A program made the position numbers and the translations under genes. From NCBI GenBank assembly GCA_964016885.1, contig OZ024747.1, forward strand, positions 23,994,001 through 24,058,000: a stretch of DNA of 64,000 bases, given 5' to 3'. Below, one piece after another: positions 1 to 64,000 of this stretch (positions within the stretch are counted from its first letter, which is position 1; each line of letters opens with the position of its first letter). This DNA comes from Eledone cirrhosa. Taxonomy: Eukaryota. Under the pieces are notes generated by a model, which saw only the letters and a list, made by a program, of their open reading frames with translations, was not told the origin of the DNA and did not search any database.

Positions 1-2
1 TT

Positions 3-1430
3 ACTAGTTCCACATATGGAGATGTTCTTCTTTCCATTTCTATGTCTAGGAATTACCATATGACCAGAAGAGTTCAAAGCTCAACTCCTTCATATTCTAA
101 GAAATCTCCTACAATATTTAAATTCCTGTCTGTTACAAAGCAACAGCCAACCTCTATAATGAACAGTGATATCACCACAACTTTCTCACTTAAACTCCAC
201 TCTGGTTCCATTCATACCTCTCCCATAGTATCACGTCCTACCCCAGTGTACACTAGACATCCCATTGCCTCTTCTAGTGTAACACTACATTCGTTTTTAA
301 ACCCTGTAGATTCTTTTAAATCAAGTGAAACACTCAATATTGATGATCATCTTACATTTATGACCAAACATCCTACACCATCTCCTTCAATTTCCAAACT
401 TTATACTGACTATGGTTCTGCATCTGGAGATGATATCGATTCCAGTTCTACCTCTGGTGATGATCTGGACTCTACTTCTGGAGCTGGACATGATCTGGAC
501 TCTAATTCTGGATATGGTGATGATGTGGACTCTGGTTCTACTCCCGGAAAAGATTCAGTTTCCAACTATGGCTCTGGACATTTCCCAAGCTCTAATATCC
601 TCTCTGGTGTTTATGCAGTTTTATCTTCATCAAGGATAGTTAAACCAGTCTCTAATTCAATTTCTGATCATTCTATTAAATCTACCCAAATTAATTCCAA
701 CTCCTCCATGGTTGCTTCTTCAACTACTTTAGACTCAATTTCTCTATATCATATTGATAATAACTCTATTTCTGGCAATAGAAATAGTTCTAGTTCTTCC
801 TTAATCCATAATCCACTCCAGAAGCTTAGCTCCAGAAAATCTTCACATACAAATTCAGAATCTAGTTTGACTCTTGTTGATGATGTGGACTACAGTTCTG
901 GCTCAAGTGATCATCTCTCCTCAAACTCTGCCTCAGGTGATGACCTTGACCCCAACTCTGCTTCTGGTGATGATCTTGATACCAGCTCGGCCTCAGGTGA
1001 TCATCTTGACACCAACTCTGGCTCTGGTGTCAGTTCAGAAAGTTATAGATCAGGCAATGACCAGAAAATTTCAAGTTCTACCTTGCTTCATAAAAAAGAG
1101 GATTCAAAACCTGATAAAAAGTGTAGATGTCAATCAAAACTCCTATGTGCCATCAGTTCAAACTACAAACATGAAAAGTCAGTAAGCAATGACATTTACA
1201 TCCAGAGTTACCCTCACACAAGATCTAAACGACAGACAAGGCAAATAAAGAGAAAAAAGAAAAGCTGGAAAAGCTTATTCTTAAATACTCGACCATACAC
1301 AAGGCACCATTCTCATGAGAAGTTACATGTGCATTTTCAACCATCTGCTTTGAGAAAACAATCACCTGATGATAGTAATAAAGATCACATCATTCAAGAT
1401 TTGGTTCCTAGTGACATGTATGATTACTAA
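3..1430 (+). CDS. 3' part (probably terminal exon) of a Ser/Thr-rich low-complexity protein with SGDDLD repeats; product unknown, possibly secreted or proteoglycan-like
   Basis: The frame is open from nt 3 (TSSTYGDVLLSISM...) to TAA at 1428-1430, so the track ATG at 42 is probably internal. It is stop-free for >470 codons, has two clusters of ~10-aa SG(D/H)DLD repeats and an RSKR motif, and is followed by AATAAA at 1715-1720. Confidence 0.7.
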   Translation, partial: TSSTYGDVLLSISMSRNYHMTRRVQSSTPSYSKKSPTIFKFLSVTKQQPTSIMNSDITTTFSLKLHSGSIHTSPIVSRPTPVYTRHPIASSSVTLHSFLNPVDSFKSSETLNIDDHLTFMTKHPTPSPSISKLYTDYGSASGDDIDSSSTSGDDLDSTSGAGHDLDSNSGYGDDVDSGSTPGKDSVSNYGSGHFPSSNILSGVYAVLSSSRIVKPVSNSISDHSIKSTQINSNSSMVASSTTLDSISLYHIDNNSISGNRNSSSSSLIHNPLQKLSSRKSSHTNSESSLTLVDDVDYSSGSSDHLSSNSASGDDLDPNSASGDDLDTSSASGDHLDTNSGSGVSSESYRSGNDQKISSSTLLHKKEDSKPDKKCRCQSKLLCAISSNYKHEKSVSNDIYIQSYPHTRSKRQTRQIKRKKKSWKSLFLNTRPYTRHHSHEKLHVHFQPSALRKQSPDDSNKDHIIQDLVPSDMYDY

Positions 1431-1949
1431 GACGTTGAAAACATTCCACAAAGCTGAGTCTTAAACTATTGTGACGCATTGATTTTGTCTGTTTTCCTCT
1501 CTTTTCCACCAGCCTTCTTGTTTCTTATCTGTTTTCCCATTTCTTACATGTCCTCTAATAATCCAGGATTAAGATAAAAATCTATTTTTTAAAGCAATGA
1601 AAAGGCTAACATCTTATGTGATAAAAATTCATTTATTGTGGAATATTTTGTTATTTTTATTCTTAAAAAAAAACATGAAAAATATTTTCTGTTAAGAAAA
1701 TACAAAAATTATGAAATAAAGAACAAATATTTACAGAGAAACAACAGTAAAAGTAGAGCATATTATGCTAATTAATTATAGAATATTCTATTAAATAATT
1801 ACTGGAATGTGATAGTCTTCCCATTCAATATTTAATCTGTATTGTTGCGAACTCTCTCTCTCTCTATTTATCTGTCTAACTATCTATATATGTATATATA
1901 TATATATATATACATACACACATATGTATGTATATATATACATACACAC

Positions 1950-1980
<31 letters not shown>

Positions 1981-2216
1981 TATATATATATATATATATC
2001 ATCATCATCCTCGTTTAACGTCCACTTTCCACGCTAGCATGGGTTATATATAATATACACATACCATTTCATTTATTCCCAACACAAGTGGGAGTGAGTA
2101 GGCATCACAAAGAGGAAAGGAGTGTGTTGGTATAGATTAATACTCAAATTTAATATAATGCAATGTTGTAAAATATAGATATTATTTACACCACATATAC
2201 ACACTCATGCAGATAA

Positions 2217-2259
<43 letters not shown>

Positions 2260-2262
<3 letters not shown>

Positions 2263-2432
2263 GTTTCTACTTTTGGCACAAGGCCAGCAATTACTCAGTG
2301 CATTACTGGTACTTTATTTTATCGACCCCGTAAGGATGAAAGGCAAAGTTAACCTCGGCAGGATTTGAACTCAGAATGGCAAGGGCCGTAAAGCATAGTG
2401 TCCGACCCTCTACCGATATTGCCAATCCTCCC
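2260..2432 (-). mobile_element. tRNA-derived SINE, family A (most abundant SINE here)
   Basis: Core GAGTTCAAATCC..CCGAGGTTAACTTTGCCTTTCATCCTTACGGGGTCGATAAAATAAAGTACCAG recurs at ~4800-4950(+), 16060-16200(-), 23050-23240(-), 27843-28027(-), 28690-28850(+), 28915-29105(-), 36370-36520(+), 36960-37105(-), 52735-52880(-) and 54030-54212(-). The head has A/B-box-like motifs. Confidence 0.8.
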
Positions 2433-2819
2433 TCTAAAGGTTATATATAATGTGTGCGCATTATATGCATGTATGCAAGGATATAAATGATGTAACATAC
2501 ACTGTCTGTATTGAAGGTAAACTGACATTTGAAACTGTGATAATGAGTTTGAATTTAAAACATCCTTTCTATGTTGTTCTTGTTTCATTCATTTTATTTT
2601 ATTTTATTCCATTTATATTTTAACAATGTTAGCATTTTCCTACATCAGTGGACCACATTGCACTAATGAGAAGAAATATAACTAATCACCATAACTATCA
2701 ATATGTCTCAATGTAGTAATGTGATTGTAATAGCAATGTTTGTCTTTGCCTTCAGTTTTACCTATATATTTTTCTTTGTTCAGTATCAGAATTAGATCTT
2801 CTATACTGTGGCTCATATA

Positions 2820-4450
2820 GAAAAATTAAGCTATTGGGACATTGATTGAAGTTATTGGAAAGAGTGTTAGAGTAGAAGATAAAGGAGAAAGTGAACATTG
2901 AGATATGCAGTTTGGATTTGCGCTGGGAAAAGAAACAACTGATGCAATTTTTATAGTGAGGCAGTTACAGGAGAAGTACAGGTACAACAGAAAATTTGTT
3001 TTATGGGTTTGTTGATCTAGAGAAAACTTTCAATAGGATTCCACATGAAGTAATAATAATAATGAAATTATTGTGTAAAGTGCTCAGGTGCACTACAACT
3101 CGTCAATATAGTACATAGAATAATACACAAATGTCAGGGAAGTACATGTTTGTATGTGTTAGCTGTAGTGTTGGCGGATCTCGGGAAGCATGGAGGCCTT
3201 AAAGGATGCAGTGTCTCGACAGCTAACAACTGATGCAGGTAGTTTGTTCCATGCTTCAGCAACTCTGAGCGTGAAAAAATGTTTCCGAAAGTCATGGGAA
3301 CTGTGCTGTTTTCTTACTTTGTGGGCATGTTCACATGTGTTAGACACATGGAAATCGAAAAGGCACTCAGGGTTGTTGTTGGCAACATGGTTAACAATTT
3401 TGTGGGTGTTTACCAAGTCAGTTGCCAGGCGTCGGAGCTTCAATGAATCCATGCCCAGGGAAGCAAGGCGCTCAGAGTATGGTAGATGCCTGATGGAGGG
3501 TATTCGCTTGGTTGCACGTCTCTGAACAGTTTCCAGGCGGTCAATGTCCTGAGCAATGGACATGGACATTAGAGAATTGGGAGTGGGGGCATGGTTGGTT
3601 AGTGATGGCATGCTTGGTTAGAGTAGTGATGACAATGTATGATAAAACTTGTATAGTTATAAGAGTGAATGATGGGAACAGTGACGGGTTTGAAGTGAAG
3701 ATTTTGAGTGCATCAGGGATGAGTATTAAGCCCAATACTATCTGCAGTTGTGATGGAGGTACTGACCTGAAGTGTAAAGGAATATTTACCACAAGCGTTG
3801 CTGAATGCAGATGATCTGGGTTAATAGTAGAGAGTATGGATGGACAAAGGAAGAAGATAGGTGGGAGAAATGTATGGAGGCAAAAAGTATGAAGGTAAAT
3901 ATTGGAAAGCCATGTAATAGCAAATGGTAATGCATTTGGTGAGATGGAAAGTACAGGAAGGTGGCTTCATGCAGTGGGTGCAGTATGCAGGAAGCATGTT
4001 GGAATGAGCTCCATTAAATGTATATGCATTGGCTGTGTACATCGAAAAATATACTGGTGTGAAAGGATTATTAAATAATGTGGAAGCTACATTTTAGTGT
4101 AAATTGTGTATGGAGAAAGCTACATTTAAAAAGGATGTTGAGCTGGATTTTTAGGAATGGTGTTAAGATTGAAGGTGTATGGAAGAAGTTTTGGAAACTG
4201 AGTGGTATGCTAATGAGGAGGGGAGTGTTGTTGAAACTGAAAGGAAAAGTGTATACTACATGTGTGAGAAGTGCCATAATTTATGGGAGCATGACATGGG
4301 TGATGAACATGGTGCAACAGAAAAGGCTGAAGAGAATAGAAATGAGAATGATCCTGTGGAGTATTATCAAGAAAGAGGAAGACAATGAATTGCAGAGTAT
4401 GATGAGAATAGAACCAATGTTATGAAGAGCAATGGAATGAGATGTTTTAG
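2820..4450 (+). mobile_element. Degenerate RTE-clade LINE remnant, interrupted by a CR1-type fragment
   Basis: Frameshifted pieces DAIFIVRQLQEKY, FVDLEKTFNRIP and LKGKVYTTCVRSAIIYGS.TW are typical of RTE reverse transcriptases. Confidence 0.7.
3052..3570 (-). mobile_element. 5'-truncated CR1/L2-group LINE 3' end with (TAT)n tail
   Basis: Encodes DIDRLETVQRRATKRIP...YSERL..L...SL..RR...D and FFTLRVAEAWNKLP. The same 3' terminus (GAGTTGTAGTGCACCTGAGCACT...ATTATTATT) recurs twice at ~29245-29480 (+). Confidence 0.85.
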
Positions 4451-6099
4451 TAAAGAAGGTGATATTAAACTACTTCTATCAACTTTAGATCAAGTGAAAG
4501 TGACTTCAGCTTTATATGCTATTGCTTGTGCATTGCTAGACATATTTAATAGGTATGTTATTGGGTTCCTGCACACACACACACACACGTATATGGTGTA
4601 TATGGAGTTCTTTATATATATATCATAGATGTAATGTTTCTTTGGGATATTTTACTAAATTTTTCTTCAACTTCTAATGGTGTTAATTTTCTGTTGGTAA
4701 ATGAAAAGACACAAATCCCATCCTTATGTTTGTAATACACAATCACTTCCAGTGATTATATATTGGATGTATAATAACACAACACTAACACCTACCTAAG
4801 GGGGTGAATTGGCTGAGTAGTTAAGGTGTCAGATTAAATAGCTCAGTAATTGTTCCAGCTCACTGCACTCTCAGTTAAAATCCTGCCGAGATCAACTTTG
4901 CCTTTCATTTCAAGGTCAATAAATAAAGTATCAATCCAATACTGGGGTCGATTCTCTCGAACAAATTGGCTGTAGTCAGACCCAGAGAGGGATGGGCTCT
5001 GCCAAGCCTTAAAAATACCCAAGACACACTGTCAGGATGGCATACAGATGCTTGTCAATAAAAGAAGTTATTCTCTGAAATGGATTGTAATTGCTCTCTA
5101 AAACACTTTCATAATAATCAACCCTTTCATCACCATATTTCTAATGAAAAATTCTGTATCTTAATTAATTAACAAAAACTTTGGACAAATTTACAAAAAT
5201 TATTAATCATAGGTAGTATCTGTAACACAACTGGTTCTTATATAAAGTTAATAAATAAGGAATTTTGAGGGATTTACTAAAATCATTAACCATTTTCTTA
5301 TTAAGATGGTATATGTAACATTAAAGATTTTAAAATCGATGGTTCTGTTTCATAAACCCTGAGGAGGTTTATCCAGATTGATATACAGAGTTGAATGTTC
5401 TCTCATTAACGAAATCATAAAAAAGTGTGGTTTTTATTCCAATAATTTTGCCTAAAAATAATAGACTTTCATAGTCCAACCCATGCTAACATGGAAAAAA
5501 GGATGTAAAATGATGATGTTCATGATGATCCTGCCAAGATCAACTTTGCTTTTCATCCTTTCATGGTTGATAAAAATGTACCGGTCCAGTACTGAGGTCA
5601 ATTCTTCTATGTCTCTTTCTTACTCTCACTCTGGAGGAAAATGTTCCAAGCGGGTTTAAAGGGCCTAAGACATATTGTATAAAGTGCAGAGAAATCTCAG
5701 TGGTTGGGCCTCGTGGGAGAGGTAGACACAGGAATACATCGTGAAAATCGATTTCAAGAAGCTGAAACTCAATCTCACAATGGGAATGACAAAGGACCAC
5801 AAGAAATGGCAACATGCTGTACCGGGGAAGACACCTAACTGTACATAATGTGATCTGACTCATTCACCTGACCTCCTCCGCCCACTCCACTACTAGCTAT
5901 CCTCACCCTTACTGTACACTCCCATACACTATAACTCTAAAATCTTGACTCACTAGTTAGTACCACCCCATGCTACTGGACGTCACCCTCCATTCCTACA
6001 TATCCAGTGAAACCCCATTGGAAAAGTTTATTTTGTTGATGCTCTTACTACCAACTATCCCTGTACATCTGTCACTACAAAGTCTATTTTTTCTGTTAC

Positions 6100-6600
6100 T
6101 CAGCCTTCTATCCCATTATCTCCTCTTCCAGATTCGACTATGAGTACCAGGTCATTAGCATACAGAAGTTCCCATGGACAACCAGTCTTAAACTCTTGGA
6201 GAACTATAGTAAACAGGCATGGACTGATGCACTCCTACCTGCACATTGAATTCTTCACTAAACTCATTACCTAATTTCACTTTACTGACAGCTCTTCTGT
6301 ACATAGCTTGCAAAGCTCTCACAAGCCATTCGTCTTCATCTAGTTTAAGGAGCACGAGATAACAGACAATGGTACTCTGTAAAAGGCTTTCTGCATATAC
6401 AAAAGTGACTTACACATAGCTAAGAACTTCTCATGTAGTTGTCTCACTAAGAAGAGGGCATCATTGGTGTTCTTTCTTGATACAAAACCAAACTGCATCT
6501 CATCTAGTTTGACTCTTTCCATAATTTGTTATACTAAAACTCTTTCTGCCACTTGTATAACTTCGTCCATTAGTTTTCTTTGTAGTTGCTCCTTTCTAGA
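6100..6600 (-). mobile_element. Degenerate RTE-clade LINE RT fragment
   Basis: Encodes LDEMQFGFVSRKNTNDALFLVRQLHEKFLA...KAFYRVP. Confidence 0.7.
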
Positions 6601-6706
6601 GCAACACTCACACAGTATATGTCTGTGTACATATACACCATTTAACATCTACTTTTCTTATATACATTATATCCTGTGTAGTGCCATAGTGATTAATAAA
6701 TAATGT

Positions 6707-7035
6707 GAAGGCACATGGTTTTAAAGGTTAGTGTTGGGCTTGCAATCGTGAGTTCGATTCCTGGACTGGGTGATGCATTGTATCCTTGAGCAAGACACTT
6801 TATTTTACATTGCTCTAATCCACTCAGCTGTAGAAATGAATTGCAATGTCACTGGTGTCAAGCTGTATTGGCCTTTGTCTTTCCTTTGGACAACATCAGT
6901 GGTGTGTTAAGGGAAGACTGATATGCATAAGTGACTGTTGGTCCTCTACAATCTTACCTGGACTTGTGCCTCAGAGGGAAACTTTCTAAGTGCAATTCCC
7001 ATGGTCGTCCGTGACCGACGGGGGTCTTAGCCCTC
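6707..7035 (+). mobile_element. tRNA-derived SINE, family B
   Basis: B-box GAGTTCGATTCC followed by CCTTGAGCAAGACACTTTATTTT..TTGCT..A.TCCACTCAGCTG. Related copies lie at ~41030-41330(+), 10080-10230(-), 11730-11920(-), 15830-16000(-) and 25960-26680(+). Confidence 0.7.
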
Positions 7036-7834
7036 ATATATATATCATACATATGCACACACAGATCATTGTATTTCATTAAAGATTGTTAGCATTTTTC
7101 TTAGGGAAAATATTTTGCATGAATGAAAAATTAGGGATTGTATCATATTTTTTGTTCTTCCAGGGAAAATACAGATGTGATCTGGTGATGTTACTCCTTA
7201 AGCTGAATGCCCATTGGTTCCAATATATTTGGAGTAAATCTATTAAAAAAAATACTATGCATGCAGATTTAACCTAAAAGCAAGGGAGACAATCATTGGA
7301 AGATTAAAAAAAATATTTTCTTTCTTTAGCCATCTCTAATCACATTCTCATAGATGTGTACATGTACACAATAAATACCAGCAGGAACATTTGAGATTTT
7401 TTTTTAATGTTCAAATTCTTATGAACGACAAACTAAAACCCACCATCAAACACCTGTTTTACTTATATTCTGTTTATTCATGTTTGTATTTTAATTATAC
7501 ATTAGTGATTTACTGGTCACATCTAACATTCTCGCAAGGTAGACTATAGCAATTTCCTCACACATTCTAACATTACACTCCAAGGTAGACTATAGTAATT
7601 TCCTCACACATTCTAACATTACACTCCAAGGTAAACTATAGCAATTTCCTTGTCACATTTGACAATATATGCCAAGCAATATTCTAGACACTTCTGACAG
7701 ATACAGTCTGTGTCCCAATTAACAGTAATGTTTAAAATGACTCCACTTGCTGAATGTCTTGTTTATGACGCATAGTTAGAACATTGATATATCGTTATGA
7801 CAGAATATTTATATATAGTCATAACAGAGCACTG

Positions 7835-7881
7835 ACAAAAAAAAAACAAACAAACAAACTATTGTCAAAAAGATTTTTATT
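7835..7881 (-). terminator. Candidate PDIA4 polyadenylation signal
   Basis: AATAAA on the - strand (7876-7881) is followed ~15-45 nt downstream by a GU/U-rich tract (GTTTGTTTGTTTGTTTTTTTTTTTG). This would imply a ~1.3 kb 3'UTR. Confidence 0.55.
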
Positions 7882-9193
7882 TACATAAGTTTTGGACCCA
7901 TACAAAAGTAATAGTGAATAAATGATAGTATATATTATTTTTACACATAAAAAAACATAGCTAACACTCATTTATTGGTTGTTTAGTCCTCTCTCTATAC
8001 ACAGGTTTTTCAGCCACCCGCTCACTTAATATTACTTTAGCACCCTACCCTCTGCTACCACTGTAGTTACTCAACCCCTCCTCACCTAACATTATTAGCT
8101 CCACCCTTTCTCCTAACACTAACTGATCAGCTCCACTCTTTCTCTTAACACTGTAGTTTGTACAAAGAGCCTGATAAAAAAATAAAACACGTTTCTTTCA
8201 ACATTAAGTACAAATAAAATAATTTGCATAACAAAAACTAGCAGAATCAACTAGCATTGATTATATATATATTTTATATTAAAACTTTTTCATAATAAAA
8301 ATTACACACAAAAGAACAAATGAGTTTCTTTCACTGTGAACAGATAAAAAAAAATATGCAGAAAGTGTTTATAATGAGCCATCCAGGCTGGCATTCAATC
8401 TATAGTAAAGAGATCAACCCAGCAGCAGTCTGAAGTTAGCATACCAGGACCAGGTAGTTTTAGTAGTGACTACTACAATTACTAATACAACAGTTATTAG
8501 TAGTTGATTTACTTGAAAGTGTACAATGTTCAGTTGGCCCAGCATCTTACAAGGTCAATTGATACCTCAACTCTACCCCTGTCTCCATTATTCAAAATCC
8601 ATATATAAAAGTTCCTATATATGTTGATGTTTTGGAGGAGACCTATCGCTGGTCCTTTAGAGGTTGAGGAAATTCAGGAAAAAGATAGCCGAAGGAAGGG
8701 GTTAGAGTTATCTCCCTTACATTAGGTGATACAGGACATTAAGAGTTTTACAACTTTTTTTATTTTAAATATTTCTGACTGTATATGTTGAAACGTACAC
8801 TATCTAAAGATGCATAGGATAACAAGGGCCCATTGTACTGCACAGAGAATTGAACCTATTCAGCAGATATGTATCATACATGCAAGAACATGAATCGTAA
8901 TGTAGGGAAATGAATCGAAAACAAATTTAGAAGTTTGGCATCCAGGAATGAAATATTCCTTATTTGAATTTCGGAAAAAAAAAAAAAAAAATGAAAATGT
9001 GTTTTGTTTGAGAGGTAAAGCAAAAGCGAGAATCTTTTTTTTTTTTTACTCAAAATATTTTTTCAAGTGAAACGGAATCTGCAGATGGAATTAGAACTTC
9101 TGCTTGAGACATACAACAGCAATAACAGTCACAAATCTTTCTCAAAATAGAAAAATTAGAAAGAGTTCTGTAAATTTCTTAATTTTTTTTTTT

Positions 9194-9606
9194 TTACAAC
9201 TCAACATGTTTAGTGTTTAGGGAGACTGTGCTGTGTTCTTCAAGGAATTTTACAAAATCTTTCGTCTCTCTACCTCCAGTATATTTTATAGGGTTGTCCT
9301 TATTGTTGGTAGGTGCAAAATAAATAGTTGGGAAACCTTCTGGTTTGAATTCTGTAGGCACATCATTGGCTGTGGCATCCATCTTAGCAATAACAAGGTT
9401 TTTATTCTTCTGCAGAGACTTAGCAAGCTTTTTATAAATCGGCTCCAACTTCTGACAGTGTCCACACCATGGAGCATAGAACTCAATAAGGACATCTTTG
9501 GACTTATCAAGAACTACTGCATCAAAGGTTTTAGCCACAACAGTTACAACTGGTCCTTTATCTTTCTTGGGAATTGGCTGAGATTTGATATGTGGTTTCA
9601 GTTTTC
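9194..9606 (-). CDS. PDIA4: PDIA4/ERp72 exon 11 (third catalytic thioredoxin domain, stop codon)
   Basis: Acceptor ctctag|G. Encodes GKLKPHIKSQPIPK...EFYAPWCGHCQKLEP...KMDATAND...GFPTIYFAP...KHVEL*. Confidence 0.96.
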
Positions 9607-10530
9607 CTAGAGGAATATGAAAAGAAAAGAATTTAACTCTCCTGATAACAAAACACCTGTAACTGCCCTTCATTTTGTGATACAAAATTGTTCATTTTAA
9701 GGCATATATATTTATTTAAAAACTTTCCAACATGATTTTATGTAAGAACCTTCGATAAGTTAAGTTCCAAAAAAATCAACTTAATAATAAAATCCCTCCA
9801 AATTCATAGTATTTACAATGAGTATCTATCAACAAAAGGGTTAATGTAAACAAAAAGGGAAAATGTAAATAAGACATCTTGCATGTTTGGTTTTAGGTTA
9901 TAACCAGGAAATGCTTATATTCTTTTACTGGTATTTTACAGTCATTGGACTGCAGCTATGCTGGGGCACCACTTTAGAAGGGTTAAGTCAATCATATTGA
10001 GCACAGTACTTAACTTATCTCGGTTTCATATGTTAATACCCCTTCGGTGAGAAACTAATCTGTCACAAAGTGAAACCAACCTGCTGCTACTTCTGGTACT
10101 CATTTGCAGCTGAGTGGACTGGAACAATGTGAAATGAAGTGACCTGCACATGACCCAGCCCAGAGATTGAACTCACAATCATACAATTGTGGGACCAATA
10201 CCACAACAACTTAGCTATGTACCACCACACAATTACAGAAACAGCAGCAACAACACAAAGCATTTTAAGGCCTTTTTCCTTGTTTAAGTACGAGTTAGCC
10301 TTGTGGGCTTCCTGACAGATTTCTTACTGATCATAGTGATTTTTTTGAGGTAATGCTTTACAGCTGGGTGCCCTTCTAGTGCCAACCCTTTTAGTCTCTT
10401 CATAAAACATACAGGGATACAGTGTATTTATACTAAACTGGGTATAAATAGCTGTAAATTAAAATACATAAACTAATACAATTAAAGAAAGTATTCAACT
10501 TTGAAGATAAAATAAAATGAAGTAACAAAC

Positions 10531-10767
10531 CTTGAACAAAGTTATCTAAAAAGGACTCAATATGGGATGAATCAAATTCATCCATTGGTTCCATGCTGTA
10601 TCGTTGTTTCTCTTCTGCAAGTATTCCAATGTTCATATCTTCACCAGAATCTTCAAATCCAAAATCTTTCATCAAATTGGAATGGTCTTCTTCATTGGCA
10701 ATAACAAAAGTGATGTCTTTGTAGTTCTGGGCAAATTTGGCAATTTTCTTCCGCCACATCTGGGTTG
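10531..10767 (-). CDS. PDIA4: PDIA4 exon 10 (b' domain)
   Basis: ttccag|CA...CAAG|gtttgt. Encodes ATQMWRKKIAKFA...DFGFEDSGEDMNIGI...FLDNFVQ; phase 1/1. Confidence 0.93.
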
Positions 10768-10796
10768 CTGGAATAGAGAGAGAGATGTGATATAAA

Positions 10797-10960
10797 AGCT
10801 CTACACAAGATGTGTCACAATTACAGCTCTACACAAGATGTGTCACAATTACAGCTCTACACAAGATGTGTCACAATTACAGCTCTACACAAGATGTGTC
10901 ACAATTACAGCTCTACACAAGATGTATCACAACACAGCTCTACACAAGATGTGTCACAAA
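10797..10960. repeat. 28-bp minisatellite in PDIA4 intron 9
   Basis: About 6 copies of AGCTCTACACAAGATGTGTCACAATTAC; same family as the 27-bp array at 12224. Confidence 0.9.
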
Positions 10961-11051
10961 ACCTGAAAGTTTGAAGGTATTTGTCCAGTTCAAACATACA
11001 ACTACTTATTATAATAAAAAAAAACAACAGACTGATGTGGTGTTGTCTCAC

Positions 11052-11208
11052 CTTGTCGATAGTCAAAACTCCAGTCCACAGTGTAGAACACAACACAAAG
11101 GGGATATTTTGTACTGTATTTCTTCTCACTCTCGAAGTTGTAATGGCCAACAAGAGGGAACTGGTTTTTCTCAATGAAATTTAGGATGTCTGATCTTGTG
11201 GCATCTTC
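11052..11208 (-). CDS. PDIA4: PDIA4 exon 9
   Basis: ttcag|GAA...CAAG|gtgaga. Encodes EDATRSDILNFIEKNQFPLVGHY...PLCVVFYTVDWSFDYRQ; phase 0/1. Confidence 0.93.
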
Positions 11209-12005
11209 CTGAAAACATAGAAATATATAAATAAATTTACTAGAAACAAGACAGAAAAAGTAAATATCTGATCAAAATTTTTTTTTTTAGTGTGGAGTTT
11301 ATTGTCTATCTTTTTCATTTTACCATATTTCTAACGAAAGACAGTGTCTATGATTTTCAATTGACTTTGAAAATAATCAAGTTTGGAGGGATTTAGTAAT
11401 ATAATTTTCTCAATATTTAACTAATCTTTAGAGCATAACAAAGGTTATTATATAAAATTATGTTGGAAGGTTTTTGATAAATATAAACATTTCAAAATTA
11501 ACAGTTTTGTATTGTAAAAGCAAGGGCAGTTTCTGGTAGTTTGGTATGAAAGGGATTAAGAAATAATAAAAAAAAAATAAAGGAAACATGAGTATGTAAA
11601 ATAACTACACCAAATTAGTGAGATTGTAGAGGCTCTACTAAGAACCATATTTAGTAATGGTGCTGGTTCACAACTGTGGACTAAAGAAATACTAATTATA
11701 TACCTCTGAAAAATGAAATTTTCAGCTTACACCTAGATGCACATACAGCTGACTTCTCATAGGAGATATATCAGGTGTTTTAATGATAGGGCCCCCAGTC
11801 TTATCATGAAAAGCAATGTGAAATGAAGTATCTTCATCAAGAACACCATATGTTGCCCAGTCCCAAAACTGAATCCACGACCTTATGATCAGCAGTCAAA
11901 CACCTTAACCACTAGGTCACCTCTGGTGATGAATTGGACCTCTCACTGATTGATACTTATTTACAGCTAGGTGGACTAAGCCAAGACTAAAACTTAGAAA
12001 CTTAC

Positions 12006-12154
12006 CTTATCTAAAACATGTCTTTTAGGTTCATAATTTGTCTGGAATCTTTCTGGGATAAATATAACAATGCTGTTGGCAATTACGTTATAGGAATGCA
12101 GAATGTTTTTGTCAACAACATGAGCAAACTTATAGTCATCCCGTACCTCGTTGG
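12006..12154 (-). CDS. PDIA4: PDIA4 exon 8 (b domain)
   Basis: tttcag|CC...AAG|gtaag. Encodes ANEVRDDYKFAH...IFIPERFQTNYEPKRHVLDK; phase 1/0. Confidence 0.93.
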
Positions 12155-12223
12155 CTGAAATAAACAAGTAATCATCATCATCACAACCATCAACACTATT
12201 TCACAAATATCACATATATATTT

Positions 12224-13240
12224 CACAACACTGCTCTACACAAGAGGTATCACAACACTGCTCTACACAAGATGTGTCACAACACTGCTCTACATAAGAT
12301 GTGTTACAACACTGCTCTACACAAGAGGTATCACAACACTGCTCTACACAAGAGGTATCACAACACTGCTCTACACAAGAGGTATCACAACACTGCTCAA
12401 CACAAGAGGTATCACAACACTGCTCAACACAAGAGGTATCACAACACTGCTCTACATAAGATGTGTCACAACACTGCTCTACATAAGATGTGTCACAACA
12501 CAGCTCTACACAAGATGTGTCACAACACAGCTCTACACAAGATGTGTCACAACACTGCTCTACACAAGATGTGTCACAACACTGCTCTACACAAGATGTG
12601 TCATAACACTGCTCTACACAAGATGTGTCATAACACTGCTCTACACAAGAGGTATCACAACACTGCTCTACACAAGAGGTATCACAACACTGCTCTACAT
12701 AAGATGTGTCACAACACTGCTCTACATAAGAGGTATCACAACACTGCTCTACACAAGAGGTATCACAACACTGCTCTACATAAGATGTGTCACAACACTG
12801 CTCTACATAAGATGTGTCACAACACAGCTCTACACAAGATGTGTCACAACACTGCTCTACACAAGAGGTGTCACAACACTGCTCTACACAAGATGTGTCA
12901 TAACACTGCTCTACATAAGAGGTATCACAACACTGCTCTACACAAGAGGTATCACAACACTGCTCTACATAAGATGTGTCACAACACTGCTCTACATAAG
13001 AGGTATCACAACACTGCTCTACACAAGAGGTATCACAACACTGCTCTACATAAGATGTGTCACAACACTGCTCTACATAAGATGTGTCACAACACAGCTC
13101 TACACAAGATGTGTGACAACACTGCTCTACACAAGAGGTGTCACAACACTGCTCTACACAAGATGTGTCATAACACTGCTCTACATAAGATGTGTCACAA
13201 CACAGCTATACACAAGATGTATCATAACAGCTCTACATAA
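12224..13240. repeat. 27-bp minisatellite (~38 copies) in PDIA4 intron 7
   Basis: Unit CACAACACTGCTCTACACAAG(ATGTGT/AGGTAT), with two main variants interleaved. Confidence 0.95.
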
Positions 13241-13461
13241 GGAAGTGAGAAAATGGTGACTTTCTCATATATTCCATACTTGGCATGGATTCTACAGCTG
13301 GATGCCTTTCCTAACACCTATAACTTTACAGTATAGACTGGGTGCATTTTATAATGGCATCAGCATTATAAAGGTTGTTTTGTCCTGAGCAAGACTAAAA
13401 AAAAGACTTCTCAACCCTATATGGTCTCAGTTCACAAGGGACACACACACAAGCAACTCAC

Positions 13462-13617
13462 CTGCATCTGAATATGTGGCCAGCAAAGGTGCATCTAAAC
13501 TGTTAAAAAAGCCAACAATGGTAATATCATTGTCTTTCATGTATTTCTGGAGTTCTTTGACAGATGTCTGCAGTTTCGAGGCCCCACCTTGTTGTGAGGT
13601 CATGTAGTTGACAATTC
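13462..13617 (-). CDS. PDIA4: PDIA4 exon 7
   Basis: gtccag|GA...GCAG|gtgagt. Encodes GIVNYMTSQQGGASK...VKELQKYMKDNDITIVGFFNSLDAPLLATYSDA; phase 1/1. Confidence 0.93.
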
Positions 13618-13986
13618 CTGGACAAAACAGAAAAATATATTTACAAATTTCATCAATTATTTTAATGACTAGTAAAGTTTATGATTAAATAGTTTCATTT
13701 CTAAAACATACAACTCTTCACTTAAAAACTGCTCATACTTATGACCATTATCATATGTCAATTACAGTTTACTAAGATAGCATTTTCATTAGATAATCAT
13801 CATTTTATGTCCTCCTTTCATGGGCATAGTTTCTATAGCTGGGTGCTCTTCCTAACACCAACCATTTTAAAGAGTGTACTGAATGCATTGTGTCGTAGCA
13901 CCAACACTACCACTTTACTGAGTGTACTGGGTATATTTTATGGCACATGCACTAACACTTTACATAGTGTACTAGGTGCATTTTAA

Positions 13987-14053
13987 CAAAGAACTCCAGA
14001 AATACATGAAAGACAATGATACTACAATTGTTGGCTTTTTTAACAGTTTAGAT
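13987..14053 (+). other. Inverted intronic copy of 67 nt of PDIA4 exon 7
   Basis: Reverse complement of 13493-13559 at 65/67 positions. Confidence 0.92.
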
Positions 14054-15084
14054 ATAGATGTATTCACTACCAGTTTAGAGAGTGTGCTGGGTACATTTTA
14101 TCAATGCACCAGCGTTAGCACTTTACATAGTGTACTGGATGCATTTTATCATGGCACCTGTACAAAGATTTTATAGAATGTACTGGATCTTTACAGATTT
14201 CTTTTTTCAGATAATTCATTTAATATAAAACTGATACTTGGTAACTTTTCATGCTCTCGTAGAGTATCACCTGTCTGGGAATTTTAAAGTCTAAGTCTAA
14301 ATATATTTTATGACCAGCTCAGTGGAAATGAACAAAACTAAAGCTAAATTATGAAATAAATAGAGATAGAAACTTAAATTAAATATAAATAGTTAGCTAT
14401 GTGAAACTTTTAAAATAGAGACTAGAAATACATTCTAGATTGAAAGATTCTATAATACAATTCAGAGAGAGTAAATAAATTTCAAATATAGGAAATATTA
14501 AAATATTTAAGCAAGATTGTTGTTAAGAATGAAATTACTGTGTTCTAAGTATAATATATTTATAATTATAAAATTAGATATTTCAATACATATAAAAGAT
14601 GAGTACGCAGTTAAGGTGATAATGCTGTTAGTTTTATTTTGTATTTACATTTAGTGTCCTTTATTATAACTGCTTAATAATAGCAAGCTCTCTTTTAGTT
14701 ATCCATGATATTGGGGTGTTCAGGTGTTTATTCGATAAGAGACAGTAGAGTATGGTTATATTAAAGAGTCAGGACAACTAGTTCTGGAGTCTGGAACTAG
14801 CTGTTGAAATGGCAAGAGCTCAGCCATCGGGGTCCTAACTCTTTATAATATATATGTATAATATATACATCTAACCCATGGTAGCATGGAAGATAGATGA
14901 TGATGATGAAATATATATAAGGGCAGTGGATTGGCGTAGTTTTTCAATTCATATAAGATTTTAGTTCTGTCACTCTATATTCTGAGTTAAAACTCAGCTA
15001 ATATTAGTTTTAACTTTTCCGTCTCTGACATCAATAAAATCAGTATCAGTAATACATTGAGATATGTTAATTCTCCTTCCTTAC

Positions 15085-15290
15085 CGTAGTCTTCTCTTGG
15101 TCCTTTATACTCAAAGTCTTTGCCAGCACGAAAAATCTTGAGACTTGGATAACCACTCACTTGATATCTTGATGCTGTAGTTGTTGCAACAGTAGCATCA
15201 ATTTTGGCAAGTGGTATAGGAGGAGTTTGGACAGCAAGTTTCTTGGCAGCTTTTTCAAATTCTGGAGCAAGGCGCTTGCAGTGGCCACAC
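15085..15290 (-). CDS. PDIA4: PDIA4 exon 6 (second catalytic domain)
   Basis: tttag|GTGT...TACG|gtaagg. Encodes [18 protein letters not shown]...LAKIDAT...[24 protein letters not shown]; phase 2/1. Confidence 0.95.
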
Positions 15291-15614
15291 CTAAATGAAA
15301 TCAATTTCAGATTAATAAAAGTGAGAGAACAGAGAGAATTTGTAACATTCATCCATTTACCAAAACCTTTTTTAATGTAAGTAGTGCTTATATTTACCCT
15401 CCATCATAATTCTATGCGGGAACCCTTGTTATGTTCCAAACATCAGCTTAATAATGAGACTTTAAATTCTTTGAAAATCATGGACTGTCTTTCATTAGAA
15501 ATATGGTAATGAAAGAGTGAAATAATTGTTTCTACTATTGGCACAAGGCCAGAAATTACCCAGTACATTACTGGTACTTTAAAGAGTGAAATAATAGAAG
15601 AAAATTATATTTAC

Positions 15615-15753
15615 CATGGTGCATAAAACTCCACAAGAGAAAGCTCATGTTTTTCTACAAAATCTGTAAAATTGCTGTCAGTCAAGGTAATCACAGCCTC
15701 TGGGGGAGGTTTCCAACTTGGGGCAGCTCGTTCCAACATATATTCCACAATAC
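15615..15753 (-). CDS. PDIA4: PDIA4 exon 5
   Basis: aaacag|GT...CCATG|gtaaat. Encodes GIVEYMLERAAPSWKPPPEAVITLTDSNFTDFV...LVEFYAPW; the WxPPPE linker is typical of ERp72. Confidence 0.95.
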
Positions 15754-17145
15754 CTGTTTAAGGAAATATGATATGTATATTAGATGGCAGTTTCTCTATT
15801 GCTTGTGTCACAGATAAGAGGAAGTATATCAACGAGGAAACATCTCATCATAGGTTTCTCAGGTGTTTTAATGATAGAGTCCTATCATGAAAAGCAATGT
15901 AAAATGAATTGTCTTGCTCAATACTCAACATGCTACCCAGTCCAAGAATCAAATTCATGACCTTATGATTGCGAGTCCAATGCTAAACCATGCACCTTCA
16001 CAAGAAAATATACGACATGTATGTTGATCCTGCCTCTGTTATAAGGAAGTTTACCAATAATTGTTTCTACATTTAGCACAAGGCCAACAATTATCCCAGT
16101 GTATTACTGGTGCTTTATTTTATTGACCCTGTAAGGATGAAAGGCAAAGTTAACCTTGGCGGGATTGGAACTCAGACCATAAAGGGCCGTAACTCTTTGC
16201 TGCAAAGCATGGTGCCAGAATGAAGTGGTAGTAGATTTATATCTTGCCCAATTACACCTCTCAAAGGCGATGACACAGGACCGAGACCTCTGATGCCACA
16301 CAGTAATACAGAAGACTCGACTTCCTATGGGTACAAGCTGAAGCTGAAGCATATAGACATTATGCCCCCACTGTAAAGTGGTCGTGTAGGTGTCATGACA
16401 AAAAAAAGCACCCAGTCCACACTGTAAAGTAGGCGCCATAGTAAAAAACACCCATACTCATTGTAAATGAGGTTGGTGTTAGGAAGGGCATCCAGCTGTA
16501 GAAATCAAGCCAAAATCAGTTCTGTATGAGCAAGACATGGTCACCTGACTTGGCATTGCCCACAACAGGATAACCCATTTAACCCATTCTAGCATGGAAG
16601 AATGGACGTAAAAGTAATGATGATGATGATAAACCAGCAGTGAGCTGAGATGTGAAAATACTGGACTACATTAACCAATATGTCCATTTTTTAATGACTT
16701 GAGGGAAATTTGTCTGCAGCTCAAGCAACCATGTAGGGGCTCGCTTTGTGGTTCGTATGTAATGCAAATTCAGAGATGAGAAATGGCGAGGAAACGGGGA
16801 CTTTACACTCTTGTCTGGACAGTATATCTCAGTTGTACCTCTTGGACTAAATGGCAAAATTGTCGCTGCAGAGAACAGCCAGTGATACAAACTGCATTAG
16901 TTATTCCACCTTGTGGGGCTCCCCTTTCATTTCAATGGCATATCACAGTTGTGCCCTGCATAAAGGATGGTAAAAGCACTGCTGCATCAGCCATTCCCCT
17001 TCACCCAAGGTTCCTTCCTCAGGCATAATGTCATCATCCCAATTTGTCTCAGTGATGACAAATCTTGGCAATCATGAACTTTAAACTCTGTTGCACATAA
17101 AATTTAACTTAAAAAAGCATTTATAAAAATGACATTTTTACATAC

Positions 17146-17228
17146 CTTCAGTTTCTCTTGGTCCTTCATATGGAAAAAATTTTCCATTTTTAAAGAATAT
17201 TAAAGTAGGGTATCCGTTCACCTCAAAT
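17146..17228 (-). CDS. PDIA4: PDIA4 exon 4
   Basis: tgtcag|A...GAAG|gtatg. Encodes FEVNGYPTLIFFKNGKFFPYEGPRETE; phase 2/1. Confidence 0.94.
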
Positions 17229-18165
17229 CTGACAGACAAAAAAAAAAAAAATAAAAAAAATAAAAATTACCAACGAAGCATTATTAATGGCAAATCTGCA
17301 GTTTGTGTGATAGAGTTGTTGTTGGGTTGTCTGTCCATAAAACAATGGTATCTAGTATCACTTACTTTCTCTAATCATTGTGTTTGTCTATATAGGACTT
17401 ACATCCAAACAAACATTTCACTTTCTGCCTGTGTCCTGTTCTCTCCTCTCTCTCTGCTCCTTACATGTTATGTTTGTCTATATAGGGCTTACGTCGAAAC
17501 GAACAATTTTCCTCTCACTTCACCTTCTGTACATAGCTTTTCTTCTTGACTAATATGTTGGGCTTTGTTTCTATCTCTTCTTCCCAGTTGCAGCACATTG
17601 GTTTGTAGCTAATTTTATTTATTTGTAAATAGTCGTTAAACCGAGCTCAAATCAGTTCAGTATGAACAAGACAAGGTTACCTGACCTGGAATTGCTCACA
17701 ACAGGACAACTCATCTAATCCATGCTTGCGTGGAAAAATGGACGATAAACATTGATGATAATATATATGCAGGCAGATGCATAAAGACAAACACACAGAC
17801 AAAATGGTGCTGCATGCATGGTTGGATGGTATGTTGGGTGGTTACCTGGGTATCCAAGCCAAGGCCCATAATATCTGGGAGAATTCAAGTTCTGTTCTTG
17901 GGATTGAAATCCCAACAGTTCATCAGGATATCCTTGACATGCCTGGAATTAATGATATGACAATGTTTAATTTCACATGCCACCTACCAAATACTGCTCT
18001 CTGGAGACTGCTGTTTGAAATCAGTCTATATCAAAGCAGTTTATATCAAACCATTTCAAATGAGTATGTGTCAAATTTCATAGAAAAAGGCAGTTTTGTG
18101 TTGGCTGTCTGAGTGTTACCTGCTTAAACTAATTTCCGAAAGAAGAGTTGAAAAGAAGGAACTAC

Positions 18166-18288
18166 CTGGAACTTAAATCAGATTCTACAGTGGAATCAAC
18201 TTTGGCCAGTGATACTTTAGGAGTTGTAGTCTTCAACTTTTTGGCAGCATCGGCATAGGCTGGTGCCAGTCTTTTACAGTGACCACAC
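18166..18288 (-). CDS. PDIA4: PDIA4 exon 3 (first catalytic domain)
   Basis: ttcag|GTGT...CCAG|gtagt. Encodes [18 protein letters not shown]...LAKVDSTVESDLSSR; phase 2/2. Confidence 0.95.
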
Positions 18289-18789
18289 CTGAAGACAGAA
18301 ATCACAATGTAATGTAATACAGGAAAAAAAAAGGTTATTGGGGTTTGTAGAACAGTAATATGAGAGGGGGTAAAAAAAATAGAGCCAGGGTTGACTGAGG
18401 GCAGAGGTTTAAGTGGAGTGGAATTATAGAGTATAGAGGTGTAGTGGAGGAAGAGTTTGGTTAAAGGTGGGTGAGGGTAAGGTAGAGATGAAGACAGAAG
18501 AGGGTGAGGGTAAGGCAGAGTTAGGGATAGAGGTGGGATGGGCACAGAAGTGGAGTGAAGTTAAGGTAGAGATGGGGATAGCGGTAGGGTGAGGGCAAGT
18601 TAGGGGTGGGGACAGAGGTGGAATAATGGTAAGGTAGAGGCAGAAGTGGAGGTGAGAGAGGAAAGCAGGGGTGGGGACAAAGCAACAAAGTGTATATGTA
18701 GCACAAAAATAATTTGATGTATATATATATATATATATTGAAAGTGGATTCAAGTCATATATAGAGAAGAGGCTGAAATATAGTGTCCA

Positions 18790-19420
18790 TAGGCTTTGCT
18801 ATGCGACAGGCACTTTGACATCACAGATATTGTAATATCATAGAGAGTACAGTATTATAGCCACTGCGATATCAGACACTACAACATCAAACATTATCAT
18901 ACAGTCACTGTGACCTCATAGACACTGCAACATCACAGACATTGTGATATTATAGACACTGTGACCTCATAGACACTGCAACATCACAGACATTGTGATA
19001 TTATAGACACTGTGACCTCAGAAACTGTCATGTCATAGCCAATGCAAAATCAGTCACTACATCAGTCATTGTGATATAGTCACTGCGACCTTATAGTCAC
19101 TGTGGCCTTATAAACACCATGATATTATTGCTACTGCAACATCACAGATATAGTTCCTGTGACCTTATAGACACCGTGATGTCATAGCCACTGGGACATC
19201 ACAGACAGTGTGATATTGTAGTCACTGTGATGTCATAGACACAACATCACAGACACTATAACATCATAGACAGTGATATTGCAGCATCAGACAGTGATAT
19301 TATAGCCATAGTGATATCACAGACACTGCAACATCACAGACAGAGTGATATTATAGCCACAGTGATATCACAGACACTGCAACATCACACACACTGCGAT
19401 ATCATAGGCAATGTGACCAA
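18790..19420. repeat. Degenerate ~17-bp minisatellite with 51-bp higher-order unit in PDIA4 intron 2
   Basis: Units such as CATCACAGACACTGCAA, TATTATAGACACTGTGA and CCTCATAGACACTGCAA; a 51-bp block is exactly duplicated at ~18906-19018. Confidence 0.8.
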
Positions 19421-19457
19421 TAAGGGAAAACTATTTATTAATAAATGTAAAACTTAC

Positions 19458-19566
19458 CATGGTGCATAAAATTCCACAAGAACTGTATCTCTGGAGTAAA
19501 TGACATCATCAAAGTTGTTATTATTTAAGACCAATACATTATCTTCCTCAACTGGTTCATCACTAT
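19458..19566 (-). CDS. PDIA4: PDIA4 exon 2
   Basis: ctgtag|AT...CCATG|gtaagt. Encodes DSDEPVEEDNVLVLNNNNFDDVIYSRDTVLVEFYAPW; phase 1/2. Confidence 0.94.
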
Positions 19567-19825
19567 CTACAGTCAAATATAAATACTCAGTTGTTATCAA
19601 TGGATTGTGTGTTGCAGATATTAACACATTTTTTGTCTTGATCCTAATTTGAATTAATCAATTAATTTACTAAAGTTATTGTTTCATTAATATGCTATTT
19701 AAAACATAACAAATGGTTCTTATATTATATTTTGTTGAAAAATTTAAATACAAACTTTTTAAAATAGATGGTTTTATTTCATTGAACCAGTGGCAGTTTT
19801 GGGGCAGGTTGGTACCAAAAGGGTT

Positions 19826-21886
19826 TGTAGCGGTTGTCTCCCTTGTTTTGATTAGGATCTAGACGGGAGGTGGAACCCTTTCTGCAACTTCCGGTCAGAG
19901 CCCTATAAAACTAACAACTTTAAGCTTCCTTTCTCTCTTTGCCTTTTCGGCACCAGGTCAAGAGTCTTCTCATTTGGCTCTGCCATTAATTTGGCCAACA
20001 GGCGCCCTCTGCCAGCCGCGTTTGCCTGGCAATCAAAACGGTAACTACTAACTTTGTTTCATTCTAACATCTATATTTCACATGTCAAGTATACTATCTA
20101 CCGTTAATTAAATATTATATACACAAACCATGTCTCGTTTTGTTACATTCATACAACCAGTATCCTCGCTATATTGGTAACCCTGACGTGATACGAACAC
20201 GCAGCCGTTCATCGCTATAAGTGGTCACCCCCAAAAAAAGAAAAAAATAGCACATCTGGTTTTGTGAGTAACATTACGAATACACAGCAAATTTAGCGAC
20301 AAACTATGAAAATACTCAAGGACACGCACACACGCACATGTGGAATTCGCACAGACATACTTTTTCTCTCGCGCATCAATTAACTGTCGCATTTCACGAT
20401 ATATATATATGTTTCTCGTTTCTTACAACGAACTCTTTCAAAACACAAAAAAAAAAAGAAATTTGATATTCTTTAAAAAACATTTCAACAGGAACATTTA
20501 TTTTCGATGAACCATTGCCTTTTGTTCTTCGTTTTCTTCATCGTTCAAGTTTTTTGTTTTTTTTCCAAAGTTCACACCTATAATTATGCTGATTGAAGCC
20601 TTTCTTTTTCATCATTGTCACTTTCAAAATTGCACTATCATTTTCTCGCGCGTTAGAAATATTTTTTTTTTTTCCAACCTTGTATTGGCACGTGTAGGCA
20701 GCATAAATTCTCGATTCACTGAGATGTCTCTACTCACAGACAGCCGCACGCCATTTATCACCAGGGATTCTTCAGCCTTAAGCTATATTCTTCTATTTGC
20801 CGGTTTATAAATTTACAATGTAAATTTACCGTTGATAACCGCGCATTTATTAAGAATGCTTATTTCTCTGGTCGCTGGCCTCTTGACCCTTCCAGGTCAA
20901 CGCATTCTCAACATCGACCATCAACTTCGGCTGCTATTTCTAGCACTTTGTGCAACTCATTTTTTTCTAAAAAAAAATTTTTTTACTGTGAATTTAAACA
21001 CCGAATACGCTCACTCAGCGAGACAACAGCGGCAGCAACAGCAATATAACAGCAACAGCAATACATCAATACAGCTTCACCAAAGCCAGAGAATTCATTT
21101 TTGCAGCACTCTTCCTGTGAGAAAATCCATTCGGAGGTTGGAAATTTCACGATATACCACAGAACAGAAACCACCTGCATTCATTCTCTGGAACACACTT
21201 TCTTTCCTGCTGTCATGTGATTGCACACCTGTGAACTATATTTTGAACTTTGAGCTCTTCTATTACTTTTACTTTATTACATTGTATCTTTGGGTGATGG
21301 ATAGATGGATGTCCAGTCGTTCTCTGGCCAAGAGCGGTTGGCTACCTTGATATCTATCATTGATTTTTCCAAACATTCTTTTGTCGTAATTTTCATGCCT
21401 GTTACAACATTCTCGCCAACTTGCTACATATTTTCATTTCGATTTTTATACACTAAAATTCTGGCGGGAGGTTATGTAGCGGTTGTCTCCCTTGTTTTGA
21501 TTAGGATCTAGACGGGAGGTGGAACCCTTTCTGCAACTTCCGGTCAGAGCCCTATAAAACTAACAACTTTAAGCTTCCTTTCTCTCTTTGCCTTTTCGGC
21601 ACCAGGTCAAGAGTCTTCTCATTTGGCTCTGCCATTAATTTAGCCAACAGGCGCCTGGCCTTAGCCAGGCGCCCTCTGCCAGCCGCGTTTGCCTGGCAAT
21701 CAAAACGGTAACTACTAACTTTGTTTCATTCTAACATCTATATTTCACATGTCAAGTATACTATCTACCGTTAATTAAATATTATATACACAAACCATGT
21801 CTCGTTTTGTTACATTCATACAACCAGTATCCTCGCTATATTGGTGACCCTGACGTGATACGAACACGCAGCCGTTCATCGCTATA
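19826..21886 (+). mobile_element. Young non-autonomous LTR retroelement (Gypsy-like termini) in PDIA4 intron 1
   Basis: Direct repeats 19826-20219 (394 bp) and 21475-21886 (412 bp) with termini TGTAGCG...CGCTATA. 4-bp TSD GGTT on both sides. Degenerate PBS TGGTCACCCCC after the 5' LTR; purine tract GGCGGGAGG before the 3' LTR. The 1255-bp interior has no gag/pol motifs. Confidence 0.92.
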
Positions 21887-22331
21887 GGTTAATACAGATT
21901 TCAAAGCAGAGATATTAGGTTTAATACTAGTTGATAGTATCATGATAATGTTTTTCACAAGAGTGTTTATGGTATAATTTTGAACTTGGATTTCGGTTGA
22001 ACAGAAATGACAGAACTACTCAACAAAAAAATGAGTGTTACTCATCAACAGTAGAAATGAATGTTACTAAACAAGAACAGAAATAATTGTTTCTAATTAA
22101 TTACCTAATTGAAAGTGCTACTCAAGAACAACAGAAATGGCCATGCTACTCAACTACATAAATGACAGTGCTACTCAACTACAGAAGTGATATTGCTACT
22201 CAAAAACAACAGCAGAACTGAGTGATATTCCTCCTCTACAAGTTTCAGTAATATACTTGTAGTTTAAGTATCTAGTCTATTGCTTATACAATACTATAGC
22301 ATCAAGTTTGTCAACTTAATTCCACCTATAC

Positions 22332-22567
22332 TTAACCCTCTTGATACCAAACTGTGTTGAACAGTCCCTGGTTATATTTTAAAGAGTTTATATATATTTA
22401 TAAGCCTTCCATCATAATTTTGTGTAAGAACCTATGTTATGTTTCAAACAACTTAATGATAAAGTTAGTTATGTTACAAAATTCCTCGAAATTCCTGATT
22501 ACTTTCAAAATTAATTGAAAACCATAGGCAATATCTTTCAATAGAAATATGTTAACGAAAGGGTTAA
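22332..22567. mobile_element. piggyBac-like MITE (TTAA-CCCT...AGGG-TTAA)
   Basis: Termini TTAACCCTC and GAAAGGGTTAA. Related ~230-bp copies at ~5118-5400, 11310-11560, 15350-15520 and 59085-59313, plus one whose terminus is split by the LTR element at 19825. Confidence 0.65.
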
Positions 22568-23866
22568 AGCAAATTACTAAATTTGCCCTTGTTTATGTCT
22601 CCCTGGTTAACTTCTGTTTAGTGGTAGTTCCCAAAAGCTGGCCAATGGCATTTCTGTGAACTCTGGCATTCTTAAAAATAAGAAGTTGTTTAAAAGACTA
22701 CTATAAGACACACCACATCTGGTTATTATTCTTTTGTAATTTTGAATAAAAAACAATAATAAAGTAGAAAACTATAAACTATAGTAGTGAGTGTACAAGG
22801 TTCTAGTGTGATAGTTGTGTAATCGAACCGATGACCTACAAAAGTCTGATGACTCAGTAAACGTGAAGAGTATTAATTCAATTTATTTTCTAATTTGCTT
22901 GCTTCAAATGAAAACAAGAAGGAGGAAATAAATATAAAAGTATCGAGACAATGAAATTATGTTTGCATTGTTCTTTACATTGCTTATAATGTCTGTCGGT
23001 CAGTCACAACTTGTGGTTACAGTGTCACCGCTTCTCCGGCGGCTGGAGATGGAATGTGAACCCAGAGTGCACCGAATCGGAACAGATAATGCAAAGAACT
23101 AGTCAGACTATTTAACAATTCCGCCAATTCACTTCCCTCTAGACTGGTACTTTATTTTCTCAACCCCAAAAGAATGAAAAGCAAAGCTGATCAGGCGTGA
23201 TTTGAAGTAAGAACGCAGAGCCGGTACAAATACCGATACATTTAAAGTAGCACTCTACTTAGAGCAAACTGCTAAAAGCAAATACGAAACTGACTTGTTC
23301 TTTGAAATAAATGAAAACCACTTTTTGCGATGAGATTGTGAAGTAATGTGAAGGGGTGGGTGTGTTTGTAGTGAGACTACTGCATCAATCATCAGTGTCC
23401 ACATAGCGAGTAGCTGAGACAAAACAACATTCGACGTTTCTCTCTTAAATAAATTTTTTTTTTCACTGAGTTAATTTTCTAAACAGCCGTTGGTAGATGT
23501 TGCACAAGTGTCTAGGCTGAGAGCTATTCTATAGCAGACTAGGTCTTTTCAACCATGTCCGTTATAAGCATAACAACAATAACTGAATATAGAAAAGTAA
23601 TCAATGCTCGAAATGGAATTGGCGCCGACGAGTTTTTTAAATTCAATAAAAATAAAAGCAATTAACAAAAAAATTAAACGAAAGAAAATCAGGATTGTAT
23701 CTGCAATTCTGCAAGACTAACTACGAGAATTTCTGTATAATGTGAGTTAATAAAACTGTAGAAAACTTCCCAAGACATGTTTAGGAATGTATGAGACATA
23801 GCTTTATGTGTTTATCTATCTGAGATGCGTGAAAATATATGAATAATAGCATTCTGCACCACATAC

Positions 23867-23987
23867 CGTCATCCGCGGCTTCATCTGCTTCGTGAGCTTC
23901 TTCCCCATAACATCTAAATTCAATTAGTTGACTAATTAAAGCCAAAACAACAAGCCAGTAGCTTAATTTACGCCCAAACACTGCCAT
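23867..23987 (-). CDS. PDIA4: PDIA4 exon 1 coding part (signal peptide plus short acidic stretch)
   Basis: gcATGG start; MAVFGRKLSYWLVVLALISQLIEFRCYG-EEAHEADEAADD; donor G|gtatgt. Phase 1 joins exon 2 in frame, and the total CDS is 1893 nt. Confidence 0.9.
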
Positions 23988-24180
23988 GCTTTATGAACTC
24001 TTTAGTGTTTCTAAAGAAAAAGGTAGAATTTAAGACATTCCGACCGCATTACCGGTTTTCCTTCGGATAACTTTACGTTAGAAAAAGTACCACAAATGGA
24101 ATAAATGAAAAACAACGTGTTTAAAAGATCAGCGAATCTATTTAGAGCTTTTTAAAAACATAAACATTAATAATATGTAA

Positions 24181-24345
24181 GAAGTGACTTCAATTCCGCT
24201 AAAGCTAATATATAAATTTAGTAGTGAGTTGTGGAGTGGCGTAATAATACATATTACCGTGGACCAATGAAGTATTGCCAAGTTCTACTGGAACTCGGTT
24301 CATTTCTGACTGACACGTTAAACTTAAAGATTCCTGTTGACGTGA
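24181..24345 (-). promoter_or_regulatory. PDIA4 core promoter with ER-stress elements
   Basis: Inr-like TCACTTC (A at 24185) with TATATATT starting 29 nt upstream (24214). Perfect ERSE-II ATTGG-T-CCACG (24258-24268, -). ERSE-like CCAAT-N9-CCAAG (24264-24282, +). UPRE TGACGTGA (24338-24345, +). Confidence 0.75.
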
Positions 24346-24443
24346 CAATCGTCTAACTTCATGTCGCACACACACACACCCCCATATATATATAGATATA
24401 TATATGTACACACACACATATATACACATATATACATATATGC

Positions 24444-24474
<31 letters not shown>

Positions 24475-24776
24475 CCATCATCATCACCGTTTTACGTCCG
24501 TTCTTCCACGCTAGCATGGGTTAGACGGGTTGTCCTGTTGTGGGCAGTGTTAGGTCGGCTGACCTTGTCTTGCTCATACAGAAACTGATTCTGGCTTGAT
24601 TTCTACAGCTGGATGCCCATCCTAACACCAACCTCATTTACAGTGAGTGCTGGGTGCTTTTTTTTCGTAGGGAACCTACACGTCGACTTTACAGTGTGGG
24701 CTGGGTGCTTTTTTGCCGTGGCACCTCCACGACCACTTTGCAGTGGAATGCCACCACTTTATATATGCCAAGCTGG

Positions 24777-24865
<89 letters not shown>

Positions 24866-25226
24866 GATGTATATGATGATGATATATATATATTGTCCAA
24901 CTTGGCACCGGTGTTGCCAAATGAGTTGCCAAAACAAGGTTGGATATAACATCAAACTGCCTTAGGGACTCCAGCTTCAGATTAATTCTCAGGGTTTACT
25001 CCTGAAGCTGGTCCCATAAGTGGGTATAGCTGCAAGGCTGTAGAGGTTTAAAATCAAAGTTTGCCATCTCCTGGATGGACTTCCTTCCTATGGTGACAAG
25101 TTTGATCTATCCAAAGGTAGAAGGCACCAGAACCAGCCTTTCTTCAGTTAGTAGGGACAGCTCATCCCCACTACCATCCTTCGACTCAGCAACCTTGGAA
25201 CCTTTATATATGTATATATATATATA

Positions 25227-25304
25227 CAGGGTGTCTAAAAAAATGTATACACACTTCAACAGCATTCTAATAAATATGTGTATACATTTTTTTTGGATAC
25301 TCTG
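25227..25304. mobile_element. Tiny Tc1/mariner-type MITE
   Basis: TIRs CAGGGTGTCTAAAAAAATGTATACAC / GTGTATACATTTTTTTTGGATACTCTG in a TA context. Confidence 0.6.
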
Positions 25305-26970
25305 TCTATATATATGCCGTAATTAACACCCATTATATAAAATAATAATACCATTATTTTCATCTGAAATCAAATTAGATAATTGCTCACTTTTCGACAA
25401 ATGTAAGGAATTTGAAAATGTTTACCATCATTTCCCTAATTCTAACACCATAATTGGTCTACATTGAAATCCATTTTAAGGATTTGCTTATAGTTCAGAC
25501 AATAAGCAGTTACAGAGATTGTATATGTAGGTTACACTATATATATAGAGTCAGGTGGGTTATTTGCTACAAGTTTTAGTTCTCCTAAGTATAGCATGTA
25601 CAATACATGTACATGTAAATTCACGTGACCATATATTATATGCAGGGGTGAATTAAGCTCGCATAGAAACCCATGGTTGACCATTTCATTGGAGCACTTG
25701 TCACATTAAATTAATTTGGTAGTAAATAAAATTAATTTGGAGCCCTTCAAATATTGTAGGGCTCTTGGCTACAGCTCACACACACATGCACATACATGCG
25801 GGTGTGCGCACACACACACACACGCACATGCACACCTTAATCTGCCACTGGTTACATGTTAGTGTATACATGCCAATATTCTAATTCTTATTTCATTCCC
25901 TGGAACAGAAATCAATTTAATTCAATGTTAGTTTTGTATTTAAGTGTGTATTGTTCATTGGATGCATGCATAGCTTAGTGGTTAAGAACTCTGGTTTACA
26001 AACATGAGGATCTGTGTGGCATCTTAGACAAATGTCTTTACCATAGCTTCAAGTGAACCATTTGTATTATGAGTGAGATTTGGTAGATGAAAACTGTATG
26101 GAAGCTTATCAGATGGATTGTACCTATAATTCAAATATCCAGCCTTGTCATGTTTTGTATCATACTGATTCAGCTTGAGAATTATGTTAAAGATATTCAA
26201 GTCTATTGAATATACACAAGTCACTAAAACATTAATTCATGAGATGGATATTCAGTCGATTGAACAGCTGAATGCTTTGTGTCAAAACCAATGAAGGATC
26301 CATCACCACCATTACTTGTTGGTGGATATTCTTAATGCAAGAATATCTATTATAAGTTTCTCAAATTACCAAGTGACATAGACAAATTGACCTAGGATAT
26401 TACTGCTATTTCGGGAGAGGGGTTTAGTGATGAGGTTGTTTGGCCCATGATCATGTTTAATAACTGGCAGCACTCCAGTTCACTCAGGTGGAAAAAAATT
26501 GCTGCACCTGTAATTTAAAGGGCCAGCCTGGTTATATATACTGTCATGTTGAATCTCCCTGAGAAATATGTTAAAAGTACACATGTCTATGAAATGCTCA
26601 GTTACTCTCATGTTAATTACATGTGCAGGCTGTTTCATTGACGTTGAGTACGCTTTGATGGAACTGATGGGTATCCAAGAACAACAGTTACTTGTATTCA
26701 GTTAGAGATAAGACTCCAGTTAATGGAAAAGTACTAACAACATTAGTGGAGATTGAACTATGACAATAGATATTGGATTGTATTGAATTTGGTGCTCATC
26801 TCTCTCTCTCTCTAGCCCCTCTCCCCACTTCAGTTTGTGTGTATGTGCATATATATTTGTATATGTGTGCATGTGTTTGAGTGTGATACACTTCTATTTT
26901 ATAGTCAGTTTCAAATGAACTCTTTCTTAGAAACATATTGACTCAAGCTGTTACATCATTCTGTCTGTAT

Positions 26971-27033
<63 letters not shown>

Positions 27034-27058
27034 CTCTCTCTCTCTCTCTCTCCCTCTT

Positions 27059-27093
<35 letters not shown>

Positions 27094-28191
27094 CCCTCCC
27101 TTATCTCTCTCTCCATCTGTCACCTTTCATATAAATCATTATATCTGTCTACATCTATCTACTTATCAGTCTAGATATATATCACTGTCAGTTTCTATGT
27201 ATGTATGTATGTATGTATGTATGTATGTATGTATGTATGTATGTATGTATGTATGTATGAATGTGTGAATATATGTGTACATATGTATATATGTATGTGA
27301 ATAGCACCTCCACCACCACCATCACCACCACCACCACCACCACCACCACCACCACCACCACCACCAACATCAACACCAATACCTCCACCAGCACCAACAT
27401 AACAGCCACCACCACCACCATCCACCATATATATTTGGTGTTATGTTACATATGAAACAATACGTTGTTGGGGATAAAATATTGATGTTGTTTACCTCCA
27501 GGTGATCCCTACTAAAACAGAGCTATCAGCAAATGTATTCCAATCGTAACCAGCCCACTCAAAACTTCTCCTGGGTCTATGACCCCCCCCCCCAAAAAAA
27601 AAAGAAAATCAGCGATTTTAAAGGTTCCTATTTAAATTAATACCTTCTGACATACATTTTCAGCTTTTCATATATTATGTTAAAAATAATTAATATTGTT
27701 AATATATCCTTCAAATTCATTCTTCATTAATTAATTGAAATTAAGCATATTTCATTAGAAATTCAGTTACAAAGGGGTTAAAACAGCATATATCATTAGA
27801 AATACGACCAAGAAAGAGTTAAAATTGCGCATTTAAAACTAAAATTGTTTCTACTTTTGGCACAAGGCCAGCAATTATCCTAGTGTATTACTGGTACTTT
27901 ATTTTATCGACCCTGTAAGGATGAAAGGCAAAGTTAACCTCGGCGGGATTTGAACTCGGATCATAAAGGGAGGTAACTCGATGCTTCAAAGCATGGCGTC
28001 CGAACCTCTACCGATACTGCCAATCCAAACTATAATGCCCTTTTAGTTTAACAGCAGTCAGAGAAAATTGTCAAGGGAAACACCTGTTCATAGAGTAAAA
28101 CCTAAGTTATTTCCCTTTATGATATTCTAGTCATTTAAATTCTACCCGGAATTATATTGAGTACCTGTGTGTGTGCGTGTGTCTGTGTGTT

Positions 28192-28237
<46 letters not shown>

Positions 28238-29302
28238 ACTGCCGCTTTCTTTCCTATAATCTAAGGAAAGAGCCGTTGTTGTTTTTGTTGGTGCAGTCGT
28301 TGCTGCTGCTGTCTATTTCATTTGATTACATTCCAGATTACGTTTGGTCTGAAAAAAACTGCACAAATCAGTAATAAATATTTCTAAAACAGACACAAGG
28401 CCACACATTTTCAGAGGAGGGGGGGGGGGGGGGGCTTGTTCTAAATTTCAAATCGACGCGAAGAGTTAAACAACGGTATAAGCTCCCGACTGTCAGCCCT
28501 GGTCCTGTGGTCATGTGGGGTCCACCAGTCATCCATATTTTGGAGTTCTCTTGTATCAGGAGGACTGTATATCATCATAACGTTTTTCCTCGCCCGATTC
28601 CTATGTCAACTTCAACACTTTATGTAATCTGTCTTTGTAATGTCCCCTCATTCGGCACCCTTGTGGCAAATGGTAATTAGTTACGACAGTCAGGTTCTGA
28701 GTTCAAATCTCACCGAGGTTAACTTTGTCTTTCCCACTTCTAGGGTCGATAAAATAAAGTACCAATAAAATACTGGGTAGATATGAACGACTTTCCCTTT
28801 TACCTAAATTACTGACCTTGTGCCAATGTTAGAAAGAATTATTATTATCTATTTGTTTATTTTCTTCCCAGAAACCGCTCATAGATTAACTCCCCCCTAT
28901 ATAATGGTTCCTTTTATAGGCACAAGGCCAGCAATTTTTGGGGAAGGGAAAGTCGATTAAATCAACCCAGTGCGTGACTGGTACTTTATTTTATCGACCT
29001 CGTAAGAATGAAAGGCAGAGTTAATCTCGGCGGGATTTGAATTTAGATCATAAAGGGCCGCAAAGCATGGCGTCCGATCCTCTACCGATACTGCCAATCC
29101 ACCACCCTCCCTCCCTCCCGCCTATAAAATACAATGTGTCTAATGGGTGGAAATAATTGTATGAATGAATCAAATCGTTGAACCGTGTCTGTTTATTCAT
29201 CTCTTCTGAAGGTAACCTCTGAACATTAATGAAAATTAATGAAGCTTAAGTACATGCACTTTTTGGTGAGTTGTGGTGCACCTGGGTACTGTACACAATA
29301 TT

Positions 29303-29354
<52 letters not shown>

Positions 29355-29834
29355 ATCATGACTCATACACTGTTCATTTTCCTGACATTTGTACATTATT
29401 CTATGTACTATACATGCACCTTTGATGAGTTGTAGTGCACCTGAGCACTGTACACAATAATTTCATTATTATTATTTATTATTTAATACATTTTACATTT
29501 GATAATCATACATCATACAATTGAATCTACTTTCTGGTTTGTAGAGAATATCGGCTGTTTTAATACAGAAATGTGATATTGGATCTCCGTCTATTACGAC
29601 GATACATGTTCCAGCCTTCTCTCCAAATAAACCTGAAAATGGCTGAGCATTCTATTGACATGCGAACCTGTAATGTAGTTCTCAGGGAGATTCAGCGTCA
29701 CACAATGTTTGACAAGACTGGCTAGCTTGATTTTACAGATACAACTCACTTTTGTCACTAGAGTAGACTAAAACAACGGGAAAAAAGCGTCTGTTTAAAG
29801 AGATAAGAATGGTCTCTCTCTTTCCCGCCCGCTC

Positions 29835-29921
<87 letters not shown>

Positions 29922-29934
29922 ACACACACATACA

Positions 29935-30146
29935 TATATATGAAAAGATTCAGGACCCCGACAGCTGAGCTCCGGTCGTTTCGACAGCTAGATCCAAATT
30001 CATTTCGGATTTAGCTGTCGAAACGGCCGGAGCTCAGCCGTCGGGGTCCTGAATCTTTTCATATATACCCACTCTACTACCCCAAGTATCGAGTACTTTG
30101 GTGCGTTATCGTCCACCTGGTATCTTACCACACCCTTTTTGTTATA
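29935..30146. mobile_element. Palindromic short element between microsatellites (family also at 60950-61137 and 14700-14850)
   Basis: ~60-bp arms 29935-30066 followed by a tail CCACTCTACTACCC.AAGTAT.GAGTACT.TGGTGCGTTAT.GTCCA.CTGGT..CTTACCACA...GTTATA(TA)n that is shared with 61056-61137. Confidence 0.75.
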
Positions 30147-30193
30147 TATATATATATATATATAGTTATGTAATAAACAACATAAGATAATTA

Positions 30194-30253
30194 TTTCATT
30201 TACCAGTGGTTTCTTGAAAGCAAACAAATTTGCTTTCAGTCATCAGAATGAAA
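30194..30253 (-). ncRNA. Type I hammerhead ribozyme
   Basis: TTTCATT-CTGATGA-c-TGAAAGCAAA tttg TTTGCTTTCA-a-GAAACC act GGTA^AATGAAA: 7-bp stem I, 10-bp stem II, 3-bp stem III, GUA triplet. Confidence 0.85.
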
Positions 30254-30392
30254 AAATCCTGGTGTATTTTATACACCAGGATTTTTTCATTAATAGATGC
30301 ATGCATACATCACATATACATATTTATATCTATTTATCTATGAGACAGTTCGATCGCTTATTAGTTATGTAATAAACAACATAAGATAATTA

Positions 30393-30452
30393 TTTCATTT
30401 ACCAGTGGTTTCTTGAAAGCAAATAAATTTGCTTTCAGTCATCAGAATGAAA
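30393..30452 (-). ncRNA. Type I hammerhead ribozyme, tandem copy 199 bp from the first
   Basis: Same fold as 30194-30253 with one loop II difference. Confidence 0.85.
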
Positions 30453-30647
30453 AAATCCTGATGTATAAAATGCACCAGGATTTTTTCATTCAAATTTGTT
30501 TCAACAAATTTATTTGCTTTCAAGAAACCACTGGGAAATGAAATAATTATCTTATGTTGTTTATTACATAACTAATAAGCTCTGTAACCTACATAGAGCA
30601 CTCTTTTTTCCTGGACCTTTCCGACAGAATTACTTCACACACACACA

Positions 30648-30772
<125 letters not shown>

Positions 30773-30865
30773 ACACACACAGACACACACATATATATAT
30801 ATATATATACATATATGTCTGTTACTCTATCTATCTGTCTGTCTATCAATCTATCTATCTATATC

Positions 30866-31320
30866 AGCCTGTAGGTTGAGGAAAAGGAGGAGGAGAGGAA
30901 AGGAGTACAAACTCTTCGTACTCCTGGAGATGAGGGTTGCACATTTTTTTCGGGGGTCTGTGTTACCCATATAAACTGTCTCCCTCTATTGGGGAAAATC
31001 GACTAACTTTTAAATTCCATCTGTGATAACATTTTACACGTTTTTATTGTATGTAAACTTCCCCCTTTGTATTTGTCCCCTTCTTTTGTGCCCCTGTGGC
31101 TAATAAAGAAATATATCTATCTAGTGATTGAACTGTCTGATAGATAAATAGATATAAATATGTATATGTGATGTATGTATGTATGTATGTATGTATGTAT
31201 GTATGTATGTATGTATGTATGTATGATTATACAAGCACACGTTTTTATTGTATGTAAACTTCCCCCTTTGTATTTGTCCCCTTCTTTTGTGCCCCTGTGG
31301 CTAATAAAGAAATCTATATG
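30866..31320 (+). mobile_element. 3'UTR-only fragments of a Tx1-like LINE (two 3' ends)
   Basis: Aligns by eye to 44268-44540 (AGCCTGTAGGT...GGGTTGCACA..TTTTTTCGGGGGT...TGTAAACT.CCCCCTTTGTA.TTGTCCC...GTGGC.AATAAA.GAAA); flanked by (TCTA)n and (TATG)n. Confidence 0.8.
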
Positions 31321-31389
31321 TATGCTTGTATATTCGCCATCGAAATGGTTTAAGCTTGACCGTAGGTCTTATGTGTTACACGTAATCCT

Positions 31390-31910
31390 CTTCTCGTCCA
31401 CTTATTCCTGAGAGGGTCGTGGGGTCAGAGACCTCAAACACTCCTTCCAGCGGTTCTTGACAGAAGCAACCGTCTCCAACTGATCGCGCTGGATCTCCAT
31501 CTTGCTCGGGGTCTCTTACAGGTTAGTTTTGTCTCTAAAATCTGTCCAGTGATTCTATCCTGAGATATTCTGACCACATGCCCACAGTATCGGAGCTGTG
31601 ATCTCTCAATTCGGAGACGTAGCAGCTCTACATCGAGTGGCTCCCTAATCTCCGAGTTAGACACTTTATCAAGTACGCTACTCCGAAGACCCTTCGGAAG
31701 AATCCCATTTCGGCCTCTTGTATTCGCGATCATATTCTTTCGGTAATTATCCACGATTCATGACCATAGGTAAGGGTTGGCAGGAAAACCGAATTGTAGA
31801 TAGTTTGGCTTTGATGTCTACCTCCCTTCTTTTGGTCACTGAATACTGAAGTTGGCGCATTTCTGCACCAACGTTTGCAATTCCTGCACTAAACTCAGCC
31901 TCCTGCCCCC
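31390..31910 (-). mobile_element. RTE-clade LINE 3' fragment
   Basis: Encodes DKVSNSEIREPLDVELLRLRIERSQLRYCGHVVRI...KRPR. Confidence 0.75.
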
Positions 31911-31997
31911 ATCACTTGTCTGACACTGATACTAATATATATATATATACATATACTAATATATATACATATACTAATATATATATATATACATATA

Positions 31998-32100
<103 letters not shown>

Positions 32101-32226
32101 AGGAAGTGAGTTTTATTGTAGTACAATAAAGCAATGCAGATATCGGATAAGAAGCCCTCTACAGTTTGTGGGACTGGAGTATACATAATATATAAGAACA
32201 AAAGATGGTTAAAAGAGTTCCATGTA

Positions 32227-32293
32227 TTTTATTATGCGCATTTCAAAAACAAATATCATCATGCAATAATATTTGTGTTTTCATCAGATAAAA
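32227..32293 (-). ncRNA. Type I hammerhead ribozyme (diverged relative of 47380-47445)
   Basis: TTTTAT-CTGATGA-AAACACAAATATTAT..GATGATATTTGTTTTT-GAAATGCGCATA^ATAAAA, with palindromic stem III ATGCGCAT. Confidence 0.8.
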
Positions 32294-32672
32294 CAGGAAG
32301 ACATGATATGAAGGTTAAAAAACACTTGTGGATAGTGCAGTTTTAAATCAACATATGAAAAGTAGTTTTAGATTGATGTGTGATATTGGGAAAAATATTT
32401 TATTTTGAGGGTGGGTGGGGTGGGGTGGAAAGGATGAAAAAGAAGAGGAGATGAGAGTAAAAAGTGGAGAGGGAGGAGTATAATGAGGAAGGATGAGATA
32501 GGAGGAGAGATGGGTGATAGAGAGAGAGAGATAGCTTTTATAACTGAGAAAGATATATTGTTTTACATAGAGAGGTTGAAAACCGTTGGAAGATAATGTA
32601 TAAATTAAAAGAATTTAAAAATTAACGAAGAGAAAAATAATGTAAAGTTAAGGTTTGTATATTGAAGGGTTT

Positions 32673-32711
<39 letters not shown>

Positions 32712-32742
32712 TTGGAGCTCTGGAATAGCAATATATATATGG

Positions 32743-33282
32743 ATGTATATATAATGTATTTTGCAATACACTTTATGCTTAATTAAAAGCATTTTGAAGA
32801 CCGTAAGCTATTGTTTTAAAGTAGTGACAAATTCACTCACTTTGATCTCAGCAAACAGAGGAGATAAGCCGACAAGACTTGTTTCGCTTTGGTTGAAGCT
32901 TATCAAGGCCAACTACCCCACCTGTTTGCTGAGATCATTGATGTTATATTCTTATAGAAATCTAGTAAATAATCAGGAGCTGATTATGCAGAGCGGTTGT
33001 TGGTCAGGCAGAAATTAAAAACCAACAACCGCTCTGCATAATCAGCTCCTGATTATTTACTAGATTTCTATAAGAATATAACATCAATGATCTCAGCAAA
33101 CAGGTGGGGTAGTTGGCCTTGATAAGCTTCAACCAAAGCGAAACAAGTCTTGTCGGCTTATCTCCCCTGTTTGCTGAGATCAAAGTGAGTGAATTTGTCA
33201 CTACTTTAAAACAATAGCTTACGGTCTTCAAAATGCTTTTAATTAAGCATAAAGTGTATTGCAAAATACATTATATATACAT
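32743..33282. repeat. Near-perfect palindrome, 262-bp arms, 16-nt spacer, flanked by (TA)n
   Basis: 32743-33004 is the reverse complement of 33021-33282, which explains the mirror-image ORFs in the track. Confidence 0.95.
33089..33181 (+). ncRNA. Hammerhead-like ribozyme with U3:A8 core variant (mirror copy at 32844-32936, -)
   Basis: TTGATAA-GCTT caacca AAGC-GAAAC aa GTC^ enclosed by a long stem I (GATCTCAGCAAACAGG / CCTGTTTGCTGAGATC). The base of stem I is imperfect. Confidence 0.6.
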
Positions 33283-33347
33283 ATATATATATATTGTTAT
33301 ACTTTGGGAGGGTCATGTTGCCAATAAGAAACACACGCACATATATA

Positions 33348-33418
<71 letters not shown>

Positions 33419-33673
33419 GAGCATCCGATTCCAGACTCAGGATCGATCATTAATCGATCGTTCCTCGAGCTGATCGGCAGTGAAACATATGTAATATGTA
33501 ATTAAATATGTATATGATGCAACACTGATTATTTGTTCCTTTATATATTATCATTATATACATATATATGTATATATACATATATATACATACGTATGTA
33601 TGTATGTATGATGGTATGTATGTATGTATGTATGTATGTATGTATGTATGTATGTATGTATGTATGTATGTAT

Positions 33674-34273
33674 GTCAGGTCACCAGTTGGTGCTACTGGT
33701 AACATGTATCCCAGTACAACCTGTCTCATGGTCGGGTCGTTGGCGACTAAACTGGCAACCCTACAAAAGTTTTCTTGGTGAGGAGGGTGACTTTGGACAT
33801 CCTGCAAGACTAAAAACAAAACCTGTCAAAGAACAAAGGAGCTCTTAAGAGTCAATGGCCATCCAAAATCACCGGGAGAGATGACCCCTTAGCCTTTGTC
33901 AAGGCAGAATTCTAGAACTCTGATATAACACCTGCAACCCTGATGGTATCCAATGATGTTGACTTGTTCTTCTTTTTGGTAAATATCATCTTGGTTAAGA
34001 GAGTGGTACTGGATTTGTGCAGTGCCTTTGCTCACTATAAAAGCTTCACGGCACAGGCATTGCTTTATATCTGGAGATCTCTCTGTACTTGTCGTCACAT
34101 GGTACCATGGGCCTAGAACTATATGTCAATAATTGTCACAAGTGTAATGTTTGTACCAGAGTTTTCAAGTCGCTGGCTGGACTAAAAAGTCACACTCGTT
34201 CAGCGCATCGGTAGGGGTTCTCATACATGGATATAAAGTAGTGGCCGTACTCGAAAACGAGTTGGCAGCCACC
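33674..34273 (+). mobile_element. Non-coding retroposon family embedded in (TATG)n
   Basis: Homologous end-to-end to 62226-62748 (GTCAGGT...GTGCTACTGGTAACATGTA.CCCAGTACAACCTGTCTCATGGTCGGGTC...GCAGCCA.C); both copies have (TATG)n on both sides. Confidence 0.75.
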
Positions 34274-34808
34274 ATGTATGTATGTATGTATGTATGTATG
34301 TATGTATGTATGTATGTATGCATGCATGCATGTATGTATGTATGTATGTATGTATGTATGTATGTATGTATGTATGTATGTATGTATGTATGTATGTATG
34401 CATGCATGCATGCATGCATGCATGCATGCATGTATGTATGTATGTATGTATGTATGTACACGCGCAAACAAACATACACTCGTTAGTCACAAAACATCTT
34501 TATCAGTGACAAATCAACGGAAATATTCCAATTCACGCATTTCTAAATAAAAACAAAATGTAAATGATAGTTACTTAGCAACAAACATGATAATGATTCG
34601 GTCATTCTCAGCGAGTCACGTTTAAACATGCACACGCACCTACACACACACATACACACACACACCTACACACATACACACCTACACACATATTGTTATA
34701 TTTGGGAGAGTCATGCTGCTAGTAAAAACACACGCACATGTTGGTTTTCGCTTATTATAAACTTCCAGTTGGTTAGTTTAATAACCAGAGGGATGTTTAT
34801 TTGTTTAC

Positions 34809-34853
34809 AGTCAAAGCTCTTTCGTCACACAATATGTGACCTCCTCAGTGACT
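34809..34853 (-). ncRNA. Minimal type I hammerhead ribozyme
   Basis: AGTCA-CTGAGGA-G-GTCACA tattg TGTGAC-GAAAG ag CTT^TGACT. Confidence 0.75.
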
Positions 34854-35316
34854 AATTTGTTATTTTATGTCTCACTTGTTCTGTTCTACACCACCTTGCT
34901 TTTGTGAGTTGTGTGCTGTGTATTTGGGTTACGTATGCGTTATATGCGTGTGTGTTTTTATTTATTTATTTATATGTTTATTTACTTGTCACTGGTTTGT
35001 TGTTTGTTTTATTAGTTTGGTTCTTGTGTGTCTCTATGTCTTTATCTTGTCTTTAATTACTAGTTGTGATGTCGTTGTTATTCCACTCATGTTTTCTATT
35101 TAGTTTTAGTTGAGTTCGTTTATGTTGTCACTTCTGTAATCTGTTGGAGCATTTTATTTCTATATTCTCTCCATGTTGGTGAAGTACTGATGAGTTTTTC
35201 CCATCTTGGAGTTCTCGCCAGTATCCATTTATCTCATATATTACCGACAGTCTCACCTATGTAATTTGTGTTTTCATTCCTACACTGTCCCTTCGTACAT
35301 CTTATGCTATATATTC

Positions 35317-35550
35317 AGGGGCAGTGGTACTATGGGCACACAGGGAGCATCCCCCCTTCCCCCACAAAAAAACTACCAAAACACACATCTATTTGTATAC
35401 GCGCTACAATTTATGTACATGTTATGTTTATCACATATCCAACTTTTTAATATCTTGGTTGATATTTGATAATAACAGCTAAATTAATCACCACAACTAA
35501 ATGGACCAAATTTGCCCCTCCCCCATTCAGAAATGCTCCCACCTCCCCTG
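35317..35550. mobile_element. MITE with CAGGGG...CCCCTG termini
   Basis: Terminal inverted repeats; interior is related to ~37715-37960(-) and ~38530-38610(-). Confidence 0.55.
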
Positions 35551-35586
35551 ACACTACGTCCTTAGTTTTGCAGTAAATATATATCT

Positions 35587-35617
<31 letters not shown>

Positions 35618-35989
35618 TATATATATAATCACACAGAATGTTCAACTATTAACAACGAACAATAAGCATCTCTTTTTATCAATGCACAGTAAACAAATAC
35701 ATTTTTCTGTAGAAAAGTGGAAAATGAACATTTCTTTATAGTGAACAGCGAATGGTGTAAAATATTTATTTAAGCTTTATTTACAATTGTATAAATAACA
35801 TTATAAATGGGGAAGGAATAAAGAAGTTGCAGATCTGACTGTGTGAGGAAGTAGAAGAAAGGACTGTAAAAGCCGTAAATGAGAGGAAAATGAGGGGAAA
35901 AGCAAGAACTCTAGCGCCAAGGAGAAAAGGAGGGGGAAGAGGAGAGGTTGATGGGCTCTGGACGTAGGGCGCGGTGACCTCTCCTCGCG

Positions 35990-36220
35990 GGGCCCCTACC
36001 TCAGACGGGTTGATGATGTTCCGATCTTGCCGAGGAGCTCAACAGTACGGGGTCCGAAGACGCCCGAGGTCTCGACGGCGACCAATGTGAAGAAGAAACG
36101 GCCGGACAATCCCCGGTATTTGTTTGTCTTCCTTTCCTCTGCATTGCGGACCGCAGTACCGGGGTTTGTGGGCAAAACGACTAAGTTGGAGGCGGGGAAC
36201 GTGTCACAATATGTAGCGTC
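35990..36220 (-). mobile_element. C-terminal restriction-like endonuclease fragment of a CRE-type non-LTR retrotransposon
   Basis: DATYCDTF.AS...PGTAVRNAEERKTNKYRGL...FTLVAVETSGVFG matches the D.T..DT / AE..K..KY / F.P.A.ET.G..G pattern. Confidence 0.7.
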
Positions 36221-37207
36221 TAAAAAAAAATTACATCGGAATGGTTGATGAATGACGGGTGAGAAACCAATGTCTATGAATGTCTGATGAATATCTGTTA
36301 ACAACTCAAATCCCATCGGTGTTTACTGTCTTTCATTCCCCAAGAGTTGATCAAATATATATGATTCATGCAGGTGGTGAATTGGCAGAGTCGTTAGAAC
36401 GTCGGATAGAATGCTTTGCGGTATTTGTTTCGGCTCTCTACTCTCTGAGTTCAAATCCCACCGAAGTCAACTTTCATCCATTCGAGGTCGATAAAAAAAA
36501 GTAGCAGTCTAGTACTAGAGTCTATTCTTCCTCTATATTTCTTTCTCACTGAGGCCGATTCTTCCTCTATATCTCTATCCTTATCCTTCTCTGTGAGAAA
36601 TCTGCTGTACTCAGGCATGGTGAGGAGAGGGGCTCTGTCAGTTTTAAAAATGCCCTAGAAACACCGTATGTCAATATGGCCTTTCTACGACTCCCTCAAG
36701 AGTGATGAAACTATGCATTGCATGTGGAAACTAATGAAACTTTCCTTTGGTTTTTCTATTTCCGATATTATCTTCCAGTCGCAATTCATGGCAAAAAGAT
36801 GCAGGATTTGAATTCAGAAAGTACAGATACTGAATCAGATACCGCTTAGCATTCGCTCCGACTCTTTAACAAATCTTTCATACAAAGAGCCAGGACGGAT
36901 ACTAAAACACCGTAAGGCCTCATCTCCGACTCTTTACCAATTCTGCCAATCCATCTTCCCTGGACTAGTTCTTTATTTAATCACTCCGACCGGGTGAAAG
37001 GAAGAGTTGACCTCGGTGGGATTTGAACTCAGGGTGCAGTCAGCTGTAATCAATACTGAGGCATTTAATCCGACGGCCTAACAACTCTGCCAATTCTCCA
37101 CCAGTTAAAAAAAACAAAAACACACATACTCCCATTGATGAACACCAAGTGAACAATAAACAATTAAATAAATAAACAAACGAGATAATTCTCATGGGGA
37201 ATGTTAA

Positions 37208-37483
37208 TTAATCAGCTTCCTCTTGCATGTCATGAACCACAGCTACTGTTTCGTATGTATTATACATATCCATTGAGACAAATGAATGATTTAATTGTGT
37301 TGAGTCTTCCACAAAACTCGACGATCTTCGAGTGACCGCCCAATGTCCTTCACCGCCTTCAGCGCCTTCCCCGTCTTCACGGTCCGGAGTTATGTTAATG
37401 TTTTCAACGAAGGTCGCTCGACGTTTGGATGAATTTTGTCGTACTTTTGTCACCATATCATTGAAAATCTTTCTGGATTGTTC
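37208..37483 (-). CDS. Probable terminal coding exon of an unidentified gene
   Basis: Strong acceptor tctttagtttcag|GAA, then 92 codons EQSRKIFNDMVTKVRQNSSKRRATF...RRSSSF...QEEAD*. Non-repetitive sequence with protein-like composition. Confidence 0.55.
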   Translation of the reverse strand, partial: EQSRKIFNDMVTKVRQNSSKRRATFVENINITPDREDGEGAEGGEGHWAVTRRSSSFVEDSTQLNHSFVSMDMYNTYETVAVVHDMQEEAD

Positions 37484-38935
37484 CTGAAACTAAAGATAAT
37501 ACATATATGTGAGGATAGATACGATTTTGTTTATGTATATCAAGAATGAATGCTCAAACAAGATTATCGGTATCCTTTGATTCGTATAACATAATTATCC
37601 AAGATGGGGAATATCGTATATTTGTCCTGAAGAGATCACCAAGAAAAAGATCTTCCTTCCTGACGAAGTCTATATTTTTCTTGGTGAAATCCTTGCTTAT
37701 ATGATAATATATATCAGCGGCGGCGGTGGAAGCATGTCTGAATTAGGTGGGAGGGGGGTGGGGGGAGAAGAAACAAATTGGGACAATTTAGTTGTAGTGA
37801 TTGGTTTAGCTCTTTGCACCCTAAAATGGTCAGAAAACTTCGATATGGGATAAACATGACATGTACATACATTGTAATGCATATCCAAATAGATGCATTT
37901 TGGTAGTTCGGGGAGAAAATATAATTATTGGAGAGGGCATACCCCAAGTTCCATCACCACTATATATATATAATTAAAAACAATTATGCTCTATGCCCTT
38001 TCCTAAGGGGTTAAGTTAATGTATCGAGCTTCTTCGCATTTGGTAAGAAACTGGTATTATACCCAATTTATTCATCTCCTCTCTCTCTATATATATATAC
38101 ATTCTTTTATTATGGCTAGTGGCGAGCTTTGTTACTCAAAAGTTTCACCTGCGCACTCAAAGGATCACCAGTCTTGTCTGGTGAGTACACAGGTAATCAC
38201 CAGAGTAACAAGGCTTAGCCATAATAAATGAATATCTAAACTCTACTTCGGTATTTTTTTTGCATTCTTACGCCCATCAATAATTCACGTACTCTCAGGT
38301 CTTGAATAATCGTCCCCACCCCCCGCATATTAATTTGTCAGATTCCCCCCCCCCCCCCCCTCCCACTCGGTTTTTATTTCACCTCTCTATATCTACTACA
38401 CGGAACTCTCTTCTAATCCTCCTCTCTATATCAATAAATACCAATTTCTCCCCCCTCTCTATATCAATTACCACCAAACTCTCCCCCTCTCTATATCTAT
38501 GTCTATCTCTTCCAACTGTCTCAACATAACATGTACATGAATTGTAGCGCATATACAAATAGATGTGTGTTTTGGTAGATTGGGGAGAAAAATATAATTA
38601 TTTGGGGTGGGCATATCGCATCAGCCTTCTCGTAGGTTAACAAGTGACGTGTTCAGGCCTTAGCTAGAGGGGCCTGTTGAGGGGCCTGTTCGAAAAATAT
38701 ATTGCAGTCTCCATTTCATGCGGCAAAAATTGGCGGTGGGCCGGTGGCATGTCCTGGGAGGCGTGGGATCGATGCACAAAGATTGAGCACCCCCCCCCCA
38801 CACACACACACCTATATATATATATATATATATATACATATATACTACTTACAGGTACACACACACATACTTCTATAGTTCCCGCTGTTATGTAAACATA
38901 TGTCATCTTACCATAGACACACACACACACACACA

Positions 38936-38970
<35 letters not shown>

Positions 38971-39373
38971 GTCAACTTACCTCTGATACACACTCACACA
39001 CATACACACACACACATCTGTCAACCTACCTCTGATACACACACATACATACATACACATACTCATACATATACATCTGTCAACTTACCTCTGATACACA
39101 CACACACACACACACACACAGACACATGTACACACACATCTGTCAACTTACCTCTGACACACACACATACTCATACACACACACACACACACACACAGGC
39201 ACATGTACACACACACCTGCCAGTTTACCTCTGATACTCCCTTCTTTATGGATTTCCATTTCGATCGTTTCTGTTTTCTTGAAGACTTCATTTCTGTTTC
39301 CTCACGTGAAATTGAATTCTGAAAAGATGCCCGTATATTTCTATATATACATATATATACACACACACCACAC

Positions 39374-39466
<93 letters not shown>

Positions 39467-39527
39467 CATATATACATACATATATATATATATATATACA
39501 TACATATATATATATATACATACATAT

Positions 39528-39558
<31 letters not shown>

Positions 39559-39721
39559 TACATACATATATACATATATACATATATATATATACATACA
39601 TATATACATATATACATATATATATATACATACATATATACATATATACATATATACATATACATATATATATATATATACTAGAATTTCTTTTCCATAC
39701 GCTGATGTGTATGTGTGTGTG

Positions 39722-39762
<41 letters not shown>

Positions 39763-39799
39763 TAACAGACTGAAGTTTAAGCAAAGAATCGCGGCTTTC

Positions 39800-40160
39800 A
39801 CCCTTAACGGGAACTTCTGAAACTAAAAAAATCAATCTGTGAAGCAATTAAATATTTTAAACTTAAGCAAAATTCTCGTTTTGGAGCGGGGTGGGGGGTA
39901 CAAATTAGATTAATTACATCAATTGCCAAGTAAAGAGTACTCAAACTATACGGCCATATAAAAAGATCAACTCGTGGTGTGAGTAGGTTATGTCTGGGAG
40001 GAAGGTTGGCTGGTAAGAGAAGCAGAGGCCGGCAGCCAAAACGATGGTTTGGCAATATCAATTCATGGACTGGACTTGATCTTGAACTCTGCTGCCGATG
40101 ATCGAACTTTGTGGAGAGAGATATCACATGTTAGTGCACAGACTGCAGCTGGCGGAGTTC
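39800..40160 (+). mobile_element. Degenerate RTE-like LINE 3' fragment
   Basis: + strand reads roughly KVLKLYGHIKRSTRGVSRLCLGGRLAGKRSRGRQPKRW. Confidence 0.55.
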
Positions 40161-41415
40161 AACGTCAATTTTTTAAAATTTTCTTTTTTAAGTTAGACAA
40201 CTAAAATAAGTCAGTTTTACTGAAATATAATCCCAAGTATAGTTTCTGGAATCAAGAAACAATATTATCTCAATAAATTAAAACAACCAATATTGGAAGA
40301 ATTTTCCGCTTTCTATGGGAAATTCATTGGAAGTAGAGAAAATATTGAATTACTAACAAATAGATCAAGTCGTTGTCGAAATTGTATGGTGTCCAATTTC
40401 TTAATGTTGATTTAGTAGTTTAATGACATAACCTGTTGGACATCATACAATTTCGACAATAACATAGCCGGTATGTTAGCTATTCAATATTTTCTTTACT
40501 TCTAAAGAATTTCCCCAGGAAGACGGAATAATTCTTCTAATATTGGCTGTTTAATTTATTGAGATGATTCACTAAAAGATTTCAATTCTTGAAGCATTAG
40601 AGTTCTTTCAGTGGTTTAAAGCCCACATCTCCTGAATGTCAATTTTAAGTTTTTACGATCTTATAATTTTTATCTTTCGTGAATGGAGAACCAAGAAAAG
40701 TCATTAAAGAAAACACAGACTTCGTCATAAAGAAGCAGAATTGACACAACTGAAGTAAGACATAAAATTATGGGTACAAAATCAACAAAGTCTGGGGTAT
40801 GAACAAATAAGTTAATGTATGTGTCTACGTGTATGTGCGTATATGTGTGTATATGTGTATGTATGTGCATATATGTGTGGAACAAAATGGAAGAAATGTG
40901 GGGGTGGGAGTCTGAATAAAGATGTTGATGTATATGTGCCTGTGTATGCGTATAGGTGTACGTATGTATATATATATGTATATATTTGTGTATGTTGATG
41001 TGTGTGTGTGTGAGGGCATATGTATATGTATGCGCATGGCTTATTGGCTGGAGTGAGCAGCTCACGATTGTAAGTTTGTGAGTTCGATTGCTGACGGAGA
41101 ATTGTTTTTTTGAACAAGACACTTTATTTCACGTTGCTAGTCGACTCAGCTGTCGAAAATGGACTGTACCTGTAATTCAAAGGATCAACCTTAGTCCACA
41201 ATGTCACGCGGAATCTCCCCGAGAACTATGTTAAGGGTGCACATGTTTTGGGAATGCTCAGTCACTTGCATGCTAATTTCACGAGCAGGCTGTTACGTTG
41301 AACGAAACAACTGAAATACTCGTCTTCAGATCCGACGAAGGTCCAAAACACGTGCGTGTAATATGTAAGCAGGTGAATGTGGAATGTGTATATGTGCATG
41401 CGTGTGTGTATATGC

Positions 41416-41472
<57 letters not shown>

Positions 41473-41474
<2 letters not shown>

Positions 41475-41600
41475 TTGTTTCCGAAGAAGATGGTCTGATC
41501 GAACCTATATATGGGGTCTGAGAGTGTACAGTTATATAACAGCCATAGATTAGACAATATGTCAATATGATCAACCCTTCGAAACGATCGTAAAACAATG
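41473..41600 (+). ncRNA. Hammerhead-like ribozyme with ~90-nt stem II domain
   Basis: CATTGTTT-CCGAAGA-...-GAAAC gatc GTA^AAACAATG: perfect 8-bp stem I, palindromic stem III ACGATCGT, U4C core variant. Confidence 0.65.
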
Positions 41601-41723
41601 ATATGAATAGGTAAAATACCTCGACTTTGTTTTTATTATTTTCATTGTTAAATTAATACCTAATATATATATATATATATATAAACTAGAATAACAAACA
41701 AAAATACTAACAACGAATCTTAC

Positions 41724-41802
41724 CTTTGTTCCATCAAACATCTCACTGTGGTAATAATCCCGTCCCACCGGAAGTTTTGGAGACCGTTTTATACAGACAG
41801 AT
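41724..41802 (-). CDS. Possible upstream exon of the 37208-37483 gene
   Basis: SVCIKRSPKLPVGRDYYHSEMFDGTK|gtaaga. The phase-0 donor is compatible with the downstream acceptor, but this exon's own acceptor is weak. Confidence 0.35.
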
Positions 41803-42441
41803 CTTAATTCTTATACATATATATATATACAGATCTTAATTTATATATGGACAGATCATCTTTTATAAACAAGTGTTTTTAGCAGCATGGTGTATAAATG
41901 TTATTGAGATACGAGTAACATAATAATGACGTCAACAGCAGAAATTAGAGATGAAATGTATGTTTATTTTTGTTGTAGCACAAATAATGTTGGTTAACTT
42001 GTATGGTTGAAGTTACACATAAAAATGAGGTTACAAAAGGGAATGTGCAATTGCGTCGGAAAGCCGGCAGGCTAAGGTGCAAAATCTCACCGTCACATGT
42101 TGTACGTGTTGCTGGTCCGAGGTTCCTGGTGCGAGAGAGAGATTCTAGATAGAGTCGACAATGGAAAGCTCATAGTTTGCTTGATCCAATCTGACATTCA
42201 GCTCCTTTCCTTCTACTTTTCACATATAGACAGTTCTTATATATTCAGGTCGTTTGATATAAGACTAGTCTTAGTCAGCTATTATCTCATGTCTTACGCA
42301 AGGCGGAACATACGAATAATGAACGGAGACGCAGTTGTTCTGCGTGTGGTTGACGTCAAAATAACGCTAACTTACTCTTACGACTTTTATAACATTACTG
42401 AATCATATCGCATCTTATATCTGCTCTCAAACTCATTTCCT

Positions 42442-45208
42442 CTACCTACCTACCTACCTACCTACCTACCTACCTACCTACCTACCTACCTACCTACCTA
42501 CCTACCTACCTACCTACCTACTTACCTACCTACCTACCTACCTACCTACCTACCTACCTACCTACCTACCTACCTACCTACCTACCTACCTACCTACCTA
42601 CCTACTTACCTACCTACCTACCTACCTACCTACTTACCTACCTACCTACCTACCTACCTACTTACCTACCTACCTACCTACCTACCTACCTACCTACCTA
42701 CCTACCTACCTACCTACCTACCTACCTACCTACCTACCTACCTACTTACCTACCTACCTACCTACCTACCTACTTACCTACCTACCTACCTACCTACCTA
42801 CCTACCTACCTACCTACCTACCTACCTACCTACCTACCTACTTACCTACCTACCTACCTACCTATCTACCTACCTACCTACCTACCTACCTACCTACCTA
42901 TCTACCTATCTACCTACCTACCTACCTACCTACCTACCTACCTACCTACCTACTTACCTACCTACCTACCTACCTACTTACCTACCTACCTACCTACCTA
43001 CCTACCTACCTATCTACCTACCTACCTATCTACCTACCTACCTACCTACCTACCTACCTACCTATCTACCTACCTACCTACCTACCTACCTACCTACCTA
43101 CCTACCGACCTACCTACCGACCTACCGACCTACCTACCTATCTATCTATCTACCTACCAAAGAGGTTGGCGCTTGTCGTGGGCCAGTTGCAAACTATCCC
43201 TGAAAGGTCGGGCGGAGGTGGCGAACACCTACATAGCGTCCGTCATCTACTACCGCCTGACCGTAGTGCCCTGCTCAAGGGAAACCCTCACCAAGATGGA
43301 GCGCGCGCTCTTCCAATTCCTTTGGAAGAGGCGGGCTCCTATGGTGAGGAGATCCATCTGCTGTCAACACCCTTCGAAAGGAGGGCTGGGGATGCCGTGG
43401 CTAATGATGCGTAAACACGCATTAAGGCTACGGCACCTCTACGTATTCCTCACCGGACAACCGGTGTGGGCCTCGTTTGTGAGACGAACCTTTCCCAGAC
43501 TCGTCTCACTCACCGAGCTGCAATCCTGGGTCAAGCAAAGACCGAGAAAACTGGGCGCCTGGCACACTGAGTGTGCCCAGGCGCTCACCGCCCTCTGGCA
43601 GGCGGATCCGGTTATCAGTGGAGACTCCACCGCAACATTCTATAGAGGGCTGGTACGCAGCAGGTGCGACGACGCCCTCGGAGAAGCCCTAGACATGGAG
43701 GAGGACGAACTGGCCAGCCTGTTCGGTAGGACATTCAGCCCGGGACCTATGGACAACTTCCAGAAGTCCCTGGCCTGGCAGTGCTACCGAGGGGCTTTAC
43801 CCGTTCGAGAAAGGCTCTACAGACACGGGCGCCCGGGTAGGGACCCCGCCAAAAAGATCTGTCCCAGATGCGTGTGCGACGAGGAAACCGTTGCACACGC
43901 ATTGGTACACTGCTCGGGCGTAGCCGATCTGTGGGGCTATGTCGAACAACTGCTGTCAAGGGTGGGACCGATCCGGTTGACCACCGAGTCTATTGTAATG
44001 ATCAAACCGCCTCCCCCCTTCAAAGATGAAGCAGAGGCGGTGTTTCTGTGCGTAATAGCCATGGCGAAAGAGGTTGTATGGTGGACGCGTCTGAAAGGAC
44101 TGAGGTCAGGCACCTTTCTCTCTGGCCAACAACTGGTCCGTTTCTTCCGATATCATTTCGGAAGAAGGATCAGGATGGAGAGAGAGGTGCTGCACCCCAG
44201 TCGTTTTTATGAAAGGTGGGTGAAAGTGGCGAGAATGGCCCGTGTGAATGGGCCTTCTCTTTACATAAGCCTGTAGGTGGAAAAGAGGAAGGAACGAGGG
44301 AGCACCCCCTCTCTGTGCTCCTGAGGAAAAGGGTTGCACACTTTTTTCGGGGGTGTGTGCGACCCCCCAAGGCGCCTCCTCTCTATTGAGGATTTTGTTA
44401 AAAATTTTATTTTTTGTTATATCTTATTTTATTTTTATATTTTGTTATTGCCTCCTCCTTATTGAGGACGCCTTTTTGTGTAAACTCCCCCCCTTTGTAC
44501 TTGTCCCACTTTTGATGCCCTAGTGGCAAATAAAAGAAACTTATCTACCTACCTACCTACCTACCTACCTACCTACCTACCTACCTACCTACCTACCTAC
44601 CTATCTACCTACCTACCTACCTACCTACCTACTTACCTACCTACCTCCCTACCTCCCTACCTACCTACTTACCTACCTACTTACCTACCTACTTACCTAC
44701 ATATCTACCTACCTACCTACCTACCTACCTACCTACCTACCTACCTACCTACCTACCTATCTACCTACCTACCTACCTACCTACCTACTTACCTACCTAC
44801 CTACCTACCTACCTATCTACCTACCTACCTACCTACCTACCTACCTACCTACCTACCTACCTATCTACCTACCTACCTACCTACCTACCTACCTACCTAC
44901 CTACCTACCTGCCTACCTACCTACCTACCTACCTACCTACCTATCTACCTACCTACCTACCTACCTACCTACCTACCTACTTACCTACCTACCTACCTAC
45001 CTACCTATCTACCTACCTACCTACCTACCTACCTACCTATCTACCTACCTACCTACCTACCTACCTACCTACCTACCTACCTACCTACCTACCTACCTAC
45101 CTACTTACCTACCTACCTACCTACCTACCTATCTACCTACCTACCTACCTACCTACCTACCTACCTACCTACCTACCTACCTACCTATCTACCTACCTAC
45201 CTACCTAC
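42442..45208. repeat. Very long (TACC)n microsatellite split by a LINE (42442-43158 and 44541-45208)
   Basis: About 700 bp of CCTA repeats on each side of the insertion. Confidence 0.95.
43159..44540 (+). mobile_element. 5'-truncated Tx1/L1-group non-LTR retrotransposon with intact ORF2 C-terminus
   Basis: ORF 43173-44276 encodes W...[12 protein letters not shown]...FLW...GGLG.P...CPRC...[11 protein letters not shown] (post-RT region plus CCHC zinc knuckle). GC/CpG-rich; the 3'UTR ends AATAAAAGAAAC. Confidence 0.9.
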
Positions 45209-45344
45209 TTCGATACATATATGCATACATACGCACATACACACATACATGTATATATACATCCATCCACAACACATACATATTTACATACATATATACA
45301 TACATACATACCGACTTGCCTATATATATTTCCCTATACACACT

Positions 45345-45392
<48 letters not shown>

Positions 45393-46184
45393 CAACATAC
45401 ATTTTTTTTTTCAAATGCTTTAGTCTTTATTGTGTTGTATCAGATGAAAGAATGATAGGCTCTATGCATTTTTATTACTTTACATACTGGTTTGGAACCC
45501 CACCCATACACCTATCTATCTATATATGTATGTATATATGTACGAACGTACGTATGTATGTATGTATGTATGTATGTATGTATGTATGTATGTATGTATG
45601 TATGTATGTATGTATGTATGTATGTATGTATGTATGCTTATATGTTCGAACGTACATATGTATGTATGTATCTATGTGTATGCATGTGTGCATGTATGTA
45701 TACATGCATGTATTTATTATATAAGTGTTCGTGTATGTATGTATGTATGTGTAGGTACGTATACATGTCTGTGCACGTATGCATGTGTGTGTGTACATAC
45801 ACATGTGTGTGTGTGCACGTATACATGTATGTGTGCACGTATACATGTGTGTGTGTACGTATACATGTGTGTGTACGTATACATGTGTGTGCATGTGTGA
45901 ATGCATGTGTGTGTGTATGTGTGTGTGTATGTATGCATGTATGTGTGTGTGTATGTATGCATGTGTGTGCGTGTGTGTGTAGGTAGTCAACCCCGTTCTC
46001 GATATAATTATTTACTCGGTTACTAAACAAATATCGAAGCGCAACAAACGCAAACACGGATGATTTAGCAATTCTGGAATATCAGTACTTATACACACAC
46101 ATATATATATATATACATATATACATACATACCATATATATATACGATATTAACAAATGAAAACTATATTTATAAAACCATATT

Positions 46185-46249
46185 TATTTCATTATACATA
46201 TTTCAAGCATACCAAGTTAAATTATGGTATGCCTTCATCAGACAAAATA
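46185..46249 (-). ncRNA. Type I hammerhead ribozyme
   Basis: TATTTTGT-CTGATGA-AGGCATACCA taatttaact TGGTATGCTT-GAAATA tg TATA^ATGAAATA: 8-bp stem I with G-U pairs and 10-bp stem II. Confidence 0.85.
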
Positions 46250-46321
46250 CAATATATACCAGTTTTATAAATAGACAAAAAATATTTACTTGTTGTATCC
46301 CAACAATTTAAATAGAACTTT

Positions 46322-46370
<49 letters not shown>

Positions 46371-46371
46371 C

Positions 46372-46444
<73 letters not shown>

Positions 46445-46497
46445 ACATATATATATATATACAACAAATGTATATATATATTTATATATATATATAT

Positions 46498-46918
46498 ATA
46501 TTGTTATACTTTGGGAGGGTCATGTTGCCAATAAGAAACACACGCACCAGTTGCTTTCACTTCAATTTATTATAATAAATTCATAAATTTAGTAATTTAT
46601 AAATTTCCGGTTGGTTGGTTCCACAACCAGATGGTTGTTTATATATTGTCAAAGTTCTTTCGTCACACATTCTGTGACCTCTTCAGTGACTGGGGATTCT
46701 TTTCTTTGTTTTTGTGCCTCTCCTTTGTTCTGTCCTACGCCATCTTGAAACAAGATGGCGTAGGACAATATATAAACAACCATCTGGTTGTGGAACCAAC
46801 CAACCAACCGGAAATTTATAAATTCCTAAATTTATGAATTTATTATAATAAATTGAAGTGAAAGCATGGTGCGTGTGTTTCTTATTGGCAACATGACCCT
46901 CCCAAAGTATAACAATAT
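46498..46918. mobile_element. Penelope-type terminal-repeat element with ~150-bp inverted arms
   Basis: Arms TTGTTATACTTTGGGAGGGTCATGTTGCCAATAAGAAACACACGCACCA... and their reverse complement. The same terminus occurs at ~33294, 34693, 51459 and 58585-58625(-). Confidence 0.8.
46648..46690 (-). ncRNA. Minimal type I hammerhead ribozyme (same family as 34809-34853)
   Basis: GTCA-CTGAAGA-G-GTCACA gaatg TGTGAC-GAAAG aa CTT^TGAC. Confidence 0.75.
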
Positions 46919-46971
46919 CGGTTTCAACACAGTTTTCGGATAAAGAATCTTGCTAAACAAATTCAGAAACG

Positions 46972-47056
<85 letters not shown>

Positions 47057-47156
47057 GAGAAGAAAGAAGAATACTGCGTGTTTGCAAATGGGTTACATAT
47101 GATAAAAATAGTCCTTCGTCAGTGATTTTCCAACCATCATTGGTATTTCATCGCAT

Positions 47157-47797
<641 letters not shown>

Positions 47798-48664
47798 AAA
47801 TATATATATATATACACACACACGCACACACACACACACACATATATATACGGGATAACAGATTATTGTTATATGCAGTCCACTTAAGTGTAGTCCAGTT
47901 ATGGTATTCCGGGTAGTGGATGATATCAACGCTTGGCTAAGTTTGACTCAACAAGGCGTTTCCATAGTGATGTTGCGAGTACGCTGTAATTCCTATGTTG
48001 TAAACACTTGGAGTAATGATAAATCAGGAAGGAAGAGTGACACGGTTTGCTATACAAAAAAGGTTTTTAATCTCATTGCTGACAATTGTTTCTCTGAACT
48101 GGTAGGTCTAGAGATCGCTACCCGCTTGTTTTCACGTTATTCGATCACCAATACCAAGTTGTAACCAGTCAATTCATCGGAGCTTGTGAGAATGAAAGGA
48201 ATATACAGGCATGGCTACTATATATATTAGTAATGGCATTCAATCAGAACAATAACAACAATACTAACAATGCTAGCAATAAATTATTTGAAATAATCAC
48301 AACATCAATCTAGGTGGGAAATATAGTATATCTACGATTTTAGCGTGTAAAACTAGCTGACATGAGGCAGATGTATAAAATTGACATGTAAAAGCTGTCA
48401 TGGGGTGTATTATATATAGTGTAAAGATAAGCCGGTGGCTTTAAACAATGTAGGTCTGGTGGCCGTAAGAATCACTTATTATCTGACAGATGAAGAATTT
48501 ATCACTGTATGAGGATAGTAATATTTGTCTGGTCTATATTAGATGAAAGGGTTGTCTAACTTTCTCATCACCAATAACATACATGTATAAGACAACATTA
48601 ACAGAGTAGCAATATAATAGGCAAGTTAATACAGAGGTTAAGGAGGCAATATATATATATATAC

Positions 48665-48725
<61 letters not shown>

Positions 48726-49099
48726 GGAAAAAATGAAACGAAATTTCATTTCTCACTCTTAGTACGGCTGTTACTTAAATATAAGTATGTATATGTACAT
48801 ACATATATGTATACAGACGTACAGTAGTATTTATATATATATACATACATGCACACATATATATATGTACGTATGGATTCACGGAACATTTATTATAATG
48901 CTCGGTGTGCTTGTAAACAAACATCCCGAATTAAGCCGTAAGAGTGAGAAATCAAATTTCGTTTCATTTTTTCCGTTTATCGTTTTCGGTACCCCGGCCG
49001 ATTAACTCACTCGATATGCAAATTAGGCTGCTCAGCCGTTAATATGCATAAGGAAAGTATATACTTTCAGACGTTCAACCATCTGGCAGGAAGGTATAG

Positions 49100-49138
49100 G
49101 TTGCTGATGATAGCTAATAAGCTTGAAACTAGTACAGC
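49100..49138 (+). ncRNA. Minimal type I hammerhead ribozyme
   Basis: GTTG-CTGATGA-t-AGCT aata AGCT-t-GAAAC ta GTA^CAGC with palindromic stem III ACTAGT. It lies between inverted arms 48781-48940 and 49189-49340. Confidence 0.75.
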
Positions 49139-49357
49139 GTTCCTTTGTTAGTGTTGAACAAATGAGCAACGATGGTTGCTAGACACTGTACGGCTTAATT
49201 CGGGATATTTGTTTACAAACACACCGAGCATTATAATAAATGTTCGGTGAATCCATACGTACATATATATATATATGTGTGCATGTATGTATATATATAT
49301 ATACGTCTATATATATATATGTACGTCTGTATACATATATGTATGTACGTATACATA

Positions 49358-49462
<105 letters not shown>

Positions 49463-49491
49463 ATATATATTTATATTTATATATATATATA

Positions 49492-51195
49492 AAGAGAAAA
49501 CATGCTGACTACAATTATAACAGGAGGAAGGTAAAGTTCTGCTGTAGTAGTATTTTGAAATGTTCTTGGATTTAGGTTCATTTGTTGAGAGTCAAGGGTG
49601 AGGAAGTTGTGTTGACAGCAGCTGAGAAGAGATATATTTATGGGTTGGTAAGGTACTTACAGACATTAGTGTGGTATAGAACTAAGAAGGCTAGAATGTA
49701 CTTAATGATTATATTTCTGTGGTGGTTCGTGCAGTATAGTGGGTATCCTAAGTTGAAAGCTAAGTTACGTCGGTTCGATTCACGGAGGCTTAAATCTTAT
49801 GAATTTAGTGGCGATCCTGTGTCTGCAGAAGATTGATCTTTCTAACTTGTTGAGTAGCCTTTTTACATTTCTAAGGATATATAGTAATTCTAGATCACAG
49901 AGCCTACAGTGGGACATACCGGTACTGTAGGTCTTTGCGGCCGACAACCTCGACCAGTTGATACTGTAGTTGGTGTTATTGTCCTTAAGTGCCCAGATTT
50001 TTTTGGCGAGGGTTGTAGAACCCATAAGTGCACGGTTTTTCATCGAGTGTCTGTGCACATACCATCTTTTTTTAAAAGTACCCGCGGTGGATCCAATGTA
50101 ATGCCAAGTGGAGTTGTCTGAGTTGACCGTACACATGTACACTAGGCTCGAATCAAGGCATCTATTCGCCAATGGTAGGTGACAGTTACAGTTTGAGGTG
50201 TTATTTCGTGCAGCTTCCGCACTGCTGTTTTGTACACTGCTATAAGTGGGTTGTGATTCATGCCCGTTGGGGTTTTGCTGCTGCGTGCTTGTATGCGCTT
50301 GCGGTTGTGATACTGTGATGTGTTTATGTTTATAATTTGGTGCTATGTTCCGCATAGGTGGGGCGGATTCCCTAGAGGTATTTCTGTGGTTGATCTTGCG
50401 TATGTGCGATTCTATATTTGCTGCCGTAGAGTATGAGACTTTTATAGCTTTTCTATTGAGTATTTTATGATATCTTTGTGAAATAGGGAAGTGTTTATCT
50501 ATTAGTTTAAAGAATGTAGAAGACAGTCTAGATTTTACAGAGGAGTTTAAGATTGGATTGAACCATAGGTATTTTCTTTCTCTGATTCTTCTATTGTTTC
50601 TAGGGTTTACATTATTGGTGTTTGGACCGCTTACTCTAGGCGCTACGTGCCTAACTCTATGTCTAGTCATGTTACCTCTATTTTTGTGAGAGCGGTTGGT
50701 GTAATTGCTAGTAGGTTTGTTTAAGTTGTCTTTATTCGCTATATACTGCAGTTTATTTTTATGTCCAGCCCTATGTAATGCTGCGTTATAATAGTTAGCA
50801 TGTTCATTAAACATTTCTAGGTTTGAGGATAAGCGGGATATGCTAAGGGATATACTACGTGCTATGGATCTGATTATGGATTTGGGGTGGTTTGAGTTAT
50901 AACTAATGTAGGCCAAATTCTCATTATTTTTGTGGAAGGGTTCTATTAATCCCGTATTTAGATTTAGAGTCACATCTAGAAAGTTTACCTTCTTATGGTT
51001 CAGTTCGTAGGTAATATTTAGGCCTAGTTTTTTGAAGAATGTTCTAATGTTTTTTCTTAATCTTTCCATGCTCTGGTTGTTTAAGTTCCTAGCTATAAGG
51101 AGCGTGTCGTCTCTATAAATCCCTCCTTGGAGGTTACTGAATTCCTTATGTAGGTTGTGTGCTATAAATAGGTCCACGACGTCAGTGATTTGCGC
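49492..51195 (-). mobile_element. 5'-truncated Penelope-like retroelement (Naiad-type) encoding RT C-terminus plus GIY-YIG endonuclease
   Basis: Open frame ~51195->49780 contains GIYRDDTL, VNFLDVTLNLNTG, SNHP, WFNP, KVSYS, CNC..P....C, VY.C...YIGST..FKKR..H, IWALK, CRLC..E, LLN..E....CRH. Both ends abut (TA)n/(CA)n. The track's N-terminal YIYI/CVCV is microsatellite. Confidence 0.9.
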
Positions 51196-51238
<43 letters not shown>

Positions 51239-51243
51239 CACAG

Positions 51244-51285
<42 letters not shown>

Positions 51286-51287
51286 AG

Positions 51288-51418
<131 letters not shown>

Positions 51419-51715
51419 CATATATATACAAACATACATACATGTATAAATATGTATATTGTTATACTTTGGGCGGGTCATGTTGGCAATAAAATCAGAC
51501 GCACCAGATGAGTTTCACGTCAGTTTTATTATTAGTTAGGTAACTAATTCATTGCTTGGTTAGTTTAGGATGGTTGTTTAATTGTCACATTTAATTGCCA
51601 CAGCTCATTCTGTGACCTTCTCAGTGATTATTTTTGTTCCTCTGCGTCTGCTCTTTGTTTTGGGTTTGTCTTTTAAAACTGAAGAATCTTGCATAACAGA
51701 ACCAAAATCGAAGTG

Positions 51716-51786
<71 letters not shown>

Positions 51787-52369
51787 TAGCTGAGTTACCC
51801 GGCGTTGCACAGGTCATTACATCCATCCAATAAGGCCCCCCCCCCCCCCAAGGTAAATGTAATAAAACGAAACATGGTATATAACAAAAGTCCAGTTATA
51901 CTTAAAATCCACGAACATTTTTTTACAGTCAATGTTACACGTTTTTATTAATTATGCACATAATTTAAATTATGATAAATTATGATCGATTAGTTGCCTC
52001 ACTTATTCCTTTGAGTGTGTATAGATTCGCAAAAAATCTAATTAAATTATTTATTTATGATTAGAATCCATCTTTTTTCGTTCAACAATCAATGAAAAAA
52101 CGTAAAAATAAATATACTTGAAATGAAACACTTTTGCATTAATTTCAAACTAATTTTACATGTTTAGAGACTTTTTCTTTTCAGGCACTTTTAATTGACC
52201 TACATAATTGTCATTCTAATACATCCTTAATATGGTTATAAAAAGCTAACACGACAAATTTTTTTTTCCATGTTGAAGGCTTGGACCGCTACAGCACTTT
52301 AAACACTACCTGTCATAGGCGCATTGCCACAGCTGACTGGTTCGACAATGCAGTCCAAGACGTAAGGAC

Positions 52370-52615
52370 AATTTGGAGGCTCGATATGTAATAAAGTTTT
52401 GTCAAGCTCGGCAAAAAACGTTGCAGAAACCTATGAAATGGTCAAAACTTTCATGAGTCGGGTGACTGTTTTCCGCTGGCACAAAAGGTTCCGGGGGGGG
52501 GGGGGGGGGGGGCACTGGAGCAAGTGGGGGACGACAAGAGATGTGACAGTGAGAGAGACATCAGGACGCCAAAGCTGTTCGACAAAATTCGCAAATTTCT
52601 GGACGAGGGAGAGAG
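52370..52615 (+). mobile_element. mariner transposase N-terminal (HTH) remnant
   Basis: IKFCQAR.. / ETYEMVKT..MSRVTVFRWHKRFRGG ... SGR pattern, frameshifted. Confidence 0.65.
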
Positions 52616-52639
52616 GAAGACAGACGGAGTGGAGGAGGG

Positions 52640-52730
<91 letters not shown>

Positions 52731-53533
52731 ATATTTTAGAACTGGATTGGTACTGTATTAATCGACATCGAAAGGATAAAAGAAAAGTTGACTTCGGCTG
52801 GATTCAAATTCAGAGCACAGAGAACCGAAGTGAATGCTGCGAAGCATTCTACCTGACGTTCTAACGACTCTGTCCATTCAATTCCTTTGGTGTTAACTAA
52901 GAAAACTAACCATGAGCCTATTTATAAGAGAGAGATCTATTTAAGCTTTTGAGCCAGGTGGTGACAGTAGTCTATGCATATGTATATGTGTTTCGATCAA
53001 CGAAACAGTCTGTTGGTGAAAGACACGTGTACCCTCACCTTAGTTTGTTCTCGGGGAGATTCAACATGATAAGGCTGACTCTTTGAATTACAAGTATAAA
53101 TAATTTATTTTCCAGCTATGTAAATTGAAGCAACGTGAAATAAAGTATTTTTCTCAAGGACACAGTGCTGTCGCCGGGAAACGTATTCCATAACTACTAA
53201 TCCAGCCACTTGCACGGTGTGCTTCATATGCCGGCTACAAACACAGTACATTTACCATGATGCTATTGTATTCTAAATGATCACATCTAATGATTGATCT
53301 CATGTACCTTTTACAGCATCATCATCATCATCATCAACAACAATAACTACAATCAACATTAAACATAACCGTGGTTTAGTGAATAAGTTATTCAAGTATA
53401 TCATAGTAGTGGTTCAACTACACAATACAATACGCTACAGTTGGTTCTACATACATGTAAATACTTGCAAATGTGCATCAGCATAATCGAACTTATATCT
53501 CTATACATACATATGTATGTATATGTATGTATG

Positions 53534-53579
<46 letters not shown>

Positions 53580-53731
53580 CCAAAAGTTAAATAAGGTTCA
53601 TTGATTAATCAATGAATATAGTTTTACAATAATATAATTTTAATAGATTAGAAGCACTCAACAAAAAAGTTTTCTGGAGTTATTAATATTAATTCAAAAC
53701 AATATATATATATATATATAAATAAATATAT

Positions 53732-53764
<33 letters not shown>

Positions 53765-54224
53765 ATCAACAAATGAGCACAAGCATATATCTCCTCTTCA
53801 GCTATCCCTTGGAAATACAATTTCGTACACTAGGATGGTATTATAAAATTATAGCCATGTCTTACAGCGCCTTAATTTTTTTAGGCACTCCGGGGGGTGA
53901 GGGTGGGGTAGAGGCGTAAGGCAACACAACAACAAAGTAACTGAACAGAAAATAAATAGTACAGGTGAATACAAACGACTATATATATATGAACGTATAC
54001 GTATGTTTGTATATATATATATATATTTGTGTCTACTTTAGGCACAAGGCCAGCAATTACCCAGTTCATTACTGGTACTTTATTTTATCGACCCCGTAAG
54101 GATGAAAGGCAAAGTCAACCTCGGCGGGATTTGAACTCAGATCGTAAAGGGACGTAACTATGCTGGAAAGTATGGCGTCCGACCCTCTACCGATACTGCC
54201 AATCCACCGCCTTATATATATATA

Positions 54225-55042
54225 TATTATATTATATTTAGAGTTTAAACTCAAAGTCATTTACAATTAATCAGCTCAAAGAAAGAAGCATTTCCGAGCA
54301 GTGAAATACAAGTTAATATATATTAATATATGATAAACACATACGTGTTTGTATTGCAACAGACAAATATAAGCTTGTCTTTATTGACTTATATCGAGAC
54401 AGACAAATTGTATTCATTTTAATTAGTTTATTTCATTCTAGCTAACTTTGTCTCTTGCAATACAAACACGTATGTGTTTATCATATATTAATATATATTA
54501 ACTTGTATTTCACTGCTCGGAAATGCTTCTTTCTTTGAGCTGATTAATTGTAAATGACTTTGAGTTTAAACTCTAAATATAATATAATATTATTGCTCCT
54601 TAACTGTAGAGCTAATTTTTAATCCCATATAAACGGCTGTTATTTCTATCACTGTGAGTATGGGATGGCTAGTATAGCTGATTATACCTCGTGTGAATCA
54701 GTCCTACAACATTTTTGGAGGTGAAATGTACTAATTTTACGGGACTCCTGTTGATAAGCACAGAAGATTTGAATATTTCACTTTTTATATTTCACTTTTT
54801 ATACCATCGTTGCGAAACATATTTAAGTTTCGAAGTTCAAATTCATCTACGGAGCAGGTTTGGATTTTGAAATTTAAATTTGTCCAGGAATCACGGCTTT
54901 TGCCAATATAAGCTTGTCTTTATTGACTTATATCGAGACAGACAAACTGTATTCCTTTTAATTAGTTTATTTCATTCTAGTTAACTTTGTCTCTTGCAAT
55001 ACAAACACGTATGTGTTTATCATATATTAATATATATTAACT

Positions 55043-55047
<5 letters not shown>
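54225..55047. repeat. Palindrome (arms ~140 bp, 54225-54590) plus direct duplicate of its core at 54907-55047
   Basis: 54225-54367 is the reverse complement of ~54447-54590; 54367-54508 is repeated at 54906-55047, ending in (TA)n. Confidence 0.85.
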
Positions 55048-55118
<71 letters not shown>

Positions 55119-55200
55119 AAAGTTTTATTTAAATTGTTGGGATACAACAAGCAAATATTTTTATAACTGATATAAAGCACTCGACAAATATTTGGAGTAG

Positions 55201-55298
55201 ATATACGATATTAATAAATGGAAACTATATTTATAAAACCCTATTTATTTCATGAAATAAATATGGTTTTATAAATATAGTTTCCATTTATTAATATC

Positions 55299-55304
<6 letters not shown>
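55201..55304. repeat. Spacer-less 52-bp-arm palindrome centred on TTTCA|TGAAA
   Basis: Arms correspond to the sequence 3' of the hammerhead at 46185-46249. 55115-55175 matches the other flank of that element (46260-46324) in reverse. Confidence 0.85.
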
Positions 55305-55341
<37 letters not shown>

Positions 55342-55347
<6 letters not shown>

Positions 55348-56225
55348 AAAATGGAACGGGAACAAAACAAAGAGGCAGTACGAACAAAGGTTTATTAGTT
55401 TCACGCTCTTGAGAGTGGGGGGCGGGGAACGACGTTTCGGGCTTAAGCCCTTCTTCAGTCGAAAAGTGGGTGGGAAGAGAGTTCCGAGGGTGTGTAGGGG
55501 AGTGGAGGAGAGACATTTAGAAAAAAAAGGGGGAGGGGCAACGGTGGAAGGGGTACAAATAAAAAAAATAAATAAATAAATAAACATGAAGATAAACAAG
55601 TAGTGGAAGGGTGTGGGGCGTGTAGGGGTGGTGGCGGGTGGAGTGGCGAGAGAGAGGCGGGGTGTCCGAGCGAGGAGGGCTGAAGGTGGTGTATGTGTGT
55701 AGGTGTATGTGTGTGTGTATGTGAATGTGAGAGTTGGGGGAAGAACGAGGTTCCATGTTCAGGAAAAGCTGTGTGTGTGTGGGGTGGGGTGTAGGTCGGT
55801 GTGTGTGTGCGTGTGGATGGGGAGGGGTCAGAGGGGGGGGGATTCCAGAGGCTGAGTGTGTATATATGTGGGGGTACGCACATGTGTGTGGTGTTTATAC
55901 GTTTTGTGGATGTAGGTGGCGTGGTTCGAAAAACATTTTTTTAGTGTGTGTCCGCGGGTAAGTTCCTAAGGTAGTTCCGTCGAGGGTGTGAAGAGTTGTC
56001 GGATATTTTCCATGTGAGGGAGTAGATAGTGGGAACAATGGCCAATGGTGTGTAATCCGTGGTTGTGTTGGTCGGAAGAGGGGAGGTGTGGGGTGCACGC
56101 GCAACAGGAAGTGGTCAGAGGGTCAAGGCAGGATGAGGGTAGAGGAGAATGACAGGTGGGGAGGACTGTGTGTCTGTGTGTGCGGAGAAGTGGTCAGAGG
56201 TTCAAGGCATAACAGCAGTAGAGGA
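55342..56225 (-). mobile_element. Degenerate Penelope-type 3' end with minimal hammerhead core at 55431-55458
   Basis: CTGAAGA-A-GGGC ttaa GCCC-GAAACGTC with imperfect stem I; AATAAA ~40 nt downstream; pyrimidine-rich UTR; (TA)n flanks. Confidence 0.6.
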
Positions 56226-56296
56226 TATATATATATATATATATATATATTATGGAATACTGTTGGCTTTTTGCTACAATGTTTTCTATACCTTTC

Positions 56297-56362
<66 letters not shown>

Positions 56363-56369
<7 letters not shown>

Positions 56370-56745
56370 TAAACGGAATAGAAAATGCTGACAAATTGTT
56401 CACAGTTGAAAAATGGTTTAATTAGGAATAAAAGAGTATTAGTGATTGTATGGGTTAGTATTCAGTTTAAGTTTTTAAGTTTTTACCGGTTGCGCATTTC
56501 TAAATGCTTTTCAAAAATAATTTTGAGATAGAGTGTCCGTGCTGTTTGCTCTGATCAGCACGGACACTCTATCTCAAAATTATTTTTGAAAAGCATTTAG
56601 AAATGCGCAACCGGTAAAAACTTAAAAACTTAAAACCACAACTGAATACTAACCCATACAATCACTAATACTCTTTTATTCCTAATTAAACCATTTTTCA
56701 ACTGTGAACAATTTGTCAGCATTTTCTATTCCGTTTACCAATATA
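56363..56745. repeat. Palindrome, ~180-bp arms, 11-nt spacer, flanked by (TA)n
   Basis: Centre GTCCGTGCTG tttgctctgat CAGCACGGAC. Contains a decayed hammerhead-like motif at 56583-56619. Confidence 0.92.
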
Positions 56746-56776
56746 TAATAACTTGTGTGTTACACCTCTATTCTTT

Positions 56777-56822
<46 letters not shown>

Positions 56823-56915
56823 AACATACGTATACGTTTGTATTCACCTGTACTATATATATATTATTTATATATATATATTATATAATTACATAATAAA
56901 CAACACAATATAATT

Positions 56916-57074
56916 ATTCCATTACCAAAGGTTTCAGGAAACCAGACGATCTTAACAGAAATGTCCAGCACGCTCATCAGATGAAATATTACATCTGATG
57001 AGATTTCATCTGATGAGCGTGCTGGACATTTCTGTTAAGATCATCTAGTTTCCTGAAACCTTTGGTAATGGAAT
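56916..57074. ncRNA. Head-to-head pair of hammerhead ribozymes (56916-56987 on -, 57003-57074 on +)
   Basis: ATTTCAT-CTGATGA-(38 nt weak stem II)-GAAACC ttt GGTA^ATGGAAT. The downstream tail GCTCTGTA...TACATAGAGCACTCTT..(AC)n is shared with the 30163-30637 element. Confidence 0.7.
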
Positions 57075-57163
57075 AATTATATTGTGTTGTTTATTATGTA
57101 ATTAAATAGCTCTGTACAATACATAGAGCACTCTTCTTCCTTTTACCTTTTCTACGGAAATAC

Positions 57164-57269
<106 letters not shown>

Positions 57270-57596
57270 AATGTGTCATATTTTATCCTGAGTTCAGTTT
57301 TGTTCGTCGCTTTGGTCACTGCGGTTGTCTATCGGTCGCTGTCTTCAATTTGCAAAGCTCTCTAAACGTAATGTTATAACTCTCAGGTAATATACCTTAT
57401 TGAGTGCTTAGCTGCACACCCCGACTGCATTCGTTAGCTTGGCTGCAGCCAGAGCTTCGATGATGCTGTACTAAATTTTGTGTATATATATTTATATATG
57501 TATATATATGTGTATATATATGTGTGTGTGTGTGTGTATTCATCTCATTCCCATCATTAACATCATTTAACGCCCGTTTTCCTTGATATATGTATG

Positions 57597-57678
<82 letters not shown>

Positions 57679-57692
57679 AGTGTGTGTGTATG

Positions 57693-57731
<39 letters not shown>

Positions 57732-57838
57732 TATATATATATTATATATATATGCATATATATGTGTGTAGGGGGTGTATATAATCATTCTTATTCCCAT
57801 CATCAACATCTTTTAACTCCCGTTTTCCTTGATATATG

Positions 57839-57883
<45 letters not shown>

Positions 57884-58346
57884 GTGTGTGTGTGTGTGTG
57901 TATGTGTGTGCGTGCGTATGTGTTTGTGTGTATATGTTTGTGTGTGTGTGCGTTTCTGTGCATGTGTGTGTATGCGCGTTGAAGTAAAATGGTGATAAAG
58001 CCGTGTCGAGCCTGCTGGATTATTCATTCGACATCCTGTTGCGGTCTTTCGCCTGTTGGTCCAGTTGTAATCAATAGGTGAGCTTATTAGTGTGCTTTAG
58101 CTGTTCAATAATTGGACGACAGATGTAACTCAGTGGGAGTTTATCTCTAATATAGGCATTAATAGGCTCTGTAGGTTAAATTGGTTTCAGTATGTACGTG
58201 AACACAAGATCAGTTTTCTTATCTTTAAAACATTCGCTGCGTGGCTTAAAACGCATTTTTTTAGATTTACAAGGATATTTTGAAGAATGAAAGAAACAAA
58301 AAAACAAAAATCAATTTCAGAATGTTTCAACATACTTTTAGGGAAA

Positions 58347-58500
58347 CAGACCTGTCAACTCTCTTCGTCGGACGGGGAGATCTCCCACCCACTCCAAAGT
58401 GGGTGGGAGATATCTTCTCTTGTGAAAATTGGTAATATGTAAAATCTCCCCATTTTGCCTCATTTCTCCCCATTTAGGTTTTTAGAGGCTGGCAGGTCTG
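58347..58500. mobile_element. MITE with CAGACCTG termini and apparent 6-bp TSD
   Basis: GGGAAA-CAGACCTGTCAAC...GCTGGCAGGTCTG-GGGAAA; internal 14-bp hairpin ATCTCCCACCCACT/AGTGGGTGGGAGAT. Confidence 0.6.
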
Positions 58501-59409
58501 GGGAAATGAACTGGTGAGGAGGTATATGAGGAACATAGACATTAATAAAATTGGTTAATAAAATTGAAATGAAACACAACCAGGACATGTGTTTTTAATT
58601 GGCAATATGACCCTTCCAAATTACAAAATGTTGATATTACATTTAAGAATCTTGCAAAACAAATACAAAACGATTTCTAAGTGATTTTGAAGGTGAGACG
58701 TGGTTTTGTGTGATTGTGAATACAATGTGTATTGGAATGAAATATAAAATCACAACCTTATACTCATATGAAAGGGATATACCGTACATTATAAAATACT
58801 TGCATATTTAAACAGAACAAATATATCGGTAACAATTAGTATCAATAAATAGGAATGAATTTTTATAGATACGGTATATGTTGCGATGGATTTCGACATA
58901 GTTTATACTACAGCGTATGTCTCGGAATCTACGGTGACCTCAACAAATATTTAAAAGGTATATATATGTTTTCAATTATAGAGAGATCAACCGGTGAAAT
59001 GTTTTTTAATTAGAGGTTTTGATTGCTCAAGAAGCAACCAAGTGTAAATACAGCGCATTGTACGTGCAGACAATGCAAATATCTAATTAACCCATTCGGT
59101 GCCATATTTCTCATGAAAATCACTGCATATAATTTTCAAATAATCAAGAATTTGGATGGATTTAGTAATATAAATTTTTCGTTATTAAACTGGTGTTTGG
59201 AGCATAACTTAATAAAGGTTCTTATATAAACCTTTTTGTTAGATAAATATATTCACTTTAAAACAAACTGTTGTGTTTTGTAGTTTCAGGAAGTTAGGTA
59301 TCAAAAGAGTTAATATTAGTGCATAACATGTAACAGTAGAAAGTTTTCGACATACGGCGGAATTGAGGTAACTAACCTTACCCGTTTATTTATACTGGAC
59401 ACCCTAAAG

Positions 59410-59576
59410 CAAGGTTTCCCAAACCTTTTCGTACGTGGAGCCCTTTTTTGTTCAGAAACTTTTAGGATAACCCCAAAGTCTAATACTGTTATATGGTCGT
59501 AATATAACTATACTTTTCTACCTTTTTTCACAGAAGCCCAAACACAATTTTACGGAAGCCACTTTGAGAACCACTG
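59410..59576. mobile_element. hAT-type MITE
   Basis: CAAGGTTTCCCAAAC...CTTTGAGAACCACTG with 8-bp TSD CCCTAAAG/CCCGAAAG. Confidence 0.7.
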
Positions 59577-59579
59577 CCC

Positions 59580-60440
59580 GAAAGGAACATCACACTCATA
59601 CAGATCGACCTGTACAAAGATGACGACTTGGCAATCTTAAGCAATGTTAAGGGCAACGCCATGGATAAGTTCAGGAAAAAATTCAAATAGCGATCTTCAA
59701 AACTAATTTAATTAAAGTTGGCTTCCTGTACATTGCACCAGACTTCTCCAGACAGACAAATACTACCTCAGTAGGATGCCTAAAAAGGAAACCATTTACA
59801 TCCATTATATCTCTAATCGACCTTCAGCTATAATTAATAAACTAGTAAGTAGTATCAGCTGAAAAGTCTCTAAATTATCGTCTGATAAAGATATCATCAA
59901 CTAGGCCACCACTCATTACATTGAATCATTAATGATCAGTGGCTTTCGTGAGAGGTTAGTATTTTAGTATATATGGAGGTTTCCTCAACACACAATTCCC
60001 TCCTCCAAAAACAAGAATTAAGAAGAGAAGTGTAACCCGTTTCAATCCTCCATTCAATCTAGATGTCTAGACAAATATGGCAAATACCGCATTTCCCGGC
60101 ACTCAAGACGCTTCGTCCTCGAGGACGCACCCTAATTTTGACAACCAAAAATTTGAAAATAAAATAATAATGAAAAATGCAACCTTCGGCCTCCAGGACA
60201 TATGGTAAATTTTTGAGACTTATTTTAGGAAATACGGTAACTTCTTGTCCCGGATTAGACTGCACATTCCAAAATAAGTACCACAAACTCTTTAATTCCC
60301 AGAATTTTAAGATTAGCTACTCATGTTTAGATAACATCGCTCAGAGCATTGCATGCTACAACAGAAAACACACGCACGCATACATCTACCCCAACTCCAT
60401 CCTACGAACTAACTTGTCAATGCGAATTCAATAAATCCAA
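59580..60440 (+). mobile_element. Old degenerate Naiad-type Penelope-like RT remnant
   Basis: LYKDDDLAIL..., SNRPSAII, SKLSSDKDI, RFNPPFN, FKISYSCLDNIAQSIACYNRK, with stops and frameshifts. Confidence 0.75.
60087..60237. mobile_element. pogo/Tc1-mariner-type MITE nested in the Penelope remnant
   Basis: TA-CCGCATTTCC...GGAAATACGG-TA. Confidence 0.65.
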
Positions 60441-60451
60441 TACGTGTTCAC

Positions 60452-60588
<137 letters not shown>

Positions 60589-60735
60589 CATACGTGCGCT
60601 ACACACACTATACATGCACATATATACTCACAACTTATTGTGCTCAGAACGGTAGTCAATAGTGTTACATTGATCACATGGCAGTATGGATGTATCTACT
60701 GTGTAAATGTGTGTGTATATACATACATATATATA

Positions 60736-60832
<97 letters not shown>

Positions 60833-60891
60833 AATATACACACACACATATATATATGTGTGTGTGTGTGTATGTGTATATATATATATAC

Positions 60892-60949
<58 letters not shown>

Positions 60950-60954
<5 letters not shown>

Positions 60955-61137
60955 AAAAAGTATGACCCCGCCGGCAGAGCTCAAGCCGTTTCTGAGTCTA
61001 GAAATAGCCGTCGAAACGGCTTGAGCTCTGCCGTCGGGGTCATACTTTTTCCTATTACCCACTCTACTACCCTAAGTATTGAGTACTCTGGTGCGTTATG
61101 GTCCATCTGGTTCCTTACCACATCTCCTTCGTTATAT
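60950..61137. mobile_element. Palindromic short element, second copy of the 29935 family
   Basis: Arms ATAGGAAAAAGTATGACCCCG.CGGCAGAGCTCAAGCCGTTTC / GAAACGGCTTGAGCTCTGCCGTCGGGGTCATACTTTTTCCTAT; shared tail; (TA)n flanks. Confidence 0.75.
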
Positions 61138-61765
61138 ATATAGCTTCTCGCTAAAACAATTTCTATACCTTTCATTTATGTATATATACATATATATATA
61201 AATAAACATATATATATGAATAAACATCGTTGTCTCTGATCGAGACGAAGCAGACGTGTATTTGAATACATACAAAAATGAGACAACTTATCGCTAGAAC
61301 AGCCGTTAAATCAGCCAAATACTGTCAATAACAGTGATGGGCAAACATTGTCTCAGAGGACAGAGAGCAGCGGTCATTGGTCGGCAGAGAGACAATCCAC
61401 GAGGTGGATGACAAGCAGATGAAATATAGAAAAAATTGAAAGAAGAGGAGGACAAAGGAGAAATGTGTATGTTTGATGTCTGTATAGATTATATCGATTA
61501 ACATTTTGCTGAGCTATCTTGACAATACGAAGCAAAATTGTTAAGTAACAGCATCCTTTATCTCTCTCTCTCTCTCTCTCTCTCAGTAACGGATTAAAAC
61601 TTAGTGGGGCGCTCAGTTGGTTAAAGTATGGCGGTTCCCTTTGAAAGATATTACACCAGAAGGTCACAAAAAAGAAACATATACGCCTTTTGATTATTTT
61701 GAGGTCCCTCTTCATTTGAAACACTAAGTACATGTTTATTTCGTTTAATGGTTAATCCAGGAATA

Positions 61766-61806
<41 letters not shown>

Positions 61807-61993
61807 CTTCTCTTTCTCTCTCCCTCTTTCTCTCTCCCTCTTTCTCGCTTTCTCTCTTTCTCTCTCTTTTTCCTCTCTCTCTTTCTCACCCCTCTCTCTC
61901 CCCTGTTGTAAGTTTTAAAACTTGTGAGAAATCGATCAATTTGCTGCTAAACCAACAAACTAATAATCAATCAGTAGACGGGTTTGTGCATGC

Positions 61994-62024
<31 letters not shown>

Positions 62025-62225
62025 TGTATGTATGTATGTATGTATGTATGTATGTATGTATGTATACATGTATGTATGTATGTATGTATGTATGTATGTA
62101 TGTATGTATGTATGTATGTATGTATGCATGTATGTATGTATGTATGTATGTATGTATGTATGTATGTATACATGTATGTATGTATGTATGTATGTATGTA
62201 TGTATGTATACATGTATGTATGCAT

Positions 62226-62748
62226 GTCAGGTTGTTCTCGAGTGCTACTGGTAACATGTAACCCAGTACAACCTGTCTCATGGTCGGGTCATCGGTATCT
62301 AAACTGGCAACCCCACCAAGCTAGCTTGGCGGGGAGGGTGATATTTAAACATCCTGCTGGATAAAATACAAGACCCGGCAAAGGGCGGAGTAATTCAGCA
62401 GAGTCAACGGCCATCCAAATAGTATTGGGGGGGGGGGGTCACCTGGAAATGAAAGGCCCCCTAGTTGTCACAACACCTTTCTAGGAGAGGGAAACTCTGA
62501 CAAAAAACCTGCGGCTTCGGAAACATCTGATGATGTTGACCAGTTCTCCTTTTCGGGTAGTGTTTTCGATGCTCAGAGAGTGGGATTGGTCGAGTGCAAG
62601 GCCTTTCCCCACTTAAAAAACCTTCAAAGCACAAGCATTGCTTGTTCAGGGTCTGTTACAGGTTCGTGTGGCTGGCCGTAGCCTAAAAGTGCACCAAATT
62701 ATAATCTGACAAACGATTGCAATACTCTTAGCAGAGTTTGCAGCCATC
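62226..62748 (+). mobile_element. (TATG)n-embedded retroposon, second copy
   Basis: Homologous to 33674-34273. Confidence 0.75.
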
Positions 62749-63237
62749 ATGTATGTATGTATGTATGTATGTATGTATGTATGTATGTATGTATGTATTA
62801 TGTATGTATGTATGTATGTATGTATGTATGTATGTATGTATGTATGTATGTATGCATGTATGCATGCATGCATGTATGTATGTATGTATGTATGTATGTA
62901 TGCATGTATGTATGTATGCATGTATGTATGTATGTATGTATGTATGCATGTATGTATGTATGTATGTATGTATGTATGTATATATGTATGTATGTATTAT
63001 GTATGTATGTATGTATGTATGTATGTATGCATGCATGTATGTATGTATGTATGTATGCATGTATGTATGTATGTATGTATGTATGTATGTATGTATGCAT
63101 GCATGCATGTATGTATGTATGTATGTATGTATGTATGAATGTATGTATGTATGTATCTATGTATGTATGTATGTATGTATGTATGTATGCATGTATGTAT
63201 GTATGTATGTATGTATGTATGTATGTATGTATGTATG

Positions 63238-64000
63238 ATTAGGATTAGGAAAGCAAGTGATGCTTTCGGAAAGCTAGAAAGGCGACTCTGGGGTCGGCGA
63301 GACATATGCAGGAGGACAAAGGTAAAGGTGTACAGGGCATGTGTACTCTCTTGTCTTCTTTATGCCTGCGAGACCTGGGTCACATATCGACGCCACCTTA
63401 AGCAATTGGAGCGTTTCCATCAGATGTGTCTCAGACGGATACATGGCGTTCACTGGAGGGACCACATCAGTGATGTCGAGATTTTGGAAAGCTCTATGTG
63501 TGACAGTATAGAAGCTCTTGTGCTTAAGCAGCGACTCCGTTGGAGTGGTCACCTTGCCAGGATGAAGGATTCTAGAATACCAAAACAACTCTTCTATGGA
63601 GAGTTGGTTAAAGGAAAACGACCGCCACATAAACCAAAAAAGAGGTATAAGGATTCCTTGAAGGCCTCTCTGAAAGACGCTAACATCTCTGCTGATACAT
63701 GGGAAAATATTGCTGCTGATCGTAGTAAATGGAGAAAGACTGTATATGAGGGAAAAGTTGCCTTTGAGGCATCTCGAATCGCACACGAGAAAGTAAGGCG
63801 GGACGTGAGGAAGGGTATTGCTGTTGCACTTCCAGACGGCGAGGGTTCTCCTATGTTTCTGACATGCAGCGTCTGTGCGAGACTCTGCCTAAGCAAAGCT
63901 GGACTCGAAAGTCATCTTCGCAGTCATAAAGTAAGACCAGTGGTTGACTACCAGGCTGCTGTTGGAGATGCTACTCATCATGCTTGCCAAACATGTGGTA
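63238..64000 (+). mobile_element. 5'-truncated RTE-clade LINE, open frame running off the window
   Basis: RIRKASDAFGKL..RLW...TKVKVYRACVLSCLLYACETW...LERFHQMCLRRI...RLRWSGHLARM.D.RIPKQLFYGEL..GKR...C..C..C.SKAGL.SH.RSH. There is no ATG, so it is absent from the ORF track; the 5' junction lies in (TATG)n. Confidence 0.9.

What the first reader, a model, noticed from the sequence alone, without database searches (positions are those of the whole stretch)
21831..21886. LTRs contain a captured 32-nt antisense copy of tRNA-Trp with a mismatch exactly opposite m1A58
Seen: in both LTRs (20175-20206 and 21842-21873) an inner LTR-like end CTCGCTATA is followed by TGGTGACCCTGACGTGATACGAACACGCAGCC, then a second end ATCGCTATA that is the one actually integrated. 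Known (recalled vertebrate tRNA-Trp): the reverse complement of the 3' end including CCA is TGGTGACCCCGACGTGATTCGAACACGCAGCC, whose first 18 nt are the classic Trp PBS; plus-strand synthesis normally stops at m1A58, nt 19. The 3' LTR copy matches 30/32, with a CpG-type C>T and a T>A at nt 19. Inference: RT read through m1A58 with misincorporation and the primer copy became fixed inside U5. The external PBS (TGGTCACCCCC) is degenerate, so the element may use an unusual intra-LTR or extended priming mode.
Basis: partly seen in the sequence, partly recalled or inferred. Interest (0 to 1): 0.72.

Follow-up and report, generated by a model that had tools for sequence, protein, structure and literature searches.

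The report
Over-long tRNA-Trp primer site fossil
A protein-less jumping gene carries a primer site that matches 32 instead of the usual 18 bases of the host's tryptophan tRNA, likely a fossil of reverse transcriptase overrunning its primer; in nearly all copies it lies outside the terminal repeat, and this copy is a rare, probably mis-primed exception.

Summary
The block is real: an antisense copy of host tRNA-Trp positions 76-45, with CCA and an A opposite A58. It is not an LTR feature of the family. In 28 of 30 and about 57 of 58 copies the 3' LTR stops at the inner CGCTATA, so the block is the ordinary primer-binding site plus a 14-nt extension. That site is the one used: about 8% of copies are corrected to the tRNA, and 16 rearranged copies hold exactly 18 tRNA bases. 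The window copy is one of 7 long-ended copies found; its ends are confirmed by an empty allele. Read-through is supported: other LTR families here carry independent tRNA copies of 37-49 nt with a mismatch hotspot at nt 19 (p about 3e-4). The likely helper is a CsRn1-type Gypsy family with a plain 18-nt site. The closest known element is the 4-nt lentiviral primer over-extension sequence. The scan noted similar cases before on other DNA (e1-9869716, e1-7807674, e1-9554435).

The parts
19822..19825 (+). left target-site duplication GGTT
   Evidence: empty allele
19826..20173 (+). 5' LTR (348 nt; lacks one 18-nt repeat unit present in the 3' LTR), ends at the family's true end CGCTATA
20175..20192 (+). 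PBS1: 18-nt tRNA-Trp primer-binding site, majority allele with two mismatches (nt 5, nt 10)
   Evidence: used as primer site
20193..20206 (+). 14-nt extension matching tRNA positions 58-45; A at 20193 lies opposite A58
20207..20221 (+). duplicated LTR end (second CGCTATA) plus AG spacer
20222..20231 (+). PBS2: decayed duplicate primer site (9 of 10 match; perfect 12 nt in older copies)
20232..21462 (+). non-coding internal region; 20778-21268 is 90% identical to the 3' non-coding region of the coding family P
   Evidence: no Pfam hit in 3 of 3 ORFs
21463..21474 (+). polypurine tract and spacer
21475..21840 (+). 3' LTR proper (366 nt)
21841..21886 (+). 46-nt overhang peculiar to this copy: T, 32-nt tRNA block (21842-21873; A opposite A58 at 21860), second LTR end used for integration
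21887..21890 (+). right target-site duplication GGTT

Best explanation
The block is the tRNA-Trp primer-binding site of a non-autonomous Gypsy element, lengthened from 18 to 32 nt, likely by one ancestral plus-strand run through the tRNA's methylated A58, and it lies inside the repeat only in rare copies such as this one, which were probably primed one unit too far downstream. Steps. (1) Shown: family anatomy is LTR, T, PBS1, 14-nt extension, second LTR end, PBS2, non-coding body, PPT, LTR. (2) Inferred: an ancestral plus-strand strong-stop DNA copied the primer to position 45, put A opposite m1A58, then jumped back into U5 and recopied the old LTR end and old PBS, which decayed into PBS2. (3) Shown by fossils: today priming is at PBS1 and plus-strand synthesis stops at 18 nt. 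(4) Inferred: the enzymes come from the CsRn1-type family P. (5) Inferred: in about 1-2% of events the minus strand starts 46 nt downstream, more likely at the second unit of a parent whose 46-nt unit is tandemly duplicated (about 55%) than at PBS2 (about 35%), and integrase cuts at the second CGCTATA. The long end would not be inherited, because U5 at the 3' end is not transcribed.
For: Short 3' ends in 28 of 30 and in all 56 sampled copies that had a 3' LTR. PBS1 alleles in the first 100 of 448: 82 with two mismatches, 9 and 1 with one, 8 perfect. 16 rearranged copies hold exactly 18 tRNA bases, 15 of them perfect. LTR-LTR differences are 0.085 per site 8-14 nt from the inner end against about 0.009 upstream (52 pairs). 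In CCA-bearing tRNA copies at other LTR ends nt 19 is not T in 5 of 33, against 5 of 429 cells at 13 other non-CpG A/T positions, Fisher p = 2.7e-4; they end at 37-42 nt in 21 of 42 rows and at 48-49 nt in 3, two of these with a mismatch opposite G37, and most have unique downstream flanks. Older copies have a perfect 12-nt PBS2. The same double-site layout occurs in metagenome loci L254/L268 and L263/L264. 2 of 5 complete long-ended copies have a tandem unit, against about 7 of 448 overall (p about 0.002). Family P shares 519 nt at 90% and forms chimeras with this family.
Against: No family copy has a tRNA tract beyond 32 nt, and none has T at nt 19 in an intact block, so read-through is not seen in this family today. 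Family P also has A at nt 19 after a plain 18-nt site, so the A could be inherited from the element rather than misincorporated. Most read-through copies have the correct T (28 of 33). The sequence context reported to favour dATP is m1A-U (PMC4787781); the host tRNA has A58-A59. The 33 rows include five related copies of one family, so they are not all independent. Three of five complete long-ended copies, this one included, have a single 5' unit, which the tandem model explains only with an extra collapse or intermolecular step. m1A58 and m1G37 in this host's tRNA-Trp were not measured.
Confidence: 0.75

Rival explanations
1. The extension is a working, selected primer over-extension sequence: plus strands that run past A58 still pair with it, and it is re-copied from the tRNA in some cycles.
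For: Coding sister families carry fixed extensions of 32, 33 and 39-40 nt in which nt 19 varies among copies (A/T, A/C, T/C). One corrected family copy (L152) has G at nt 19 and a tRNA-variant base at nt 30. Extensions occur before gag or pol in metagenome loci (5 of 21 loci). Precedent: lentiviral over-extension sequence (PMC13191261, section 10).
Against: Family P does without it. In this family 16 of 16 rearranged copies stop at 18 nt and 0 intact blocks have T at nt 19. In one sister family the extension has drifted from the tRNA in many copies. Conservation in a young non-coding family (median LTR divergence 1.1%) needs no selection.
Confidence: 0.3
2. One reading: the tRNA copy is fixed inside U5, the outer end is the family's LTR end, and priming uses PBS2 or an intra-LTR mode.
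For: True of this copy's anatomy and of 6 other long-ended copies with TSDs. PBS2 can still pair weakly (-14.3 kcal/mol against -27.7 for PBS1). Occasional PBS2 priming remains a possible source of the long end.
Against: About 98% of 3' LTRs end at the inner CGCTATA. tRNA correction and 18-nt copies map to PBS1; no tRNA-corrected PBS2 was found among the 32 of 39 hits inspected (low power). The window's two blocks differ at nt 5, which single-molecule PBS2 priming does not predict.
Confidence: 0.05
3. The extension came from DNA-level capture of a tRNA gene or from pairing of the whole 3' half of the tRNA at initiation, and the A at nt 19 is an ordinary point mutation.
For: A 32-nt duplex is much stronger (-55.9 kcal/mol) and could offset the two PBS1 mismatches. 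One genomic tRNA-Trp copy has A at that position (L172).
Against: The block begins with the complement of CCA, which the genes lack. nt 19 is the hotspot in independent copies. Read-through products of variable length are common at LTR ends here.
Confidence: 0.12

Closest known systems
Primer over-extension sequence of lentiviruses and spumaviruses (Muthuswami 2002, not seen; as described in PMC13191261 section 10, read in full, and PMC8599865, passages)
   Same: tRNA-complementary sequence directly after the 18-nt PBS, in register past A58
   Different: about 4 nt there (to position 54-55); 14 nt here (to position 45) and up to 22 nt in sister families; found in Gypsy elements; no function shown here
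CsRn1-clade Ty3/Gypsy elements (PMC3630058, PMC2582038, PMC6238403; passages)
   Same: tRNA-Trp PBS and 4-bp TSD; family P has the CHCC Gag motif, GPY motif and Gypsy domain order
   Different: the window element encodes nothing; extended and doubled primer site not mentioned in the passages read
Mouse ETn/MusD primer sites (PMC7472051, passages)
   Same: non-autonomous family whose commonest PBS has two mismatches, with copies reverted to the tRNA sequence
   Different: no extension or doubled LTR end; reversion there is speculated to be 50:50, here about 8% are fully corrected
Drosophila Gypsy second tRNA-Lys,2 binding site (PMC1635307, abstract only)
   Same: a second tRNA-binding site in the element's RNA
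   Different: that site is at the RNA's 3' end; here both sites are adjacent at the 5' end and the 3' LTR normally lacks the block

Membership tests
CsRn1-clade Gypsy (window element) | PBS complementary to tRNA-Trp | tested here: met
CsRn1-clade Gypsy (window element) | 4-bp TSD | tested here: met
   46 of 52 pairs; window GGTT
CsRn1-clade Gypsy (window element) | CHCC Gag, GPY integrase, Pol order PR-RT-RH-IN | tested here: not met
   no coding remnant: 0 Pfam hits in 3 ORFs; so filed only as a non-autonomous dependant
CsRn1-clade Gypsy (family P, likely helper) | CHCC Gag, GPY motif, Gypsy domain order, Trp PBS, 4-bp TSD | tested here: met
CsRn1-clade Gypsy (family P, likely helper) | RT tree placement with CsRn1 and Kabuki | not tested
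   no reference sequences were fetched
Primer over-extension sequence | tRNA-complementary tract directly 3' of the 18-nt PBS, in register | tested here: met
   13 of 14 nt match
Primer over-extension sequence | rescues second-strand transfer of over-extended plus strands | tested here: inconclusive
   one suggestive copy (L152); 16 of 16 rearranged copies stop at 18 nt
LTR with a captured structural-RNA copy | captured RNA copy present in both LTRs of typical copies | tested here: not met
   absent from about 98% of 3' LTRs
m1A misincorporation fossil | host tRNA-Trp carries m1A58 | not testable with these tools
   A58 is in the genes; methylation assumed from PMC13191261

The most novel reading that the evidence does not exclude
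CsRn1-type Gypsy elements routinely let plus-strand synthesis overrun the tRNA-Trp primer and keep a 14-22 nt over-extension sequence that accepts such strands and is re-copied from the tRNA, so animal genomes hold a readable fossil map of where reverse transcriptase stalls and errs on a modified tRNA in vivo (A58, G37, near G26); overrun followed by a jump back into U5 repeatedly creates doubled LTR ends and primer sites.
Probability: 0.35. Interest if true: 0.62.

Novelty: new variant of a known kind. Interest (0 to 1): 0.4.

Why it matters
m1A58 is taught as the stop that defines an 18-nt primer site. This genome holds dozens of germline records of the stop being passed, with errors and end points that line up with tRNA positions usually modified. 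That gives an in vivo test of plus-strand stop leakiness in a Gypsy clade and a way to infer tRNA modification sites from assemblies. For annotators, a doubled LTR end can mislead LTR calls, as it did here. The claim of a tRNA copy fixed inside the LTR does not hold for the family.

Tried and rejected
ARAGORN on the window: 0 tRNAs. Rfam over the element: one chance-level hit. Pfam on 3 internal ORFs: none. Folding U5 to PBS2 gave a U5-PBS hairpin but z = -0.99, not significant. Sister families with extensions (called F, E, B) share only the tRNA block with this element and were rejected as helpers. A G-first bias in long-end TSDs (5 of the first 6) weakened when L309 (TGAG) was found; not pursued. 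A spacer-length test to tell PBS2 priming from tandem-unit priming failed, because older copies with a 2-nt spacer end at the same TA. No RNA holder listed. Literature searches for an extended PBS in LTR retrotransposons found no such paper; the library lacks most subscription journals, Lauermann and Boeke 1997 was not held, and the PBS figure of PMC2582038 (image) and the sequence supplement of PMC3630058 were not seen and may show such extensions. The host was not identified by my calls.

Full report
Observation. The window holds a 2,061-nt LTR element at 19826-21886 with TSD GGTT. A contig of run X1 shows the empty site, skipping 2,065 bases with 4 shared letters, so the outer CGCTATA is the integrated end of this copy. 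The blocks lie at 20175-20206 and 21842-21873. Host tRNA-Trp(CCA) genes were found by pattern search and ARAGORN. Against gene L099 the 3' block differs at nt 10 and nt 19, the 5' block also at nt 5; nt 19 is opposite A58 and nt 32 opposite G45. The leading TGG answers the CCA that the genes lack. A 29-nt pattern from the block matches 762 places at up to 3 mismatches; the reversed control matches none.

Where the LTR ends. Of 30 best-matching PPT-plus-LTR loci, 28 end at the inner CGCTATA; the others are the window and the middle LTR of a tandem array. For a less biased sample I fetched 60 of the first 67 listed places of 448 exact family matches. Fifty-two gave LTR pairs: 46 short with TSD, 6 short or rearranged, none long. 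Four more had short 3' ends on inspection and four had no 3' LTR in range. The seven places left out were two already held or nested (one of them short), two facing each other, and three in L309, which is long-ended; a fair rate is therefore about 1 in 58. A genome-wide pattern for the outer end not followed by A gave 14 matches; it misses A-starting TSDs and mutated copies. In all I found five complete long-ended copies (window, L178, L179, L186, L309) and two solo long LTRs (L180, L181), each with a 4-bp TSD. So the block is the family's primer site, outside the LTR.

Which site primes. In the first 100 of 448 matches the 18-nt site has two mismatches in 82, one in 10 and none in 8, the pattern expected when the tRNA is copied into the plus strand and sometimes wins; mouse ETn/MusD show a similar picture (PMC7472051, passages). 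Sixteen rearranged copies carry exactly 18 tRNA bases after the inner end, 15 of them perfect (16 of 22 hits; read). Differences between the two LTRs of a copy peak 8-14 nt from the inner end (0.085 per site against about 0.009; alignment-end and CpG effects not removed). PBS2 pairs weakly and is a perfect 12-nt match in older copies, so it is a decayed duplicate. Intact blocks have A at nt 19 in the 448, G in 5, T in none.

Origin of the extension. A search for CCA-bearing copies running past nt 32 gave 35 hits. Dropping two that do not start with TGG, nt 19 is not T in 5 of 33, against 5 of 429 cells at 13 other non-CpG A/T positions (Fisher p = 2.7e-4). Five of the 33 belong to one inherited family. 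Match lengths are 37-42 nt in 21 of 42 rows and 48-49 nt in 3; the other rows were shorter or cut by my simple extension rule; two long copies are mismatched opposite G37. Copies that share an LTR mostly have unrelated downstream flanks, so they are separate events. HIV studies report minor stops beyond A58, including at position 37 (PMC13191261, section 10), and m1A causes both arrest and misincorporation (PMC4787781, passages). That G37 and G26 are methylated in this tRNA is recalled, not tested. Against the misincorporation reading: the host context is A58-A59, not the m1A-U context that favours dATP, and family P has A at nt 19 without any extension.

Helper and relatives. A chimeric copy (L344) led to family P: about 6 kb, CHCC Gag, PR-RT-RH-IN Pol with GPY, 4-bp TSD and an 18-nt Trp site, the features given for the CsRn1 clade (PMC3630058, PMC2582038, passages). 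The window's internal region matches P's 3' non-coding region at 90% over 519 nt, and P pol occurs between this family's LTRs in L407 and L410. No RT tree was built. Three other coding families carry fixed extensions of 32-40 nt with variable nt 19. One metagenome scan gave 21 loci with the extension (T 14, C 6, G 1 at nt 19; several near-duplicates; one may be a tRNA gene), 5 with gag or pol similarity to P, and two pairs with the same doubled end and site. CsRn1 is reported as common in cephalopods (PMC6238403, passages).

How this copy got its long end. The right end of the cDNA is set by where the minus strand starts, so priming must have been 46 nt downstream (established mechanism; inference). 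Two of five complete long-ended copies have a tandem 46-nt unit at the 5' end, against about 7 of 448 overall (p about 0.002), and in L309 the 3' overhang shares a private change with the first 5' unit. The window has one 5' unit, and its two blocks differ at nt 5, which fits two templates better than one molecule primed at PBS2. PBS2 priming is not excluded: no corrected PBS2 was seen, but fewer than one was expected.

Novelty and verdict. It works like the lentiviral primer over-extension sequence but is three times longer and of unshown function; it is not an LTR-embedded tRNA. Six searches of the held library found no description of such extensions in LTR retrotransposons; unseen supplements and subscription papers may hold one. 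Other papers opened: PMC8599865, PMC11251516, PMC3587641, PMC6894440, PMC13282606 (passages), PMC1635307 (abstract). Earlier scan notes describe similar cases and were used only as leads. New variant of a known kind; interest 0.4.

Noticed in passing
L223-L252, L066, L081, L085, L167-L177: At least ten LTR-end groups carry CCA-bearing tRNA-Trp copies of variable length, mostly followed by unrelated flanks; ends cluster near G37 and at positions 28-29.
   Followed up: partly
window 20160-20166 and family copies L315-L374: A hypervariable patch 8-14 nt from the LTR end (30 variants of a 9-mer in 60 copies) that often differs between the two LTRs of one copy, hinting at error-prone initiation and intermolecular plus-strand transfer.
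   Followed up: partly
L154, L156, L163, L165, L344, L408: Recurrent inverted junction in which an 18-nt tRNA copy joins the reverse complement of the sequence just after the extension through GAT(G) microhomology; L344 and L408 join family P to this family.
   Followed up: partly
L151-L166: G follows the 18-nt tRNA copy in 10 of 11 non-A rearranged copies and in 5 of 5 intact non-A blocks; may reflect purine addition opposite m1A58 or microhomology.
   Followed up: partly
L182 (four units), L183-L186, L309, L373: Tandem duplication of the 46-nt unit at the 5' end.
   Followed up: yes
L091-L095: Clusters of tRNA-Trp(CCA) genes on contig C4, with C/T variation at position 56-57 of the T loop; one gene elsewhere (L084) has the A67 allele matching the element's nt 10.
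   Followed up: partly
window 14987-15403 and 18162-18560 (minus strand): Thioredoxin-domain exons of a disulfide-isomerase-like gene next to the insertion; the insertion is polymorphic (empty allele in run X1).
   Followed up: partly
window 18808-19469: 17-nt minisatellite just upstream of the insertion.
   Followed up: no
L254/L268, L263/L264: Metagenome contigs with the same layout of extended PBS, duplicated LTR end and second PBS.
   Followed up: partly

What the first reader, a model, noticed from the sequence alone, without database searches (positions are those of the whole stretch)
55201..55304. Spacer-less palindrome centred exactly on a hammerhead cleavage site (case 2)
Seen: the 46185-46249 hammerhead predicts a 3' product starting ATGAAATAAATATGGTTTTATAAATATAGTTT. 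At 55252 that sequence begins at the symmetry axis (TTTC-AT-GAAA), and the ribozyme core is absent. Inference: RT ran off the 5' end of the self-cleaved RNA and the cDNA folded back, giving a direct genomic footprint of in vivo cleavage and a mechanism for palindrome formation.
Basis: partly seen in the sequence, partly recalled or inferred. Interest (0 to 1): 0.72.

Follow-up and report, generated by a model that had tools for sequence, protein, structure and literature searches.

The report
Head-to-head retroelement ends at ribozyme cut
Two copies of a retrotransposon end sit head to head, both starting exactly where its self-cutting RNA is predicted to cut; the arrangement is a known one, and this single exact match hints at, but does not prove, cutting in the living animal.

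Summary
The palindrome is real: 52-bp arms, 1 mismatch, no spacer, axis 55252|55253. Both strands begin at the first base after the predicted cut (N1.1) of a minimal type I hammerhead and overlap by 'AT'. The locus is therefore the known Penelope-like (PLE) head-to-head insertion in (TA)n with a tail at one end. Best reading (0.42): both DNA strands primed reverse transcription on an RNA whose 5' end was the cut site, and the two cDNA ends annealed by AT/AT. A zero-loop fold-back in cis needs lucky untemplated bases (0.18). I put a cleaved template at about 0.6. Against a general mechanism: only 1 of 11 head-to-head junctions in the window with a placeable cut site lies there (chance 13-21%). 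Eight of the other palindromic junctions lie 23-135 nt upstream. Family-wide reads show no depth step at the cut (3-4% decline). It is a good lead for in vivo PLE hammerhead cleavage, but n = 1.

The parts
55201..55253 (-). Left palindrome arm: family-B sense +1..+53, starting at hammerhead position N1.1
55116..55200 (-). 85-nt family 3' tail (+54..+138), present on the left arm only; ends at the family's long 3' end
   Evidence: reads continue past the short end into this sequence (opposite-strand joint 46152/46279 in 1297 and 1602 reads, 27 and 28 starts; loose ends before 46152 in 11766 and 12294 reads); +92..+138 matches 46278-46324 at 95.7%
55252..55304 (+). Right palindrome arm: family-B sense +1..+53, ending at the short 3' end (internal TATAT) and merging into (TA)n
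55252..55253 (.). Axis: 2-nt self-complementary overlap AT, which is N1.1-N1.2 of both strands; no spacer
55046..55115 (.). (AT)n target, left flank
55305..55343 (.). (TA)n target, right flank; any target-site duplication cannot be resolved
46185..46249 (-). Family-B minimal type I hammerhead used to place the cut: stem I 46249-46242 / 46192-46185, core 46241-46235, GAAA 46204-46201, cut between 46193 and 46192
   Evidence: among the 40 of 85 variant rows shown, the only core position is N7 (46237)
46146..46324 (.). Second family-B insertion, also head to head: minus arm about -85..+53 with an intact hammerhead, plus arm +92..+138 only. The arms share no sequence, so one cannot be a fold-back copy of the other.

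Best explanation
This is a short, non-coding insertion of a high-copy PLE pLTR-type family in a (TA)n microsatellite. Shown from sequence: two copies head to head, both starting at N1.1, overlapping by AT, one ending at the long 3' end (+138) and one at the short 3' end (+53). Inferred mechanism: a PLE RT-GIY-YIG protein nicked both strands of (TA)n, and each nick primed reverse transcription, one from the long end and one from the internal TATAT. The template was one RNA (twin priming with read-through) or two RNAs cut together as a hammerhead dimer, with its 5' end made by hammerhead self-cleavage. Both cDNAs ran off at the same base and ended ...TTTCAT-3'. The two 3' ends annealed through AT/AT and were filled in, giving TTTC-AT-GAAA with no loop. 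Cleavage fixed the axis of this one palindrome; most insertions of these families came from uncut RNA.
For: Both strands start at exactly N1.1. It is the only one of the 11 inverted repeats listed with no spacer, apart from one (TGCA)n simple-repeat hit; the other 9 have spacers of 3-21 nt. Two different 3' ends are used. The 46146-46324 insertion has non-overlapping arms, which needs two priming events. An Anolis PLE protein nicks and extends both strands in vitro, starts at two sites that define the tail, is predicted to be a dimer and assists its hammerhead (PMC11167929). Stem III ATATGTAT is self-complementary, as in the dimeric minimal hammerheads of PLEs (PMC4209133). In R2, the ribozyme cut site correlates with genomic 5' junction type (PMC3774820 abstract). 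A second, weaker case: the family-A plus arm resumes at +2..+5 through a GACA microhomology.
Against: n = 1. In one search, raw-read depth falls only 3.7% and 3.4% from bin 46183-89 to bin 46197-203 (6.5% and 6.2% for plus-strand first mates), with no step. None of the 15 of 46 joints or 24 of 351 loose ends shown lies at 46190-46193. PMC11167929 found cleavage dispensable in vitro and no RNA-seq reads ending at the cut. Minimal hammerheads cleave poorly in vitro. Cleavage of this motif was not assayed. No autonomous partner of family B was found.
Confidence: 0.42

Rival explanations
1. Chance: an ordinary PLE head-to-head junction whose position happens to coincide with N1.1. The RNA 5' end or RT stop was set by decay or stalling, not by self-cleavage.
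For: Other junction offsets spread from -135 to +92. 78 self-complementary dinucleotides lie in the 223 nt of family B available for a 2-nt overlap. P(at least 1 of 11) is 0.13-0.21. There is no depth step in reads.
Against: Exact N1.1 on both strands, the only spacer-less element junction in the window, and a second near-hit at +2..+5 in family A. P(at least 2 of 11) is 0.008-0.02 if that one is counted, although it may be a plain microhomology deletion.
Confidence: 0.3
2. One reading: one cDNA ran off the self-cleaved 5' end, gained a few untemplated bases (G-A-A), snapped back as TTT-CATG-AAA, copied itself and jumped to (TA)n at the internal TATAT.
For: Snap-back after full-length cDNA is documented for R2 protein insertions (PMC11371274 passages). 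Other window junctions look like snap-backs: three have 3-nt AAA/TTT centres, and the 29990 axis sits on what looks like the family's natural hairpin. The arms share family-polymorphic alleles.
Against: It needs specific untemplated bases and priming from a 1-3 bp stem. The templated cDNA end forms no terminal hairpin (-0.3 kcal/mol). Shared alleles are equally expected from twin priming on one RNA.
Confidence: 0.18
3. Structure without cleavage: family B has an extended stem I around the core. An uncut cDNA or a replication fork folded back at stem I, and the 49-nt core loop was lost later, which also puts the axis at the cut site.
For: The 5' flank and the inverted 3' arm share a 12-nt exact match plus the 8-bp stem I, so the core is the loop of a quasi-palindrome. 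Plus arms at 30271 and 30476 break off exactly at the end of the 5' strand of stem I.
Against: The junction reads TATTTCAT, the exact complement of the 3' strand, whereas the reference stem I 5' strand is TATTTTGT with a common TATTTTAT variant (40 of 85 variant rows shown). It needs a second, precise symmetric deletion; central deletions in palindromes are usually asymmetric (recalled).
Confidence: 0.1

Closest known systems
Inverted 5'-truncated pLTR / head-to-head structure of endonuclease-containing Penelope-like elements (PMC3846280 and PMC8557442, passages read)
   Same: Head-to-head copies, palindrome or short overlap at the inverted junction, tail at one end only, (TA)n targets, hammerhead in the repeat.
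   Different: The tail is 85 nt rather than 30-40. No ORF lies between or beside the copies. The junction falls exactly on the hammerhead cut, which the passages read do not describe. PMC3846280 explains the palindromes by self-priming on an antisense template.
Anolis Poseidon (PAc) in vitro system (PMC11167929, parts 1-2 of 4 read)
   Same: Both strands cut and extended, two RT start sites defining the tail, AT-rich target; this matches the two 3' ends here.
   Different: There, unprocessed RNA was the dominant template and no reads ended at the cut. This locus would be the exception made from cut RNA.
R2 HDV-like ribozyme setting genomic 5' junctions (PMC3774820, abstract) and R2 cDNA snap-back junctions (PMC11371274, passages)
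   Same: A ribozyme-made RNA 5' end shapes the genomic junction; cDNA ends can prime inverted synthesis.
   Different: Different element class and ribozyme. In R2 it is the rule; here it is 1 of 11 junctions.
L1 twin priming (recalled; seen only as a reference title)
   Same: Two primers on one RNA give an inverted 5' piece; the 46146-46324 insertion has this form.
   Different: L1 twin priming gives non-duplicated halves. A palindrome needs the downstream-primed RT to read through the part already copied.
Non-LTR retrozymes (bioRxiv 10.64898/2026.07.22.740005, part 1 of 5 read)
   Same: Non-coding, type I hammerhead, related to PLE pLTRs.
   Different: Defined as tandem arrays with a hammerhead in each unit; the copies here are dispersed and head to head.

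Membership tests
Minimal type I hammerhead (PLE type) | CUGANGA and GAAA boxes, UH cut site, stems I and II | tested here: met
   stem I 8 bp, stem II -12.5 kcal/mol; 7 hits in the window against 1 in 30 shuffles. Fold z = -2.47.
Minimal type I hammerhead (PLE type) | Short stem III with a palindromic loop that allows a dimer | tested here: met
   ATATGTAT pairs with itself (8 bp, 2 G-U; read from the sequence). The common variant at 46197 gives ATATATAT.
Minimal type I hammerhead (PLE type) | Core conserved across copies | tested here: inconclusive
   Only N7 appears among core positions, but only 40 of 85 variant rows were shown.
Minimal type I hammerhead (PLE type) | Match to an Rfam hammerhead model | tested here: not met
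   6 weak matches at E<=10, none a hammerhead; none among the 150 of 232 rows shown.
Minimal type I hammerhead (PLE type) | Self-cleavage at the predicted site | not testable with these tools
   Needs an in vitro assay or RNA 5'-end mapping.
PLE inverted-pLTR insertion | Head-to-head inverted 5'-truncated copy | tested here: met
PLE inverted-pLTR insertion | Optional tail at one 3' end | tested here: met
   85-nt tail on the left arm only; longer than the published 30-40 nt.
PLE inverted-pLTR insertion | (TA)n / AT-rich target | tested here: met
   Both flanks are (TA)n.
PLE inverted-pLTR insertion | Repeat belongs to the pLTR of an RT + GIY-YIG ORF | tested here: inconclusive
   An RT/GIY-YIG-like fragment lies at 49780-51201 (Atlas 0.96-0.97 to HTH_animal / GIY-YIG / RVT_1 clusters; no Pfam hit), but it shares no sequence with family B. 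No whole genome is held.
Non-LTR retrozyme | Tandem units, each with a hammerhead | tested here: not met
   Both window copies are head to head. Only rare go-back joints among those shown (6 and 15 reads). Tandem arrays elsewhere in the genome are not excluded.
Cleavage-defined 5' junction (R2-like rule) | 5' ends of copies cluster at the ribozyme cut | tested here: not met
   1 of 11 window junctions; depth decline of 3-7% across the cut with no step. A small hot spot of a few percent is not excluded.

The most novel reading that the evidence does not exclude
PLE hammerheads do cleave in vivo during retrotransposition, and PLE head-to-head palindromes are made by two RT subunits priming from both nicked strands and copying the same RNA to its 5' end. 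Each palindrome axis would then record a template 5' end, and a loop-free AT overlap at N1.1 would be a countable genomic signature of ribozyme cleavage across animal genomes.
Probability: 0.4. Interest if true: 0.62.

Novelty: new variant of a known kind. Interest (0 to 1): 0.38.

Why it matters
Two questions are stated as open in the papers read: whether PLE hammerheads cut in vivo (PMC4209133; PMC8557442; PMC11167929 found no reads ending at the cut) and how PLE inverted structures form (PMC8557442). This locus points to a cheap test that needs only an assembly: map junction offsets relative to N1.1 in high-copy families. The window suggests the material is plentiful, with 11 placeable junctions in 64 kb and about 30,000 family-B reads per RAD run. 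If there is no excess at N1.1, the locus is an ordinary PLE remnant.

Tried and rejected
Rfam gave no hammerhead. An exact 35-nt family pattern had 0 hits in metagenome and viral contigs. A degenerate hammerhead pattern gave 11 metagenome loci; all 11 have stem I of 2 bp or less and no match to the window, so they were dropped as chance. No RNA holder was listed. A crude k-mer fit of the X1 contig depth was inconclusive: the weight for an end at the cut was 0, 23 or 98 depending on the assumed left boundary, and 0 in the best-fitting run. My early idea that the locus was one full copy whose core had been replaced by a template switch was rejected: the supposed 5' part and the 26-nt insert are the family's own 3' tail in reverse. 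Simple loop-out of the core between the stem I strands cannot give 52-bp arms. A relaxed hammerhead scan found no site in the palindromes at 56300-56820, 54224-54590 and 40264-40568, so these three were left out of the junction count; it also missed 32725-33300, which I placed by eye. Earlier scan findings: nothing in 3 look-ups. Literature: searches listed no paper reporting PLE junctions at the hammerhead cut. Most subscription papers are not held, and Fig. S2 of PMC11167929 could not be seen (one search found no terms in 3 text supplements).

Full report
Setting. The window is eukaryotic and rich in microsatellites, with many short inverted repeats. No whole genome is held. The host was not identified.

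Observation. The palindrome at 55201-55304 has 52-bp arms, one mismatch and no spacer; the axis lies between 55252 and 55253. The minus strand from 55253 and the plus strand from 55252 both read ATGAAATAAAT... and agree at 52 of 53 positions. At 46185-46249 (minus) a type I hammerhead descriptor finds CUGAUGA, a stable stem II, GAAA, a short self-complementary stem III, UA^ and an 8-bp stem I, with N1.1 at 46192 and a 3' product starting ATGAAAT. The descriptor gives 7 hits in the window and 1 in 30 shuffled windows. Rfam does not recognise the motif. Its form matches the minimal hammerheads described for PLE pLTRs (PMC4209133, parts 1-2 of 4 read). So both strands of the palindrome start exactly at N1.1 and overlap by AT.

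Sequence left of the palindrome (55116-55200) also belongs to the family. I laid 4 of the 12 listed runs on 46141-46330: 3803 and 51 contigs from X1 and X4, and 30001 and 33060 raw RAD reads from X10 and X11. Most reads that reach the short 3' end continue into this sequence (loose ends in 11766 and 12294 reads; opposite-strand joint 46152/46279 in 1297 and 1602 reads). It is therefore the family's 3' tail. The locus is (AT)n, a leftward copy +1..+138, a rightward copy +1..+53, then (TA)n. The reference locus is itself head to head, with a minus arm of about -85..+53 and a plus arm of +92..+138 that share no sequence. Head-to-head copies with a palindromic junction, a tail on one end and (TA)n targets are published hallmarks of PLE insertions (PMC3846280 and PMC8557442, passages).

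Is the match to the cut site special? I placed every head-to-head junction in the window whose family has a locatable cut site, 11 in all. B 55252: +1/+1. B 46277: -85/+92. C 47520: -135. D 56987: -65. D 30267: -67. D 30460: -61. G 29990: -31. G 60992: -23. F 33004: -134. A 46747: -96. E 48940: one arm at +55. For G and F the cut is placed by eye from a half or degenerate core, and for D 30267 and D 30460 by eye from cores the strict descriptor missed. Three further palindromes had no placeable site and were left out. Only this one is at the cut. Families C and D keep the whole hammerhead region in both arms at 47235-47814 and 56882-57108 (one C core has a substitution), so cleavage is not how these palindromes generally arise. 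In family A the plus arm copies 17 nt back and then resumes at +2..+5 through GACA, a weaker second case. Under a rough uniform null, P(at least 1 of 11 within +-1 to +-2 nt) is 0.13-0.21 and P(at least 2) is 0.008-0.02.

Family-wide reads. Depth falls 3.7% (X10) and 3.4% (X11) between bins 46183-89 and 46197-203, with no step at 46192. None of the 15 of 46 joints or 24 of 351 loose ends shown lies at the cut. Limits: the RAD libraries look biased towards copies that contain the core, since about 10,500 reads per run stop at a GCATG inside stem II (probably a restriction site; inference). Hairpins amplify poorly (general knowledge), and many rows were not shown. A major hot spot is unlikely; one of a few percent is not excluded. 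The contig-depth fit was inconclusive.

Mechanism. A loop-free junction cannot come from in-cis fold-back of the templated end (no terminal hairpin) unless untemplated G-A(-A) is added. Two identical cDNA ends annealing through AT/AT give it directly, and identical ends need a defined RNA 5' end. A PLE protein that nicks and extends both strands from two start sites has been shown in vitro (PMC11167929). The two family 3' ends on the two arms, and the non-overlapping arms at 46146-46324, fit two priming events. Models with a cleaved template sum to about 0.6. Shown: the anatomy, the family link of the tail, the junction offsets and the read profile. Inferred: cleavage, priming on both strands and end annealing.

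Against my reading. The same in vitro paper found cleavage dispensable and no RNA-seq reads ending at the cut. Minimal hammerheads cleave weakly. No autonomous partner was found: the RT/GIY-YIG-like fragment at 49780-51201 shares no sequence with family B.

Novelty. The structure is known. The base-exact coincidence of a PLE inverted junction with the hammerhead cut was not found in searches, within a library that lacks most subscription papers; the R2 precedent was seen as an abstract only. Verdict: a real feature and a variant of a known PLE structure that makes an open question testable, but on single-event evidence. Interest 0.38.

Noticed in passing
window 46490-46918: Family-A head-to-head insertion: minus arm to -96 with an intact hammerhead, a 17-bp fold-back around AAA, then the plus arm resumes at +2..+5 of the cut through a GACA microhomology. 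Either a second cut-site footprint or a plain deletion.
   Followed up: partly
window 30165-30633: Two family-D junctions with nearly the same axis but the 3-nt centre in opposite orientation (TTT and AAA). In both, the plus arm breaks off exactly at the end of the 5' strand of stem I and lacks CUGAUGA.
   Followed up: partly
window 29935-30142, 60950-61122, 14770-14854: Family G: GAAAC..GUC^ half of a hammerhead with a palindromic GAGCTC in loop III. The 29990 palindrome axis coincides with a hairpin also present in the non-palindromic copy at about 14770, which suggests snap-back at stem II.
   Followed up: partly
window 47235-47814, 56882-57166, 32725-33300, 56300-56820, 54224-54590, 40264-40568: Further long element palindromes (arms about 100-286 bp where measured) next to (TA)n. 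Tails of about 60-85 nt on one arm in families B, D and G are longer than the published 30-40 nt.
   Followed up: partly
window 49780-51201 (minus): 5'-truncated PLE-like ORF (RT C-terminal part plus GIY-YIG-like domain) starting in a microsatellite; no hammerhead found in its 290-nt 3' flank.
   Followed up: partly
window 48650-49491: Family-E partial tandem plus inverted copy, with a small hammerhead (N1.1 at 49135); the inverted arm starts at +55.
   Followed up: partly
window 46160-46280: Family-B stem I is extended by a further 12-bp perfect helix, so the hammerhead core is the loop of a quasi-palindrome.
   Followed up: partly
window about 9200-21000 (minus): Exons of a protein disulfide isomerase gene (WCGHC motifs; named from recall), with a 27-bp tandem array at 12223-13241 in an intron.
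   Followed up: no
window 43203-44276 (plus): C-terminal fragment of a LINE-type ORF with zf-RVT, between (CCTA)n arrays.
   Followed up: no
window 54905-55047: 143-bp duplicate (97.9%) of part of the 54224-54590 palindrome, directly left of the (AT)n flank of the finding.
   Followed up: no
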